From Halobacteriovoraceae bacterium (GTDB lineage Bacteria > Bdellovibrionota > Bacteriovoracia > Bacteriovoracales > Bacteriovoracaceae), in NCBI GenBank assembly GCA_963719505.1, contig CAVRCF010000001.1, positions 1,088,001 through 1,152,000 of the forward strand: a stretch of 64,000 nt of DNA, given 5' to 3'. The position numbers and the translations under genes were made by a program. Shown here piece after piece: positions 1 through 64,000 of this stretch. A model generated the notes under the pieces. The model had not been told where the DNA came from. It saw nothing but the letters and a program-made list of their open reading frames with translations, and did no database searches. Each line of letters starts with the position of its first letter. The stretch's first letter is position 1.

Positions 1-485
1 AAACTTAAACTAATCGAATTATTGGTATAAACACTTGGTATCCATAAAGAGACTCTATGATTATTGAATGAACGTCCATATTGTCTTTGGCCTTGGCCAC
101 CACCATTGAATTTAAAGTTTATATTTTCATTGAGATTATCTTGATAAGTTAGTCCATATGAGAGAACCATATTTCTTGGAAGTCTATATCCAAGTTTAAA
201 TGATTGAAAAACTTGGGTTGATCCAGTTGCGTCGAGTCTTTCACCGTTATCTGTTGTACCACCATCGAATCTATTATAGGTAGCGCCATCCTGATACTTA
301 TTGGAAAGACTTCGTCCGACATACTGAACGAAGTAATTAAATGAAAAGTTCGATGCGACTTTTTTAAGAGTAGAAAAACTCTCATCTTTTTCCACTGTTG
401 AGTTAAGCAGAGAGATATTAACGTTTGCCGAGAGACTTAGTGAAAATAATACGGCAAAGAGAAATGTCATTTTTAAATTAAACAT
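1..485 (-). CDS. Exported, probable outer-membrane beta-barrel protein (3' end runs off the window; not in ORF track)
   Basis: ATG at 485 with GGAGG RBS at 490-494; frame open to the edge: MFNLKMTFLFAVLFSLSLSANVNIS...NFSFNYFVQYVG...FQSFKLGYRL...LSYGLTYQ; signal peptide and alternating aromatic strands. Confidence 0.75.
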   Translation of the reverse strand, partial: MFNLKMTFLFAVLFSLSLSANVNISLLNSTVEKDESFSTLKKVASNFSFNYFVQYVGRSLSNKYQDGATYNRFDGGTTDNGERLDATGSTQVFQSFKLGYRLPRNMVLSYGLTYQDNLNENINFKFNGGGQGQRQYGRSFNNHRVSLWIPSVYTNNSISLS

Positions 486-493
486 TTAGCCTC

Positions 494-2596
494 CTATATC
501 TGTTTCGTTGCTCTATCGTTTGTTCCCGCGACTTGAATCGTACTATTGAAAAGCTTATCTCTTTCAGACAAATAGTTTTTGGCATTATTGATAAGTCTTT
601 CTCTAAGTACTGCTTCTTCATCGTTTTTCATATTCTTTTGAAATTCTTTTTTAATACTAACGTACTCAATTGTTAACATATGCATCATCGCTTCAAGAAG
701 TTCATCGGTTTCACTGTTCGATGTTATAGCAGATGTCCCTTTATTATCTAAGTTAAATTTATAGGTCATGCTGTTTATATCTTCTCTTTTGGCAGAGTAG
801 ATAGACTGAAGGGTCCAAAGAGCATTTTTTATTGACCAGTTATACGTTTGCAGTGCAAAAGATGAAGCCTCTTGCTTTTTATTTTGTTGAAGAAAGAGAA
901 CTTCCCAGTGGTCTTTCATATAGCCACGAAAGCTATCTGTGTCAAAAAGATCATTAGAGGCAAAAAGTTTTGAATTACTTTTTAAGTTTTTCATCACACT
1001 TGCACGGCGCACTTTTGACTGACGGTAAAACTTTGCCAGCGCTTTAACTTTGTCGTGAGTTAGAGGAGTCTGAGAGAGATTTTTCTTCGACAGTTCAGTT
1101 GTAAGATCATCCATAAAAACGAATGCTCTACCAACATAGTAGTCTCTCTCTTTTTGTTCGTTTTGCTCATCTACAGACATATAAGGATGATCCAAGAAAA
1201 ACTGGGCCATTTTCTTCCAAATATAAACCTGCACTTCCTGTGTTCTCGTCACTTCTTTTTGAAGGAATGTTCTATATCTAATATCAAGATTCTTAAAGAA
1301 TTCTAAGTCCGATTTAACTTTACGAAGATATCTTTTCGTCTCTGCATAGGCGCTCTCTGCTGTTAAAGGAAAGTTAAACTGAGTTTCCATCTGTTCTAGG
1401 CGACCCATTCTTGCAGCAAAAACAAGATCGGACTCGTAGGCAATTTGCATCGCTTTGAAGTTTGTCATTCTTTGATCCCAAGAAATTTTCTCTAGGGGAA
1501 CAATCGAAGTAGACTTAGCCGAACTTACAGCTGATTGACCAGTTGATACTTGATCTTGAACTTTTTGCGTCTCGACAACTTCAGCTAATTTTTCCGTATT
1601 CTCATACGTAATTTCAGGTGTCGTCACACTTTCGACAGAATTAACAACTGAAAGGTAAGCATTTCGTACCTTTCCCACGGCCCACATTGCATGAGGGTTC
1701 ATCGGTTGGGTAATAAAATAAAATGTGAAAGGCCCGTATATAGCTAGGGCAACAGAGTATCCAAGATTTTCTTTAACTGTGCTAATAAACCAGAAAAACT
1801 TACCTAAGGTCCACTTATAGGTTAGCCCTTTAAGATTACTAAAAGGTCTCGCTTTAATTCTCGCTAGCTTGATAACGACATCTTTAGAGAGAATAGGAAG
1901 TGAATACTTTAGAGAGCTTAACTTATGAACTCTCTTTTTCGTCTCAATAATTTTCGATCTTACTTCCTTGAGAGAAGCGTAAATATTTTGGCGCTCAGTC
2001 CACGTTAAAACGGGGTCGGCTTCAATTCTATAGATTTCATTTTCTATGTTGACGACAGCATCATCCTTATTTCCTTTATCGATGGAAAGAGTCAGGTCAG
2101 GATCTTTGTAATATTTGTTTAAAAGTCCCTCAATAAGAACGATTCTTGCCGTCATGGAATTACCAGTTTTAGCTTTGTCGTACTCATTATTGATAATATT
2201 GTAGAGGTGATTGATAAAAGGGCTCAAAGGCTCCATATTGATAGAACTGTAATTAACCAGACCACAGTCTAGAGTTTTCGCTGAATAACTAAAGTTACCG
2301 TCAACGTCATAATAGTCATAGATTTCGTTGATCTCACCTTCAAGGTAGACGCGTTTATAGATAACATAGTTTCCAGATGTTAGTGAACCGATTTGTAATT
2401 GACCAATAAGAGTATCATCTACCCAATAATTGTGGCCCGAAAAACCGTTCGAATTATGAATGTCGAAAATCTGTAGATCACATAAATCCAGATCTCGTCC
2501 ACCTTTGATGGTTAATAGGTCGGCTAAGCGCTCATCCAGAGTCTTAGCCGACTTAATCACGAGGTCGGATATGTGAATATACGTTTGAGCACGCAT
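494..2596 (-). CDS. Hypothetical 700-aa protein with one central TM segment and a helical C-terminal region
   Basis: Long ORF with AAGGAA RBS; hydrophobic stretch LGYSVALAIYGPFTFYFIT; stop codon abuts the RBS of the next gene. Confidence 0.8.
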   Translation of the reverse strand: MRAQTYIHISDLVIKSAKTLDERLADLLTIKGGRDLDLCDLQIFDIHNSNGFSGHNYWVDDTLIGQLQIGSLTSGNYVIYKRVYLEGEINEIYDYYDVDGNFSYSAKTLDCGLVNYSSINMEPLSPFINHLYNIINNEYDKAKTGNSMTARIVLIEGLLNKYYKDPDLTLSIDKGNKDDAVVNIENEIYRIEADPVLTWTERQNIYASLKEVRSKIIETKKRVHKLSSLKYSLPILSKDVVIKLARIKARPFSNLKGLTYKWTLGKFFWFISTVKENLGYSVALAIYGPFTFYFITQPMNPHAMWAVGKVRNAYLSVVNSVESVTTPEITYENTEKLAEVVETQKVQDQVSTGQSAVSSAKSTSIVPLEKISWDQRMTNFKAMQIAYESDLVFAARMGRLEQMETQFNFPLTAESAYAETKRYLRKVKSDLEFFKNLDIRYRTFLQKEVTRTQEVQVYIWKKMAQFFLDHPYMSVDEQNEQKERDYYVGRAFVFMDDLTTELSKKNLSQTPLTHDKVKALAKFYRQSKVRRASVMKNLKSNSKLFASNDLFDTDSFRGYMKDHWEVLFLQQNKKQEASSFALQTYNWSIKNALWTLQSIYSAKREDINSMTYKFNLDNKGTSAITSNSETDELLEAMMHMLTIEYVSIKKEFQKNMKNDEEAVLRERLINNAKNYLSERDKLFNSTIQVAGTNDRATKQI

Positions 2597-2638
2597 AGTC
2601 TCATTTCCTTTTATTTATTACGGCTTTCGCCGAATTAG

Positions 2639-5600
2639 TTACTGTTGTGTTTGGTTATAACTTCCACCAACGTTGATTGTTGCAACAGTCGGTTTTAGTT
2701 TTAAATTTTCAAAGTCTCTTTCTGCTCTATGAAAACTAACACCATGATACTGATGAGTTGCTATGATTCTTAAAGCTTCCCAGTCAGCTGTTGCCGAGCG
2801 AACAGCTTTCATCACAAGTCCTCTGTATTCATTGATTTGCGATTTATTGGCTGCTGGCATTGCACTCATCACTGCGTCTAGATTTATCTCCAAGCCCAGT
2901 TCAGTTGCAAAAGTGATATTTTTTGCATTTTCCAAAGCCGGAATAACTTCCTGAAGAGCTTTAACTCTCGTTGCAGCAGCATTTGGCATCATGTAGCCAA
3001 AGAGAGATCCGTATTTATTTAGTTTTTTCTCCCAAGTGAGATCACCGCGCTTAAGAGACATTCTTAACTCTCTTATGACCATCGACTCTGGTGATTGACC
3101 AAGCTTATCAGCATAGCCGTAAAGAGGTTTTCTTTCCGCTTTCATATCGAAGTTTGAGTCAGCATCAAGAGTTCTTTTATTTGCTCCTAAAAAGTTTCCA
3201 TAATAGTTAAGAAACTTAGCCGCTGAGAGTCCACCATCTTTAAGGGCACGCTTTTCAGCGAGCATACTGTGCTTAATTTGCTGATAGTGCACAAGCTCAT
3301 GACCAGCTGTATAGATCATGGTGAACGGATCGAGCTCTGATCTTAGCCAAACATAAATATCACTGTTTGAATAAAGACCATGAGATGTTTTCTTTTTAGC
3401 AAAGCATTCACCAGCATGTTCTCTATGACAAAGCTTGTGGTTTCTTAGAGACTTAGAGTCTAAGATTGAGATTCTGTCTGGCTTCAATTCATTTGTGAAA
3501 ACATCAGAAACTGATATCTTTCTCTCTTTCGCAAAATTTTCAATATTAAATTTTGCGTATGGAGCGATATCCAAAAGTTCAATTAAATTCTCTTTTGATG
3601 TATAGCTCGAGTTTAAAAGATCTTGATATCTTGCAATCTTTGGATGCTTTTTAAAGTGTTCAGCTCTTTTCTTCGCCAGGTAGACCATCTTGTCTTTCTT
3701 TCCAAGAAGTCTTGCGTTTTGCTCTACTGAGATCCAGTCTTTTCTTGCAGCTTTCAACTCATCAGAGATATAGTCAGAATCTGTGAGAAGAGTTCCAGAG
3801 CGCATTTCACTTTGAGTGGCAATGGCGATCTTCTTATCGGTATCTCTTGAACCAAGGTAGAGAGTCTCATACTCTAGTTCATTAAAGTCTGTCTCTTTTC
3901 TAAAAACGTTTGCAAACTCAGCCGTCTTTGGAGACTTGCTTAGTCTTTGAATAGACCCCTCACATAATTGCTCAAGAAGGTCTGTAACCACTTTCTTAGA
4001 ACGATTTGATAAAATCGATTCAGGGAATTCTAACTTGGCAGACTTATCAATTGAACGAACGAGTTTGTTGAGTTCATTTCGAACATTTTTATCAGAAATA
4101 TTTAATTTTTTAATTTCAGCTTTAAGCTCCATGACCATGACGATGTCTAGCGCTCTTTGCTCTTCACTATAATAGGTTGAAGAAACGTCAGTGTTGAGAA
4201 TACTAATATTATCAATGATATCTCTCACGTTAACTTTAGACAGTCTAAGCTCATGTTTTTGAAGAAGGCTAACGATATCAGCCTGATATTTATTGATTTG
4301 AACGTAGTATTTCGCAACAGCCTTTTTATCAATTTTTGCTTCAAGAAGGTCGATGATTTTATAAACACTTTCAATAACTCTTGGGTTCAAATAAGATAAA
4401 ACTTCTTTAAGCTGAATTTTCATCCCAATAGAAAGCCCTAAAAGTTGATAAGCTGAAGTCGTCTCTTTCTCTAATAGAGTTGTCGCTTGTCTTAGCATTC
4501 TTCCAATTTGAACAAGAGAAGCTGCTACAAACACTGGTAGTTCATGTTTCATTTGTTTTGGAACTTTGGGCTTTGCCAATTCTCTTGGCGTCACAGAGTC
4601 TTTATTGTTTGTGTCGTCCACGATAACAAATGGAGCATAACCACCACCTGCTGATGTGTTGACGATTGAACTCATTGCTCCTCTTTCTTGGGGAGCATAT
4701 CTAACAAGTGCATTGTGAGAGATTCTTGGCTTCGCATTTTTTCCACCACCAAAGAAAACCCACATTCTTATATCTGCTGCTAAGTTTGCGAATCGGTATC
4801 CGTCTTTTCTTTCAACAGCGACTGGAATTCTACCAATCTTAACAAGTTGTTGGTAAGCATATTGACTTGGGTTCTTTTTAATCTCGGCCAGAATCTCTTT
4901 TTTTACCGTCTTTGAAAGAGTTTTTAAAATATAGATTCCTTGTCCACCTGCAGAGTCTGGTGCTTTGACAACCCACTCGTCAGGGTTGTTTGCAATAATC
5001 TCAGCTGACTTTCTCGTAGGAGGTAAAGTTTGTGGAGGAAGAATTTTTACACCTTTAGGATTCAGACCCGCACTTTCTATATCGTTTGCGAAAAACTTTG
5101 GAGCGTAGTGAGTTAGAGTTGCAAGGATAATTTTGTTATCCATAATTCTATTCAGACCACCCATATAAAGTCTTCTATTTAAAACAGCATCAATAGCACC
5201 TGGTACAGTATACGCAGACTGAAGTGGAACTGGTTTTCCATTTTCATCTTTTACGATTGAAGCTCTTCCATTTTTACCAATTTTTAAAGCATCTCTTAAA
5301 TAAATATTTTCACCCGAGTCTGGGTCTCTTAAGATAAGACCTTTTTCTGGATTAAAGAGGGCTGAGTCAGCGTTTACTCTTGAGTAGATAGCCGTGACGA
5401 TAGGATTGTTTTCACCAATAGTTCTTAGGCGAATATAACCGTCTTTATCTTGGTATAGTTGGTCGGGATCTGTATATAGAAGTCCTGAGTAAGCCGCGAG
5501 CTGATGAATCTCAGGTGCAGCACCATTTTGTCCTCCCGGTGGAAGAATAATTTGGACACCGTCAGTGATTCCAGTCCAAGATTCACCAAGAGATTTGTAG

Positions 5601-6370
5601 GTCTCTCCTAAAATCTTAAAGTGATCGTTTGGCATTACTTTTCCAAGAGAGTCTAAGATCTCTGGATTTTGCTTGTAAATTCCCTCAAGCATATTCATAT
5701 TGTTTGAAGCTCCTGAAGGGGAGCCAGCATTTATTTCTAGAATTCTAAACGGAAGTCCAGGAAGTTCATTGTCTTTATTCTTTGCGATGAGTTTTGGAAC
5801 GTCTGCAGTTTGCTGAAGATAATCTTCCACTAAGACTAAATCTAATCCCACGTTGTCCAAGAACGGATAGTCTTTCATATTTTTGTGATGAAGCTGTGGA
5901 TAATAAGACGATGAATCCTTGATGGACTCGATAAAGATCTTACGAACGGCTTCAGGAAGTGATTGAACGAAGGCCGAGCTCTCAAGAGACTCAGACCCAT
6001 AAATATCTTGTAATACTGATCTTAAAGAAATCATAAGTCTTTGAGCGGCTTCTTCAACATCGTTAAAAAGTGATTTTTGAACGGGAACAACAGTGGTTGT
6101 ACAAGGTACAACGAAGGTTTTATATCCTTTTGCGGTTTTTTTAGAGAAGGTTAAGTCTCTGTTTTTTAGAAACTTAGTGAGCTTTTTACTTTCTTGAAAA
6201 TGAGTGCTCACCTCATGATCTAAAATTCTTTTGGCCACTGGCTTGGCGTGTAGGTAGGCTGAGCGCAGCTTTTTAGCACTAAAAAGATAATTTGAGACTA
6301 CGACCTCGGCATTCCCAATGAAGCCTAAGTTTGGATTGTACTCTTTTCGACTTTTTTTCGTCTGTTTCAC
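2639..6370 (-). CDS. Circularly permuted ATP-grasp type 2 ligase fused to a degenerate alpha-E domain and a C-terminal HExxH metallopeptidase-like domain
   Basis: Motifs LQDIYG, GLDLV, ILEINAGSPSG, AIYSRV, VVKAPDSAGGQG, DIRMWV, IVNTSAGGG; then VAASLVQIGRMLRQA (alpha-E-like); then AGHELVH. Confidence 0.85.
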   Translation of the reverse strand: MKQTKKSRKEYNPNLGFIGNAEVVVSNYLFSAKKLRSAYLHAKPVAKRILDHEVSTHFQESKKLTKFLKNRDLTFSKKTAKGYKTFVVPCTTTVVPVQKSLFNDVEEAAQRLMISLRSVLQDIYGSESLESSAFVQSLPEAVRKIFIESIKDSSSYYPQLHHKNMKDYPFLDNVGLDLVLVEDYLQQTADVPKLIAKNKDNELPGLPFRILEINAGSPSGASNNMNMLEGIYKQNPEILDSLGKVMPNDHFKILGETYKSLGESWTGITDGVQIILPPGGQNGAAPEIHQLAAYSGLLYTDPDQLYQDKDGYIRLRTIGENNPIVTAIYSRVNADSALFNPEKGLILRDPDSGENIYLRDALKIGKNGRASIVKDENGKPVPLQSAYTVPGAIDAVLNRRLYMGGLNRIMDNKIILATLTHYAPKFFANDIESAGLNPKGVKILPPQTLPPTRKSAEIIANNPDEWVVKAPDSAGGQGIYILKTLSKTVKKEILAEIKKNPSQYAYQQLVKIGRIPVAVERKDGYRFANLAADIRMWVFFGGGKNAKPRISHNALVRYAPQERGAMSSIVNTSAGGGYAPFVIVDDTNNKDSVTPRELAKPKVPKQMKHELPVFVAASLVQIGRMLRQATTLLEKETTSAYQLLGLSIGMKIQLKEVLSYLNPRVIESVYKIIDLLEAKIDKKAVAKYYVQINKYQADIVSLLQKHELRLSKVNVRDIIDNISILNTDVSSTYYSEEQRALDIVMVMELKAEIKKLNISDKNVRNELNKLVRSIDKSAKLEFPESILSNRSKKVVTDLLEQLCEGSIQRLSKSPKTAEFANVFRKETDFNELEYETLYLGSRDTDKKIAIATQSEMRSGTLLTDSDYISDELKAARKDWISVEQNARLLGKKDKMVYLAKKRAEHFKKHPKIARYQDLLNSSYTSKENLIELLDIAPYAKFNIENFAKERKISVSDVFTNELKPDRISILDSKSLRNHKLCHREHAGECFAKKKTSHGLYSNSDIYVWLRSELDPFTMIYTAGHELVHYQQIKHSMLAEKRALKDGGLSAAKFLNYYGNFLGANKRTLDADSNFDMKAERKPLYGYADKLGQSPESMVIRELRMSLKRGDLTWEKKLNKYGSLFGYMMPNAAATRVKALQEVIPALENAKNITFATELGLEINLDAVMSAMPAANKSQINEYRGLVMKAVRSATADWEALRIIATHQYHGVSFHRAERDFENLKLKPTVATINVGGSYNQTQQ

Positions 6371-6601
6371 GTTTTCACCTCGGATTAATTAAGTCTTTGT
6401 TGAATCCTTCTACAAAATCTGACTATAATAGTATGATAACTATACACCTTGATGCTATGCGTTGCAAACACTTTTTACGCAATTCGGTAAAAACTGTCCA
6501 GATTAAGTTAATCTTTAAATTTATTGAATTTTCCTGTATTATTTACATACGTTAAATCCACATCCAAGTGGTTGTTATTATGTAGTTGAAATGGAGTTGC
6601 T

Positions 6602-7270
6602 ATGGTTGAAGTTAAATCAGTGTATGTTATTGGGAATGAGCAGCAAAATAGGGAGTCTATTGTAGATTCTTTATCGAAAGCGGGCTATCAAGTGCGAGGG
6701 TTTGAAAGCTCTCAAGATTATTACAAGAATAAGGATGATAACTTTCATGGGTTATACATCATCGACTGGAGTCTTCCAGACGAACCTGGAATAGAGATTG
6801 TCTCTAACATCAGAAAAAAAGACGGAATTTCACCAATTTTTATGCTTTCTAAGTTTACGGAAAATCAGGATGTTCTAGAGGGTCTAACTCGTGGAGCTGA
6901 CGATTACATAAAGAAACCGTATTTTCTTGATGAAATAATTCAAAAGGCAAAAAATAGTTTGAAAAGACTCTCTTTGATTAATGCAGGTGAGGAATCAGAT
7001 GGAAAAATTCGACTTCTGCCTGAAGCAAGCTCATTTTTGAAGAATAATTTTACCATCTCTTTAACTAAACGAGAGTATATTATTTTTAGTTATCTTTACG
7101 AAAAGTTAGAAAAGCCTGTGTCTCGAGAGGAACTAATATCTCAATTTTCTGAAGAGAAAATGACTGACAGAAATATTGACGTGCATATCTTTTCTCTTAG
7201 GAAGAAGATAAAGCCAGCAAGTATTTTAGTTGAGACTGTTTGGGGCATGGGCTACAAGCTCAAAATCTAG
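6602..7270 (+). CDS. OmpR-family response regulator (orphan)
   Basis: IIDWSLP receiver, GADDYIKKP, winged helix RNIDVHIFSLRKK..TVWGMGY. Confidence 0.92.
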   Translation: MVEVKSVYVIGNEQQNRESIVDSLSKAGYQVRGFESSQDYYKNKDDNFHGLYIIDWSLPDEPGIEIVSNIRKKDGISPIFMLSKFTENQDVLEGLTRGADDYIKKPYFLDEIIQKAKNSLKRLSLINAGEESDGKIRLLPEASSFLKNNFTISLTKREYIIFSYLYEKLEKPVSREELISQFSEEKMTDRNIDVHIFSLRKKIKPASILVETVWGMGYKLKI

Positions 7271-8529
7271 AAATACATTCTAAATTCAACCTCATATCTA
7301 TCTACTTTGGCCGTGTTAGTTCCCTCTAGCATGGTCTGGTAAATAAATTTTACTGCCGCAGGTAGAACGAACTTCTTTTGCTGGTAAAGGCCTACCGTTG
7401 TGAATTCACTCGTAAGTCTTACATTATGGGTCTCTGAACCAGTGCTTGCTGCTAGGTAGTTCTCTGAGTAAGAGTAGTCTGTATTTCTCGCTGTGTACTG
7501 TGCTTCATCAATTGACTCATACTCGTAAGCTGCATTAAAGAGAATCCAGTCGTTAACATAGTAATCTGTTGAGAGATGAAAAAGACTCTTATTTCCCAGC
7601 TTCTCTTTGTAGCTTTGCTTCTCATCTCCAAAGTTTACATCAGCGCTGTAAGGAACACGGAGACTCTTATCTGTAGCAAACTGATAAGTATAGCGATAGA
7701 AAGAATTGAAAACAAATTTACTTGATAGGTGGTAGCTTCCTCCAAACTCAGTAAAGATGTCCCATTGTCCGTCACCAAAATTGATATCTTGAATAATATC
7801 TGGATCGTCTGTTCTCCCCGTAGGAGCAACTGTTCCACCACTTAAAAGTAAGCCGTATTTATTTGTCGTTAGAAAGTTGTACATAATTCCAAGCTCAACA
7901 TCTCCAAGCCCTTCACCTTGCCAGTCACCAACTTCATCGTAGCCAAGCCCGTTGACAACTAAGCTTTGAAGAAATCCACTATCGACATCTAATTTATCTG
8001 AGTATTGATCTACAAATGTTCCGATGGCTTGGGCAAAATCGTCATTGGTATTGTCTTGAAGATTATTCGCTATAGTGTCGTAACTATTAGACTTGGTTCT
8101 TTTGTAGTTCATTTTTACATTGGCTTTATAGATCGGCATAATCATATAGGCTGTCACTTTATTAGTAACACCGTAAGCAAATCCATACCCATCAACTTCA
8201 ACATCAGCTTTAGCGTCGATTTTGTACTCACCAAGATTTAGGTTCTCGTATGCCTTTGGGTAGGGCTTCAGAAGGGCGAGAGCGGTCTGAATTGTCTCAT
8301 TTTCGATGGACTCAAGAAAATCTACATTGGCTTCAATTTGATAGGATAATGGGGATTCGTTACTCGTTTTATTATAAGTTGAATCGACTTGGGATTTTAC
8401 ATTTCTGTAAACTCCAAGCCTTACACCCTTAGGTAAAGTCTTGTAATACTGAGCGAATGCCATGTTTGATAAAAATAGGGCTCCTAAAAAAATTAATGAT
8501 TTTTTGTTTTTCACTTTCCATCTCTCCAA
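7267..8529 (-). CDS. Outer-membrane beta-barrel protein (true start probably GTG at 8514)
   Basis: Signal peptide ..AFA; GLGDVELG and PTG motifs seen in MetA/phenol-degradation-type barrels; C-terminal YF. Confidence 0.7.
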   Translation of the reverse strand: MERWKVKNKKSLIFLGALFLSNMAFAQYYKTLPKGVRLGVYRNVKSQVDSTYNKTSNESPLSYQIEANVDFLESIENETIQTALALLKPYPKAYENLNLGEYKIDAKADVEVDGYGFAYGVTNKVTAYMIMPIYKANVKMNYKRTKSNSYDTIANNLQDNTNDDFAQAIGTFVDQYSDKLDVDSGFLQSLVVNGLGYDEVGDWQGEGLGDVELGIMYNFLTTNKYGLLLSGGTVAPTGRTDDPDIIQDINFGDGQWDIFTEFGGSYHLSSKFVFNSFYRYTYQFATDKSLRVPYSADVNFGDEKQSYKEKLGNKSLFHLSTDYYVNDWILFNAAYEYESIDEAQYTARNTDYSYSENYLAASTGSETHNVRLTSEFTTVGLYQQKKFVLPAAVKFIYQTMLEGTNTAKVDRYEVEFRMYF

Positions 8530-8711
8530 ATGTTTAATGTATTAACATTGTAGGGGCGAAAGAGAGTTTATTCACGGAAAAAATAACGCGTCGTGTAAAA
8601 CTAACATGCTGTCAATATTGTGGACAGTCAATGTAACTATGACACGCTGCAGCGTTATTCGTTTTGATTTTTCTCTAGATCCCCTATGATGGTGGTTCAA
8701 CCGGAGGGACA

Positions 8712-9875
8712 TTGAAATATTTATTATCCACACTTTTAATTTTATCTTTCTTAGTATCTTGCAAAGAAGACAGTAATATTAAGCCTTTAGCGAGTGCTCA
8801 AAAGCTCTCAGAACGATTTGACTCCAAATCCACGGGAAGTAAAATTGTGACTTTACCTATAAAGATTCCAATGACTCAAAATACTTTATCTAGGTACACT
8901 GCAGATGATATTCTTAATCCCGTTGATAATACTGAAATAGGAGACCTTCCCGAGTCTCAAGTTGGTTTTCTTAAAAGATTAAAAACAGCTTTTAAGTTAA
9001 AGCTCTATAATCTAGGTTTAAGGCTAGGGGTTCAAAACCGTTACCGTTTTTCAACCAACTACGATGGGTTCCCTGAAATTGATACAGACTATATCAAGTC
9101 AGTAAAAATAAAAAAATTATTTTTTGCTATCGAGCCCTGTGATCCTAATGATTCAACTTGTAAGGTCGCTGATGAGAATAGCCCTTCAACACTTTTTTTC
9201 TTAGAAAAGTTTTTCTTAAATATTTCGACGATTCAAAACCCTGAGGATTTGGCTTTTCTCGATATACCTCAGCCTGAGAGTTTAAGCTCAGAATCTTTTA
9301 AAGAGTATGTTAACAAAGCCTGGGGAAAACAGCCTACAGACTTTATGGACTATGTCAGCAAAGAGACTGGTGAAGTGAAGAATGAAGTTTTTTATGATTT
9401 GAATGTGGCAAAATTAGATAACAAAGAGAACAGAAAAAGACTAAGAGAGCTCAATCAAAGAAGAAATGTTAGAGACAGTGGAAAAAACTTTATCGCAAGA
9501 ATTGACTCTGAAAGTATTCTGGAGACAAAGAGCTTTTTTAAAAGAAAAGCCTTCAAGTCCTCTGTAAAAGATTTAACATTCTTAGGGAAAAGTCTTTTTA
9601 TCGAACTTCACTCAGAGAAGCAAAGAGATCTCTTTTTCAAAACAATAACGGAACAAGAAGAATCCATAAGAGATATCGGCGTTTATGAAATAGAGGGTTG
9701 TACGCTTTTGACGTGTACTGATGTTAAGGTTAACCCTATCAATCTTGTTCCCATGTTAAAAAAGTCGACAAATATTAAGTTTGATACTTACTTCTCTGTT
9801 AATAATCTTGATCCAAATGACTTTCGCTACAGTGGATATCTTGAAATTGAAGTGAAGTTGGAGTTACCTCTGTAA
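8712..9875 (+). CDS. Hypothetical lipoprotein
   Basis: TTG start after GGAGG; lipobox LVSC. Confidence 0.75.
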   Translation: MKYLLSTLLILSFLVSCKEDSNIKPLASAQKLSERFDSKSTGSKIVTLPIKIPMTQNTLSRYTADDILNPVDNTEIGDLPESQVGFLKRLKTAFKLKLYNLGLRLGVQNRYRFSTNYDGFPEIDTDYIKSVKIKKLFFAIEPCDPNDSTCKVADENSPSTLFFLEKFFLNISTIQNPEDLAFLDIPQPESLSSESFKEYVNKAWGKQPTDFMDYVSKETGEVKNEVFYDLNVAKLDNKENRKRLRELNQRRNVRDSGKNFIARIDSESILETKSFFKRKAFKSSVKDLTFLGKSLFIELHSEKQRDLFFKTITEQEESIRDIGVYEIEGCTLLTCTDVKVNPINLVPMLKKSTNIKFDTYFSVNNLDPNDFRYSGYLEIEVKLELPL

Positions 9876-10265
9876 CTCAACAGGGGTAGCATGGGTTTTA
9901 GCGACTTTCTCTACTGAGGCTTTAAACTCAGCTTTCGGAATGATAATATCGAGAGCACTAATCATGTGATTGAGCGTCAATTTGCACCCTTCCGAACAAA
10001 CAAAATCACATGAAGTCAGCTCAATCGTTCTAATCGTGCTTTGATTTGTGAAAGTCGAATACCAAGAAAAATACTCGTCTAAAACCTTTTCAAAAGCTGT
10101 TATTAACTGAGCAGTGCTATCGGACTGGAGATTGAAGATAAATTGACTCGTCGGCTTAGCTTTTCCATTAAACGAAACTTTAACCACTCCACGATGAGCA
10201 ATTTTTAATGTAGGATTTAAACAGACTGGACAATACATCAGACTATTATGGCAGAAAGATAACAC
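9864..10265 (-). CDS. Hypothetical Cys-motif (possible Zn-binding) protein
   Basis: CPVC and CDFVCSEGC; likely start at MYCPVC. Confidence 0.65.
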   Translation of the reverse strand: MLSFCHNSLMYCPVCLNPTLKIAHRGVVKVSFNGKAKPTSQFIFNLQSDSTAQLITAFEKVLDEYFSWYSTFTNQSTIRTIELTSCDFVCSEGCKLTLNHMISALDIIIPKAEFKASVEKVAKTHATPVELQR

Positions 10266-10281
10266 CTGTAAAGGGGAAGAA

Positions 10282-11136
10282 ATGATTGCTGAAAAAGAAA
10301 AAATTGAAACCTTTGATGGACTAAAGCTAGAGGCGTCAATTGTGGAAAACGGAAGCCCCGTATGGTTGGTTATTACTCATGGCCTGGGGGAGCATTCTGA
10401 TCGCCACTCGTATATGGATCGAAACTTCTTACAATATTTTAATATTTGCCGCTACGATCTTCGGGGTCATGGCAATAGTGATGGGAAAAGGGTGAGTGTT
10501 GACTCTTTTACAGATTACACAAAAGACCTCGATGTCGTTTTAAATTATTTAAAAACTAAATTTCAGATGAAGCGCTATATCCTTTTTGGACATTCGATGG
10601 GGGCTTTGATTACGGCTTCATACATGCAAAAAATAGCGAGCACTCACTTTTATCCAGAGAAAGTTTTCTTAAGCGGACCACCGGTTGCTGCCCCTGGTGC
10701 TTTGGGAAGCTTTTTTCATCTTGCTCCACTGGGAGTCAGTAAAACTTTGAGTAAACTAGGCTTCTCTATCGCTTTAGGAGGAATGTTGGATATAAAGAAG
10801 CTATCTCACGACCCAAGAGTGTACGAAGCTTATATAAGGGATCCAAAAAACTGTTTAAAAATTGAAACAAAACTCTTTTTTAGTATTCTTGCTGAGTCTA
10901 AAGAGGTTTTCTCCAGAAAGCTGAGAGTATCATGTCCTCTTTATGTCGCAGTTGGAACCAAGGACAAACTTATTGACCCAGATCGGGCCATTGATTATTT
11001 TAAACAGACAGAGAAAAATGCGAGTCTTCTAGAAGTTAAAGATGGCTATCACGAACTCCACAATGAAATTGGCAAATTTAAAAAGCCTTATATGAAATTT
11101 TTGAAAGATTCACTTCTAGAATCTATTTATTCATAA
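10282..11136 (+). CDS. Lysophospholipase / alpha-beta hydrolase
   Basis: HGLGEH, DLRGHG, GHSMG nucleophile, catalytic YHE. Confidence 0.92.
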   Translation: MIAEKEKIETFDGLKLEASIVENGSPVWLVITHGLGEHSDRHSYMDRNFLQYFNICRYDLRGHGNSDGKRVSVDSFTDYTKDLDVVLNYLKTKFQMKRYILFGHSMGALITASYMQKIASTHFYPEKVFLSGPPVAAPGALGSFFHLAPLGVSKTLSKLGFSIALGGMLDIKKLSHDPRVYEAYIRDPKNCLKIETKLFFSILAESKEVFSRKLRVSCPLYVAVGTKDKLIDPDRAIDYFKQTEKNASLLEVKDGYHELHNEIGKFKKPYMKFLKDSLLESIYS

Positions 11137-12376
11137 GCGTTTTAATGAATTTGACTCTCTCGATAGCAGGCGGATGAGAGTGATAGAATTTTGTATATAT
11201 TGGACTTGGTGTAAGAGTACTTGAATTGTCCTTATACATTTTTAAAAGAGCGCTAATAAGCTTTTGGCCATCAGCGAAATGCGTGGCAAACTGATCGGCC
11301 TCGTACTCATTTTTTCGTGAAAGCCAGCTTCCAATAGGTGTGAAAAAATAGGTCATTAGTGGAACAAGAAAAATAAAAAGTATAATAGTAATATGAGAAG
11401 ACTGTTGCAAGGCAAAGGCATCATAGAGAGAATCTAGTTCAACCGCTAGATATAATAAATAAAAGCCCACACCCGTAAATACTGTACTCATCACCATCGA
11501 CTTCATAATGTGTTTCTTTTTGAGGTGTCCTAGTTCATGGGCCAAGACAGCTATCACTTCTGAGTGCGTAAGACTTTTTAAAAGAGTGTCAAAAAAAACG
11601 ATTCGTTTATTTTTTCCAAAACCAGTAAAATAGGCATTACCGTGAGAACTTCTTAAAGATGCATTCATGACATAGTAGTCTTTAAACTCGAGATCAATAT
11701 CATCACTTAACTTTTCAATCTGATGAGTTAAGTTTTCGTCATCTAATTTTTCAAACTTATTAAAAAGAGGAGAGATAAATTTTGGATAAGCCCATATAAG
11801 AATAAACTGAAAAACAACTAGAGATACCCAACTGATGGCCCACCAAGTTTTTTCGAAATTCTCGATAAAAAGGAGAATACCAAGTAACAGTGGAGTCATT
11901 AAAACAATGGATAAAATAAACTGTTTTATGAGATCAGCAATAAAAATTTTTGGTGTTGTTTTATTAAATCCATATTTTTGCTCAATAACAAAAGTTGAGT
12001 AAATGGACTCTGGAATATTCAAGAAAATAGATATGAGTAAAAAGCCACCAAAAAAATACAAACTTTGATAAAGGGGGTCACTACTTAGAGTTGAGGTCAA
12101 TTCATTGAGCTTTTTTACTCCACCCAACGGAAGCCATGCGAGGAGTAAAGCAAAGTGATAAAAAGTGGTTGCGATACTAAATTTAAGTTTTGTTATGGAA
12201 TATGACGCAGCTTTTTGATGATCTGCAAGGTTAATAAAATCTGAGAACTGGGAAGGAACCAATGACTGATTTTTCTTAATATGTCTGATATTTATCAAGA
12301 TAAGAATTACTTTTATAATTAGGCCAAGGGTGGCAAGATAGTAAAAAATTGAAAGAATAACGTCTGAATTAATCAC
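11123..12376 (-). CDS. M48 (Ste24-like) membrane zinc endopeptidase
   Basis: Multiple TMs, NAYFTG, AHELGH, EYEAD, SHP. Confidence 0.95.
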   Translation of the reverse strand: MINSDVILSIFYYLATLGLIIKVILILINIRHIKKNQSLVPSQFSDFINLADHQKAASYSITKLKFSIATTFYHFALLLAWLPLGGVKKLNELTSTLSSDPLYQSLYFFGGFLLISIFLNIPESIYSTFVIEQKYGFNKTTPKIFIADLIKQFILSIVLMTPLLLGILLFIENFEKTWWAISWVSLVVFQFILIWAYPKFISPLFNKFEKLDDENLTHQIEKLSDDIDLEFKDYYVMNASLRSSHGNAYFTGFGKNKRIVFFDTLLKSLTHSEVIAVLAHELGHLKKKHIMKSMVMSTVFTGVGFYLLYLAVELDSLYDAFALQQSSHITIILFIFLVPLMTYFFTPIGSWLSRKNEYEADQFATHFADGQKLISALLKMYKDNSSTLTPSPIYTKFYHSHPPAIERVKFIKTLMNK

Positions 12377-12387
12377 GGGAGTCCTTT

Positions 12388-13122
12388 TTGCAAGTCATTC
12401 AAAAATTTATGAATAATCCTTTGCGAAATTATAACTACATAATCTACAGCGATACGACCAAAGAGGCCATATTTATTGATCCCCTAGATTTATCTCAGAC
12501 TCTACCTTTGAGTCAATCGACAGGACTAGTACCCAAATATCTAATCAATACACACTTTCATCACGATCATATAAAAGACAACGAAGCCTTTCTAAAGCTT
12601 CCTCAAGCTCAGAAGGTTTTACTTAAAAACAAAGAAGTCTTTCAACTAACCGAATCTGAGACTCTCAAAGCATTAGATACGCCAGGACACGTGAGTGAGC
12701 ACAAGTGCTTTCTTTTAAAGGACAGTAGAGGAGAGTTTGGTATTATAGCAGGCGATGCTCTGTTTAATGCTGGAGTAGGCAATTGCAAAAATGGAGGAGA
12801 TGTAGAGACTCACTTCGAAACGATTAATTGGTTATCTCAAAACCTTTCAGATCATTTAAAGTTGTACCCTGGACACGACTATTTACTCAAAAATTTAGAG
12901 TTTGCGATTAACTTAGAGCCAGATAATCAGAGAGTTTTAGACTTAATGGAAAAAAGAAAGTCTCAAGATTTAGACCGAGAGTTTATAAATACTACAATTG
13001 CAGATGAAAGAGAGATTAATCCTTTTTTCAGACTAAATGAACTGCAAAAACGACCTGAATATAAAGATCATACAATTCGAGAAATTTTTATCGATATTAG
13101 AAAGAGAAGAGATAGTTTTTAA
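12388..13122 (+). CDS. gloB: Hydroxyacylglutathione hydrolase (glyoxalase II)
   Basis: THFHHDH, TPGH, GDALF, PGHDY..KNLEFA, NPF. Confidence 0.85.
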   Translation: MQVIQKFMNNPLRNYNYIIYSDTTKEAIFIDPLDLSQTLPLSQSTGLVPKYLINTHFHHDHIKDNEAFLKLPQAQKVLLKNKEVFQLTESETLKALDTPGHVSEHKCFLLKDSRGEFGIIAGDALFNAGVGNCKNGGDVETHFETINWLSQNLSDHLKLYPGHDYLLKNLEFAINLEPDNQRVLDLMEKRKSQDLDREFINTTIADEREINPFFRLNELQKRPEYKDHTIREIFIDIRKRRDSF

Positions 13123-13147
13123 ATAAAAAATAAAATAAGGAGTTAGA

Positions 13148-13621
13148 ATGTCTTTACCAAAAATTGGAAATTTAGCACCAGCTTTCACATTACAAGATCA
13201 AAATGGAGATAAGGTCTCTCTGAAAGACTTTAGAGGGAAAAAGAATGTCGTCGTATATTTTTATCCCAAAGCGATGACTCCAGGATGCACGGTTCAGGCT
13301 TGTGGAATAAGAGATTACAAAAAAGATTTTGCTAAAGTTAAGACAGAAGTTTTGGCCATTAGCCCAGATCCGTTTGAAAGATTAAAAAAATTCGAAGACA
13401 AGCAAGATCTCAATTTCACTCTTTTATCGGATGAGGACCACAAGATTGCAGACAAATATGGTTCATGGGGTCCAAAGCAATTTATGGGAAAAAAGTATGA
13501 TGGGATTTTACGTCAGACTTTTATTATCAATAAAGAGGGGAAACTTGTAGAAATTATGGATAAGGTTAAAACTAAATCACATCACGATGATGTTCTTAAT
13601 TTTATTAAAGAGAATCTGTAA
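13148..13621 (+). CDS. bcp: Thioredoxin-dependent thiol peroxidase
   Basis: YFYPKAMTPGCTVQAC. Confidence 0.95.
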   Translation: MSLPKIGNLAPAFTLQDQNGDKVSLKDFRGKKNVVVYFYPKAMTPGCTVQACGIRDYKKDFAKVKTEVLAISPDPFERLKKFEDKQDLNFTLLSDEDHKIADKYGSWGPKQFMGKKYDGILRQTFIINKEGKLVEIMDKVKTKSHHDDVLNFIKENL

Positions 13622-13892
13622 TTATTTCGTCTGAAACAATCTCAAGCGGATATCTCAACTTAAAATGTTCAAAAATTTGATCCATCTGTTTTGACAATTC
13701 TGGTGTCACGGTGATTTTCACTTGCCTGATGCCAGAGCTTTTCTCCCCCGGTAGGGTAGAATAAAAAGCAATATTGTCGTTGGCTTCCATGGTAAAGTAA
13801 AAGAAGCTTGAATGGGCTTTTTCCAGACTGATAACGATTTGTCTGAGTTTTTTAGTCGTGATAAATGTTTCGATATTGTCGCTGTTTTCCAT
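13605..13892 (-). CDS. Small conserved protein (DUF4911-like)
   Basis: FFYFTMEANDNIAFYSTL pattern. Confidence 0.6.
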   Translation of the reverse strand: MENSDNIETFITTKKLRQIVISLEKAHSSFFYFTMEANDNIAFYSTLPGEKSSGIRQVKITVTPELSKQMDQIFEHFKLRYPLEIVSDEIITDSL

Positions 13893-13908
13893 AGATCGTT
13901 AAATAACA

Positions 13909-13938
13909 TTGACTTAGCATCTTCTCAAGCCTTAAAAT
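13909..13938 (+). promoter_or_regulatory. sigma70-type promoter of the TPR-LysM-DUF368 cluster
   Basis: TTGACT-N18-TAAAAT. Confidence 0.5.
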
Positions 13939-13989
13939 AATATATAAAGCAGCGCATTTTCACCGCTAGTAGTCATGGAGGACTATAAA

Positions 13990-14721
13990 ATGAAATCAAC
14001 TGTAAAGCTATCCTTATGTCTCGCCGCACTATCAGCGACTTCTGGCTGTTCATCATGGATTGAGTCTTCTAGAAAATTAATTGATGACGAAGAAGCTAAA
14101 CAGGCAAGTGAGCGTCAAAAAGTAGAATCCAAGTGGGTTAAGCGTGAACAATACAATGATCTTTTAGCAAAATACAATAACCTCGCAGATAAAAATGAAG
14201 CTTTAACCCAGCAAAGCATGGAGACGAAGCCGAGTTTTGATCAAATTGATGAACTCTCGAAGTCGACAGCTCAGGCAAGTAAACCCGTTATTAATAACTC
14301 AAACACTGAGACCGTCGATGTATTTGGTGATGGTGGCCTTGCCAACGAAGTCGAGAAGCTCTCTTCTGATGTGGAAACAGGCTCAATTTCAAGAGAACTT
14401 AAGACATACAAAAAAGCTATGGCGCTTAAAGACAGCGGAAGAGTTGACGATGCTTTAAGGATTTTCCAATTCTTGGAAAAGTCCAACTTCGAGCAAATTC
14501 AAGTGAGAGCGCGCATGGAGATTGGATCGATTTATCTCGATAAAAATCAATACGATCTCTCTCTCCAAGTTTTTGAAAAAGTCATTACTTCCAATGCATT
14601 CTCTGGAAAAGTTTTAGATGCACTAAGAGGGGCAGCTGAATCATCGGATGGCCTTGGTCTAACGGATAAAAAATTAAGATATCAATCAATGTTAAAAGAT
14701 TTCTTCGGAATCCAAAGCTAG
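13990..14721 (+). CDS. TPR lipoprotein (CpoB/YbgF-like)
   Basis: GGAGG then ATG at 13990; lipobox TSGC, coiled coil, C-terminal TPRs. Confidence 0.75.
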   Translation: MKSTVKLSLCLAALSATSGCSSWIESSRKLIDDEEAKQASERQKVESKWVKREQYNDLLAKYNNLADKNEALTQQSMETKPSFDQIDELSKSTAQASKPVINNSNTETVDVFGDGGLANEVEKLSSDVETGSISRELKTYKKAMALKDSGRVDDALRIFQFLEKSNFEQIQVRARMEIGSIYLDKNQYDLSLQVFEKVITSNAFSGKVLDALRGAAESSDGLGLTDKKLRYQSMLKDFFGIQS

Positions 14722-14728
14722 GAAGTAT

Positions 14729-16825
14729 TTGAATCGTAAACTGAAAAATACATTTATTTTACTGGGATTAGCCTTGTCTTTGCAAGGTTACTCACAAGTT
14801 CCCCTAGACTTAGAACTAGAGGACCCAGAGGATATGGAGCTTCTTCTCGAAGAGTTTCCCGAGGAAAAGTCAGTTAATGCCATTGCTGAACCATCTAAAA
14901 CGAGCAATGAAGATCAACTTGAATCCTTGAAAGATGACTTGGGTGATCTCGAGTTTACACTTCCGGAAGAGGATGCAAAAGATATTGCCAATGAATTGAA
15001 CAAAGGCACAAAACCCAAAATTATGGGGGCCAATGATAAGGGAAACCTTTTAATTTTTGATGTTGGTCGCGAAGAAAAAGAACTTTTAGAAGTCGCAAAA
15101 AATATGCAAGGTAAAATACCAGTAAATGAGTGGAAGGAAATTGCCTCTGTTAGCTCAAAGTCTTCTTACACCGTTGTCAGAGGTGATTGGCTTTGGAAAA
15201 TTTCTCAACGTATCTTTGGTTCCGGATTTTACTACTCAAAAATATGGTCACTAAACCCTTATATTACAAATCCTCATGAGATTGAGCCAGGTATGATTCT
15301 GTCTTTTAGCACAGGGTCTGCAAACTCATTGCCTTCCATTTCCGTTTCCCAAAATGGCCAGATTGTTGGTATGAACAAAAATAGACGTGGCACTAGAGAC
15401 AATGAATTTGATAAATGGGGAGACGATGCAAAACCTGATTGGTTGATAGAAAAAGAGAAGCTTAAAGAAGAAAATGTTTTTGTTCAATACTCATCACTTG
15501 AAACTGACGAAGACTTAAAACAAATTAGTAATCAAAGCCTCATCAAAGAATACGAAGCTTATGAGCCACCAAGGCCTGATTTTGAAATAGAAATACCGAC
15601 AGAGCAATACGACGACTCTGGTTTTGATAAGAATGCAAAAGTTAGCTTTAACTTCAAAGAAGGATTTTACTTAAATACCTTCATCTCCACAAATGTTGTT
15701 CAAGACTTTGGTAAAGTAGATTCAGCTATCTCTGAGCAGGGAATTTTTAATAAGTACGATAAAATTTATATTAAGTTTGATGATAGCATTAATGTCGTGG
15801 AAGGCGACAAGTTCTCCATCTATAAATCTGAAGGGCAAGTCTCTCATAGAAACTCTGACAGAACGGGAACTAAATATACAATCGTTGGAAGTATTCAAAC
15901 AATCAATAAACAAGATGATCTTTGGAATTGTGAAATTATTGAGTCTTCTGGACTTGTAGCAAGAAATGATAGAGTTACTGTCTACACACCAAAAATTGAA
16001 AGAATAACTAAAACATTCAACTCAAGACTTATAGAGTCTGTTCTTATCGCTGGTTTTAGAAAAAGAAGTGATGTTGCCTCTTTTGGAGATGTTGTTTATT
16101 TGGATCGTGGTCGTGCTGACGGCGTAGAGATGGGTAATGTTTTTGAAATATACGGATTTAAAGATAGAGGAACTGGAAAAAATATTTCAGATAACCCAAC
16201 CTATAAAAATGGAGAAGCTATTGTCATCAGTCTTACTGATAACTTTGCAACAGCTCTCATCAGTCAAAGTGTAAGAGACTTCCTCATTGGGGATCTTGCC
16301 ATTACAAAGACAAAAGAAGCTGCAGCAAGGGCCCTTAATTTAAAGTCAAGAATAGAGTCTGGGGAAGCTTCGAGGCTTGAGGATCAAGCTCTTGAAAATT
16401 TAGATGTTGAATTAAATATTGATGATCTTAATGACTCGTTACTAGATAAAGCGGATAAGATTCAATTTACGGAAGATGAACTCGCAGAATTAGAGAGACA
16501 AGAACGTGAAAAATCAATTATGACTGAAGGTGAGAAAGATCTTAGATCACTAGAGAGACTTGAAAGTGAAATTGAGACGGCTGAAAAAATGCTAAACGAA
16601 GCAAGACTTGATGAAGACAAGCTTCTTGAGAATCAGAATCTTGATACCATGGAGAAAAGCCTTCTTTATAATCAACAAGAGTCTCTTGATGAAATAGAAG
16701 AAAACTTTGGTAAACGTTATCTTGATGAAGATCTTAACGATAAAGACAATCCTTATGGCCTGACAGAATTTGATATCGAAGAAATTGATGAGCTTCTCAA
16801 CGTCGAAAAAGAATTAGAGGAATAA
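14729..16825 (+). CDS. LysM protein, TsaP-like, with acidic N- and C-terminal extensions
   Basis: YTVVRGDWLWKIS..IWSLNPYITNPHEIEPG; DVVYLDRGRADG; D/E-rich tail. Confidence 0.8.
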   Translation: MNRKLKNTFILLGLALSLQGYSQVPLDLELEDPEDMELLLEEFPEEKSVNAIAEPSKTSNEDQLESLKDDLGDLEFTLPEEDAKDIANELNKGTKPKIMGANDKGNLLIFDVGREEKELLEVAKNMQGKIPVNEWKEIASVSSKSSYTVVRGDWLWKISQRIFGSGFYYSKIWSLNPYITNPHEIEPGMILSFSTGSANSLPSISVSQNGQIVGMNKNRRGTRDNEFDKWGDDAKPDWLIEKEKLKEENVFVQYSSLETDEDLKQISNQSLIKEYEAYEPPRPDFEIEIPTEQYDDSGFDKNAKVSFNFKEGFYLNTFISTNVVQDFGKVDSAISEQGIFNKYDKIYIKFDDSINVVEGDKFSIYKSEGQVSHRNSDRTGTKYTIVGSIQTINKQDDLWNCEIIESSGLVARNDRVTVYTPKIERITKTFNSRLIESVLIAGFRKRSDVASFGDVVYLDRGRADGVEMGNVFEIYGFKDRGTGKNISDNPTYKNGEAIVISLTDNFATALISQSVRDFLIGDLAITKTKEAAARALNLKSRIESGEASRLEDQALENLDVELNIDDLNDSLLDKADKIQFTEDELAELERQEREKSIMTEGEKDLRSLERLESEIETAEKMLNEARLDEDKLLENQNLDTMEKSLLYNQQESLDEIEENFGKRYLDEDLNDKDNPYGLTEFDIEEIDELLNVEKELEE

Positions 16826-16826
16826 G

Positions 16827-17729
16827 ATGCTCGTTTTAATGCTTAAAGGTTTTGCTATGGGCTTAGCCGATATCGTTCCAGGAGTCTCAGGTGGTACGGT
16901 AGCCTTTATTACGGGTATCTATGACAGGCTTATCGCATCTATAAGTTCAGTTAATACAACATTTTTAAAACTCATACTTTCTTTTAAAATAAAAGAAAGT
17001 CTTGAACATATTAACTTCAAATTTTTAGCACCTCTATTATTTGGAATTGGGATTGCCATTATTTCAATGAGTAGGGTTATGCATTTTTTAATGAACAATT
17101 ATGCTGTTCAGACATGGTCCCTCTTTTTTGGTTTAATCATCGCCTCAATCATCTATATTGGTAAACAAATCGATGATATTAAAAGTCCAAAAAATATAAT
17201 GTCCCTCGTCTCAGGTGTCGTCGTTGGGGTAGGGGTTGTCTCTCTCATACCTGTAGAAACTCCTTCTTCACCTCTTTATCTCTTTTTCTCCGGAGCCATC
17301 GCCATTTGTGCTATGATTTTGCCTGGTATTAGTGGGTCATTCCTTCTTCTTATTCTTGGAAAATACGCCTTTATTACAGGCGCTCTAAAGAGTCCCTTTG
17401 TGGGAGATAATCTTTTCAGTATTGGTGTCTTTTCCATCGGTTGTCTCGTTGGCATTTTATCTTTTTCAAAGCTTCTAAATTATCTATTAAAGCATTATCG
17501 AAATACAATGATGGCCTGCTTAACGGGTTTTATGATTGGTTCATTAAAGAAGATATGGCCATGGAAAGAAGTGTTGGAGTCAAAGGTTATAAGAGGTAAA
17601 ACATACGTACTATCTGAGGCGAATATTATACCCCACAAGCTTGATGCAACTGTATTAACTGCACTGGGTCTTATGATTTTTGGCTTTATCTTAGTATTTG
17701 CTATTGAGAGATTATCTCAAAAAGATTAA
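16827..17729 (+). CDS. DUF368 membrane protein (undecaprenyl-phosphate translocase family)
   Basis: MGLADIVPGVSGGT and AMILPGISGS repeats. Confidence 0.92.
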   Translation: MLVLMLKGFAMGLADIVPGVSGGTVAFITGIYDRLIASISSVNTTFLKLILSFKIKESLEHINFKFLAPLLFGIGIAIISMSRVMHFLMNNYAVQTWSLFFGLIIASIIYIGKQIDDIKSPKNIMSLVSGVVVGVGVVSLIPVETPSSPLYLFFSGAIAICAMILPGISGSFLLLILGKYAFITGALKSPFVGDNLFSIGVFSIGCLVGILSFSKLLNYLLKHYRNTMMACLTGFMIGSLKKIWPWKEVLESKVIRGKTYVLSEANIIPHKLDATVLTALGLMIFGFILVFAIERLSQKD

Positions 17730-17749
17730 AGTATAAAGACAATCACCAC

Positions 17750-17826
17750 GGGGTCTTAGCTCAGCTGGATAGAGTAGTTGGCTTCGAACCAATTGGTCGG
17801 GGGTTCGAATCCCTCAGGCCCCGCCA
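17750..17826 (+). tRNA. tRNA-Arg, anticodon TCG
   Basis: Acceptor GGGGTCT/AGGCCCC-G-CCA; D arm; anticodon arm GTTGG-CTTCGAA-CCAAT; T loop TTCGAAT. Confidence 0.96.
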
Positions 17827-17889
17827 TAAATCTATATTTTTCTCAAATTACAGAAAATTCAAACTTTATATTTATTGTATAAACTAGTT

Positions 17890-19032
17890 TTAATACCCAG
17901 GTACTGAGGCAATTTTACTATAATCTAGTGTCGTCTCATACAGAGAATCATTGTAAAAGCTTGTTAATCTTAAGTCATGTTTCTCTGCAAGGCTTGTAGC
18001 GATTTTCTCTCCGATTCCTGAATTTGACTTGTACTGACTAGAAAAGGGTGAATTGATCGTAAGCTTATCTTCTAAAATTCTTATAAAAATTTTGTGTGAG
18101 TCATTTTGTGAAGAGGCTAGAGCCTTTACACTGTTTGAAAGAATACTTATTAGGATAGATTCAAAGTCTTGTTGGATGATATTTATCGATTTTTTTCGCG
18201 CTCCTTCTATTTTATATTGATTTGGTGAAATCTTTAACAATTGGATTACTTTCTCTACTGCATCAAAGATCTGTATGCTCTGAAGGTTAGTATTAGCGAT
18301 CAAATTAAAAGAATTGAGGTAAAGATGTATGTCGTTTAAATTTTTTTGAGCCGATTCGACAGATTCTTTAATATCGATATTTCTTCTAAGCCCATCTTCA
18401 ATATTATCGACTATTATAAACTGAGACGATAAGAGTCCTTTTATATTGTGAGCAAAAATATTTAGTTCATTTCCAATAAGTGAGAACCTTTCTCGAAACT
18501 CCATCTCATTTTGGCGAGTTATCGAATGCCCCTTGAATAGATAAAAAAATATTGCAAAAAATTCAACAAAGATGATGATATAATCGCCTATATCTTCTTC
18601 TCTGGCTAAGGGAAAAGCACCTTGAGATTTTTGGAACTGTATGGTCAAAATGGAAATACCACCGAAGAGGATTACAGGAAAGAATATTATAGGTTTCGGT
18701 CTGTAAAAAAGAATAATTCCAAGTGTACAGACGATGAATGCAAAAAAATATAAGGGAGAAAATAATTCTCCAACAACTGAAAAAAGAGTGACTAGTAAGC
18801 AGACTAAAAAATGATGAAGAGAGCTCTTAGGTTTTCTGGTTAAATAAAACATAACAGGTAGAGCAAGTATTATTAGTGTAATCTTTGAGAAAAAAAATAT
18901 AATTTTTAAGTCACTGTGTATTAATCTTTGTTCATATAAAAAGAATATGCTTGTGCAAGATATATACAAAAGCATTGCTATAAAAGCGTCTTTTTGTTCA
19001 TCATTTTTGATATATTTAGGTAATAACCTCAT
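17890..19032 (-). CDS. Multi-TM sensor histidine kinase with an abbreviated HATPase domain
   Basis: About 5-6 TMs, H-box FAHNIKG, N-box ILSNSVKA, SGIG; likely start MRLLPK overlapping the regulator's end. Confidence 0.75.
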   Translation of the reverse strand: MRLLPKYIKNDEQKDAFIAMLLYISCTSIFFLYEQRLIHSDLKIIFFFSKITLIILALPVMFYLTRKPKSSLHHFLVCLLVTLFSVVGELFSPLYFFAFIVCTLGIILFYRPKPIIFFPVILFGGISILTIQFQKSQGAFPLAREEDIGDYIIIFVEFFAIFFYLFKGHSITRQNEMEFRERFSLIGNELNIFAHNIKGLLSSQFIIVDNIEDGLRRNIDIKESVESAQKNLNDIHLYLNSFNLIANTNLQSIQIFDAVEKVIQLLKISPNQYKIEGARKKSINIIQQDFESILISILSNSVKALASSQNDSHKIFIRILEDKLTINSPFSSQYKSNSGIGEKIATSLAEKHDLRLTSFYNDSLYETTLDYSKIASVPGY

Positions 19033-19654
19033 AAATATAGCCTTTGCCCCTAATAGAAACAATTTCGTCGCTGAGACTCGGTAGCTTCTTTCTTAAATTG
19101 GATATATGTGTATTGACAGCGTTTATTGCTTTTATATCATTGTTGTAGATATGCTGATGTAACTCTTCTTTAAAAATTAATTTGCCAGGAAATTTGAGAA
19201 GAAGGGATAAAATTTTAAATTCAATATCAGTCAACTTTGTTTCAACTCCATCAATTTTAATTGAACTCATAGAAGGATTTAAAATCCTAGTATTCGTCGC
19301 AGGTGGGGATAGGCTCTCAATCATACTTATGAGTTCAAGAACTCTAAAAGGCTTTTCAATAAACCTATCAACTCCACAATTGACAGCCGCGATTGCTAGC
19401 TCTTTTGAAGAGTGAGCTGTCATGAGTATAAATTTGGGAGGAGTAAAGTTTTGTTTTAGTCGGCTCAGAACTTGAAGTCCATTACTTATGCCCAAGTTAT
19501 AGTCTTGAACTACGATATCATATGAGTGATTATCGATGGCTTGCAATGCATCGGCAAGTGAGTACGCACTTTTTGTGTAGAATCCTCTGCCCTTCAATGC
19601 TTTATCAAGATTATTTGTAAAAAAAATATCATCATCAACGATTAATATTCTCAT
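19016..19654 (-). CDS. OmpR-family response regulator
   Basis: ILIVDDD, VQDYNL, EKPF, HISNLRKK, IRGKGY. Confidence 0.92.
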   Translation of the reverse strand: MRILIVDDDIFFTNNLDKALKGRGFYTKSAYSLADALQAIDNHSYDIVVQDYNLGISNGLQVLSRLKQNFTPPKFILMTAHSSKELAIAAVNCGVDRFIEKPFRVLELISMIESLSPPATNTRILNPSMSSIKIDGVETKLTDIEFKILSLLLKFPGKLIFKEELHQHIYNNDIKAINAVNTHISNLRKKLPSLSDEIVSIRGKGYIYEVIT

Positions 19655-19839
19655 AATTTAGACTCTCGCTTAATTTTTTTTTATTAAACCTTGGTGCATA
19701 TCAATCTTCAAGCTTTATTAGACTATGTTGCGGCGCAGTTGTTGACTCGGCTTTATTCTTGAACAAATCTTGAATATCTTAACTCTAGATTTCTAGCATA
19801 ATAACACTATCAACAAAAAATAATATCAGGAGGATATTA

Positions 19840-20799
19840 ATGAAAAAATTAATTCTTAGTTCTATTGTTATAGCATCATTTGTTTCTTGTGGAGGATCAG
19901 GTGGAGGTGGAAGTAAATCAAGTAAAACGGGTCTTATTCCGCTTCCCGATATTGAATGCTCAGGAAGCGCCTGCATATCTGCAAATAGCCTAACGAGTAA
20001 AGATGCTAACACTGTTGGTGCTGCTGCGATTGAATATTACACAGAAGCAAAAGATGATGTTTTGCCTTCTTTAGAAACCTTGGTAAATAAGGTTAGCGAT
20101 GTTCTTGTAGCTGCTGGAAATGAATCTTGTTCAGCTATACCAACAAGTGGTACTGATACTGCAGATGGCATCGAATTAGTGTATGGTACTCCCGTAAATG
20201 CAAATATATTCGGAGCAAATAGAAATTTAACGAAAAAACTCATCGCTAAAAAGGGAGGGGTTAAATTTTTTGAAGCAGAGTTTTCTTGTGAGGGGACTAG
20301 TTTTGCTGGATACATAATTGCAGACTTTTCAATATATGATGCAGACGAAACTATGAGTACTGCAATCTACTTTAATATGGATGGAGATACAAAGAAAGTA
20401 TCTATCTATGAGACTTATACTGAGAGTTCAAAAAACCAAAGTTATATTCTAAATTTCAGCTCTAACGGTAATGTATTTGAAGCATCTTTTGCCTGGGATG
20501 GTGATTTATCAAGTACAGCTGCAAATGCAGATTCAGAAGAGATCTATATGATTTCATATCTCAACAACAAATCTAATGTTAGTTATTATAATCCAAGTAA
20601 CAATGTAAATTTAGCTTCATCACTTGGAAGTCCAGATGAAAATTACTGTTTCGATGGCCAGGTTTTGGGTACAGGATGTCCTGCTTTTACAGTTCTGAGC
20701 CAGGGAAGTAATATTGAAGGCTTAAACTCTACGACAAGTGGTAGCGCTACTGGGGAATTCTCTATTGCGAAATTGAGAGCATTATCTATCTCTTTATAA
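19840..20799 (+). CDS. Cys-containing hypothetical lipoprotein
   Basis: AGGAGG RBS; lipobox FVSC followed by a GGSGGGGS linker. Confidence 0.8.
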   Translation: MKKLILSSIVIASFVSCGGSGGGGSKSSKTGLIPLPDIECSGSACISANSLTSKDANTVGAAAIEYYTEAKDDVLPSLETLVNKVSDVLVAAGNESCSAIPTSGTDTADGIELVYGTPVNANIFGANRNLTKKLIAKKGGVKFFEAEFSCEGTSFAGYIIADFSIYDADETMSTAIYFNMDGDTKKVSIYETYTESSKNQSYILNFSSNGNVFEASFAWDGDLSSTAANADSEEIYMISYLNNKSNVSYYNPSNNVNLASSLGSPDENYCFDGQVLGTGCPAFTVLSQGSNIEGLNSTTSGSATGEFSIAKLRALSISL

Positions 20800-20809
20800 A
20801 AATAATTGA

Positions 20810-20840
20810 CCGTCACGTTAATCGTGACGGCATTCTTTTT
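20810..20840 (+). terminator. Rho-independent terminator
   Basis: CCGTCACG-ttaat-CGTGACGG followed by a T-rich tail. Confidence 0.8.
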
Positions 20841-20882
20841 TAGTTACAAACTTAAAACTCGATAAATTTCTAATTCAAAACA

Positions 20883-20911
20883 GGGCACAATGATTATTGT
20901 GCCCGTCTTTT
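20883..20911 (+). terminator. Second terminator-like hairpin
   Basis: GGGCACAAT-gatt-ATTGTGCCC then GTCTTTT. Confidence 0.6.
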
Positions 20912-20999
20912 AAGTCGTTAATACAACCTTTCTCTTGACGCAAAGACAGAAAATTCGATAAGTTACTCAGAAAAAGTGGTTGAAATGAAATTTGTCTAA

Positions 21000-21510
21000 A
21001 TGTTTTATTATCTAAGGAGTATTCATCTCAGACTCATTAGATTAATAGAGCCAGTCTCAACGTAGCCTTCGGACACTCAATTAGGAACCCTCCTTGTCTG
21101 TGTTTACATGTGGTTCATCTAATTTTTTTATTGTTTAATTAGTGGTTTAGAGTTCGAGAGATTTGTCGCTTCAATAGCACTGTCTATCTACTTAACAAGT
21201 ATAATTCTTTCAAAAATGCGTATATTAGGTAAAGAGGTACTCTTAAACATATCTTGCTTTCTCACGAGCACAGGTATTCTAGCGTGCAACTTAGATAGCG
21301 GAATGTAAGTCAACCCAACTTATATATTTCTTGCAACTTCTTCTATATTTTGTATTCCTCAGGTTGGCATAGTTAAGGGATTGTTTGGGGCTTGTTATAG
21401 TAAGAGATTTTTGTAAAAAAGAAAATATTCACTTCGAAATTTCAGGATCCGGTAAATGTACTGTAGCTGAACTAAATTTTAAAAAAGAAAGAAATGAATG
21501 TCTTAACTAA
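21000..21510 (+). pseudogene. Decayed, internally deleted paralog of the 22971 sensor kinase
   Basis: GTLLVCVYMWFI*FFYCLISGL vs GFTLTCLYTWLIQIFYCASEGL; SGM*VNPT vs AGAYLNPT; another frame gives GLVIVRDFCKKENIHFEI vs GLEIIKDYCEKNNLLFRI. Confidence 0.8.
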
Positions 21511-21549
21511 TTGTTTCGTTATAATGGTGCTTTTTAGTCAAGGATTTAA

Positions 21550-22146
21550 TTAGGCATTTAGATGAAATTTATACCCTTTACCCCTGACATTTTTTAAGTT
21601 TTGTTTGTATAGATTTACTTTCTTTTTTAAATTTGTAAGATGGGTAGATAAATTATGATTTACGGTTATAGTTCCTTTTCCCCATAAATATTCTTCAATA
21701 GTTTCTTTTAGTAAAGTTTTGTTTTTTCTATCGTAAAAAAATTTCGCGAGCTTGAACTTAGTGCTTGTCAGGTAAATATTGGCACCTTCATACATTAGAA
21801 TGTTCTCGCTAGAAAGAAATGAAATATGATTTTTTTTTGTGTGACTGATTTCATGCATTGACTGACGAATCTTTTTCAAGCTATCTGAAGTCAAGGAAGA
21901 CCTGTCATCGACAAGAGATGCCTTTAGGAAGCACGGAGGTGATTTGATCACTTTACATAGAGCTCTCAGGTTTCTTTCCATGAAATTGTCTGGGGCACTA
22001 ATGAAAATAACAAGGTCATTATCTTTCTGAGAAAGCTCATCTATTACTTCAGAAGTAGTTCTAGCGATAGTTATATCTTTGGATAATTCAAGTTCATATC
22101 TCTTACAAGAAGTCGTAAATTTGTTGTCTATAATAAGTATATTCAT
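21550..22146 (-). CDS. Atypical OmpR-family regulator (pseudo-receiver plus winged helix)
   Basis: HLTNLKKK..NVRGKGY; receiver lacks the phospho-Asp (DLVIFISAP). Confidence 0.8.
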   Translation of the reverse strand: MNILIIDNKFTTSCKRYELELSKDITIARTTSEVIDELSQKDNDLVIFISAPDNFMERNLRALCKVIKSPPCFLKASLVDDRSSLTSDSLKKIRQSMHEISHTKKNHISFLSSENILMYEGANIYLTSTKFKLAKFFYDRKNKTLLKETIEEYLWGKGTITVNHNLSTHLTNLKKKVNLYKQNLKNVRGKGYKFHLNA

Positions 22147-22299
22147 AAAATAATTTAATCATATTCTTGAAAAAACCTAAATGCTTTGAAAGGTAAAACT
22201 GATTACCTTTGGTGTAAGTTATTGATAAAAAAAGACCTTAAGAAAAATAAAATAAAAGGTCGCGTTGATTTTGTAGGCTTCGAGTGGTTAAATTAGGGA

Positions 22300-22983
22300 A
22301 TGTTAAAGAATATTCTTATCGTAGACGATGATCAAGACTTCATTGATTTGTACACTGCTTTTCTTGGAAAAGAATTTCAGATACATGCTGTAACGAGTCT
22401 GAAAGAGTGTTTATCCTTTTTAGCAAAAAATCCTTTTAAAATAGACTTGATTCTTTGTGATATCTTTATGCCGGAATCGGATGGCTTTGAGGTTTTTGAT
22501 TATTTGCGTTCAAAAAAAGAGTATTCATTTTATCCCATTGTGTTTAAGACATCTTCTTTGAATCAGAATGTCCTTAATGAGTGCTTACTAGCAAAGAACA
22601 CTGAGCTTATAAGTACTTTGATGAGTAATCAAGAAATCGTGATCAGAATCAAAAGTGAACTTAAGAATTCTAATTTGATCAAATATCACGTGAACTCAAA
22701 CCTTGCTTTATTGATTGATAAAGTCAGAGGTGAGATCCTTTATCCGACCCCACCATTTCAATTGTCGTTTACGAAGACTGAACTTGATATTATTGAATTG
22801 CTCGCGTGCAGTACATCTGCTTTGGCAAGGGAAGATGTCATCACGAAAGTTTTTGGTGAGGGCTATCATTTAACCGAAAATAATTTTAATACAGTTCTTT
22901 CCGGAATTCGAAAAAAACTTTGTGAATTTTCGATCTCTATAAAATCTATCAGGGGAAAAGGTATCGTATTGTGCCAAGCTTGA
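22300..22983 (+). CDS. OmpR-family response regulator
   Basis: ILIVDDD, LILCDIFMP, SIRGKG. Confidence 0.88.
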   Translation: MLKNILIVDDDQDFIDLYTAFLGKEFQIHAVTSLKECLSFLAKNPFKIDLILCDIFMPESDGFEVFDYLRSKKEYSFYPIVFKTSSLNQNVLNECLLAKNTELISTLMSNQEIVIRIKSELKNSNLIKYHVNSNLALLIDKVRGEILYPTPPFQLSFTKTELDIIELLACSTSALAREDVITKVFGEGYHLTENNFNTVLSGIRKKLCEFSISIKSIRGKGIVLCQA

Positions 22984-24209
22984 ACAAAGCCTCGTCATTT
23001 CTTATTGAGAGCCATTTAAAAGTGATTAATTATTTTCTTTCTAGTTATGAAGATAGAGAGGATTTAAATATAAAAGTCGGTTTTACGCTAACATGTCTAT
23101 ATACTTGGCTTATACAAATTTTCTATTGTGCCTCAGAGGGTTTACCATTTGTTTCTTTAGTGTGTGCTGTGTCTTGTGCTGTATACTTGATTTCAATGTA
23201 CTGCCTAAAGAAAAAATACATCAGAGATTTGGCTTTCTCGCGAGCAATAATTCTTATTTCGATTCTAAACTTGAATATATGTTATCTGAGTGCGGGAGCA
23301 TACCTAAATCCGACAATCGTTTGGTTCATGGCTATCCCAGTAGTTTCTGTAACCCTCAGGGGGTTAAAAGAAGGTGCTGTTTGGAGTTTAATCTCCTCAA
23401 CCTTAACTATAATATTGATGGAACTCTACAAACTACTAAATTGGGACCTCAAAGTGTGGAGTAATGAACAGATTTTTAACGTCGGACAAAGCAATATGTT
23501 CACTGGGCCAGTTCTATTCTACTTAATGTTTGGATTCTTTTACTTTAGCAGAAATGAATTTCAAAAAAAAATTGAATCGCAAGCTCTTGATCTTAAGAAA
23601 ATCGCTTTTGAAAAAGAGAAACTACTTAATGTTATTTTTCATGACCTTGGGAGAAATACATCTCTGCTATCTGGTTACATTGAAGTCTTTGGAGATAGAG
23701 ACCTTGATGTCGAACAAAGGGCTAAAATATACAGATATACGGAAGAGATAAAGAGTGTTTTGCTAAATGCTAAGAATTTGGATTCCCATTCTCTAGGGGA
23801 GAGTGAAGAGAGAATAAATATATTTCAGCTATTTCAAGATGTACAACATATGTTCAGAGAAAAACTAGCTAAAAAGAATCTAGAACTTCATTTTAAAGGG
23901 GATAAAAGCGTAGAAGTATTTATCAATAAGACTCATCTACAGACTCATATTCTTGGGAATTTAGTTTCAAATGCAATTAAGTTTTCTCATGAGGGAGAAG
24001 ATATTATATTTCGCGTTGAGGACAAAAAGATTGAGGTTTTAAATCATGGAGTCCGATTCACCAATGAGCAAAAAGATGGAACTTTTGGAGAAAAGGGAAG
24101 TGGAGTTGGGCTTGAGATTATAAAAGATTACTGTGAAAAAAATAATTTACTCTTTAGGATAAAAGCACTTACTGATGTAAAGACTTTAGCCACGATAGTA
24201 TTTCGTTAA
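22971..24209 (+). CDS. Multi-TM sensor histidine kinase
   Basis: TMs, FHDLG, NLVSNAIKF, GEKGSGVGL. Confidence 0.88.
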   Translation: MPSLNKASSFLIESHLKVINYFLSSYEDREDLNIKVGFTLTCLYTWLIQIFYCASEGLPFVSLVCAVSCAVYLISMYCLKKKYIRDLAFSRAIILISILNLNICYLSAGAYLNPTIVWFMAIPVVSVTLRGLKEGAVWSLISSTLTIILMELYKLLNWDLKVWSNEQIFNVGQSNMFTGPVLFYLMFGFFYFSRNEFQKKIESQALDLKKIAFEKEKLLNVIFHDLGRNTSLLSGYIEVFGDRDLDVEQRAKIYRYTEEIKSVLLNAKNLDSHSLGESEERINIFQLFQDVQHMFREKLAKKNLELHFKGDKSVEVFINKTHLQTHILGNLVSNAIKFSHEGEDIIFRVEDKKIEVLNHGVRFTNEQKDGTFGEKGSGVGLEIIKDYCEKNNLLFRIKALTDVKTLATIVFR

Positions 24210-24363
24210 TAAATGTAAGGTTCTATTTTTTGACTTGCTGCGCAAGTGTAAGTATCCCATGTCATACAATGAAGTCAGTTCTCTCTTATATTCAAAATAA
24301 ACTACATTTTACATTCTGTAGAAGTGATCTATAATTTTATTTAAAAAAAATAAGGATTTTATT

Positions 24364-24630
24364 ATGATCGGTGCAAAACACATACTTGTAGATAAAAACT
24401 TCGAAGCAGAAGATATTCTAAAAAAACTTGCTGACGGTGCTGAGTTTGAACAACTTGCAAAAGATTTTTCAAATTGCGGTTCTGCCTCTCAAGGCGGAGA
24501 CCTTGGAGAGTTTTCCAAAGGGATGATGGTTAAGCCTTTTGAAGATGCGGTTTTAGAATTAAATGTTGGAGAAACCTCTGGGATCGTTAAAACTCAATTT
24601 GGTCACCATATTATTCTGAGAACAAAATAA
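24364..24630 (+). CDS. ppiC: Parvulin peptidyl-prolyl isomerase (PpiC-like)
   Basis: AKHILV, FEQLAKDFS, GGDLG, KTQFGHHII. Confidence 0.92.
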   Translation: MIGAKHILVDKNFEAEDILKKLADGAEFEQLAKDFSNCGSASQGGDLGEFSKGMMVKPFEDAVLELNVGETSGIVKTQFGHHIILRTK

Positions 24631-24660
24631 AAAAAGCCCGACTTTCATCGGGCCTTTTCT
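24631..24660. terminator. Bidirectional terminator
   Basis: A-run, GCCCGA-ctttca-TCGGGC, T-run, between convergent genes. Confidence 0.8.
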
Positions 24661-24682
24661 TATTTAACACATTTAAAAATTC

Positions 24683-25846
24683 TTAAATACAGTATCCTTC
24701 ACTTATTGCTAGTGCTAGAAGACAAGCTGCGTTTGTTTTTTGAGATCCTGCTGTACACCCGTAAAGGTGAAGGTCAGTAACTCTTGTGCTTGAGCAGATA
24801 GAACCATCTTGCATTGGGTATGGTTTACCATCAACTTCTACTTGATAGTTACAAGTATTAGATTTTTCAATCTTACAGTTATTGTATCCACCTCTTTTTC
24901 CAAGCTTAAATAAAGATCTTGGGCTTGTTGAAGAAAGGAAGCTGTCAATGTTTGCTATTTGAGTTGGTGAAAGATTATTAATCAATCCCGGGATCTCATC
25001 ATAGTTGTCAGTTGGTTTTAAACTTGGATCCACTCGTTCCATACAGATGTATTTTTGAGCTGTGTGATCTTCGTTTAACTGATCTCTTTTTGCTGCACAT
25101 TGATCGAAAGCTAGATTACACTCCATAGCATAAAATGTTTTTACGACCTTTGTTTTGTCAGTCTCGTCCGAAGAATCGAGATCGACAAGCTCGTAATTAC
25201 ATTTGTCCACTGGTGAGTATCTGTATCTATAACCATTATGAACAATATATGGATAGTTATCGATACAGCTATAACCTGAGTTATAAGTATAGCTTACTGG
25301 TTCCATAACCCAGCTTGACTGGTATATCATTCTACTGTTTACACTTGTGTGGTAGTCAACTGGTGAGTGATATCGACCAGAAGCATAGGTACAGTCATTG
25401 AAGTTGTTATATCTTCTATGAGCAAAAACTCTGTATCTATTACCGTGATAAACTCTAATCGCACCAATGTTTCCAGATCTCACTCTACTGTACTGCTCAT
25501 GTCTTTGAGAAAGGATAGGAGCTGTATTTCTTCCTCTCATTCTGTTTCTTCCACGTGCAACGTATGTTGATGTGTAAGATCCACTTGAGTATGATCCACC
25601 TGAATATGAAGATCCACTGCTTGAAGAGCCACCTGAATATGAAGATCCACTGCTTGATGATCCAGAGCTACTACCGTAGCTTGAAGCGCCACGACTTACA
25701 GTTGAACTACTTGATCCACCAGAGCTTGAAGAGCCACCAGTTCTTGAGGATGTTCTTCCTCTTGAAGGCCTGTTTCTTTGTGCCATAACTTCTGTTGCTA
25801 CAAAAAAGCAAAGCACAGATAAAATAAGATATTTATTAAATTTCAT
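24683..25846 (-). CDS. Secreted protein with Ser/Gly low-complexity and Arg-rich N-terminus and Cys/Tyr-rich C-terminus
   Basis: Signal peptide ..VMA; SSSGSSYSGG repeats; about 12 Cys in the mature part. Confidence 0.8.
   Translation of the reverse strand: MKFNKYLILSVLCFFVATEVMAQRNRPSRGRTSSRTGGSSSSGGSSSSTVSRGASSYGSSSGSSSSGSSYSGGSSSSGSSYSGGSYSSGSYTSTYVARGRNRMRGRNTAPILSQRHEQYSRVRSGNIGAIRVYHGNRYRVFAHRRYNNFNDCTYASGRYHSPVDYHTSVNSRMIYQSSWVMEPVSYTYNSGYSCIDNYPYIVHNGYRYRYSPVDKCNYELVDLDSSDETDKTKVVKTFYAMECNLAFDQCAAKRDQLNEDHTAQKYICMERVDPSLKPTDNYDEIPGLINNLSPTQIANIDSFLSSTSPRSLFKLGKRGGYNNCKIEKSNTCNYQVEVDGKPYPMQDGSICSSTRVTDLHLYGCTAGSQKTNAACLLALAISEGYCI
25596..25657 (-). repeat. 33-bp tandem coding repeat (SSSSGSSYSGG)
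   Basis: CCACCTGAATATGAAGATCCACTGCTTGA at about 25596 and 25629. Confidence 0.8.
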
Positions 25847-25900
25847 TTTTGATCCTATTTATTTTTAGTTTAAAGTTAAGTTCGTACGTTTTCTATTTTC

Positions 25901-26833
25901 TTAGTTACAGTCAGAAAGTCCTGCTACCGCAAATACTGCACCGATACCACCAACGATTCCTGCTGCAATTCCTTGTTTAGAAGCTGCTGCACGTCTTTCA
26001 TCTACTCTGTTAAGTTCTGATGCTTCTTCTACTTCAAGGTTTGCAAGGTCAGCTGAGTATTGATTTTCAAAATATACTAAATCAACGTTTACTTCACCGA
26101 TTAGCGCGCGTGCGTCAGAGATAAAAAATTCGTTGTCTCTTTGAAGAAGTCTCATTTGCTCTACTTCAGCTTGAGAGTAATTACCAGAGTCAATTCTTCT
26201 TTGAAGCTCAGTGATTTCGTCTTCGTAGTAGATAATATCTGATTCATAAGTCGTTATTTCTAATTCAAGGTCAGCAACAGTGTTTAAGTAGTCTTGTTGC
26301 TTTCTTCTTTTTTGCTCAATGTATTCTTGAGTAACAAGTTCTTTAGATGCAGAAGCATTAACCATTGCGATAATACCTAAAACAACTCCTACTGCGATAA
26401 GTGGAAGACCAATCGTTTTTCCAGCAGAACAACTCATAAAGTTAGAACCTGTTGAGTGAGTTTTTTCAAAAGCATTTTGAAGAACAAAAGAAAGATCATC
26501 TTTTCCAAGGTCTTCTAGAGAGTCAACGTCCTCTAAAGTTGTATCAAGCATTTCATTGAAGCTATTGTAAGCTTCTTGTGAACTGTTTTTTGCCACGTAT
26601 AATTGAAGCTCACCAGAAGTTACTTTTGAGTCGATAAGTTTATCAACTAAAACTTCAGTAGCGATTTTCATATCTTTTCCACCGATGAAAACATTCTTTT
26701 TAAATTCTGAAAAGATTGCTTCAACGTTTTGCTTTTTAGAAACAACAGGTGTTGTTGTCATCGCATACGTTGGTGTGATTGTTGTTGTAAATAAAAGTAC
26801 CCCTAGCATTGATGTCGAAATAAGTTTTTTCAT
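25901..26833 (-). CDS. Secreted protein with two Gly/Ala-rich hydrophobic helices flanking an acidic coiled coil
   Basis: Signal peptide; LPLIAVGVVLGIIAMV and GIAAGIVGGIGAVFAVAGL; AGGAG RBS. Confidence 0.8.
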   Translation of the reverse strand: MKKLISTSMLGVLLFTTTITPTYAMTTTPVVSKKQNVEAIFSEFKKNVFIGGKDMKIATEVLVDKLIDSKVTSGELQLYVAKNSSQEAYNSFNEMLDTTLEDVDSLEDLGKDDLSFVLQNAFEKTHSTGSNFMSCSAGKTIGLPLIAVGVVLGIIAMVNASASKELVTQEYIEQKRRKQQDYLNTVADLELEITTYESDIIYYEDEITELQRRIDSGNYSQAEVEQMRLLQRDNEFFISDARALIGEVNVDLVYFENQYSADLANLEVEEASELNRVDERRAAASKQGIAAGIVGGIGAVFAVAGLSDCN

Positions 26834-26887
26834 GTGTTCTCCTAAAACTTTGGTTAAGTGTGAAACAATAAGTGTTTCCTAGCTAGG

Positions 26888-26904
26888 AGCAATATCGATG
26901 CCAA
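26888..26904 (-). promoter_or_regulatory. sigma54 (-24/-12) promoter
   Basis: TTGGCATCGATATTGCT: GG-N10-GC, near consensus, about 55 bp upstream of the ATG at 26833. Confidence 0.75.
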
Positions 26905-27002
26905 TGTTTGAGTGGTTTTGTCGGGCTTTGGGGCGCGCATTATGGAACCGGTGACAATGCGTCTCGCGTTAAGGGTGCCACTGCGGCCCGCGTTAGAGCT
27001 TT

Positions 27003-28184
27003 TTAAAAGCCAAAGCTTTGAAGAAGAGTGTTGAATTGAAATTGTGCGAAGGTAGAGTTATCTATTTTGATAAGGGCTTTTTTCAAAGAGGGGATAAGGT
27101 CTCTCTTTAATTCTTTGCCTTCTCTTTCACTTAAAATTTTCACAGCTTCATAAACAAGAGTAGATGCTTTTTCTTCACCATACTGAGTTTTCAAAGCGTA
27201 GAGAAATTTGAAAGAGAAATCGAGCTGTGCATATTTAGAGTCTTCCATGGAGTAGGCATACATCTTTCCTTTTTTAGCATCAATTTCAACTAGACCTTTA
27301 GAATATCCTCGAGTTCTGTGAAGGATTGAGTCTGTCTTTCCTATCATTGCCGCATAAAAATTGGCCACACCTTCAACCACTGGTGCATGCTTGTCAATAC
27401 TGAGATGCTCGCTTAGAGCATAGTGAGAGTATTCGTGATAGATGACTTCTGGAATCATTGCGGCATCTAAGTAAAGAGTATTCTTGAAAGGTTTTGTGGC
27501 CCACTTTAAAACGTGTGGAACAACAGCTGTTACACCTATAGACATGGCAAGACTTTGAGCATAGAAACCAGCTCCAAACCCAGTCCCTCTTACGAGGTCA
27601 ATTCCTATCGTTGTCGCTTGTGATTGTCCAACCCCCAAAAGAAGAGAAGACATAAAAGGTCCAGACGTTATAATTTCTGCGGCTCTGTAAGTTGAGTTAT
27701 CAACTTTGACTGGTTTTTTAGGAGCAAACCAAATCTCATAAAACCACGGCCTATCCACAATACGAGACTGTCCGCTTGGTGGGATAGTTACTGCATTATT
27801 ATAAAAGAGACCATTATTTTCATGCATCATATGAACGGACTCTTCAAAGCCCAGGTCCATTTCAATACGAAGGTTTATTGTTCTGGCCCTTTCGAATCTT
27901 TTTAACGCAAAGTTTGAAATAAAGAAATCCTTCGCAATAGTAGAGTGGTAATAAACCGTACAAGCTCTTAGGGCATCGGTAGAATCAAAAGCCACTGGGC
28001 CTTCAGAGTTTTTCTTTATTATTTTTAGGTACTCACCATGGAAGTGAGTTGTCGAAACCAGGTCTTTTATTTGAACCTTTTTGATCACAAGCTTTTTCTT
28101 ATGGCCTCTCACAAGAGCATTACATTCACTCTCGAGAGCAAAAAGACTACTAGAAAGTAAATATATGAAGATCAGAAGTTTCAT
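27003..28184 (-). CDS. Secreted gluzincin-type metallopeptidase-like protein
   Basis: Start MKLLIF after GGGAG; NNA motif, YHEYSH...VEGVAN. Confidence 0.72.
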   Translation of the reverse strand: MKLLIFIYLLSSSLFALESECNALVRGHKKKLVIKKVQIKDLVSTTHFHGEYLKIIKKNSEGPVAFDSTDALRACTVYYHSTIAKDFFISNFALKRFERARTINLRIEMDLGFEESVHMMHENNGLFYNNAVTIPPSGQSRIVDRPWFYEIWFAPKKPVKVDNSTYRAAEIITSGPFMSSLLLGVGQSQATTIGIDLVRGTGFGAGFYAQSLAMSIGVTAVVPHVLKWATKPFKNTLYLDAAMIPEVIYHEYSHYALSEHLSIDKHAPVVEGVANFYAAMIGKTDSILHRTRGYSKGLVEIDAKKGKMYAYSMEDSKYAQLDFSFKFLYALKTQYGEEKASTLVYEAVKILSEREGKELKRDLIPSLKKALIKIDNSTFAQFQFNTLLQSFGF

Positions 28185-29220
28185 TCTGTTGCTCCCTTGA
28201 GTTAACGTAGCTTTCAACCAAAACAATAGGTACGATTGAGAAAAGGTTCACGCCTGGAATGGCCATGATGATTCCCTTTCCAAGCTCCCATGTTATTTTT
28301 CCGGCAATTGCCCATGGTGATTTTTTTGGCTCATAAAGAAATGGTAATTCTACCATCGTTGTTAGATCTTTATCACTCACGAGTCCAAGCTCATTGCTGG
28401 CCACAAGTAAGTCGTGGAAGTCTGGCTGCTTACCTGAAAAAATTTCTCCACCTTGGGACATTTTAGCAAGTTCTAGTTTTAGCAGTTTTACGCTCATTCT
28501 GTATTTCTCTGCTTCATCGAGAACATAATTCTCGTCACTTTGTCCGTCTCCATCGTAATCGAAATAAAGTCCGGCAGAGACGGCTAAAATACGATTTTCA
28601 AAAGTTTGAAGAATTTTTCCCATATGCTTAATCTGGGAGTAGTTATATCGAAGTAAAGTGTATTGTCTGGGAGTTAGCTTTTTGACCTTTCCAAGCTTTT
28701 TTAAGTACTTCTTTTGGGAAAGCGGTGATTCATTTTGAATTGTATCGCGTCTACTGAGATAACTCTTTCTAAGCAATCGAATTTTAGAAGCGTAGCTTGA
28801 CAATGTTCCAGTATAAATCGATTTACTTGAGAATTTACTCATGATGATAATTGTGGCCGTACCATCAAAAAAACCTTGAATATACCCGTAGATAATAGCG
28901 GGTTTAATAGAACTTCTTAAGCAGTCTAATTCATCCTCTTGATACAGAAGACATTGATCCTTTCTTTCTTTAAAAAAGTCTATCCTCATTAGAGAGCGCA
29001 TGATGTCTTTTGTGATTGAGTTTTTCGTCAGTTCACTAAAAGCCTGATCGACTTCAGCTTTAATATGGGGATTCTTTCGAAAAAGTCTATTTGCCCGTCT
29101 AATATCGCCAGAACTAATATGTTTTGTGTATTGGTCTCGACATGAGTTGTGCACAGTAGGCTTACAAGTGTCTGCTAGAAGATTTCCAGAAAATATAAGT
29201 AGTAGGGTAAGAATTTTCAT
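28150..29220 (-). CDS. Secreted hypothetical protein with a DxDGDG motif and hydrophobic C-terminus
   Basis: Signal peptide; DYDGDGQSD; IIMAIPGVNLFSIVPIVLV. Confidence 0.75.
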   Translation of the reverse strand: MKILTLLLIFSGNLLADTCKPTVHNSCRDQYTKHISSGDIRRANRLFRKNPHIKAEVDQAFSELTKNSITKDIMRSLMRIDFFKERKDQCLLYQEDELDCLRSSIKPAIIYGYIQGFFDGTATIIIMSKFSSKSIYTGTLSSYASKIRLLRKSYLSRRDTIQNESPLSQKKYLKKLGKVKKLTPRQYTLLRYNYSQIKHMGKILQTFENRILAVSAGLYFDYDGDGQSDENYVLDEAEKYRMSVKLLKLELAKMSQGGEIFSGKQPDFHDLLVASNELGLVSDKDLTTMVELPFLYEPKKSPWAIAGKITWELGKGIIMAIPGVNLFSIVPIVLVESYVNSREQQNETSDLHIFTF

Positions 29221-29381
29221 TGACCTCTTTTAGCATGGAGTGCCGCGTAGCGCTATCAGAATGAAAAAACTACATTTGTTGGCACTTTTCGATATTTCTC
29301 GGTAACTCTCTAAAGAAAACTTAATTTGAAAGCATGTAATTACCAAGGCTTAGTTGTAAAAAAAGAAAAGAAAACTGCAAT

Positions 29382-30416
29382 TTGCGATTCGATTATAATG
29401 AATCTATGGAAAAACTAACGATAAATGTTGTGTCTTATAAGCTCCTCGATCTTCCTTCTCATCAAGATGAACTCGATGAACTACACTCTCAAAATGCGAT
29501 GTATGAATACCAGGCTTTTACTGATTTGGATGAGCTTTTTAAGTTTTCATCCGAAGCTCAAAACGTCTTTTTCATTTTTAATATCGTCTCGAAAACAGAT
29601 TATATTCTTATCCAAAAGTACCTTTTAAACCTCAAAAAGAAAAAAGTGCTTTATAAAGCCATCTGTTTTTTCGATTTTGATAATGAAAAGGCTTTGGGCT
29701 CGCTTTATAAGTTAGATGTTGCAAATGTCTTAAATACTAGTACCTCAACAAAAAACTTTATTATAAAAGTAAATATGGTCCTGAGATCTTTTGAAAAAAA
29801 GCTAAAAGATGACAATAAAGATCTCAACTATGTTCACTTAAATCAACAAGAGGAAGATTTCTTAGTGAAATCAACTTCTAAGAAGAAAACGAAGAAAGAA
29901 CCGACAGAAAATCTTCATCCGACCGAATTTGGTTTCGGTGAAGCGTCTGCTTTCAAAAATGATAGAGAGATCCTAGATTCTAAGTTTGCCACTCCCCAAG
30001 ATGATGGAAATGAAGCAAGGCTTATCGATTATATTGATGAACTTGGTATTAATGGCAAACTCAATATTCAACAGGGACACCTTGAGATAAAACTAGGGGG
30101 AGATTGTTCTAGCACAAAGTGTAGCTTTGAGAGTTTTTATGAGGAAAGTATTATTTTGGGATTAGAAGGCCCAATTGATTTTAAAGAGAATGATACTAAA
30201 AGTATTTATATCAAATTTATCTATGAAAAATGTAAAGTTGAAATTGAACTTGAGGGGATTGTCGTCGAAATTGAACGCCACAATACCAACTCTCGCTATG
30301 TCAGCTTTAGCCTTGGAGAGTTTGGAGTTGATCAGCGAGAGTATTTCATGTCTCTGTACGAGATGCGTCAGAAGAGTATTCATGAGTTTATGATGCTTGC
30401 GAGGGGAATTGCATAG
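29382..30416 (+). CDS. Hypothetical protein (pseudo-receiver-like N-terminus, PilZ-like C-terminus)
   Basis: Long ORF; beta-rich C-terminus IELEGIVVEIE..YVSFSL; fold call is weak. Confidence 0.55.
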   Translation: MRFDYNESMEKLTINVVSYKLLDLPSHQDELDELHSQNAMYEYQAFTDLDELFKFSSEAQNVFFIFNIVSKTDYILIQKYLLNLKKKKVLYKAICFFDFDNEKALGSLYKLDVANVLNTSTSTKNFIIKVNMVLRSFEKKLKDDNKDLNYVHLNQQEEDFLVKSTSKKKTKKEPTENLHPTEFGFGEASAFKNDREILDSKFATPQDDGNEARLIDYIDELGINGKLNIQQGHLEIKLGGDCSSTKCSFESFYEESIILGLEGPIDFKENDTKSIYIKFIYEKCKVEIELEGIVVEIERHNTNSRYVSFSLGEFGVDQREYFMSLYEMRQKSIHEFMMLARGIA

Positions 30417-30448
30417 ATTTTCCATGTTCGATTTGAAATAATAGACTC

Positions 30449-31177
30449 ATGACCATTCTAATCACATTTTTTCTATCGAGCATCGTTTTTGCTCAGAACC
30501 AAACGGTTCATTCCTTTGGTCAAGCCAAAGCTCATTTGCGGCTAGTTTATGGAAATAAAAATAAAACCTTTTATTGTCTTTGTGACTATCAAAAAAAATC
30601 AATTTCAGGAAGTTGTAAACTCTCTATAAAGCGTTATAAAAAACGTCAAAAACGACTTGAATGGGAGCATGTTGTGCCCGCTCATGCCTTTGGACAAAGT
30701 TTCAAGTCTTGGCGTGATCACAAAGAGGCTTGTCCTGCAAAGAAAAATAAAAAAGGACGACTAAAATATAAAGGATCAAGGAAGTGTGCGCGTAAAAAAG
30801 ATCAGCTTTTTAGATTGATGGAAGCAGATATCTATAATCTCGTTCCCTCCATTGGCGCCGTAAATGCTTTGAGATCAAATTACTCATTTGCTGAACTACC
30901 ATCGTCAAAACTTTCTCCTGTTTGTGTTGGAGGTCCAATCATCACTGACAATAAAATTCAGCCTCCAAGTTATATCAAGGGTGATATTGCGAGGGTCTAT
31001 CAATATATGGATTCAAACTATCCTGGTCGCGGTATTATCTCCAATAAAAATAGAAAACTTTTTGAAGCGTGGTCAAAGCTTGACCCTGTTGATGATAAAG
31101 AGTGTGCTGTCTATTCTAAGAAAAAACTCATTCAAAAAAATATTAACCCCATCCTAGAGAAGCTATGTCTAAAATAA
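30449..31177 (+). CDS. Endonuclease I family secreted nuclease
   Basis: TFYCLC, RLEWEHVVPA, EADIYNL, NALRSN, KGDIAR, DPVD. Confidence 0.93.
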   Translation: MTILITFFLSSIVFAQNQTVHSFGQAKAHLRLVYGNKNKTFYCLCDYQKKSISGSCKLSIKRYKKRQKRLEWEHVVPAHAFGQSFKSWRDHKEACPAKKNKKGRLKYKGSRKCARKKDQLFRLMEADIYNLVPSIGAVNALRSNYSFAELPSSKLSPVCVGGPIITDNKIQPPSYIKGDIARVYQYMDSNYPGRGIISNKNRKLFEAWSKLDPVDDKECAVYSKKKLIQKNINPILEKLCLK

Positions 31178-33183
31178 AAATCCTTGCCCTATTTATCCTT
31201 TTTGTTTCATGTTCAAAGCCAAAAGTGACTTTAATAAAACAGTGGCATCTTTCTCCAAATGAAGTCACTAAGGATATAGAGAAATCAAAGAGCTTGCCTC
31301 AATTTGAAAACCAAATTGATATTTTCGAATCTTCAGTCAAACTTGTGGAGCAGGGCTCGGAAGCAATTATTGCTGAGGGGTGTGAGTCTCCAAGCAAGTA
31401 CTTTAAAGAGAATTTTAATGGATGGGATTTGAGCTCATTACAAACAACACAGAAGCTTATTGGTGTAAAAGATATTTTGGCACCGGTTCCCTTGAAGCTA
31501 AAAGCAAAGTTTGGATCTGACATCGAAATTATTTGTGGTGATAGTGAAAGAATTATCAAAGAGAATAATTTAGCGTTTTCTGATCTTAAAGGATATGTAA
31601 ACTTCTATCGCAGACTCATGGAATTTAAAAATAAAGACCAAAGTTCTTTTGATAAATATAAAAACGCACTAAGTAATATTGTTGAGATTAAAGATAACCA
31701 AGATCCTGTCTTGGTGGCGAGAGACTTGGCTTTAAGATCTCTCGCTCTTTTCCAAAAACATATTGAAGATCGAAACTTATTTTTTCTCAAGAAAATTATT
31801 GATAATAGAGATTTAGATCCTGTGTTAATCATTGGTGGACTCCATATTAACGGGATTACGCAAAAACTGAAAGAGGCTGGAATTGAATTTGAAGTGATCG
31901 AGCCAAAAGGCTACCCCAAAGAGGAAGATCGCCTAGTTGAAGATCTTTTGAAATTGTTAAGACAGTATAAAACAGAAAAATTTGTAACTTTTCAAATACC
32001 CAGTGGCTTTAATCTTCAAACTTTTCCAACAGTTAATCTGATTGAGCCTCTTAGAAAAAGTAAAATCGTCGTCGAGATGAAACCATATTTCGAAAAACTT
32101 GGCTTAAATCCCGATCTTCTTATAAGTGATTTCGACAAAGATGGAATTAGGGACTTTACTGTTTCAACTCATGAAGGGACGACTGTCCTATCAGCAGAAG
32201 ATAATGATTGGGATGGTGATGGAGTCGTGAATCTTCTCGATGAGACCGTCGGAGGTACAAAGAGTGCTACTCTAGAGATTAATAGTCCTGATGTGACAAA
32301 CGTCTATTCCTTAGAGGGGGTTGAATCTAGCCAAGAGATAGACAAGATTAGTAAAAGGGGAGTTTCTCTTTTACAAAATAAGGGGGCCAAGCATGATGCT
32401 CTTATTTTAAAAATTTTTAATGAAGTTTACTCAAAAAGTAATGTCCCAACTGGCAGCCTCTTGACTTTTGTGGCAACAAGTCCAGAGTTCACCTTTGGAA
32501 AAAGGTCATTCTTCTCCTATAATAAACAATCAAAGTCTATGGAAGTTTACCCAAGAGAACTTTTAAATTACTTGGCGATAAGAAAGAAGAAAGAGTTTGC
32601 CGATGTTCCGAATGGAAAGTTTGTTAACTCTGTTGTGGTGCCACTTTTGATTCACTCTATCGCTCATGAGTTAGGACATACTCAAGATGGGGATCATGAA
32701 AAGGTTGCCTCTAAAATGGGGTGGAGTTGGAAAGAAGTTCCCTTTGAAAATGATTACCTCCAAACATACCGACTTGAAATCAAAAAAATAATGAATCAAA
32801 AGAAAGATCTCCGATTTAATGGTCAGTCCTATCAAGAAATTTTAAAAGAGCATCAAGAATACCTTGCATTTATTAATTCAAAACTTAAATCAATGAAGTC
32901 GAATAAAGCTTTTAAAGAGAGCGTCAAAGACTCTGTTTGGTTCGTTGAATCAAATAAAGAGGAAAGAGAGTTTCAAACAAGTTTTTTAATAAAGAAAAAA
33001 GCTCCGTCTCTATATGCCTTCTCTTCTCCAAAGGAGTGGTTTGCAGAGGTCTATGCCGGCTGTATTTTTAGAAAATTTTTTCCCCAAGTAGAAAAGGTTT
33101 CCGAGTCCATAAGATATGAGATGCTGATTGGCTTCAACCCTTGGAACTTTGAATCTTTTTGCCAACAAAACGACTCAAAGTGA
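31165..33183 (+). CDS. Large lipoprotein with Ca-binding DxDxDG motifs and a C-terminal zincin domain
   Basis: Lipobox FVSC; IAEG and GGLH motifs; DFDKDG, DWDGDG; AHELGH; YAFSSPKEWFAE. Confidence 0.72.
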   Translation: MSKIKILALFILFVSCSKPKVTLIKQWHLSPNEVTKDIEKSKSLPQFENQIDIFESSVKLVEQGSEAIIAEGCESPSKYFKENFNGWDLSSLQTTQKLIGVKDILAPVPLKLKAKFGSDIEIICGDSERIIKENNLAFSDLKGYVNFYRRLMEFKNKDQSSFDKYKNALSNIVEIKDNQDPVLVARDLALRSLALFQKHIEDRNLFFLKKIIDNRDLDPVLIIGGLHINGITQKLKEAGIEFEVIEPKGYPKEEDRLVEDLLKLLRQYKTEKFVTFQIPSGFNLQTFPTVNLIEPLRKSKIVVEMKPYFEKLGLNPDLLISDFDKDGIRDFTVSTHEGTTVLSAEDNDWDGDGVVNLLDETVGGTKSATLEINSPDVTNVYSLEGVESSQEIDKISKRGVSLLQNKGAKHDALILKIFNEVYSKSNVPTGSLLTFVATSPEFTFGKRSFFSYNKQSKSMEVYPRELLNYLAIRKKKEFADVPNGKFVNSVVVPLLIHSIAHELGHTQDGDHEKVASKMGWSWKEVPFENDYLQTYRLEIKKIMNQKKDLRFNGQSYQEILKEHQEYLAFINSKLKSMKSNKAFKESVKDSVWFVESNKEEREFQTSFLIKKKAPSLYAFSSPKEWFAEVYAGCIFRKFFPQVEKVSESIRYEMLIGFNPWNFESFCQQNDSK

Positions 33184-33275
33184 TAATCGATTATTTTCCC
33201 ATTAGTAGTAAGTACTTGATTTTACGAGCGAGTTAGGCTTCTCTCCTGCCTAAGCTGATAATAATGATTGGGAAT

Positions 33276-33302
33276 TGAAGAAAGTATCAAAATTTCCGAT
33301 AA
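33276..33302 (+). promoter_or_regulatory. sigma28 (FliA)-like promoter
   Basis: TGAAG-N14-TCCGATAA, 20 bp before the ATG at 33322. Confidence 0.55.
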
Positions 33303-33321
33303 GTCAGATGTGGAGATACGA

Positions 33322-34650
33322 ATGAAAAGATATAACTTAATTCTTGTAACAATGATGCTCATACTTTTTGCCTATGCTGGAAGTAAAGGGAAAAAAGTGG
33401 CCATTGTTAAAATTCAAAAAGGTGTCGTTCACTCGATTAATGCTGTTGGAGAGAAGGTTCTTTTGAAAAAAGGATCATGGGTCGAGCAAGGCGCGGTTGT
33501 GAAAACGCAACCAAAAAGCTTTATTAAACTGAGCTTTATCGATAAATCAACGGTCAATATTGGACCTGATTCTGAAATGAAAATCGAAAAATTTTCAAAA
33601 AATGAAGCAGGGGTCCTCAATGTCATCTCTGGAAAAATAAGATCTCAAGTTTCAAAAAATTACTTAGAAATGGATAAAAATAAATCTAAACTTTTTGTAA
33701 AGTCTAAATCAGCAGTCATGGGAATTCGGGGAACAGACTTTATCTTCTCAACCAATAAGAAGACAGGGGCATCAACGGCTATTTTGTTTGAAGGTTCCGT
33801 AGTCTTTAACAAATTGTCGAAAAACGATAGAAAGCTAGATCTTGAAAGCGTTGTAAATAAAGGATATCGAATAAATCCAGGTCAATTCTCGGTATCAAGA
33901 CTAAATTTGAAAAGACCTACTGTCCCTTCGAAGCTATCGAGTAAACAATTCATTGCTTTAGAAAAAAACAAAAATTTTGCAAAGGTTAAAGTTGATGTAA
34001 AAGCTCCTCAGCGAAAATCAGTAGTGCCACCAGGATTAACTGGAGATATTGTTGCCCCAGAAGGTGTTGGGCTTAGATCGATCGCAAGTTCAGAGAAGCC
34101 AAAAATAGATATAAAATCCACAAAAGGTTTTAAAAGAGGGGATGAAATTAAGCCTACAGATGGCTCAATTGTTCATGTTGATTCTGGAACAATCATCCCT
34201 GTCGCTAAAGATGCACTTTTTGATAAAAACACTAAAGAGTGGTCCTCACAAAAATCTGGCTCTGTTTCAGACTCTGGTGATTATATTCCACCAAAGAGTT
34301 ACTCGATCGACAATGAAGGGAAGATTTATAAAGAGGTCGGCAAAAATAAGATTGAAGTGGATACTTCAATAGTCCCTGTAGGTAAGTCAAATGCGTTTGA
34401 AGGCCAAAAAGGTGGGAGCAAAAAAGAGCTCAAAGGAAAGGCGCCAGCTTCAATCGAAGATAGCTTTAAGTCAGACGAAGAGTCAAAGGAAGAGGATCCA
34501 AGTCTTATCAGACGAGCACCAGTTCCTCCAGGGGAACCAGGGTGGCTACCGGAGAACATTAATAAAAGTCGTCCTCGTTTCATCGACAGGTTTAGAGCTC
34601 CTCCGCCGGCATCTGGCAGAACCAGAGTTAATGGGACAGTTAATAGGTAA
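33322..34650 (+). CDS. FecR-domain secreted protein with a Pro/Lys-rich tail
   Basis: GGAG RBS then MKRYNL; D.STVNIGPDSEM, AVMGIRGTDF, FEGSV. Confidence 0.85.
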   Translation: MKRYNLILVTMMLILFAYAGSKGKKVAIVKIQKGVVHSINAVGEKVLLKKGSWVEQGAVVKTQPKSFIKLSFIDKSTVNIGPDSEMKIEKFSKNEAGVLNVISGKIRSQVSKNYLEMDKNKSKLFVKSKSAVMGIRGTDFIFSTNKKTGASTAILFEGSVVFNKLSKNDRKLDLESVVNKGYRINPGQFSVSRLNLKRPTVPSKLSSKQFIALEKNKNFAKVKVDVKAPQRKSVVPPGLTGDIVAPEGVGLRSIASSEKPKIDIKSTKGFKRGDEIKPTDGSIVHVDSGTIIPVAKDALFDKNTKEWSSQKSGSVSDSGDYIPPKSYSIDNEGKIYKEVGKNKIEVDTSIVPVGKSNAFEGQKGGSKKELKGKAPASIEDSFKSDEESKEEDPSLIRRAPVPPGEPGWLPENINKSRPRFIDRFRAPPPASGRTRVNGTVNR

Positions 34651-34703
34651 CTAACATTTTCCTCCTGCTTCCAAAATAGAGGGATAAGTCTATAATAAGT
34701 GTA

Positions 34704-36308
34704 ATGAAATCCTTACTCTTATTTATCATCCTCTTGAGTTGTTCCGGCTTTGCTGGTGCCCAAGTGAAAAAATCTTTAAAAGACCTCACGTCAAGTGCTT
34801 CAGATGCCTTTGAAGCGGGGGACTATCAAAAAACAGTAGTAGAAATTGAGAAGCTTCTTAGTGTCGATTCCATTTCAAAAAATCTTGAATCTAAAGGCCT
34901 CCTTCTTTATTGGAAGGGGATTTCCAATATAAGAATGAACGAGTATGAAGATGGTATTAAGAACCTTGAAGAGGCGATTAAATTAAAATTCCCAGCCGAT
35001 GATATTCACTATGAATACGGCCAAGCCCTTTATGTTTCTGAAAGACTAAACGAAGCCAGATTGGCCTTTAGTGAATCTGTCAAAGCCAAGTACAAAGTTG
35101 GTGTTTCTCTTTACTATATCGCATTTATTTCTCAACAATTAGGTAGTCAAAAAAAGGCTGTTAACTTTTATACCATGATTGAGAAACTTCCCCAGAGCGA
35201 GAAAGAATCCATTTTACAGGCCAGTAGGATGCAGATTGCTGATATCTATCTTACTCAAGTAGAAAAACTACCCAATAGCTTCTCGTCTATTGAAAAATAT
35301 GTCATTCCTCAATATGAAAAAGCTTTGCAAGTGGACGAGAACTCTAATCTTGCTCAGGAAATAGAGAGAAAAATTAAAGAGATTCAAAGAAAGTATGACC
35401 TCTTGGTTTTTAGAATGAGAAATGGGAGACCAACTTCATTTCCTCGATACTTTATTCGTTCAAGCATTGCTTACGGCTTTGATGATAATGTGAGAAATTT
35501 GGATGAGACCTCCAAAGGGGATCTGAAAGAGGAAGACTTCGCAAGCCCTTACTATAATGCCAGTATCTATTCTCGGTACACGTTCTATCCCAGTTCTGCT
35601 TTGTCTGTCTCTCCTGAACTTACGCTCTCTTATACGGACTATCAGACAGATTCAGATGAGATAAAAGCTTTTAATAACCTCTCCATTATCGCTGGACTTC
35701 AGCTCAACTATGAACATTTGTACAATGGAATTGCGGCGACGACCTATCTTAATTTCGACTATACATATAGAGACGATGACGGAAATTCGGATGATGTTTT
35801 GGAAAAGGCCAGTGATACAGTGAGCATCACTTTGAGTGAGGAGCTTCAGTTTTGGAGAGGAAATCCTTCAACCTTTAGGTACCGCTTCACTCAGTCAACT
35901 GCAGTAGAGGAGACTCTCTCTTTTGATGCCCATAGCTTTATTTATGAACAGTTTCTCTCTCTCAAATCCTTCTCTATCTTTTTATACACCTCTTATGATA
36001 TTTCTCGATTTGCTGAAAATGAAGATCAGGATACTAATAGTTATACCCTAAGGTCAGACTTTCTTCTCGATAGCTTCTACGATCTTTTTAATCCAAATCT
36101 TTTTGTCTCGACGACTCAAACAAGTTATCTAAATGATACTGATCGAGGAACATCATCTTTGATTGAGTATGGAGTAACTTTAAGTCGTCCCATTAGTGAA
36201 AAAGTATATCTCAACTTCTTTTATAATATTGAGTCTCAATCTGGGAAAGAGGATCAAGATACTCACAGCGGGACAGTCGTTGGGGGAAGTTTAGAGTATT
36301 ACTACTAG
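34704..36308 (+). CDS. TPR plus outer-membrane beta-barrel protein
   Basis: Signal peptide, N-terminal TPRs, aromatic beta strands, ends EYYY. Confidence 0.78.
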   Translation: MKSLLLFIILLSCSGFAGAQVKKSLKDLTSSASDAFEAGDYQKTVVEIEKLLSVDSISKNLESKGLLLYWKGISNIRMNEYEDGIKNLEEAIKLKFPADDIHYEYGQALYVSERLNEARLAFSESVKAKYKVGVSLYYIAFISQQLGSQKKAVNFYTMIEKLPQSEKESILQASRMQIADIYLTQVEKLPNSFSSIEKYVIPQYEKALQVDENSNLAQEIERKIKEIQRKYDLLVFRMRNGRPTSFPRYFIRSSIAYGFDDNVRNLDETSKGDLKEEDFASPYYNASIYSRYTFYPSSALSVSPELTLSYTDYQTDSDEIKAFNNLSIIAGLQLNYEHLYNGIAATTYLNFDYTYRDDDGNSDDVLEKASDTVSITLSEELQFWRGNPSTFRYRFTQSTAVEETLSFDAHSFIYEQFLSLKSFSIFLYTSYDISRFAENEDQDTNSYTLRSDFLLDSFYDLFNPNLFVSTTQTSYLNDTDRGTSSLIEYGVTLSRPISEKVYLNFFYNIESQSGKEDQDTHSGTVVGGSLEYYY

Positions 36309-37006
36309 CTCAAACGATTAATTTCAGCTTCTAATTTTTGTCGACATTCAATCATCAATTGAGGGATATCATCTTGTGTTAAGCCTAAGGTTGGGATGGG
36401 CTCTAAGAAAGACATCTTGACGTGACCAGCATGAAATTTATTTAAGTTAATACTTTTTGCATAACGAGATATTGCAAAAATAGTAATAGGTAACTGTAGA
36501 GTAATCGCGGTTCTAAAAGCGCCTTTTTTAAAGGGAAGAAGCTCATCTGAAGTATTCCTGGTGCCTTCTGGAAAGATAACGACACTAATCCCTTTCTCCA
36601 TAAGAGTTTTTCCGACATTTTTAAGACTTTTCTTAGTACTACCTTTGCTTCCTCTTTTGATGGAAATATTTCCAGTAAGCCAAAAGACGAGGCCAAAAAC
36701 GGGAATATAAAGTATCTCTCTTTTTCCTAAAGAGACGACCTTATCTCTAAAAATTTTAGAGACAACCCACAAGTCCATATTATGCTGATGATTTCCTACT
36801 AGAATACTAGGGTGCGCTTTGGTGAGAATGTGTTGATTTTCTACTTCGCTAGTAAGTCCAAGGGGCTTGGATAAAAAAGAGAAAACTCGAAGGAAAAAAC
36901 CAGAGTTTTTATAGCTTGTTGGTCGCAAGAAACAAATGGGCAAAGATATAATCGATGTGATTAGAACAAGAAGAGGAAAATAGATAAGCCTTAATACTTT
37001 TAACAT
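36305..37006 (-). CDS. plsC: 1-acyl-sn-glycerol-3-phosphate acyltransferase
   Basis: NHQHNMD, FPEGTR, PFKKGAF. Confidence 0.92.
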   Translation of the reverse strand: MLKVLRLIYFPLLVLITSIISLPICFLRPTSYKNSGFFLRVFSFLSKPLGLTSEVENQHILTKAHPSILVGNHQHNMDLWVVSKIFRDKVVSLGKREILYIPVFGLVFWLTGNISIKRGSKGSTKKSLKNVGKTLMEKGISVVIFPEGTRNTSDELLPFKKGAFRTAITLQLPITIFAISRYAKSINLNKFHAGHVKMSFLEPIPTLGLTQDDIPQLMIECRQKLEAEINRLS

Positions 37007-38391
37007 TAATTACCTTTGGGAAGAATGATTTTAAACTTCGTGCCTTGTTGCAGCTCGCTTTCTATTTCAATCCTACCGTCATGTTTATTTATAATATGTT
37101 TAACAATTGAAAGCCCCAATCCAGATCCCTCTATATTTGATTGTCTTGAACTCAGGGCATCTCCTTGGACGCGATAGAACCTTTCAAAAATTCGATCCTT
37201 ATTTTCTGATGAAATACCGTAACCATTATCTCGCAAAGTCATGTATGACATCGTTTCATCTGAATAGAGACCTAAGTTAATTGTTAATTCATTTTCAGAG
37301 TATTTAAATGAATTGTCGATAAGGTTAGAGAGGACCTGTTCTATCAAGCGTTTATCACCGTAGACTGTATCTTCTTCTAAATCAAAATTAAAAGTGGCTC
37401 TCTTTTGGGGATGTTTCGCTTCAATGTCTGATTTTACTTTTAAAACTTTTTCTTTGAGTGAGAAAAATTCTTTATCAATTTTGTCTTTTGTTTCAATTTT
37501 AGAGAGGTTGAGAAGGCTATCAAAAAGATCTTTCAGCTTATCGGAGTTAGAATCTATTTTCTGTGTTAGAAGTTTAATCGACTCAGGCAACTCCTTCGCC
37601 TGAGCTTGAAGAAGCTGAGAGTAACCTTTAATTGATGTCAGAGGAGTTCTTATTTCATGGGAAACGTTTGCGACGAAGTCGACTCTCATTTTGTCTGTGA
37701 GCTTTCCGTGAGTCACATCATAAAAAACTCCCACGGCTCCAATAATATCACCTTTAAGATCTGTTAAACTTGAGAGCCTTATATCAAAATAGCGCCCAGA
37801 TTCTTTATGGTAGAAGTCGATAAGATTATTCTCAATTCCTTTTTTAACAAGCTTATCAACCGCTTCGTTAAGTTTAACATCTCGCAAGACTTTCCATAAC
37901 TTCGTTTCACCTTTTAATTCAAAGTGTTTGTCAAAAGACTCATTTGACTGTGTTATATTTTGAAAGTTATCAATGACAACAATAGGAGAACTAACCGAGG
38001 CGATGATGTGATTTGCTTTAATTTGTTGATTTTGGATTTGAGACTTTTGGAGAAAAATTTCACGATCAACGTAATCGAGCATAAAATTTATAATATCCCA
38101 TTCATTTTTTCTGTAGAGCAATTCTACTTGCTGAGAGTGGGCAAGATTAGCCTTCATCTTTTCTAGACGAGCTAGAATTTGGGACAGAGGCCTTGCTCTA
38201 AAAAGGGTGAGAACGGCGCTGTAAAGCCAAAGTGAAATCACGGCCCAGAAAATCGCAGAAAAAGTATTTTCTACGAAGTAGCGGTCGATAACAGCGATTG
38301 TTAGAGCCGTTATTGAAATATAAAAAACTCGCGACCTTAGACTTTGGACAAAGTAGTTTAAAGGAAATGGTCCTTTAAAAAAATTATTCAT
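37006..38391 (-). CDS. PhoR-like sensor histidine kinase (PAS, HisKA, HATPase)
   Basis: DFVANVSHEIRTPL, NLIDNSFKY, DNGYG, IFERFYRV, GSGLGL. Confidence 0.92.
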   Translation of the reverse strand: MNNFFKGPFPLNYFVQSLRSRVFYISITALTIAVIDRYFVENTFSAIFWAVISLWLYSAVLTLFRARPLSQILARLEKMKANLAHSQQVELLYRKNEWDIINFMLDYVDREIFLQKSQIQNQQIKANHIIASVSSPIVVIDNFQNITQSNESFDKHFELKGETKLWKVLRDVKLNEAVDKLVKKGIENNLIDFYHKESGRYFDIRLSSLTDLKGDIIGAVGVFYDVTHGKLTDKMRVDFVANVSHEIRTPLTSIKGYSQLLQAQAKELPESIKLLTQKIDSNSDKLKDLFDSLLNLSKIETKDKIDKEFFSLKEKVLKVKSDIEAKHPQKRATFNFDLEEDTVYGDKRLIEQVLSNLIDNSFKYSENELTINLGLYSDETMSYMTLRDNGYGISSENKDRIFERFYRVQGDALSSRQSNIEGSGLGLSIVKHIINKHDGRIEIESELQQGTKFKIILPKGN

Positions 38392-39076
38392 TCTCTTTAA
38401 ACCTGTATCCTATTCCCCTTATGGTCTCTATGTATTTAGCTTTATCTTTGAGTTTTTTTCTCAGACCCACAATATGAGTATCGATAATCCTGTTCGTAAC
38501 GTGGATATCATCTCCTAGAATATTTGAAATAAGGCTGGCCCTTGAGTGCACGACTCCAGGTTCTTTCATTAGGAGCGCGAGAATTTGATATTCTGTGAGG
38601 GTGAGATTGATTGTATTTGAATCAACTTTCACCTCTTTCTTTGTATCGTTGAGTAAGATTCCATGGAAGTTAAATTCAGAAATTTCTTTTCCTTCAGGAT
38701 AAGAACGTCTTAAATTCGCTCTGACTCTTGCGTTGAGAACATTGATATCAAAAGGCTTCGTAATATAGTCGTTTGCCCCAGCATCGAGACCTTCTATAAT
38801 ATTTTCTGGCTCTGAAAGAGCTGTTACGAAGATAATAGGCGCTGCAGAAGTGGCTGAGTTTAGCCTGAGAAACTGACACATCTCTATGCCGGTTCCATCG
38901 GGTAACATCCTATCGACGAGAAACATATCGTAGGTCTTTTGACCGATTTTATCTTTTGCTTTGGAAATATTAATAGCTGTGTCCACTTGGTAGCCATGCA
39001 GCTCAAGCTGCATCTGAATGAGTTCGCTAATATCGATTTGATCTTCGATCACGAGTATTGATTCTTGATTTTTCAT
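38384..39076 (-). CDS. PhoB-like response regulator
   Basis: VDRMLP, GANDYITKPF, DTHIVGLRKK, TIRGIGY. Confidence 0.92.
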   Translation of the reverse strand: MKNQESILVIEDQIDISELIQMQLELHGYQVDTAINISKAKDKIGQKTYDMFLVDRMLPDGTGIEMCQFLRLNSATSAAPIIFVTALSEPENIIEGLDAGANDYITKPFDINVLNARVRANLRRSYPEGKEISEFNFHGILLNDTKKEVKVDSNTINLTLTEYQILALLMKEPGVVHSRASLISNILGDDIHVTNRIIDTHIVGLRKKLKDKAKYIETIRGIGYRFKENE

Positions 39077-39120
39077 ATGAATGATATAGCAAAAAAGTTG
39101 GGATTTGTAAGTGAATAGTA

Positions 39121-39143
39121 GGGTTGAAGCAGTGCTTCAACCC
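39121..39143 (-). terminator. Hairpin downstream of sodB
   Basis: GGGTTGAAGC-agt-GCTTCAACCC. Confidence 0.7.
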
Positions 39144-39150
39144 CTGTGAA

Positions 39151-39723
39151 TTATAAGTTTGAGTTAACGAAGTCCCAGTTAACAAGAGACCAAAAAGCAT
39201 TGATATAGTTAGGTCGTGCATTTCTGTAATCTACATAATAAGCATGCTCCCAAACATCAATCGTCATAAGTGCTTTTCTTCCGTGTTTCATCGGTGTGTC
39301 AGCGTCATTTGTATTAAAGATTTCTAGTTCACCTTTGTTGTCTACTAACCATGTCCAACCTGAACCAAAGTTTGTCGCTGCTGAATTAGTGAATTCTTCT
39401 TTAAATTTGTCGAACGATCCCCATTTAGCATTGATCTTATCAGCGATCATTCCTGTCGCTTGACCACCTTTATTTGGAGCTAAACAGTTCCAGTAAAATG
39501 TGTGGTTCCAAACTTGTGCTGCGTTATTAAAAAGTCCGCCTTCGCTTCCTTTAATGATGTCTTCAAGAGAAGAATCTGCAAATTTAGTTCCTTCAATACC
39601 AGCATTTAACTTCGTCACGTAAGCATTGTGGTGCTTTCCGTAATGATAATCAATTGTCTCTGCCGAAATATGTGGCTCAAGAGCGTTCTTTTCCCAAGGT
39701 AGTTCTGGTAATTTGTGTTCCAT
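39151..39723 (-). CDS. sodB: Fe superoxide dismutase
   Basis: HYGKHH, NNAAQVWNH, FGSGW, DVWEHAYY. Confidence 0.96.
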   Translation of the reverse strand: MEHKLPELPWEKNALEPHISAETIDYHYGKHHNAYVTKLNAGIEGTKFADSSLEDIIKGSEGGLFNNAAQVWNHTFYWNCLAPNKGGQATGMIADKINAKWGSFDKFKEEFTNSAATNFGSGWTWLVDNKGELEIFNTNDADTPMKHGRKALMTIDVWEHAYYVDYRNARPNYINAFWSLVNWDFVNSNL

Positions 39724-39890
39724 GTTAATCCTCCATTTTGATAGTAACTAATGGTATTAGTTGTACCATAGATAACCTCAATCTCTTTTACCGGACGCAA
39801 AATAAATGTGATTTTAAATACGCATTGTCTAATGAATATTGACTTATTCGGGTCTTGTTCCGATGATTGTCCTAAAAAAAGGTTTAAATT

Positions 39891-40871
39891 ATGAGATATA
39901 TAACTTTGTGCGCCATGTTGTTCGTTCTTGTTGGATGTGCAACAAAAAAAGATAAAACAAAAACTTCAGTCCTTTCTCCTGAGATGAAAGAGATGCCCTT
40001 GTGGATTCATAGCATCGATGAAGCCTGCGATAACGATACAGAGATTTGTGCATCATCAGAAGGATCAAGTTCAATAAATGCAGATCTAAATGCAAAAAAT
40101 TCTTTGGCCAGTATCTTTCAAACAAAAATTAAATCTAATCTAACTTTAGAAAAATATGGTTTCACGGCTCCTGAAGCTGAAGCTATTGCCGAGAGAGTTT
40201 CTAATACAGTTAATGAATCTGTAAATGTCCTGCTTAAAGCAACTTATATCAAAGAGCGTTTCACCAAAGACAGTCTGTATTTTTCATTAGCCGTTTTAGA
40301 TAAAGAGAAAGTTAAGAAGTCACTGCGGCTAGAAATCAACGCCCTTGATGATCAACTTGCCTTCATCCACAGTAAGGGGTTGAAAAGTTCTCTTATTAAA
40401 ATGCATGTTCTTCTCAATAAGCGAGAAGCTCTTAACGATAAATTTCTTATTGTTTCCGGAACTAGTATTCCTACGGATATGACATTTTCAAAAATAAGTT
40501 CTTTAAAATACGCAAAAAATAATGTGAATAAAATCTCATTTAGACTTGTGGGTGATGTTCCACGAATTATTGCCAAAAAGATAGAATCGATGTTTTCAGA
40601 AATGGGTTATAAAATTGTGAGCACTGGCAAGCAAGATTACGGCATCAAAATCAAGTACAAAATGAAAGATGAGTACTTAAACGTTAAGGGCTTTAAGAAG
40701 TTTCTTGTCACTTTGAACCTCGAAGCCAAAGCCATTGGAGGGGAGAAGCTTGGAACTTATACGGCACAGACAACAGCTCTTGGCCGAAACCAACAAGATG
40801 CATTTTTAAAAATTAAAGATAAAATTGTTAAAGATATTAGAGATAATATTGATAAACTAAATATGAAATAA
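39891..40871 (+). CDS. LPP20-family lipoprotein
   Basis: Lipobox LVGC, P.WI, ADLNAKNSLA; located next to an LpoB-like gene. Confidence 0.65.
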   Translation: MRYITLCAMLFVLVGCATKKDKTKTSVLSPEMKEMPLWIHSIDEACDNDTEICASSEGSSSINADLNAKNSLASIFQTKIKSNLTLEKYGFTAPEAEAIAERVSNTVNESVNVLLKATYIKERFTKDSLYFSLAVLDKEKVKKSLRLEINALDDQLAFIHSKGLKSSLIKMHVLLNKREALNDKFLIVSGTSIPTDMTFSKISSLKYAKNNVNKISFRLVGDVPRIIAKKIESMFSEMGYKIVSTGKQDYGIKIKYKMKDEYLNVKGFKKFLVTLNLEAKAIGGEKLGTYTAQTTALGRNQQDAFLKIKDKIVKDIRDNIDKLNMK

Positions 40872-40881
40872 AGGATTTAAA

Positions 40882-41487
40882 ATGAAAGTATTAATTATGT
40901 TACTTGCAACTCTTCTTGTATCAAGCTGTGCAAGCTTTAAGGCGGAAAGAGTTGACGCGAAAACGTCTGATGAAAAAGCAATGGAAATTACTGACAATTG
41001 GGTTGCTGAAGACACAAGACGAGCGGTTAAAGAAATTTTAGAACAGATGAAGAATCACAATGGTTTTAAAAAGTATATGAGACGTCATAGTAAAGAGCCA
41101 AAAGTCTTTATCGCAGAAGTGCAAAACAATACTTCTGAAGCTTACTTTCCAATTGATGATATGAATGATGAATTTCTCAATGAAGTCTCAGCTTCTGGAG
41201 ACTTTGTTCTTGTGGACGCCAAGGCGAGAGATGCGATTTTAAAAGAGCTTACTTATCAAAATGACGGAATGGTTGACCCAAGTACAGCTAAGTCAATTGG
41301 TAAACAGCTAGGTGCAGACTTAATGATTTTTGGATCTGTCTACATGAAGCCGGAAAAAAGAGATGGAAAAACTCTTAAAGAGTATTCTGTAAATATCCGT
41401 CTGACAGATATCGAGAAAGGTATTGAAGTCATGAGAACAAGAACAAGAATTTACAAATACTCAGATAAAAAATCTTACGGTTGGTAA
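40882..41487 (+). CDS. lpoB: LpoB-like PBP activator / CsgG-fold lipoprotein
   Basis: Lipobox VSSC, QNNTSE, GMVDPSTAKSIGKQLGAD. Confidence 0.8.
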   Translation: MKVLIMLLATLLVSSCASFKAERVDAKTSDEKAMEITDNWVAEDTRRAVKEILEQMKNHNGFKKYMRRHSKEPKVFIAEVQNNTSEAYFPIDDMNDEFLNEVSASGDFVLVDAKARDAILKELTYQNDGMVDPSTAKSIGKQLGADLMIFGSVYMKPEKRDGKTLKEYSVNIRLTDIEKGIEVMRTRTRIYKYSDKKSYGW

Positions 41488-41494
41488 GAGTTAA

Positions 41495-43138
41495 ATGAGC
41501 AAAACCCTTCTTTTATCGCTTCTATTTTTGCTGAGCAGTGCTTGCTCCATAAAAAGTAGAAGCGAACAAAAACAGCTGCGAGATCTTTTTACTCAAAGAC
41601 AGTATACAAAAGCTTTAGAGTTTTTAGAAACCACTGACTTAAAAAAAGAGCCAACAAACAAGTTGTTATACTTAATGGAAAAAGGCCGAATCCTCTTTGC
41701 TAGTGAAAAATACAAAGAGGCTGCTGCTATTTTTATTGAGGCCAATGAGTTGGTAGATAAACTGTATACAAAAAGTATTAAGCAAGAAATAGCTTCGGCT
41801 TTGCTTAGTGATAATTCTAAAAATTATTACGGTTCGATCTTTGAAAGGTCTATGCTTTATTATTATCAAGCAATGTCGTTTCTAAAGCTCTACGAGCTAG
41901 AGGAATTACCTTCGGAGAAAAATAAGTTTCTGTATCAAGCTCGAGCATCTCTTCTGGCCTGGGACAGTTTTTTTCAAGACATTAGTAGACGCTCGGGATT
42001 GAAAACGCTCTATAAAGACTCGCTGGTTGGAAAAGTCCTGGCCGCTTCAGTTCATGAGTTGATAGGAAAGACTAGCGATAGAAATATTGCGCTTCAACTT
42101 TATAAAGATGCACTGTCGATTTTAAAAACTCAGGGACTGACTTATAAAAATCTTAACTCTAAGTCTGTTGAATACATTACAGCTCTTAAAGACAACAAAA
42201 AAACCGATGCCTCAACAATATCAAAAACGAAAAATTATGAATCACTTGAAGACTTTCTTCATTTTAAAATTTTGTCTTTGACGAAGTCACTTCGCTCTTA
42301 TGAATTTGCTAAGGTTCAAAAAAGGCTAAATCCCTCTAAGCAGGTCAAAGCTGAACTAAAGAAAGCCTCTAATGTTGATATTTTTTTGGAAGAGGGAGTT
42401 ATCAATCCTATCGAAGCCAAAATGTATTCCTATACTTTAAAGTCGGCTATCGATTCAATTGAAAACTCAAATACAAGAGCCGTGGTGGCTGGCATAGGTC
42501 TTCCGGTACTATCCTACTTTGCAATGGGACCTCTGGGACTTGGCGTTCGAGCAACCTCTGGCACAACAGCTTTTTATGGAGGACATAACTTAGGCTCCGC
42601 CGTTACACAGGAGGCTGGTATTGAGTTTGAGATGCCCTCGGCAATCGAGCCCAGTATTGAGAAGATTGAGACCATAGAGTTCTACAACGAAAGCGGAGAA
42701 AAGTTGATTACCTCTGATTCATTCACTTTGTATGGAGCTTTAAACGATATTGAGTTTTTACAAGCCAATGAGAGGGCCAGTAATTCCTATGCTAAAGTTG
42801 GGGCCAAGGTCGCTATAAAGCATATCGTGGCCATCATTGCGGCTTTTAAAACATACGACCATATAAAAAAATCAAGCGGAGAGCTCTTTGCTAAGCCGGC
42901 AGCCTTTACTCAATACATTCTTTCAGCAAAGGCAATAGCAGCGTCTGAGAAAGCTGATGTGAGACATTGGACCACCTTACCAGCTGCTCTTAGAACGAGT
43001 TCAAGTTCGCTAGCGCCTGGGAAATACAAGGTGAAGCTTAAGACAGATACTGGGGCAAAAAGCTCAGTCTTAGTTGAGCTGGGTAGCATCGAAGTGACTA
43101 AAGAGCCTAGGCAAGTTTTTACCTTTTCGCGAAATTAA
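41495..43138 (+). CDS. COG3014-like TPR lipoprotein
   Basis: LYLMEKG, YYG..FERSM, EKADVRHWTTLP. Confidence 0.78.
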   Translation: MSKTLLLSLLFLLSSACSIKSRSEQKQLRDLFTQRQYTKALEFLETTDLKKEPTNKLLYLMEKGRILFASEKYKEAAAIFIEANELVDKLYTKSIKQEIASALLSDNSKNYYGSIFERSMLYYYQAMSFLKLYELEELPSEKNKFLYQARASLLAWDSFFQDISRRSGLKTLYKDSLVGKVLAASVHELIGKTSDRNIALQLYKDALSILKTQGLTYKNLNSKSVEYITALKDNKKTDASTISKTKNYESLEDFLHFKILSLTKSLRSYEFAKVQKRLNPSKQVKAELKKASNVDIFLEEGVINPIEAKMYSYTLKSAIDSIENSNTRAVVAGIGLPVLSYFAMGPLGLGVRATSGTTAFYGGHNLGSAVTQEAGIEFEMPSAIEPSIEKIETIEFYNESGEKLITSDSFTLYGALNDIEFLQANERASNSYAKVGAKVAIKHIVAIIAAFKTYDHIKKSSGELFAKPAAFTQYILSAKAIAASEKADVRHWTTLPAALRTSSSSLAPGKYKVKLKTDTGAKSSVLVELGSIEVTKEPRQVFTFSRN

Positions 43139-43173
43139 TTTAATACCTGCACTTTCACTCCGATACAGTTGGA

Positions 43174-44082
43174 GTGAAAACGATATTTATACTGATGATA
43201 TTTACTTTAAACTCTTCCTTTGCAAATGGTATTGTCCATTTGGATGGGCAATTGAGCCAATCATTAAAGTGGACTAAATATAGTAAAGACGAAAAACTAA
43301 ATCTTAAATTTTTGCTTCTCTATCTCGCTAAATCCGATACAGGTAGGGATCTCATCAGAGCCGCTAACAATAAGGCAAAGTCTTATGGATTAGGACTTTA
43401 TGATATTATTTTACCTGGTCGAGGATCAATAACGGATACGACTTTAATTAGAAGATTTAGTCAGGATAATCCAGACAATATCTCATACGAATCACGTTCT
43501 AAAGTTTACATCAATAGTGAACTTAACCAATATGATGCTCTTCTGGATCTTTCCCATGAATTGACACATTTTGTTCATCGAACGGCTTTTAATCCATACG
43601 ATCATAAATTCACCTTACCAAAGTTTATAGAAAGCACAGTTGAGGGAGAGGGCGGTGAGGTCCATGCCTTTTTAACCGAGTGCAAGGTTCTCCATGAGCT
43701 TTTCCCAAAACGAGTTCAGTCGAGATACAATTGCAAAAAAATTATAAGTGCTGATACAGGAAAAATATCAAAAGATATTGCCGTCAAAAAGTTCTATTCG
43801 ATAGGCCCTTATTACTCAAATTTTAAAACGAAACTTGATCTTCATGGGATTGCAGGAGACTTTCCCCTCATCTCGAGAAGTGAAGTCGGCTTCGTCTCTT
43901 CTGCTTATGGTATGCCTTACCCCGTCGCTGCTTACCACGAATATCAAAGCGTGTTAACGAAAGTTTGTGAGAATGATAAGCGAAGAATTGCGTATATGAA
44001 AGTTGGTGAGAAGGGAAGAACTCCGGCATCTATTTCAAAAGTAAAATCTGAATACTTGGATCGATGCTCAAGTCTAGAATAG
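43174..44082 (+). CDS. Secreted HExxH metallopeptidase-like protein
   Basis: Signal peptide; SHELTH...GEVHAF. Confidence 0.68.
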   Translation: MKTIFILMIFTLNSSFANGIVHLDGQLSQSLKWTKYSKDEKLNLKFLLLYLAKSDTGRDLIRAANNKAKSYGLGLYDIILPGRGSITDTTLIRRFSQDNPDNISYESRSKVYINSELNQYDALLDLSHELTHFVHRTAFNPYDHKFTLPKFIESTVEGEGGEVHAFLTECKVLHELFPKRVQSRYNCKKIISADTGKISKDIAVKKFYSIGPYYSNFKTKLDLHGIAGDFPLISRSEVGFVSSAYGMPYPVAAYHEYQSVLTKVCENDKRRIAYMKVGEKGRTPASISKVKSEYLDRCSSLE

Positions 44083-44088
44083 AATCAA

Positions 44089-44463
44089 CTAGTCCTCAAA
44101 GTGATGAATACCATCAACAACGAGTTTACCTTTACTATTTAATTTAAGAACGAACCAATTATCCCCAAACGTCGATTCACTTTTCTCTTTAATATTTACA
44201 AAGTACAGCTCGTCGACGGCACCTTTTTGAACTTTGATATCAAAATCACCCAGCTTTTTCTTTGCTTTTTTGGATTGAAAAGTATCTTTAATAAAACCGT
44301 TGAGTGTCTGAGCTTTAAAGTAAGACTCTGAAACATTGTCTTTGTAAGTTTCAAGGTCTTTGTTAAAAATAGATTCTATATAAGCCTTAGAAACTTTGGT
44401 TGCATCCTCTTTAGAGGCAGCCAGGCAAAGAGAGGAGAGCATAAGAAAGATTAGAACCTTCAT
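44089..44463 (-). CDS. Small exported protein (possible NTF2-like fold)
   Basis: Signal peptide; ATGA overlap with the amidase stop codon. Confidence 0.7.
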   Translation of the reverse strand: MKVLIFLMLSSLCLAASKEDATKVSKAYIESIFNKDLETYKDNVSESYFKAQTLNGFIKDTFQSKKAKKKLGDFDIKVQKGAVDELYFVNIKEKSESTFGDNWFVLKLNSKGKLVVDGIHHFED

Positions 44464-46511
44464 ATATTCAACTCCTTTACAATCTCATCCTTCTCATCAT
44501 AGAGCCTATCGAGGATTTGATTTGCTCTTACGATCTCCGATGCTCTGTGAGTGCTAGGAAGAGAGTCTTTAAAAATCTCTGTATTGATTTCTAATATAAG
44601 GGCTTCTTGTGTCTTTATCTTATTCATCAGAGCTATAAACTCAGAGTAGGCTGGCTTATATCTATAGCTTACAGCTCTTCCCACTCTTACTTTTTCCAGA
44701 TGTTTATACTTTGAGTTTTTGTACTTGTTAAATTCTTCATCTTTAGAGAGATAAACCTCTAATCCCGTTATTCGACCAACTTCACTAAGTATTTCTTGAA
44801 CTGTTCCTGGGCAAGCTGTGTTTTTAAAGTAGTTATGTGGAACAAGTTTTTTTATATTTGGGTAGTCTTTCTTGAGTGCTTTTACTAAAGCGACAAGTTT
44901 AGGAACAAGTGCATGTTTGACCTTTGATATGTTTACTTTCTGTGCTCGATAAATTTCTGTGCCGTAGAAAGTTCTACTTTGGTGAGTGTCAAAGTTTCCA
45001 ACCACAGCAACACCAATTGATGTCATATTACCACTGAGAGAACCATCTTCATTGACGTCAGCAACATTACTTGTGGTCATGGCACATTTAAACTTATTGT
45101 TTTTAAAGCTTGTATCTTCACAGATATTTTTTGTCGTTATATTTGATCTATTGCTTTGAACTTGAGTTAAATCTTCTTTGCAGTTATAAGACTGAAAAGT
45201 TGAATAGAGAGAATTAATTTTTTCTGGTCCAAGGGGGAGTGTGTCTCCTCCTGCATGGGCACCTCTAAATGCAGGATTTCGACCCTGTATAATAGCGGGC
45301 TTTTCTAAACTTGAACCATTTGATCCCATTCCAATGAGATAGTTGTAGCCGACCATATACCATGAGCTGTTGGCCGTTGTTCTGTTCACGTGCATTTTAT
45401 GAATAGCTTCGGCATTTGTGTTTAGATTCGTTCCATCTCCAGTATGATGAACGACAACAGTATCGATAATATCAGGGCCTCTCATATTGTAAGTTGCATC
45501 TTCAGTCGGCTTTTTCGTCTTAAAGTAATCAATTTTTATTGGACATAAGCGGTCGACAAAACTTCTTTGGTCCAAGTCCACAGGTGGTGTTGGAGTTATA
45601 AGTGTAGGCTTAACAGGCTTAAAAATTGTGTTGAGATCTTTTGAGTTTAAAATATCAGCGATATCGGTTAGATCTCTTTTAAGAGTCGGTGTAGGAGCGA
45701 CATCAATCATATTTGCTGGGCAAAAGTTATTTTCATTATTCTCCAGAACTAATGCTCTAAAGTCAGATTTGCTACAGTAGTCCTTATAGTCTTCAAAATT
45801 CTCAGAATAGATAGAGACGATTGAGTCCATTATTTCTTTTTGAATAGAATCAAGTTTTCTACTGACCTGACTTAACGAGTCCGACTTATCAGAAAAACGT
45901 TTTGTGCTATTGGGATTAAAGGATTTTAAGGCACGTGAGGTTTCCTTAATGTTATTTATAATTTGTTGATTTTCATGATCGAGTCTTCCTATTTCGTCCA
46001 CAAGTTTAGATGTGGCTAGATCCCAAGAGTCGAGTTTTAAGTTTTCAGGGAGATTTTTAAAAAGTTCAGGCTGACTTCTTTGAAGTTCTTTCCATCTTTT
46101 AACAATGGTAAAATATCCTTCGATTTCTACATCTTCAGGGTCTGGGCTATTAGTTAGCCAATCAAAAAAGCCATAATTCATAAAGCTTCTATAGGGTTTG
46201 TTTTTTAAAAGATAGCTCTCGAATTCAGGATCAAGGTTTTTCATGGACAGCCACATTTTTGCCAGCTCTGGTTGATCATCTAGAGAGTTTGTATCAAAGT
46301 TTTTTAGTGTTGAGATGACGGAAGCTAAAAGCTTCTTCTTTGTTCGCTCTATTGATTTATCGAGATTTTTTACGGTTAAATCTTTATAGACCCAATCGAG
46401 AACTTTTTGACATAGCTCCCTGCTGTTCAAACCCGATGTTTGAGCGGTGGCCTGAACATTGATCATGCATATCAAAACCAGAACGAGTGAATGTCGAAAA
46501 AAAGACTTCAT
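44460..46511 (-). CDS. Secreted N-acetylmuramoyl-L-alanine amidase (Amidase_2/PGRP) with a long N-terminal helical domain
   Basis: VVHHT, GYNYLI, GAHA, SIGVAVVGNF, PH..TACPG. Confidence 0.85.
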   Translation of the reverse strand: MKSFFRHSLVLVLICMINVQATAQTSGLNSRELCQKVLDWVYKDLTVKNLDKSIERTKKKLLASVISTLKNFDTNSLDDQPELAKMWLSMKNLDPEFESYLLKNKPYRSFMNYGFFDWLTNSPDPEDVEIEGYFTIVKRWKELQRSQPELFKNLPENLKLDSWDLATSKLVDEIGRLDHENQQIINNIKETSRALKSFNPNSTKRFSDKSDSLSQVSRKLDSIQKEIMDSIVSIYSENFEDYKDYCSKSDFRALVLENNENNFCPANMIDVAPTPTLKRDLTDIADILNSKDLNTIFKPVKPTLITPTPPVDLDQRSFVDRLCPIKIDYFKTKKPTEDATYNMRGPDIIDTVVVHHTGDGTNLNTNAEAIHKMHVNRTTANSSWYMVGYNYLIGMGSNGSSLEKPAIIQGRNPAFRGAHAGGDTLPLGPEKINSLYSTFQSYNCKEDLTQVQSNRSNITTKNICEDTSFKNNKFKCAMTTSNVADVNEDGSLSGNMTSIGVAVVGNFDTHQSRTFYGTEIYRAQKVNISKVKHALVPKLVALVKALKKDYPNIKKLVPHNYFKNTACPGTVQEILSEVGRITGLEVYLSKDEEFNKYKNSKYKHLEKVRVGRAVSYRYKPAYSEFIALMNKIKTQEALILEINTEIFKDSLPSTHRASEIVRANQILDRLYDEKDEIVKELNI

Positions 46512-46517
46512 GCTCTC

Positions 46518-46545
46518 TTATCGGGTCAATGCGTAGAATACTTAA
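46518..46545 (-). promoter_or_regulatory. sigma28 (FliA)-like promoter
   Basis: TAAG-N15-CCCGATAA, only 6 bp before the amidase ATG (implies a nearly leaderless mRNA). Confidence 0.45.
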
Positions 46546-46585
46546 GCTAAATTGTTTGGTATTTGGTGTCTGTAAGTTGTTGGAA

Positions 46586-46945
46586 TTAATCATCTCCCAG
46601 ATTGATCGTGATATTTTCGAAGACCATTTTCTCTAAATAATCAATTTCGATAACAGCATCTTTATGTTTGCGGTTGGCCCTATCTTCCCATGTGTCGTAG
46701 ACCAAATGGCCTTTAATAAAAACTTTATCTCCCTTTGAGAGCATCGTTTTGTTATTTTCAGCTTGCTTACCCCAGCGTCTGCACTTGTGCCAAAATGTTT
46801 TTGGCTTGAGGTCTTTGGGAGCAGTGGCTTTTAACCTTTCACTGACTCCGACTGAAAGAGTAAGAACGGCAGTATTATTTTTAGTGTACTTCAGTTCAGG
46901 GTCAGTCCCTAAGAATCCAATAATTGTAATTTCAGAAAAGCTCAT
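46586..46945 (-). CDS. ssb: Short single-stranded DNA-binding protein
   Basis: IGFLGTDPEL, TFWH, WGKQAE, KGDKVFIKG; no long tail. Confidence 0.88.
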   Translation of the reverse strand: MSFSEITIIGFLGTDPELKYTKNNTAVLTLSVGVSERLKATAPKDLKPKTFWHKCRRWGKQAENNKTMLSKGDKVFIKGHLVYDTWEDRANRKHKDAVIEIDYLEKMVFENITINLGDD

Positions 46946-46952
46946 ATTATCC

Positions 46953-47738
46953 TTATGACGAAGCGGAACTATAGACCTTTAAGCCTCGTTTCCATATAAA
47001 AAGACTAGTACAAAACAAGGCCAAAGTCATCCCAACCACTGTTAACACAATTTCCCAAGTCGCCTCTTCTAGTAGGAATGATGCTGGATACGAAGCCATG
47101 ACTCCAAAAGGTAAAATATAGAGAAAGGCAAATCTAGCTGGGCCTTTGAAAATCTTCATCGGTCTCTCCATCACATGGGAGGCGGCAAAAAAGACATCTG
47201 CAAAACCTCTAGGGGAGCCAGACCAAAAGACACTTAGAAGAAACATTAGGTGCACAAGAAAGTACATCAAAGTTCCAAATAAAAGTAAGACGATAAAGCC
47301 TATAATTTTGAAGGTTGAAAATTCGCCGGGGTAGCTGACAATCATCGTTGTTAAAAGTGCGCAGGCTATGATGAGATTAACAAAAGAGTTTGCCGCGAAG
47401 TCCTTAAAAGAGAGGAAGAAAAGTGTTGAGACAGGCTTTGTAAGATAATAGTCTAAGTCACCTCTGTTTATATAAATAGGAAGCCACCAACAGTTGGTTG
47501 AAAATACAGTCATATGAAGTGCATCAATAAAAATATAGCCCGCAATAAATATAGACATCTGGTCCATATCCCAACCGGCAAGGGTATTCGTGTGAAGATA
47601 CAACACATTAAAGAAAAGAAATTGAACAAGATAGAAAATGCAATCCATCAATATTCGAAAGCAAAAATCCAATCTAAACTGCAGAGCTTTACTAAAAGAG
47701 AATTGAAGAAAGTAGGCATATAGTCTTAAATATCTCAT
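46953..47738 (-). CDS. ABC-2 family permease
   Basis: GDLDYYLTKP, multiple TMs, YSSASS end. Confidence 0.88.
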   Translation of the reverse strand: MRYLRLYAYFLQFSFSKALQFRLDFCFRILMDCIFYLVQFLFFNVLYLHTNTLAGWDMDQMSIFIAGYIFIDALHMTVFSTNCWWLPIYINRGDLDYYLTKPVSTLFFLSFKDFAANSFVNLIIACALLTTMIVSYPGEFSTFKIIGFIVLLLFGTLMYFLVHLMFLLSVFWSGSPRGFADVFFAASHVMERPMKIFKGPARFAFLYILPFGVMASYPASFLLEEATWEIVLTVVGMTLALFCTSLFIWKRGLKVYSSASS

Positions 47739-48547
47739 ATGCCGACCCCAGTATATTGATACTTTCCTTTAGTCCAAATAAAGTGAGAGAGTGCGGCAAA
47801 TAAACCCATCCAAAGAAGAAGTATGCCCAAACTTTGAAAATAAGAAAAATACGTAAATTCCCCAAAAAAGACTTTCATCGGAAAATTTATCATGTAAGGA
47901 AAAGGCGTATAATTCAATATCTCTAGAGACCACTGAGGAAAAAAGGAAATGGGAATAATCGCTCCACCAAAGAAGCTTGTAATAAAACGAGTCACTACGC
48001 CTAGTGACCAGATATTATCAGCCCAAAAAGCAAGGAGCTCAGTAATTGAATTGAGAAAAAAGTAAGTGATGGAAGAGACAATTAAGACAATAACAAAAAG
48101 AGTAAGATTTACAAATGAGAAGGAGACCTCTGATTTAGTATCAAAGAAAACCGAGTAAATAAAAGTTAGAGCAAATAACTGAAAAATAAAAAATGAAGAA
48201 TGTGCAAGGTAGGTTGCAATTTTATAGAGATAAAAACTTAAAGGGTAGAGGAGAAACTTATTGAGTCTTCCCTCGTAAATATCACCTGAGATAGCCCCAA
48301 TCGTCTCTCCCTGCTGCAATCGAAAAACGATGGGAACGATGAGGTAGTAAAAAAAGATTTTATTGAGGGTGAAGCCATTAATTGAGTCCACACCTTGCGC
48401 TTCAAAAATACTTGACCATAGGTAGAAAGCGATGAGTATGGAAAAAATAGTTTGACCAAGAAAGTTAATCCAAAAGTCAGACCTGTAGGTAATAAGTTTC
48501 CTAAGTTCCATCAAATAGATATTTCTAAAGGTCGATAGGCCACTCAT
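47735..48547 (-). CDS. ABC-2 family permease
   Basis: IYEGRL..LLYP, GAIIPISFFP, multiple TMs. Confidence 0.88.
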   Translation of the reverse strand: MSGLSTFRNIYLMELRKLITYRSDFWINFLGQTIFSILIAFYLWSSIFEAQGVDSINGFTLNKIFFYYLIVPIVFRLQQGETIGAISGDIYEGRLNKFLLYPLSFYLYKIATYLAHSSFFIFQLFALTFIYSVFFDTKSEVSFSFVNLTLFVIVLIVSSITYFFLNSITELLAFWADNIWSLGVVTRFITSFFGGAIIPISFFPQWSLEILNYTPFPYMINFPMKVFFGEFTYFSYFQSLGILLLWMGLFAALSHFIWTKGKYQYTGVGI

Positions 48548-49527
48548 TAGTGAGTTTCTTTCTTCATAATTTCTTCAATAATTGATCCAATATCTTCTTC
48601 TTGGATACTTAAATCAATAACTGAGATTGAGTTCATAAGACTTTTAGAGACCTCAATGGCAAGCTCTTTAGGTGCGTAGATGGTTATGATTCCGCCTTGG
48701 AAGGAGGTTTCACAGTGTTCAAAATATAAGGCTTTGGCTTTATCAAAATCTTCTAAAGAGATAGAAGCTCTAATAAGTCTATTTGTCGCGTACTCTTGTT
48801 TGATTTTTTGAATAGATCCATCAAAGATAAAGGTTCCCTCTTTCATAATAACAACTCTTTCACAAAGTTCTTCAATGTCCTCCATGTAGTGCGAGGTTAA
48901 AATCATGATGGGCTTATGTTTTTCTCGATATTCTTTTATAAACTTGCGAACGGCTTTTTGAGCGAGAAGATCGAGTCCTATTGTGGGCTCATCTAAAAAA
49001 ACGACTTTAGGTTTGTGTAAAAGTGCAGCAATAAGCTCTACTTTCATTCTCTCTCCAAGTGAGAGCTTGCGAACTTGAACCTTTAATTGGTCTTGGACCA
49101 TAAGACACTGTGAAAGATAATCAACCGATTCGCGAAACTCTTGGTCTGGAATTTTATAGATTTCTTTTAAAAGTAAAAAGCCATCCATTGCAGGAAGGTC
49201 CCACCATAGCTGAGCTTTTTGGCCCATGATAAGTGACATCTGGCGTCTATATCTATTGTCTTTTTTCCATGGGTCAAAGCCCACAACGGATACTTCTCCC
49301 GACGATGGGTGGATGATTCCAGAGAGAATTTTTGTAAGCGTTGTTTTTCCAGCACCATTAGATCCAATAAGACCAATGATTTCACCAGGATTAACCGTGA
49401 GATTGATGTCTTTAAGAGCTTGCTTTGTAATATACTTTCTAGAGAAGAGTGATTTTAAAGAACCGAGAAACCCCGGCTCTTTTGTATGAACTTTAAACGT
49501 TTTTGATAAGTTTTTGACTTGAATCAT
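48547..49527 (-). CDS. ABC transporter ATP-binding protein
   Basis: GSNGAGKT, LSLGER, LDEPTIGLD. Confidence 0.95.
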   Translation of the reverse strand: MIQVKNLSKTFKVHTKEPGFLGSLKSLFSRKYITKQALKDINLTVNPGEIIGLIGSNGAGKTTLTKILSGIIHPSSGEVSVVGFDPWKKDNRYRRQMSLIMGQKAQLWWDLPAMDGFLLLKEIYKIPDQEFRESVDYLSQCLMVQDQLKVQVRKLSLGERMKVELIAALLHKPKVVFLDEPTIGLDLLAQKAVRKFIKEYREKHKPIMILTSHYMEDIEELCERVVIMKEGTFIFDGSIQKIKQEYATNRLIRASISLEDFDKAKALYFEHCETSFQGGIITIYAPKELAIEVSKSLMNSISVIDLSIQEEDIGSIIEEIMKKETH

Positions 49528-50894
49528 CTGTTTCCATTAACAGGCTTCTTAAAGTTTTTACGAAACGGCTTTTTCTTAAAAGGTCTCTTTTTATTCCCAC
49601 CACTAGACTTTTGAGCTCTCTCTATTTCTTCCAGAGGTTTCTCACACTTCTCCAAAAGGAAACCTTTGAGATAAGATCCTTCTGGAAACTTTGGCATTGA
49701 AGGACAGTCGTCATTGAGACCATAGTAAGTCGATGTTTTAAGCTTAAGGCCTTTGGCTTTAATAATGTCGTGAATTTTGAATTGAAACTTTTTGCGATTC
49801 ACTTTATGTGTGTTTAAGAACACAACAGCTTTTCCATTCTCAGATAAAAGAGAATTAATTTGTGGAATTATTTTTTCGTAATCACTTAAAGCATTCGTTC
49901 TTTTGTTACCATCACTACTTGAGCTTGGTGGGTCACAGATAATTAAGTCATATTTTTTGCCACTAGCATTAAGCTCTTTTAAAGCATCCTTAACCGGCAT
50001 GGTCATTGATGTGTGCCCTTTTGTATCAAACTGCTCATTTAGAGCAAGATTCTCTTCGAGCCATTCAATATATTTTTCAGATAAATCGACTGATGTGACT
50101 TCAGTCGCGGCATTTTTAAGAGCGTAAAGTGAAAAGGCTCCCGTGTATGAATAAAGGTTTAAAACTGAACCCGCTTTTTCAAAAAGTGGCGCCATTTTCT
50201 CTCTGACCGAAGACATATCTGTGTAAAGACCAATATCGTACTGACTTCCTAGGTTTAATTTGTATTTAACGCCATACTCTTCAACTTCTAAATTTTTAAA
50301 TGATAAATTCGGATCAAAACAAACAGCTCCTGCTTTATGAGCATCAGAGTCCACTCTCATCTGTTTCCAAATTTGGCTTTTATAGATATCGATATCAAAA
50401 ACATCTCTCATCTTCTTCATAATAGTTTCAAGAATGAAGTTTTCAAATTTATCCCAAAAATAAGTATAGTGTTGAATGAGAATTTCTCCATCAAGGTACT
50501 GAATAAAAAGGCCTGGAAGAAGGTCAGCTTCTCCGAAAACGAGATAGAAATTATTTCTTTTTTCTAAAAGCTTAATTGTTTTTCTCATTCTAAAAGCTGT
50601 ATCAATTCTTTTTGTGCAATCTGCTTTAAACGACTTTGCTTGCTTTTCAAGATTTCCACCTTTGGCCCAAAGTCTTCCTCTTACGATCTTATGTTGAGGG
50701 TCATGGATGAGAAGTGCAAACGGCTTTCTGTCAGCAGTTGCAATAATAAACTTCTCTTTAGGTTGAAATTTCTCTGAGTATTCATCTAATGTCACCCAAG
50801 GGTTTCCTTGATTGATCATCTTTACCGAAGTGGGATGAATTTCATAACTCGCAACACGGCTGTGTGCATTTCCATAATTGTTTGAACGGTGCAT
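49524..50894 (-). CDS. RlmI/RlmK-like SAM-dependent rRNA methyltransferase
   Basis: GNPWV, GEADLLPG, VLNLYSYTGAFS, DPPS. Confidence 0.85.
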   Translation of the reverse strand: MHRSNNYGNAHSRVASYEIHPTSVKMINQGNPWVTLDEYSEKFQPKEKFIIATADRKPFALLIHDPQHKIVRGRLWAKGGNLEKQAKSFKADCTKRIDTAFRMRKTIKLLEKRNNFYLVFGEADLLPGLFIQYLDGEILIQHYTYFWDKFENFILETIMKKMRDVFDIDIYKSQIWKQMRVDSDAHKAGAVCFDPNLSFKNLEVEEYGVKYKLNLGSQYDIGLYTDMSSVREKMAPLFEKAGSVLNLYSYTGAFSLYALKNAATEVTSVDLSEKYIEWLEENLALNEQFDTKGHTSMTMPVKDALKELNASGKKYDLIICDPPSSSSDGNKRTNALSDYEKIIPQINSLLSENGKAVVFLNTHKVNRKKFQFKIHDIIKAKGLKLKTSTYYGLNDDCPSMPKFPEGSYLKGFLLEKCEKPLEEIERAQKSSGGNKKRPFKKKPFRKNFKKPVNGNR

Positions 50895-50897
50895 AGT

Positions 50898-51215
50898 TTA
50901 CTGAACTCTTGTTTTGATAATGTTCTCTGTTTTATCTAAGATTTGCAGAAGAACGTTGGTAAATTCAAATGGATTAGATGTAAAGTCTTCTAGTCCAAAC
51001 TCGTTAATTATATTTTCAACTTCCACACCCATATGGTCATCGTACGGATCAAAGTTGTGACACAAAAAATTAAGCTTTTTTATGACGATATCAAGCTGTC
51101 CACTTTCCATATTTTTAAGCATGTTTTCAAAGTCTAAAACAAGGGTTTGCCTTTGCGAAAGATCGGAAATACCTGGGCTAAGTTTAGAAAGTTTTGTCAT
51201 GAAGGTTTTTTGCAC
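50898..51215 (-). CDS. Hypothetical protein
   Basis: ORF coupled to the methyltransferase gene. Confidence 0.65.
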   Translation of the reverse strand: MQKTFMTKLSKLSPGISDLSQRQTLVLDFENMLKNMESGQLDIVIKKLNFLCHNFDPYDDHMGVEVENIINEFGLEDFTSNPFEFTNVLLQILDKTENIIKTRVQ

Positions 51216-51308
51216 TCATCAAGTTCACTGTCAAGCACAAAAATAGTAAGTATTTGAAAATAGGTAGTAAAAGGAGACTGTTGGCCTCTAATTTGCTTAG
51301 TTTTTGGA

Positions 51309-52169
51309 ATGATTTTGTTTATAACAAACCTTTTTATCTTTGCTTTAATTTTCTGGAAAATTTCGGACAAGCCTCTTAACGTTGAAGTCTTGAAATCTAG
51401 AGATTCACTAAAGCTGGGCAATGCGCTTTTTGAGCAATTAATGATCTTAGGATCTTTGGGGCATAGGGGAAAGAATAATATTGAACTGAAGCGGTATAAG
51501 TTTTTTACCAAAATAGTCGACTCCCTTATGACTTCGTCTGTTCAATATGGAACTTCTGTTCATGAATATTTGCCCAAGATTAAAAAGGCACTCGTTAGTG
51601 ATTTGCGGTTTGAAAAAAAACTAAAGAATGAATTATTGGGAGGTCTTTTTCAAATGGCCACTGTCCAAGTCTTCTCTTTTATTTTTGTTATGTGTCTGTT
51701 CTATCAATTAAACATCCGCTTTCGAATAATTGATCTTTGGTTTCCTCTCTGTTTGCAAGCTGCGGGTTATATTCTTTTAGTAACTCTCTTTTATGTCATA
51801 AAAAAAAGAACGTTCTCAAGTGTTGAAAGATATATAGAGACATTCTATCTTGTGAGTTCACTTTTGTTCGCAAGACTTCCTCTTGGAAAAATCCACGAAC
51901 AGTGCAAGATTGATTTGCTTCCAAGCAAAAGAGACCTAAACATTTTTAAAAGTAGACTCTCAATCATTTTTCAAGAAATTAAACGAACTGGTACCATTCA
52001 GGACCAAGAAATAGATATCTCCATAGAAGAGCTTTGGTTTTTAGTTGAGTATAAATTCGATACATTTTTAAAACACTTAGCAGCATTAAAATTGGTCATT
52101 ATCGTCTTCTTTTTCTTGAGCTCATTTATGGTCATTCTGATGGATGTTTTGTCGACTCTTAAACTTTGA
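51309..52169 (+). CDS. Membrane protein, divergent TadB/T2SS-F-like
   Basis: TM pattern and SSVQYGTSVHEYLPKIKKAL..DLRFEKKL..GGLFQM. Confidence 0.5.
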   Translation: MILFITNLFIFALIFWKISDKPLNVEVLKSRDSLKLGNALFEQLMILGSLGHRGKNNIELKRYKFFTKIVDSLMTSSVQYGTSVHEYLPKIKKALVSDLRFEKKLKNELLGGLFQMATVQVFSFIFVMCLFYQLNIRFRIIDLWFPLCLQAAGYILLVTLFYVIKKRTFSSVERYIETFYLVSSLLFARLPLGKIHEQCKIDLLPSKRDLNIFKSRLSIIFQEIKRTGTIQDQEIDISIEELWFLVEYKFDTFLKHLAALKLVIIVFFFLSSFMVILMDVLSTLKL

Positions 52170-52250
52170 ATTTTAGATGACTGTAAGGACTTAACCATAG
52201 ACTGATAGGCCTTAATTTGATTAAATCATGAAAAATTAAAAAGGATTGAT

Positions 52251-53924
52251 ATGACACAGAAGATTATTTTCTCTATGTCGAGAGTGAGTAAGACTTACCC
52301 CGGCAAAAAAACAGTTATCAAAGATGTAAGTCTTTCATTTTTCTATGGCGCCAAAATTGGAGTCTTGGGTTTAAATGGGGCAGGTAAGTCTACGGTTTTG
52401 AGAATTATCGCAGGTCTTGATAAAGAATATGATGGAGAAGTAAATCTCTCAAAGGGAGTCTCCGTCGGGTACCTTGAGCAGGAGCCAAAGCTTGATCCAG
52501 ACAAGACAGTCAAAGAGATTGTCGAACAAGGAGCAGCCGAGCATGTTGCCATAAGAGATGCTTATGAAGCTATAAATGAGAAGTTTGCTGATCCAGATGC
52601 TGATATGGATGCCTTACTTGAAGAGCAAGGCAAACTACAAGACAAGATGGATGCTTACAATATATGGGACCTCGACTCTAAACTCGATTTAGCAATGGAC
52701 GCACTTCGTTGTCCACCCCCAGAACAAAAGTGTGGAGTTCTCTCCGGTGGTGAGAAAAGACGAGTTGCTCTTTGTCGTCTCCTTTTGCAAGAGCCAGATG
52801 TTCTTTTGTTGGATGAACCTACTAACCATCTTGATGCTGAAACGGTTTTCTGGTTAGAGAGGCACCTTCAAAGTTATAAGGGAACTGTTATCGCGATCAC
52901 TCACGATAGATATTTCCTCGATAATGTTGCAGGTTGGATTCTAGAAATGGACAGGGGACGTGGAATTCCTTGGGAAGGAAACTATTCTTCATGGTTGGAG
53001 CAAAAGTCTAAACGTCTCGCTCAGGAAGAGAAAACAGAGTCTAAAAGACAAAAAGCTCTAAAGAGAGAATTAGAATTTATAAATTCCTCTCAAAAAGCTA
53101 GGCAAGCTAAAGGTAAAGCGAGAATTAATAACTATAATCAAATGCTCGATTCTAATACTAGTGAAAAGAGAAATGAGACAAATGATATGTTTATACCAAA
53201 TGGTCCTAGACTAGGAGACGTCGTTATTGATGCTTCTCAAGTCGCAAAGTCCTTTGGTGAAAAGCTCCTTTATGACAATTTGAATTTTAAACTTCCACCC
53301 GGTGGTATCGTTGGTATTATTGGTCCAAACGGCGCTGGTAAGACAACACTTTTCAAAATGATAACGGGTCAGGAAAAACCAGATGCTGGTACTTTCAAAG
53401 TCGGGGAAACTGTCAAGTTAGCTTATGTTGACCAAAGCCGAGAGATGGATCCAAACAAAACAATCTTTGATGTTGTTGCCAATAGTTTAGATGTCATAGA
53501 GGTTGAAGGAAAAGAAGTAAACTCAAGAGCATATATTTCAAAATTCAACTTTTCAGGTGAAGATCAAAAGAAAAAGGTTTCAGAGCTATCAGGTGGAGAG
53601 AGAAACAGGGTTCATTTAGCGACAATGCTTAAAGAGGGTGGAAATGTTCTCTTGCTTGATGAGCCTACGAATGATCTTGATGTGAACACTCTTCAAGCCC
53701 TTGAAGAGGCACTTGATAGTTATGCAGGTTGTGGCGTTGTTATTTCTCACGATAGATATTTTATTGATAGAATCGCAACACATATCTTGGCCTTCGAAGG
53801 CGACTCACACGTTGAGTGGTTTGAAGGAAACTTTTCAGACTATATGGAAGATAAGAAGCGACGACTTGGAGATGCGGCTGATATTCCTCATCGAATAAGC
53901 TATAAGAAGCTTAAGCGTGACTAA
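52251..53924 (+). CDS. ettA: Energy-dependent translational throttle A (ABC-F)
   Basis: SFFYGAKIGVLGLNGAGKS, GIPWEGNYSSWL, two ABC domains. Confidence 0.96.
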   Translation: MTQKIIFSMSRVSKTYPGKKTVIKDVSLSFFYGAKIGVLGLNGAGKSTVLRIIAGLDKEYDGEVNLSKGVSVGYLEQEPKLDPDKTVKEIVEQGAAEHVAIRDAYEAINEKFADPDADMDALLEEQGKLQDKMDAYNIWDLDSKLDLAMDALRCPPPEQKCGVLSGGEKRRVALCRLLLQEPDVLLLDEPTNHLDAETVFWLERHLQSYKGTVIAITHDRYFLDNVAGWILEMDRGRGIPWEGNYSSWLEQKSKRLAQEEKTESKRQKALKRELEFINSSQKARQAKGKARINNYNQMLDSNTSEKRNETNDMFIPNGPRLGDVVIDASQVAKSFGEKLLYDNLNFKLPPGGIVGIIGPNGAGKTTLFKMITGQEKPDAGTFKVGETVKLAYVDQSREMDPNKTIFDVVANSLDVIEVEGKEVNSRAYISKFNFSGEDQKKKVSELSGGERNRVHLATMLKEGGNVLLLDEPTNDLDVNTLQALEEALDSYAGCGVVISHDRYFIDRIATHILAFEGDSHVEWFEGNFSDYMEDKKRRLGDAADIPHRISYKKLKRD

Positions 53925-54843
53925 TTCTTTAGATTTTCAAAAAATTCTTGAGGAAATCGAACAAGAAGTTAAACAGTTCTATGGAATTGGAGAGGTTGCC
54001 AATTATATTCCCGAACTTGCAAACATCGATCCTGATTCCTTTTCTATGTCGGTCCATTTTTTAAGTGGTCAACATCATAGTGTCGGGAGCTTTGATAAAC
54101 CCTTTTCTATTCAATCGATCTCAAAAGTTTTTCTTCTTGTGATGGCCATGAAAATGGAGAAATCAGATCTGTGGAAAAGAGTGGGTAAAGAGCCCTCCGG
54201 GAATAGTTTCAATTCTCTTGTCCAACTTGAAGGTGAAAACGGTATTCCAAGAAACCCTTTTATCAATGCAGGAGCCCTTGTTACAACAGACTCTGTCGTC
54301 AATAGATCTGAAAACGCTTATTCTTTGATATTGGATTTTGTCAGAAGACTAGCTTGCAACAATGACATCAATTACAATCTGGATGTTGCAAACTCTGAAA
54401 TTGAGGTTTCTGACAGAAATATGGCATTGGCATATTTCATGAAAAGCTTCAAAAATATTACATCTGACCCTCAAGACCTGGTTGATATTTATTGTCATCA
54501 CTGCTCTCTTGAACTCACAACGCTTGATTTAAGTCGCGCATTTCTATTTCTCGCAAATAATGGAGCTGTTCCTGAGACAAAAGAAAAAATTATTTCAAGC
54601 ACTGATACAAAAAGAATAAACTCTTTAATGATAACCTCAGGTTTGTACGACAACGTAGGGGAGTTTGCTTATAAAGTGGGGCTTCCTGCAAAGTCTGGGG
54701 TTGGTGGCGGAATCGTAGCGGTCATGCCAGGACTATTCACAGTAAGTGTTTGGTCTCCAAGACTTAATAGCCACGGTAATTCATTTATAGGTTTAAAAGC
54801 TTTAGAATTGTTTACTGATAAGACAGGTATTTCGATCTTTTAA
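53917..54843 (+). CDS. glsA: Glutaminase
   Basis: GEVANYIPEL, FSIQSISK, EPSG, NPFINAGA, PAKSGVGGG. Confidence 0.95.
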   Translation: MTNSLDFQKILEEIEQEVKQFYGIGEVANYIPELANIDPDSFSMSVHFLSGQHHSVGSFDKPFSIQSISKVFLLVMAMKMEKSDLWKRVGKEPSGNSFNSLVQLEGENGIPRNPFINAGALVTTDSVVNRSENAYSLILDFVRRLACNNDINYNLDVANSEIEVSDRNMALAYFMKSFKNITSDPQDLVDIYCHHCSLELTTLDLSRAFLFLANNGAVPETKEKIISSTDTKRINSLMITSGLYDNVGEFAYKVGLPAKSGVGGGIVAVMPGLFTVSVWSPRLNSHGNSFIGLKALELFTDKTGISIF

Positions 54844-54874
54844 AAAAGGAAGGCCCTGAGGAGATCAGGGCCTT
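54842..54874 (-). terminator. Rho-independent terminator with the U-tract on the minus strand
   Basis: AAGGCCCTGA-ggaga-TCAGGGCCTT with the A-run on its left side. Confidence 0.75.
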
Positions 54875-55192
54875 AACGAAACACTTAACGATAGGGTTTG
54901 GAGACCGTTTCTAAGCTGCAGGAAGTAAACTCGAGAGAGTTTGTCAGCCGAAGAGAAGTATAGTTAGCTTTGAAGGCTAGAGTATTCGGACAGTTGATAA
55001 TGGTCGCCCTCAAAGCTAAAAAATGTGCGTCCTTTGTTGGGGACAAAAAGAAAGCTTTTACACTTCATTCTTTTTTTGAAATAGTTTCCAAAAATTCAAA
55101 CTTATATAAAACCTCCTTGTTATTATTAAATGATTTGTTCAATCATTTTGTTGTACTTAGATTATGAGAATTATGAGGGGAAAGCTTTTCTG

Positions 55193-55220
55193 AAATGTAT
55201 TTAATTGTAACAAATTGTAC
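55193..55220. promoter_or_regulatory. Three 10-bp-phased direct repeats, candidate OmpR-family operator
   Basis: TGTA at 55196, 55206 and 55216 (TACA-N6-TACA on the minus strand). Confidence 0.6.
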
Positions 55221-55259
55221 CCACGATTTTTTCTTTAAATACTTGTGATATGGTGAGTT

Positions 55260-55955
55260 ATGGCAAATATAATTGTACTCGAAGATGACATTAAATTAGG
55301 AGAACTCGTAAAGAGCTATCTGGAAAAAAATGAGCATAAAGTCACTCACGCATTAAGACCGTCAATTGGTCTTGACCTTATTAATAAAGAAAAATTCGAT
55401 CTTCTGGTTCTTGATGTCATGATGCCGGAGATGGATGGCTTTGAAGTTCTAAAAAAACTTCGAGATGAAAAAAATGAAATTCCTGTCATTATGCTTACGG
55501 CCAGAGGTGATACCGCAGATAGAATAGTAGGCTTAGAGTTGGGGGCAGACGATTATCTTCCTAAACCTTTTGAACCTCGAGAGTTGCTGGCAAGAATTGA
55601 TTCAATTCTTCGAAGAAGTGCTACCGATGAAAGTGTAACATTGCCAACGATTTATAAAGTAAAAAATTTAGAAGTTAATTTTGATAGAAGAGAAGCTTAT
55701 CTTCACGGGGAAAATCTTGATCTCACCACCATGGAGTTTGAACTCCTAACTGTCTTTATCAAAGAGAAAGGTAAGGCACTCAGTCGAGATGATATAATGA
55801 ATAATCTTCAAGGAATAGACTCAAACGTCTTTAGTCGCTCTATCGATATCTCCGTCAGTCGTCTTCGACAAAAACTAGGTGATAGTAAGAAAGAGACAAA
55901 ATTTATAAAAACTATTTGGGGCAAAGGCTATATGTTTATTGGAGCAGATAGTTGA
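55260..55955 (+). CDS. OmpR/CpxR/RstA-like response regulator
   Basis: LDVMMP, GADDYLPKPF, RSIDISVSRLR, TIWGKGY. Confidence 0.95.
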   Translation: MANIIVLEDDIKLGELVKSYLEKNEHKVTHALRPSIGLDLINKEKFDLLVLDVMMPEMDGFEVLKKLRDEKNEIPVIMLTARGDTADRIVGLELGADDYLPKPFEPRELLARIDSILRRSATDESVTLPTIYKVKNLEVNFDRREAYLHGENLDLTTMEFELLTVFIKEKGKALSRDDIMNNLQGIDSNVFSRSIDISVSRLRQKLGDSKKETKFIKTIWGKGYMFIGADS

Positions 55956-57175
55956 GTCAGATAAAGAGAAGACATACTCTTTTTGGAAGATTACTTGTCG
56001 TTTTCTTTGGAGCAGCGATCGCAATCGGAATCGCTTGGGTCATTAGTTTTAAATTTTTGTCTAACGACTCTTATAAAAAATCCTTTAATAAAAATATCAT
56101 TACTTATACCCGTTTAATTGCCGACAAAATGAGATTTGATCCACTTGCTCAATCTGTTATTGAGAAAGCTGCTGGTGTTAAAATTATTACAAACCGCTAT
56201 GAGATCATTGGTCTGATCAATAAAAAAGATTTGCACTTCAAGCGATTGACTTCATATATATCGGTTACTCAACCTCAAAAAGTGTTTTACGTTCTCTATG
56301 AAAATAACTTTGAATTCTTTATGATCAGAGTTGTAGACCAGACTTTTCATCCAGAAAGAGTTGAAGCGATTATTCTTTCATTGATTTTAGCTTTGATAAT
56401 ACTCTTTTTCCTTTATAAAAAGGTACAAAATATATTTAGACCCGTTGAAAAAATTCAAAAAATGGCGATTGAATATGGTAAAGGAAGATTTGATCAACTC
56501 ATTCCTGTTGAGGGAGATGGACAGTTGGCGGATTTGACCAGGTCGATAAATGACCTCGCTTTAAGAGTGAGCTCAATGCTTAATGCAAAAAGAGATTTAC
56601 TTCTTGCTATAGGACACGAACTTAAAACCCCCCTTGCTCGTTTGAGAATGCAGATAGAACTATTGGATGAGAAACACCCTGAGATGGTCGAAAATATAAC
56701 TGAAATGACTTCCATCATTGATAGTTTACTTGAAGCTGAGAGGGTTTCTCATCACTCTGATCTTAGCAAAGAGAAGGTCGATCTTGTCAGTTTTTTACAA
56801 AACTACAAATCCTATGAAGTCTCTGTCGATGCAACAGGAGAGTTAGAACTAGAAATTGATCCGATTCGAATGGATTTAGTTTTAAAAAATATTATAAATA
56901 ATTCTCTAAAATACTCAGGCCCTTCTCCTTTGATCCAAATAGTACTTAAAAACTCTGAAAGGGAAATTTGGATAACTGATAATGGTCCTGGTGTTAAAGG
57001 GGATAATCTAAACTCTCTAACTGAAGCATTCTATAGACCAGACGAAGGTCGATGTCGAGATGATGGTGGAGTGGGATTGGGTCTTTATTTAGTCAAAAAT
57101 ATTATAGATGCTCATGATGGTGAAATTAATTTTATTAATATGAATCCGGGTCTTCGAGTTATTATAAAGCTTTAA
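55952..57175 (+). CDS. HAMP sensor histidine kinase
   Basis: Two TMs, HAMP, GHELKTPL, DNGPG, GVGLGL. Confidence 0.93.
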   Translation: MSQIKRRHTLFGRLLVVFFGAAIAIGIAWVISFKFLSNDSYKKSFNKNIITYTRLIADKMRFDPLAQSVIEKAAGVKIITNRYEIIGLINKKDLHFKRLTSYISVTQPQKVFYVLYENNFEFFMIRVVDQTFHPERVEAIILSLILALIILFFLYKKVQNIFRPVEKIQKMAIEYGKGRFDQLIPVEGDGQLADLTRSINDLALRVSSMLNAKRDLLLAIGHELKTPLARLRMQIELLDEKHPEMVENITEMTSIIDSLLEAERVSHHSDLSKEKVDLVSFLQNYKSYEVSVDATGELELEIDPIRMDLVLKNIINNSLKYSGPSPLIQIVLKNSEREIWITDNGPGVKGDNLNSLTEAFYRPDEGRCRDDGGVGLGLYLVKNIIDAHDGEINFINMNPGLRVIIKL

Positions 57176-58235
57176 TTGCTATCTCTTCTCTATTTTCACA
57201 GACCTCGTGGAAAACCTGTTGTTTTTCGCTACCGAAAATATCTATGATTTGGTCGATTTTTTTGTCTTTGATAAAAACAACATTATCAACACTTTGACAA
57301 ATGATCTTCAAGATTAAGTCGTAGGAGAGATTCGAGTTACCATGAAGAAGAAAGAGAAGTGTTGCCCTATGAATTGCATCGACGGCTGAATTGGCGTGAA
57401 TGGTGGTTAGCATCCCCCTGTGACCTGTATTCATAGCTTGAATAAATGTAGTCACTTCCTTGGATCTCATTTCTCCTAGTATAATTCTCTCTGGTGACAT
57501 TCTTAGTCCATGAGTTAGCAAAGAGTCTAGAGATCCTGAGTTTCTTTGTGTTGAAAGAAGTCTTGTAACGTTTTGATGGGGGGAAATAATCTCTTTGGTG
57601 TCCTCTAGAACTAATAAATGCTCACAAGGCTTAGTTTCAGTTAGAAGACTGTTTATAAGAGTTGTTTTTCCAGAACCTGTGGCGCCGGCGACAATGATGT
57701 TTCTTCTTCCACTGACTAGCTTCTTGAGTTTTTCATGGTGTCTGTAATGACTGAGCGAGATGGCTGATGCATTAAGAACTCGAAAAAAAGCCTTGGGCTT
57801 ATTTGACTCCGTTAGACTTCCATCTGTTAAACTCACTCTAAATCTATTTTTTTGAATAACACAATAAAATGAACAAAATGGAGTTTCAATATTCCACGAA
57901 GCCCCATTTTGTAGAGCTATAATTGAGAGAACGCTTTTGAAATCATCGCCATGAAGATCATGGAGAAATTCGCTACTGCCAGCTGAATCCTTGATCAGTG
58001 AGAAGCTTTCATCATGAAGAAAAATCTCCTCAGTTGTCGGTGGTATCTTTTCTAAAAATTTCTGCTTAAAAAGAAGAGTGTGCCACCTTTTGAGAGCATT
58101 GACTTCAATTTCGCCTAAGAACTCTAAAGGATTTTCAAGGTGAGATGTATATAGCTCTCTCCAGCTAATTAATTGTCCTTTATCTACTGATCTTCTTATA
58201 TAGTCTTTATACTTATTCACGACTATCCTCCACAT
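57162..58235 (-). CDS. cpaF: Tad pilus ATPase, CpaF/TadA (VirB11 family)
   Basis: GATGSGKT, LEDTKE, LRMSPERIILGEMR, NTGHRG..TIHANS. Confidence 0.9.
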   Translation of the reverse strand: MWRIVVNKYKDYIRRSVDKGQLISWRELYTSHLENPLEFLGEIEVNALKRWHTLLFKQKFLEKIPPTTEEIFLHDESFSLIKDSAGSSEFLHDLHGDDFKSVLSIIALQNGASWNIETPFCSFYCVIQKNRFRVSLTDGSLTESNKPKAFFRVLNASAISLSHYRHHEKLKKLVSGRRNIIVAGATGSGKTTLINSLLTETKPCEHLLVLEDTKEIISPHQNVTRLLSTQRNSGSLDSLLTHGLRMSPERIILGEMRSKEVTTFIQAMNTGHRGMLTTIHANSAVDAIHRATLLFLLHGNSNLSYDLILKIICQSVDNVVFIKDKKIDQIIDIFGSEKQQVFHEVCENREEIAIKAL

Positions 58236-59673
58236 TTATATAGCAGATAATATGCTTGTAGCTTCTTGAGTGAGATGTTCCTGAAAATAGATATTTTAAA
58301 AATGGGATTTTATTTAAGTAGGGTATTCCCTCTAGTTTTGATTGGTCAAAGCTGTGACCAATCTCAAAGAGTTTGGAATACTTATTTAGCTTCACATAGA
58401 GTCCTGCTTTACCCTTTGTTCCCTCTATCGTGTCAGTTCTTGGTGTGGTTAGAGTGGATTCGTAAGACAGAAATGGCTTTCCATTTTTTTTAGAGAGAAG
58501 TGTTTTTATTTTTAGACCATAAAATTTCCACTGAGTATTTTGTCCAATTGTCGACGTTGTTGTCACTGGAATCTCACCTCCAAGGGATAATGAAGCCTTA
58601 GAATTTAAGGTTATTACGGCTTGAGGTTCTGATAGGAGGGTTGCCTTAATATTAAGTTCAGAAACATTTATACTCTCGCCTTCAATCAGAGATAAATGCT
58701 TTCCTTGAATAAGATTTATAAGCGGAGAGCTAAGTTTGGATAATCCTACTTTTATATTTCTATCATCCATTGACTCCACTTGGATAATCTTAAACTTTGC
58801 AAGATAGTTCTTATCTGAAAAGTGATCTATTTCTCGATCAAAAGAGATAAAAAGTTGGGCCTCCAGTTCCTTTACTACAGGGTCTTTGAGATCAATACCG
58901 TCAACGGAGCAATAGATTGAAATCTTCAAGTTTTTACAAATAACCTTACTTGCACCAAATTTATATAAAGAAGAGTAAGTCCTCTCAAAAATTGAATTTC
59001 TAACCTTTTTGGAAAGAGAGATATCAAAAACTAAATTCTCGCTCTTTAGAGATGTAATCTTTTGGATCGCCAAATAAGCTCTTAGGCTATCAACGACTCC
59101 TGTGACCAAAGCGTAGTCACCTTCCAGTGATACATTTAGTCCGATTCTTTTAAGTGTTTCCACATTCTTAAGCTTTTTCAGTTGTTCTCTCTTTGAACTA
59201 ACGTAAATATGGTAAGTTAGCTTGTTTTTACCAGACCAGATGACAAGATCACTGAAGCCAATAGACTTACCCTTAATATAGATTTTTTTTTCTTTTGAGC
59301 GAAAGATGGACTTAATAACTTCTTTATTGCCTACCGAATAATGCGTTAGGCTTTGCGCGTCAATTGTCAACTGTTCACCTTTGCCGATGAAGATGTCCTT
59401 TATTGCTTCATTTGCAGCTATGGCGTAAGATGTACTATAATTTGCGGAAATCAAAAAGATTTTGACAAAAAGCAGGAATCTAGATAAATATAGTGACCTA
59501 ATTTTAAAAATATAGAAACGTAAGGATATTGTTATGGCATCTAAGACTATGCAAACTAAATGTAGAAGAAAGTTAAGAGAGAAAAACGCTGGTAAGAAAA
59601 GAAAGAACAAACTTGCTAACGAAGGTTCAACTCCAAAGTTCGCTATACATAAAGATAAAAAATAATCTGTCAT
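58213..59673 (-). CDS. Tad secretin, RcpA/CpaC-like (divergent; start uncertain)
   Basis: SVGNKEV..GKSIGFSDLVIW N-domain, LLSEP, GGEIP, WKFYGL, GIPYLNKIPFL..LF. Confidence 0.82.
   Translation of the reverse strand: MTDYFLSLCIANFGVEPSLASLFFLFLPAFFSLNFLLHLVCIVLDAITISLRFYIFKIRSLYLSRFLLFVKIFLISANYSTSYAIAANEAIKDIFIGKGEQLTIDAQSLTHYSVGNKEVIKSIFRSKEKKIYIKGKSIGFSDLVIWSGKNKLTYHIYVSSKREQLKKLKNVETLKRIGLNVSLEGDYALVTGVVDSLRAYLAIQKITSLKSENLVFDISLSKKVRNSIFERTYSSLYKFGASKVICKNLKISIYCSVDGIDLKDPVVKELEAQLFISFDREIDHFSDKNYLAKFKIIQVESMDDRNIKVGLSKLSSPLINLIQGKHLSLIEGESINVSELNIKATLLSEPQAVITLNSKASLSLGGEIPVTTTSTIGQNTQWKFYGLKIKTLLSKKNGKPFLSYESTLTTPRTDTIEGTKGKAGLYVKLNKYSKLFEIGHSFDQSKLEGIPYLNKIPFLKYLFSGTSHSRSYKHIICYINVEDSRE
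59534..59665 (+). CDS. Unannotated 43-aa highly basic small protein
   Basis: TAAGGA RBS; MASKTMQTKCRRKLREKNAGKKRKNKLANEGSTPKFAIHKDKK; TTGACA at 59462. Confidence 0.65.
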   Translation: MASKTMQTKCRRKLREKNAGKKRKNKLANEGSTPKFAIHKDKK

Positions 59674-59689
59674 AGGTTGCTCCACGGGG

Positions 59690-59983
59690 TTACCTAAATG
59701 TTAAAAGAGAATTTATTTTAAATTTTATATCTTGGGAGATCGTTATAAGATCTCCCTTTTTATTTATACAGAGATTAAGAAACCTCTGATCGTAAGCAGC
59801 TTCAATGCAGTCTCCCTTTTTTATCTGAATAAGATCACCAGGTATAGAATAGCGTTCAATGAAAATTGACTTCACCCAAAGGGCGTTTTCAATCGAATCA
59901 TTTTCATACTTAATATTAATTTGGGACGCCAATACTAAGTTGAAAGCTGAAACTAATATCAAAAGACTAAAAAATGACTTCAT
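59690..59983 (-). CDS. Small exported protein of the tad locus
   Basis: Signal peptide, Cys pair, overlap-coupled to upstream gene. Confidence 0.65.
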   Translation of the reverse strand: MKSFFSLLILVSAFNLVLASQINIKYENDSIENALWVKSIFIERYSIPGDLIQIKKGDCIEAAYDQRFLNLCINKKGDLITISQDIKFKINSLLTFR

Positions 59984-60458
59984 AGGACCTTCTTTTGCGA
60001 GATTTGGTGATTTTTAGGTTTGTGGGGTAAAACAGAAAGCTTTTTGATAAGTTTATTCGTTTTGCGTCTTCAGCGTGTATGTGAATCATGTATTCAGAAG
60101 TGATTACACTTGTTCCTAAGATTTGACCTTGATCACCTTCAATCTTTTCTAAAACAAAAACATTCTTAAAGATAGTTTGGTTATCTTTAGATATCATCTG
60201 TACTGGAACTCTGCTATCGAGAGAGGTTTTGTTTTCAGCATTAACTTTGAGTAAAATATAGTCTGCTCTAGGGTTTGAGCTTTGAGAGTTTTTCGGATTT
60301 TTCGGTGTTGAACTCGAAAGTAAAAAGACAGACGCATTGCTAAGGAAGAGGACAAAGAGAAATTTAATTTTTATAGAGCGACTAATACTTTTATTTTCCA
60401 TATTTATCCTCCAGCTTTTTCCACTTCGACATAAATATCCGGGTATTTTGAACTTCAA
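59967..60458 (-). CDS. Tad-locus membrane-anchored protein (CpaB position)
   Basis: One TM; likely start MENKS after GGAGG; function inferred from position only. Confidence 0.55.
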   Translation of the reverse strand: MKFKIPGYLCRSGKSWRINMENKSISRSIKIKFLFVLFLSNASVFLLSSSTPKNPKNSQSSNPRADYILLKVNAENKTSLDSRVPVQMISKDNQTIFKNVFVLEKIEGDQGQILGTSVITSEYMIHIHAEDAKRINLSKSFLFYPTNLKITKSRKRRSYEVIF

Positions 60459-60645
60459 CTTTATGAAGATTTGAATAGATCTTAAAAAGAGAAAAAATAG
60501 AAAGAGTAATAAAAGAGCACAGTATAAGTATCTCTGTCTGACCTTGACCTTTTTGTTTTAGTAGAAACTTATTTGGGTCTTTATGGCCTTTAAATGCATT
60601 TTTGACCTTATGAGGTTTGATTTGTTCCCACTTGAATATCCCCAT
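60391..60645 (-). CDS. Pseudopilin (TadE-like)
   Basis: Class III signal KG|QGQTE followed by a hydrophobic helix. Confidence 0.65.
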   Translation of the reverse strand: MGIFKWEQIKPHKVKNAFKGHKDPNKFLLKQKGQGQTEILILCSFITLSIFSLFKIYSNLHKVEVQNTRIFMSKWKKLEDKYGK

Positions 60646-61100
60646 TCTTTTCTCCTTTTAGCTACAGTACCGCTTTTATTTCGTCTTAATTTAACGACCG
60701 CAGATGTCTGGTAGAAAGTTTTAGCGACATTTGGAGTGAATAAACATGATCGATTGAATAAAGTGGCAATATTTTTCAAAAATGAAAGGTGATAGATATC
60801 CTGTGTTTTTTGAGTTAATGTCTTGGCCCTTTGAGCATTAATAGTGACTGCTGGGTTTGTGATAAGCCCAACCATCTGACCTAGGTTCGCCAAATTAATA
60901 ATATTGTTGGTGAGCTCTATCATTTTTTTATGACTTGTTATAAGTCCATTAGCTTCTTTTACGCAGAGAAAATTTTGAAAAGTTCTTTTATGTCTTTTTA
61001 TATCGTTTGATTTTTTTATGATGGCCAAGCTGCCTATGCTAATAATTGAAAGTAAGAAGACCAGTCCTAGCGATGTAATATTTCCTTTTTCATTAATCAT
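60558..61100 (-). CDS. Pseudopilin-like protein (TadG-like)
   Basis: NEKG|NITSLGLVFLL. Confidence 0.6.
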   Translation of the reverse strand: MINEKGNITSLGLVFLLSIISIGSLAIIKKSNDIKRHKRTFQNFLCVKEANGLITSHKKMIELTNNIINLANLGQMVGLITNPAVTINAQRAKTLTQKTQDIYHLSFLKNIATLFNRSCLFTPNVAKTFYQTSAVVKLRRNKSGTVAKRRKEWGYSSGNKSNLIRSKMHLKAIKTQISFY

Positions 61101-61338
61101 TGCTAAGACTCCCTTCTAATTTAAAGCGCAGTGAATTCCCTTCAAAAATACAGAAATAAGGCAAGCGGGAGAGTTTTCGAAAATCTGAGCTTTTAGAGCC
61201 TGTTTGTGAAAGTACTTTGAAAAGATCCCTCTCTGTTTGTCTTCGATGACATTCAATCTTACGAAGAGTTTTTTGAAATGAGCTAAAAAATCCAATAAAG
61301 AGTATGAAGGCCAAAAGAGTTGAGAACAGATAGCTCAC
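61093..61338 (-). CDS. Small tad-locus membrane protein
   Basis: GTG overlaps the flp stop; N-terminal TM, Cys pair. Confidence 0.6.
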   Translation of the reverse strand: MSYLFSTLLAFILFIGFFSSFQKTLRKIECHRRQTERDLFKVLSQTGSKSSDFRKLSRLPYFCIFEGNSLRFKLEGSLSND

Positions 61339-61517
61339 TAGTTAATTTTAATCTCTTTTACAATCTTGCTATTCATCTGCTCAAGTCTCGTATCAAGACT
61401 TTTCCCAATTTTTTTAACAGCAGCAAGGCAAAAAATTCCTATGAGACTGGTGATTAAGATGTATTCCATTACACCTTGGCCCTTTTGATTTCTCAATAAT
61501 CCTACTTTTTTAGTCAT
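61338..61517 (-). CDS. flp: Flp (type IVb) pilin (not in ORF track)
   Basis: AGGAG RBS; MTKKVGLLRNQKG|QGVMEYILITSLIGIFCLAAVKKIG...IKIN, 59 aa. Confidence 0.9.
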   Translation of the reverse strand: MTKKVGLLRNQKGQGVMEYILITSLIGIFCLAAVKKIGKSLDTRLEQMNSKIVKEIKIN

Positions 61518-61588
61518 TCTTATCTCCTGGTTTAATCTTTCTTGTAAATGCTGTTAAATCCCATTTAAAGGGCATCTACCTAAATGGT

Positions 61589-61605
61589 TGCATAAATGAT
61601 TCCAA
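61589..61605 (-). promoter_or_regulatory. sigma54-type promoter of the flp/tad operon
   Basis: TTGGAATCATTTATGCA, GG-N10-GC. Confidence 0.6.
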
Positions 61606-61731
61606 GAAATCTGAACTATAACTGATTGAAAATTATGAAAACAGGAGTCTTTTAGTGGTGAAATAAATGAACTAGGGTGATTTAATTCATTTACTTGTTG
61701 CTCCTTACATAGGGGCAGTTAAAATAGAAAT

Positions 61732-62409
61732 ATGGATATAGAAGACAAAAGCAAATTATTCGTTTTCGAGAAAAAAGAAGTCATTCTTATTTTCGTTTTT
61801 ATGGTCGTGATAACCATCACTGCTTTTACACTAGGTGTAAGAGTTGGGAAGGGAATTTTTATTGAATCCGTAGGAATTACGAAACCAGATATTCAAAAAA
61901 CAATTGATTTAAAGTCAGTAGAAGAAGAAGGGGCTGACGAAATTGGAACGGGGACAAGTTTAGAAGAATCTCTGAATGAGGGTCCTAAAGAAGATCTAAC
62001 TCAAAAAGTAATTGAAGAAAAATTAAATAGCGAATTTGGCAGTATTGCAAATGACGATGTTCCTGGGCAAGTGCCGGTAGAGTCTCCTTCGATCTCTCCT
62101 GATCCAATGGATACCTTAACTGAGCCAGAAGCTCCTGAAGAGCTCTTTGTTGACGGTGATGCAAACGCAGGTAAGTTTACAATTCAATTAGTTTCCTTGG
62201 AGACACGAGCTGAAGCAGAGAAGTATGCGGAGCCCTTCGTTGCCGCTAGCTATACAGCCGTCATCAATAAAGCAAGTGTTCCTGGAAAAGGAACTTGGTA
62301 CAGAGTGGGTATTGGTCTTTTTGATACTCAAGAGGAAGCGAAGAGCTATCTTGAACAAGAGAAATCTCTCTTTAGAGGAAAGAAATACTTAATAAATCAA
62401 ATTAAATAA
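61732..62409 (+). CDS. SPOR-domain protein
   Basis: N-terminal TM, acidic linker, FTIQLVS..GTWYRVGIG. Confidence 0.88.
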   Translation: MDIEDKSKLFVFEKKEVILIFVFMVVITITAFTLGVRVGKGIFIESVGITKPDIQKTIDLKSVEEEGADEIGTGTSLEESLNEGPKEDLTQKVIEEKLNSEFGSIANDDVPGQVPVESPSISPDPMDTLTEPEAPEELFVDGDANAGKFTIQLVSLETRAEAEKYAEPFVAASYTAVINKASVPGKGTWYRVGIGLFDTQEEAKSYLEQEKSLFRGKKYLINQIK

Positions 62410-62453
62410 TCTGGAGAAAGGTCAAGCGTTTTCCAGATCATCCTTCGAATATT

Positions 62454-62488
62454 GGCCCCGATAGTCGTGTGTTGGGGCCTTTTTTTTT
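62454..62488 (+). terminator. Terminator hairpin
   Basis: GGCCCC...GGGGCC followed by a T-run. Confidence 0.7.
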
Positions 62489-63782
62489 ATTCAGTTGCTC
62501 GTTTATAGACTTTATCAACTTGGGATAGAAATGTGTTTCTCAACATCACTTCGTCCATTTGTTCGATCTTCTTAAAATCTGTTTTTTCAAACTTTCCAGA
62601 GTCTTTTAGAATCTCAAAAAACTCTTCTTTTGTTTTTGCTTCAAAAGATGCTTTTTGAGTTTCAGTATAAATTTCTTCTCTTGAAAGATCATTTTCTTCA
62701 ATAATCTTATGAAGGATAAAACTAGAAATATATTTAAACTGAGAAAATACTTTTGTCTGAATGGTCGTTTTATTAACAACAAGATTCTCGATTGTTGAAT
62801 TCATTCTTTTAAGAGCGTAAAAAAGAAGGCCAAAATTATCGGGTAAAAATATTCTCTCAGCCGAGCTGTGAGAGATATCACGTTCATGCCAAAGTGGTAT
62901 ATTTTCCATCGCAATAAGAACATGTGATCGGATAACGCGTGAAAGACCGGAGATATTTTCGGCTGAGACAGGATTTTTTTTATGAGGCATTATACTAGAA
63001 CCCTTCTGACCCTTAGAGAATCCTTCGAAGACTTCTGCAATGTCTGAGTGATGAAGAAGTCTGATTTCAACAGCAAGCCTCTCTAGTGCCGTTGCAGTAA
63101 GAGCATTAATGGAGACAAGTTTGGCGATTCTATCTCTTGGAATAATTTGAGAAGAAACAGGTTCAACTTTTAATCCAAGACTTTCCATTGCATTTTTTTC
63201 GATTTCACAGTTTAAAACGGTATAATTTCCCACCGCTCCAGAAAGTTGGCCTGTTAGCTCGTTATCATAAAAAGATTGAAGGTCTTCTAAGCGTCTTTTT
63301 AACTCGCTATAGTGAGAGAGAAATTTTTGTCCAAAGCTCATCGGTTCCGCGTTCATGCCATGGCTTCTTCCCATGCAGATAGTATACTTAGAGTCTTCCG
63401 CTTTAACCTTCAAGGTTGCCGTGAGTTTTGTGAGTTGTTTTATGACAAGGCCAGTTGATTTCTTAATTTGTAGTGTAAGTGCGGTGTCAATAATATCAGA
63501 TGAAGTACAACCAAAATGAAAAAACTTTCCTATCTCAGGAGGAAGATTCTCTGTAATCGAGGTACAAAACGCGATCACATCATGCTTGGTTGTTTTTTCA
63601 ATCTCTGCAATTCTTTCAGGATCAATTTTTGCTTTCTCTGATACGACATCAGCTGTTCCTACAGGTATTCTATTGCCTTCAAGTGCTTTAAGCAAAGCAA
63701 TCTCAACCTCCAGGTAGGTCTTAAACTTATTATAGTCAGACCATATGTCGGAGATCTCTGGTGAGTCGTATCGAGATATCAT
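62487..63782 (-). CDS. purB: Adenylosuccinate lyase
   Basis: MISRY, TKHDVIAF, GRSHG, GSSIMPHKKNP, WHERDISHSS. Confidence 0.96.
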   Translation of the reverse strand: MISRYDSPEISDIWSDYNKFKTYLEVEIALLKALEGNRIPVGTADVVSEKAKIDPERIAEIEKTTKHDVIAFCTSITENLPPEIGKFFHFGCTSSDIIDTALTLQIKKSTGLVIKQLTKLTATLKVKAEDSKYTICMGRSHGMNAEPMSFGQKFLSHYSELKRRLEDLQSFYDNELTGQLSGAVGNYTVLNCEIEKNAMESLGLKVEPVSSQIIPRDRIAKLVSINALTATALERLAVEIRLLHHSDIAEVFEGFSKGQKGSSIMPHKKNPVSAENISGLSRVIRSHVLIAMENIPLWHERDISHSSAERIFLPDNFGLLFYALKRMNSTIENLVVNKTTIQTKVFSQFKYISSFILHKIIEENDLSREEIYTETQKASFEAKTKEEFFEILKDSGKFEKTDFKKIEQMDEVMLRNTFLSQVDKVYKRATE

Positions 63783-63802
63783 TTATTTCCTTTTTTTTAT
63801 TT

Positions 63803-64000
63803 TTAAAAGTAGTAGCCAAAGTCAAAGCCAACTGTTGTCCATCTAAAGACTAAGGAGCGATCTTGTTTTTTCTCGTCATCAGTCGCCTCTCTGACAACGG
63901 AGGCAATATTGTAGCCAATCTTAAAGTTTACAAAGAGTGCTTCGCTCATTCTTCTTTCTATAGAGTATTCAGTCGTTAATCCATAGCCTGCATATTCTTT
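63803..64000 (-). CDS. C-terminal part of an outer-membrane beta-barrel protein (5' end outside the window)
   Basis: Open frame KEYAGYG...FRWTTVGFDFGYYF*. Confidence 0.75.
   Translation of the reverse strand, partial: KEYAGYGLTTEYSIERRMSEALFVNFKIGYNIASVVREATDDEKKQDRSLVFRWTTVGFDFGYYF

Follow-up and report, generated by a model that had tools for sequence, protein, structure and literature searches.

A conserved three-gene module, apparently a new form of a little-understood system for peptide tagging that is linked to the envelope

Circularly permuted type 2 ATP-grasp domains adopt a fold of ATP-dependent carboxylate-amine ligases. Synthesis and hydrolysis of the same kind of bond are combined in one chain in glutathionylspermidine synthetase/amidase, where an ATP-grasp-type amide synthetase is joined to a hydrolase, a cysteine amidase located at the N-terminus. 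Tail-directed ATP-grasp writers are opposed by metallopeptidase or TGL erasers, with RimK acting on ribosomal protein S6 and TTL/TTLL together with carboxypeptidases acting on tubulin. The canonical operon of a circularly permuted type 2 ATP-grasp with alpha-E and transglutaminase-like genes, with or without Anbu, goes back to a prediction by Iyer et al. 2009 that is cited in PMC6376114, PMC5666114 and PMC3495828. A writer-eraser logic for this system, with a ligase and a reversing peptidase, was published as a prediction in PMC3495828, which also makes the comparison with TTL. Regarding biochemistry, ATP turnover has been reported for one canonical ATP-grasp in PMC6376114, which gives no substrate, product or activity as known for the family. 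An Agrobacterium plasmid locus (L081) served as our example of the canonical operon.

Gene order and conservation of the A-B-C set

The window, i.e. the whole 64-kb stretch of DNA analysed here, begins with three genes, termed A, B and C, and a divergent regulatory gene:

2639..6370, minus strand: gene A, ORF of 1243 aa with GTG start
494..2596, minus strand: gene B, ORF of 700 aa with ATG start
3..485, minus strand: gene C, first 161 codons of an ORF cut by the window edge
6371..6601, no strand: divergent intergenic region between A and the response regulator gene, likely the A-B-C promoter region
6602..7270, plus strand: OmpR-type response regulator, divergent from A (Pfam Response_reg and Trans_reg_C)

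As the sequence-only reading had described, the three genes are co-directional and tightly packed, with gaps of 42 bases between A and B (2597-2638) and 8 bases between B and C (486-493). Shine-Dalgarno-like sequences precede the starts of A, B and C (GAGGTG, AAAGGAAA and GGAGG, respectively). A consensus scan of 1..9000 found no terminator-like site between the three genes; it returned three sites in total vs 5.0 +/- 2.1 in shuffles, and the sole one on the minus strand (6112-6096) is located within gene A. The ORFs A and B represent real genes: 298 relatives were found for A at E<=0.001, measuring 1161-1290 aa at 52-100% identity among the matches listed (120 of 298), and 319 for B, measuring 688-760 aa among the 120 matches listed.

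The survey of related loci showed that A-B-C is a conserved module and that B and C are inherited with A. Gene B adjoins A in all 63 loci with room for it, downstream and co-directional in 59 and upstream and divergent in four, and C follows B in 53 of 55 loci, being missing beside B in L073 and L078. According to our own ORF calls, A-B gaps comprise 2-45 bases, with one of 243, and 28 of 50 B-C junctions are 4-base overlaps. The majority of loci belong to two clades, in which the order of genes to either side of the module is broadly conserved; much of the synteny occurs within clades and is partly due to shared descent. The flanks are wholly different between five groups, with the A-B linkage kept, and in four loci the B-C pair has been flipped, so that it lies on the opposite side of A and on the opposite strand, and is still adjacent to it. 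The three-gene set proposed from the window is thereby recovered in other genomes and its linkage survives rearrangement. A-B-C is best explained as a functional module that is specific to a lineage, namely to predatory bacteria of the Bacteriovoracia type.

The 64-kb window contains neither a transglutaminase nor an Anbu or alpha-E gene, which agrees with the earlier statement that transglutaminase and Anbu genes were not visible. Relatives do not have them next to C either: in the clade of the window, apbE follows in all 12 loci that extend past C, in most of them together with nqrM and the nqr operon. In sister clades, genes for Gln_deamidase_2 and TGase_elicitor proteins were found beside the module in 35 of 60 loci, hence transglutaminase-type chemistry is not wholly absent from the family neighbourhood; none of the 20 loci of the window's clade has such neighbours, nor does the window itself. 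The products of these neighbours are secreted; A carries no export signal. In the Bacteriovorax/Peredibacter-labelled clade, genes for YkuD_2, Gln_deamidase_2 and TGase_elicitor proteins with signal peptides flank the module and an RR-HK pair is located upstream of A. In L070, L071 and L074, a gene for a signal-peptide glutaminase forms one string with B and C.

Counterparts of the OmpR-type response regulator, with 43-51% identity, occupy this position in 14 loci of the window's clade, with a fragment in L055, and it is possible that the regulator acts on A-B-C. OmpR-type genes are very common within the window. The intergenic region 6371..6601 contains promoter-like consensus matches on both strands, which as consensus matches alone are not evidence of function.

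Domain make-up of the three proteins

Protein A is cytoplasmic, with neither a signal peptide nor a hydrophobic span (Kyte-Doolittle maximum 1.04). It comprises the following regions:

6038-6370, minus strand: family-specific N-terminal extension with the motif YNPNxGFIG (A residues 1-111)
4613..6037, minus strand: divergent circularly permuted type 2 ATP-grasp domain (A residues ~112-586; Pfam, hhalign)
3521..4534, minus strand: all-helical region (A residues ~613-950; AF2 model)
2642..3472, minus strand: HExxH (zincin-like) region (A residues ~967-1243; motif, conservation, AF2)
3287-3301, minus strand: motif H1024-E1025-x-x-H1028 within the HExxH region
2642..2662, minus strand: C-terminal tail SYNQTQQ of A (read from the DNA)

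The ATP-grasp part of the ligase fusion postulated before is borne out, with Pfam CP_ATPgrasp_2 scores of 60.4-64.5 bits (60.4 for the lowest, cut-off 32) and an hhalign probability of 96.5% (E 1e-9) for A 112-586 against residues 88-471 of the 471-aa canonical Agrobacterium protein. The sole PDB relative of A is 3n6x_A, deposited under the name 'putative glutathionylspermidine synthase'. Residues E212, N214, K469, G475, G476, D533, R535, N571 and G575-577 are invariant in all 67 full-length A proteins compared, the identity of which goes down to about 42%. Judged by profile and motif comparison, the N-terminal half of A comprises an entire circularly permuted type 2 ATP-grasp with its motifs intact. 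An exhaustive profile search among 1.84 billion representatives returned 66 proteins (three of them read), which look like whole A-family members or pieces of them, and the 43 shorter matches to the N-terminal half are almost all situated on contigs <3 kb or in a frameshift-rich assembly; hence, on sequence grounds, the fusion of ligase and HExxH module appears constant across the A family.

In the AF2 model of A 590-1243 (pLDDT 88.7, pTM 0.89), the C-terminal half folds confidently into a single compact, helical module of 650 aa, which contains the invariant HExxH. Residues ~613-950 consist of helices only in this model. This region occupies the position where alpha-E is fused in other proteins. 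The alpha-E label of the sequence-only reading is not supported, because there is no Pfam Alpha-E match in A at E<=10 and the profile-profile comparison with a 7-member alpha-E alignment gave a probability of 0.08%, vs 96.5% for the ATP-grasp part by the same method. The best and only Pfam match of the region is a weak one to DUF7801 (21 bits vs cut-off 33.2).

In the HExxH region, H1024, E1025, H1028, E1039, E1141, E1147 and H1206 are invariant in 67 of 67 A sequences, and three modelled strands are followed by a long helix bearing the motif. DUF6782, a 'putative metallopeptidase', scored 17.1-19.6 bits, which is below its cut-off of 27, none of the curated peptidase families was reached, and relatives of the module outside the A family were not found. 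The peptidase proposed earlier hence keeps its invariant motif but neither a curated family nor a solved fold: the module is likely a zinc peptidase, an assignment that can draw only on motif, conservation and strand-helix order because no solved structure matched at E<=0.001 (best 0.2). The C-terminus of each of the 67 full-length A proteins conforms to ...YN[QS]x[QE]Q, and the number of Gln at the very end varies from 2 to 8.

Protein B can be divided into four parts:

1802-2596, minus strand: N-domain, B residues 1-265 (alignment of relatives, AF2)
1664-1792, minus strand: best-conserved, weakly hydrophobic segment, B residues 269-311 (alignment of relatives)
1487-1654, minus strand: variable linker, B residues 315-370 (alignment of relatives, AF2)
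527-1480, minus strand: helical C-domain, B residues 373-690 (alignment of relatives, AF2)

In the AF2 model of B (pLDDT 79.5), the two domains exceed about 90, compared with <50 for the segment and the linker. No Pfam family was detected in any of 26 members, and the PDB offered neither a sequence nor a fold match. The 700-aa protein had been called single-pass; it has one candidate segment, but this is weakly hydrophobic, with a 19-residue Kyte-Doolittle maximum of 1.28 at residue 278 and a mean hydropathy of 0.98 for the core 279-297 in 26 relatives. Flanking K+R residues show a small bias, averaging 3.0 before vs 2.1 after the segment, with more before it in 18 of 26 relatives. B could thus be soluble or only peripherally membrane-bound. 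The linker, rich in Ser, Ala and Thr, varies between 26 and 108 residues.

Only 161 codons of gene C lie within the window, but the description of its product as exported and barrel-like is supported by its relatives. The median length of full-length relatives is 328 aa; the N-terminus of C is hydrophobic, the alignment of its relatives displays signal-peptide-like starts, and 38 of 48 have Phe as their last residue. The atlas look-alikes of the C orthologue in L001 are outer-membrane barrels (TM 0.56-0.59). Phenol_MetA_deg gave weak Pfam matches in 3 of 25 C members, none of the 25 reached a Pfam cut-off, and C has no sequence relatives in the PDB. Judged by sequence and atlas matches, C resembles an exported outer-membrane barrel.

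A possible writer-eraser mechanism and its alternatives

We tentatively favour, as a reading with a somewhat less than even chance, that A is an amide ligase which unites writer and eraser in itself and acts together with the B-C envelope pair. The ATP-grasp half would attach an amide-linked residue or short peptide to a carboxylate, and its removal would fall to the HExxH half, as a stand-in for the transglutaminase-like peptidase that is predicted in the canonical operon of ATP-grasp, alpha-E and transglutaminase. As target or dock, the likeliest candidates would be the N-domain of B on the cytoplasmic side and the invariant ...YNQTQQ(n) tail of A itself. The conserved segment of B may reach into or through the inner membrane, and its helical C-domain would be carried on the variable linker towards the barrel C; the state of the cytoplasmic ligase might thereby be coupled to an envelope structure. 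Collectively, A-B-C appears to be a new form, tied to the envelope, of a peptide-tagging system that is poorly understood.

Other explanations were considered. The synthesis-and-export idea of the sequence-only reading corresponds to A making and hydrolysing a small amide-linked metabolite (di-/oligopeptide or polyamine conjugate), with B-C as envelope route. The ligase and hydrolase-like halves in one chain, the name under which 3n6x as the only solved relative was deposited, the resemblance of C to small-molecule channels of the MetA-pathway and OmpG kind and the tight gene packing would all suit such a role. It is nevertheless doubtful, because B, which matches no transporter family and has a single weakly hydrophobic segment at best, is unlike known inner-membrane exporters, no ABC, MFS or RND gene is conserved with the module, and the invariant tail of A is left unexplained. 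It is unlikely that C and B form a trans-envelope sensor in the style of FecA/FecR, in which the cytoplasmic N-domain of B switches A by an envelope or prey cue. The architecture of B with a cytoplasm-sized N-domain, conserved hydrophobic segment, variable linker and C-domain, its tight coupling to C, and two-component regulators nearby in both large clades are consistent with a sensor, but B has no homology to any anti-sigma or sensor family, C with only about 300 aa lacks features of TonB-dependent receptors, OmpR-type genes are very common in the window, and the regulators of the two clades need not be orthologous.

Furthermore, in van clusters a zinc hydrolase and an OmpR-type system accompany an ATP-grasp ligase, and the YkuD_2, Gln_deamidase_2 and TGase_elicitor flanks with RR-HK in the Bacteriovorax/Peredibacter-labelled clade could also point to the cell wall. 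There is, however, only a slim chance that the module edits cell-wall precursors or envelope proteins. In this reading, A would attach an amino acid to, or remove one from, a peptidoglycan stem or lipoprotein precursor by a logic similar to VanA/VanX under VanRS, and its product would be processed in the periplasm by the neighbouring L,D-transpeptidase, glutaminase and transglutaminase. Neither the window nor any of the 20 loci of its clade has such neighbours, A is unlike Ddl/VanA-type ligases beyond the fold, and the roles of B and C would stay unexplained. Finally, the broadly conserved order on both sides of most loci in the two clades would permit that A, B and C are adjacent through shared descent alone and have unrelated functions. 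This is hardly credible given that A-B is intact where the flanks of the five groups differ completely, that B-C remained adjacent to A after moving to its other side and strand in four loci, that the family sizes are nearly equal (A 298 vs B 319), and that gaps of few bases and B-C start/stop overlaps occur.

Comparison with known systems

With MetA-pathway (Phenol_MetA_deg), OmpG and DUF2490 barrels, C shares the signal peptide, about 300 mature residues, the frequent Phe end (38/48), atlas TM values of 0.56-0.59 and the weak Phenol_MetA_deg matches in 3/25, but it differs by having no member at a Pfam cut-off and no PDB sequence relative. Like glutathionylspermidine synthetase/amidase, A unites synthetase and hydrolase halves in one chain; however, its hydrolase would be the C-terminal HExxH module, the sequence similarity is limited to the ATP-grasp fold, and glutathionylspermidine synthetase/amidase is not known to have envelope partners. 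RimK and TTL/TTLL resemble A in the set of ATP-grasp ligase, peptidase and invariant C-terminal tail, but the tail of A (...YNQTQQ(n)) is its own and is Gln-rich instead of Glu-rich, the resemblance being one of layout. The canonical operon shares with A the ATP-grasp family, as indicated by Pfam, motifs and the hhalign probability of 96.5% over almost the whole canonical protein, and the predicted logic of ligase and reversing peptidase set out in PMC3495828. It differs in that CP_ATPgrasp_2 scores 60 bits for A vs 549 for a canonical member, alpha-E is not detected in A, and transglutaminase-core and Anbu genes are absent from the A-B-C window, the transglutaminase-type neighbours in sister clades being secreted Gln_deamidase_2 and TGase_elicitor proteins. 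Instead, the presumed eraser of A is an HExxH module fused in cis, and its partners are the orphan protein B and the putative outer-membrane barrel C.

Gene layout and conservation of the A-B-C module

The beginning of the window is occupied by three minus-strand genes, for which the sequence-only reading had claimed a tight co-directional packing. The ORFs of the window confirm this arrangement, with a spacing of 42 bases between A and B and of 8 bases between B and C.

Genes of the module (coordinates, strand, feature)
2639..6370, minus, gene A, ligase-HExxH fusion, ORF of 1243 aa with GTG start
494..2596, minus, gene B, orphan protein, ORF of 700 aa
3..485, minus, gene C, barrel-like protein, ORF with the first 161 codons, then the window edge

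All three starts are preceded by a Shine-Dalgarno-like sequence, and a consensus scan revealed no terminator-like sites between the genes. The base composition of the region shows no break versus its surroundings, tRNA genes are missing from positions 1-12000 of the window and none of the PADLOC defence models matched A, B or C; hence, the module does not stand out as a genomic island or as a defence system. Database searches returned 298 relatives of A at E<=0.001 (1161-1290 aa among the 120 listed) and 319 relatives of B (688-760 aa among the 120 listed). As judged from sequence, the A and B reading frames are genuine genes.

Scanning of genome contigs with a profile of A led to 90 confirmed relatives, from which 80 loci were kept; the scan relies on two peptide patterns, such that more distant relatives may be missed. 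The loci are labelled as Bacteriovoracaceae, Halobacteriovoraceae, Bacteriovoracales or Bacteriovoracia, Bacteriovorax, Peredibacter, Bdellovibrionales or Bdellovibrionota, Oligoflexia and unplaced "Proteobacteria", and the Peredibacter label comprises one complete genome from a cultured host (Peredibacter sp. HCB2-198, L025). Within the genomes sampled, only Bacteriovorax-like predators possess the module. Two loci, L009 and L013, are labelled as Nonlabens and Flavobacteriaceae MAGs (Bacteroidota), yet carry the module; they are probably mis-binned contigs, and L013 displays the full Halobacteriovoraceae gene order.

The grouping of the three genes, initially proposed from the window alone, is kept among the homologs. 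B adjoins A in 63/63 loci with room (tblastn), while the remaining 17 of the 80 end inside A or less than 400 bases beyond it. It is situated downstream and co-directional in 59 loci (55 whole ORFs, 4 cut at contig ends), and upstream and divergent from A in four (L070, L071, L074 and L080). ORF clustering placed C after B in 50 loci, and a six-frame profile search recovered it in L022, L063 and L064, so that 53 of 55 loci with room have C in this position; its place is taken by a different exported protein of 289 aa in L073 and by DoxX together with other genes in L078. According to longest-ORF calls, the gaps between A and B range from 2 to 45 bases with one of 243, and 28 of 50 B-C pairs share a 4-base overlap. 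A FastTree phylogeny of 67 full-length A proteins from the window and 66 loci (midpoint root, no support values shown) contains five locus sets with quite different flanks. Since the flanks differ among these sets while the linkage stays, shared descent alone is insufficient as an explanation for the conserved gene order.

The two halves and the C-terminal tail of protein A

The ATP-grasp identity of A is already present in database names. The Pfam family CP_ATPgrasp_2 (PF14403) matches whole A with 60.4 bits and its residues 1-589 with 64.5 bits (cut-off 32), and CP_ATPgrasp_1 matches with 32.8 bits (cut-off 23.1). The canonical ATP-grasp from an Agrobacterium plasmid reaches 548.6 bits with the same Pfam family as compared to 60.4 bits for A, which makes A a distant member and far outlier. 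When a profile of 12 A-family members was aligned to the canonical protein with hhalign, residues 112-586 of A were matched to residues 88-471 of the 471-aa Agrobacterium protein with the permuted order kept (probability 96.5%, E 1e-9, 372 columns). The only solved sequence relative found in a PDB profile search is 3n6x_A, which aligns in two blocks (E 4.4e-4). The positions E212, N214, K469, G475, G476, D533, R535, N571 and G575-577 are invariant in 67/67 A proteins, and the motifs shared with 3n6x and the Agrobacterium protein, i.e. FRILEINAGSPSG, WVVKAP..GGQG, DIR and SSIVNTSAGGG, are equally unchanged. We take ExN, VVK, the Gly-rich loop, DxR and N..GGG to be the nucleotide- and metal-binding motifs, as in ATP-grasp enzymes generally. 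Hence, by its sequence the N-terminal half of A is a circularly permuted type 2 ATP-grasp with intact motifs and a predicted ligase. It is preceded by a family-specific extension (residues 1-111) including the pattern Y[ND]PxxG[FY]IG, which is matched in 61 of the 67 proteins.

The C-terminal half (residues 590-1243) was aligned from 41 genomes (alignment A4) and subsequently folded with AF2. The resulting model has a pLDDT of 88.7 and a pTM of 0.89, and thus this half is predicted to form a single compact module. It consists of helices from approximately 613 to 950, followed by three strands, a long helix carrying H1024-E1025-x-x-H1028 and further helices; the strand-strand-strand-helix order around HExxH in this model is consistent with a zincin-like fold. 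The residues H1024, E1025, H1028, E1039, E1141, E1147 and H1206 are invariant in all 67 proteins. Searches of Pfam, PDB profiles and Foldseek reached neither a curated peptidase family nor a solved zincin fold: the "putative metallopeptidase" family DUF6782 (17.1-19.6 bits, cut-off 27) and DUF7801 (21 bits with the C-half, cut-off 33.2) stayed under their thresholds, the PDB sequence-profile search retrieved no peptidase and nothing relevant, and Foldseek against the PDB gave 0 matches at E<=0.001, with the helical zincins 1y79, 3hq2 and 2oc2 at E 0.7-0.8 and TM 0.09-0.17.

The fusion of both halves is constant in the family. A HMMER search with A4 among 1.84 billion representative proteins identified 66 matches at E<=0.001, all of which resemble, by length and matched range, complete proteins of the family (1016-1299 aa) or fragments of them, and three shorter matches examined each contain the family HExxH stretch and a tail of at least two terminal Gln. 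Because all proteins from this exhaustive search look like fusion members or their pieces, the C-half is without detectable relatives outside the fusion. There are 43 shorter relatives of the N-half, nearly all of them on contigs below 3 kb or on the contig of L055; they look like contig-end or frameshift pieces, and no true split form is evident. In L055, A, B and many neighbours are broken into several ORFs, which suggests an assembly rich in frameshifts, not genuine pseudogenes.

All 67 A proteins terminate with ...[GS]YN[QS]x[QE]Q, in which the terminal Gln run differs in length from 2 to 8 and is encoded by mixed CAA and CAG codons. The window protein ends with SYNQTQQ (2642-2662, minus strand). 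Two Gln predominate in the window's clade (20 related loci) and 4-8 Gln in the clade labelled Bacteriovorax/Peredibacter; tail length shows no clean relation to the presence of glutaminase or transglutaminase neighbours.

Length of the terminal Gln run among the 67 A proteins
2 Gln: 22 sequences
3 Gln: 3 sequences
4 Gln: 9 sequences
5 Gln: 6 sequences
6 Gln: 24 sequences
8 Gln: 3 sequences

Partner proteins and genomic surroundings

Protein B is an orphan in all collections searched. Pfam assigned no family to 26/26 B relatives and gave only scattered chance rows, NCBIfam returned nothing meaningful, the PDB sequence search no match at E<=10, the ESM Atlas no usable match, and Foldseek of the B model against the PDB no match at E<=0.001. 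The AF2 model (pLDDT 79.5, pTM 0.48) comprises a confident N-domain (1-265) of helices and a six-stranded sheet, a low-confidence stretch (273-311), a variable and likewise low-confidence linker, and a confident helical C-domain (approximately 400-690). The linker is rich in Ser, Ala and Thr and varies between 26 and 108 residues. The best-conserved stretch in the B alignment (A2) is 269-311 with the consensus WF..TVK.NLGYSVALAIYGPFTFYFITQPMNPHAMWAVGKVR, and it includes the sole candidate membrane span (279-297). The sequence-only reading had regarded B as a single-pass protein; the one conserved candidate segment speaks for this claim, however, its hydropathy is weak (Kyte-Doolittle 1.28 in the window copy, mean 0.98 over 26 sequences), which makes the topology uncertain. 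K+R residues amount to 3.0 before versus 2.1 after the segment, with an excess before it in 18/26 sequences, and a single-pass protein with the N-terminus inside and the C-terminus outside would be the most economical reading. Co-folding of the A C-half (654 aa, A4) with B 1-270 resulted in a score of 0.01 (mark 0.32), which speaks neither for nor against binding.

The window copy of C lacks its C-terminus due to the window edge, and its piece starts with a hydrophobic, signal-like N-terminus. Full-length C relatives have a median length of 328 aa, show AxA-type signal ends (alignment A3) and carry a C-terminal Phe in 38/48 cases. The orthologue from L001, which shares 47% identity with the window piece when aligned and 53% by tblastn, has an Atlas model (pLDDT 0.60) that matches barrel families at TM 0.56-0.59 and scores 0.95-0.97 by features against OMP clusters, the matched groups including Major OMP, OmpG and Phenol_MetA_deg. 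The latter family also gave weak Pfam matches in 3/25 C members, and the PDB sequence search with C returned nothing meaningful. Collectively, these sequence features and the model support the earlier assignment of C as an exported, barrel-like protein.

The label alpha-E, which had been given to a part of A, was not borne out in sequence. As reference we used the canonical ATP-grasp/alpha-E pair of the Agrobacterium plasmid locus (L081) and six plasmid alpha-E genes, which were combined in a 7-member alignment (A5). A genuine alpha-E protein obtains 316 bits with Pfam Alpha-E (PF04168), and this family found no match in A, B or C at E<=1, in pieces of A at E<=10 or in 26 B relatives. The hhalign probabilities were 0.08% for the A C-half against A5, 0.06% for the whole-A profile against one alpha-E, and 0.31% and 0.04% for B against alpha-E and A5, respectively. 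At the sequence level, an alpha-E identity is rejected for the middle part of A as well as for the helical C-domain of B, which is of about alpha-E size.

It had also been noted that the canonical transglutaminase and Anbu partners were not visible in the window, and this absence holds. Pfam searches at E<=1e-5 detected no transglutaminase core, proteasome/Anbu or Alpha-E family in 52 further ORFs of the window, the six ORFs nearest to A-B-C contain no transglutaminase-like gene, and tblastn with up to 6 representatives each of TGase_elicitor, Gln_deamidase_2 and YkuD_2 found nothing in the window. Transglutaminase-type genes occur in 0/20 loci of the window's clade; Anbu/proteasome families had no match among the window ORFs scanned, and the related loci were Pfam-scanned for some ORFs only. 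For the DNA past the window edge, related loci served as the guide (78% identity at best): all 12 loci of the window's clade that extend past C carry apbE there, and most of them also nqrM and a convergent nqrF-A operon. In the other clades, 35/60 loci include Gln_deamidase_2 and/or TGase_elicitor genes, all with signal peptides. These proteins are predicted to be secreted, whereas the canonical transglutaminase-like partner is cytoplasmic. A glutaminase gene directly adjoins A, B or C in 8 loci, and a YkuD_2 L,D-transpeptidase is another recurrent neighbour in these clades. Judged from the sequences covered, the canonical cytoplasmic partners are absent, and secreted enzymes of predicted related chemistry are facultative neighbours in other clades. 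In L070 (578-4559), L071 and L074 (5864-9720), the genes for the secreted Gln_deamidase_2, B and C are closely packed in a single string that runs in one direction, divergent from A.

On the other side of the module, an OmpR-type regulator is situated within 2.5 kb upstream of A in 43/59 loci with room. Loci of the window's clade have it divergent from A (window copy at 6602-7270), and in the Bacteriovorax/Peredibacter-labelled clade a response regulator-histidine kinase pair is co-directional with A. The window regulator shares 43-51% identity with regulators at the same place in its own clade and 25-34% with those of the other clade. Orthology across clades is not supported, because the latter values are no better than the 32% to a paralogue in the window; hence, the regulator link is a lead only. 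The window harbours six OmpR-type regulator genes in 64 kb, three with adjacent histidine kinases, and no kinase adjoins the regulator beside A. The two proteins next to this regulator hold their position in the window's clade. Moreover, 24683-30416 and 41495-44463 hold runs of ORFs (300-550 aa) to which Pfam assigned no family at E<=1e-5.

Other features of the window (coordinates, strand where assigned, feature)
6602-7270, OmpR-type regulator site
7267-8529, minus, exported 420-aa protein with no Pfam family (family 13 or 15)
8712-9875, plus, lipoprotein-like 387-aa protein with no Pfam family (family 13 or 15)
14729-17729, LysM protein next to a VCA0040-like undecaprenyl-phosphate translocase (Pfam)
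19016-19654, OmpR-type regulator site
21550-22146, OmpR-type regulator site
22300-24209, OmpR-type regulator site
33268-34650, FecR-domain protein (Pfam)
37006-39076, OmpR-type regulator site
40882-41487, LpoB (Pfam)
44460-46511, Amidase_2 protein of 683 aa (Pfam)
55260-57175, OmpR-type regulator site
57162-59685, secretin with T2SSE ATPase (Pfam)
61732-62409, SPOR protein (Pfam)

Possible function and relation to canonical ATP-grasp systems

The best-supported reading, which we favour tentatively and at somewhat less than an even chance, regards A as writer and eraser in one chain. The ATP-grasp half would act as the writer and the HExxH module would stand in the eraser's place, and B would connect A with both the envelope and barrel C, possibly via direct contacts between A and B or B and C. 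Among the alternatives, it appears rather unlikely that A is a synthetase for a small metabolite with an export route via the envelope. A control of A by a trans-envelope sensor is less probable again, and the editing of cell-wall precursors by A-B-C seems the most improbable of these explanations.

The fixed C-terminus of A offers a further, more specific possibility. Tail-directed systems are exemplified by RimK acting on S6, by the tubulin ligases TTL/TTLL with their carboxypeptidases, and by Pup; by analogy, an invariant tail on a ligase-plus-peptidase protein recalls such systems. In such a scheme the tail may be a substrate, a pseudo-substrate or a docking peptide. It might serve as a handle that is activated at a carboxylate or extended by the ATP-grasp half and coupled to an amine on B or another envelope protein, with the HExxH module trimming or releasing it; we consider this handle role quite doubtful. 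If true, it would represent a bacterial tail code or a Pup-like conjugation in cis within one 1243-aa protein, tied to an inner- and outer-membrane pair and found only in predatory Bacteriovoracia, and in some clades secreted enzymes acting on Gln side chains would join the tail system.

Returning to A as combined writer and eraser, a ligase that targets B or its own tail would provide a new way of tagging proteins at the envelope of bacteria. As the module has been seen in Bacteriovorax-like predators only, a role in predation or in shielding the predator's own envelope is conceivable. Moreover, B and the C-half of A represent folds without solved or curated relatives. A literature search, mostly by title, found no paper on the A fusion or its partners; Iyer et al. 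2009 might mention such fusions.

Circularly permuted type 2 ATP-grasp systems occur widely, and reportedly neither substrate nor product has been demonstrated for any of them (PMC6376114). The canonical operon encodes ATP-grasp, alpha-E, transglutaminase and Anbu; its function is reported as unconfirmed, and ATP turnover by one ATP-grasp as the only activity shown (PMC6376114, PMC5666114). For this operon it has been predicted that the ATP-grasp ligates peptide tags that are removed by the transglutaminase-like protein (PMC3495828). The A-B-C family is a simpler test object, with a ligase and a presumed eraser in one chain, a fixed partner B and a fixed outer-membrane partner. The module is robustly conserved and gives convenient access to an enzyme family that is still unsolved. 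Compared to the canonical operon, the A-B-C module is without detected alpha-E, transglutaminase core and Anbu, and its novelty lies in the way in which an established ligase family is built into the protein: an HExxH module without detectable relatives elsewhere is fused in cis and the Gln tail is invariant. The partners, orphan protein B and a putative outer-membrane barrel C, are new as well.
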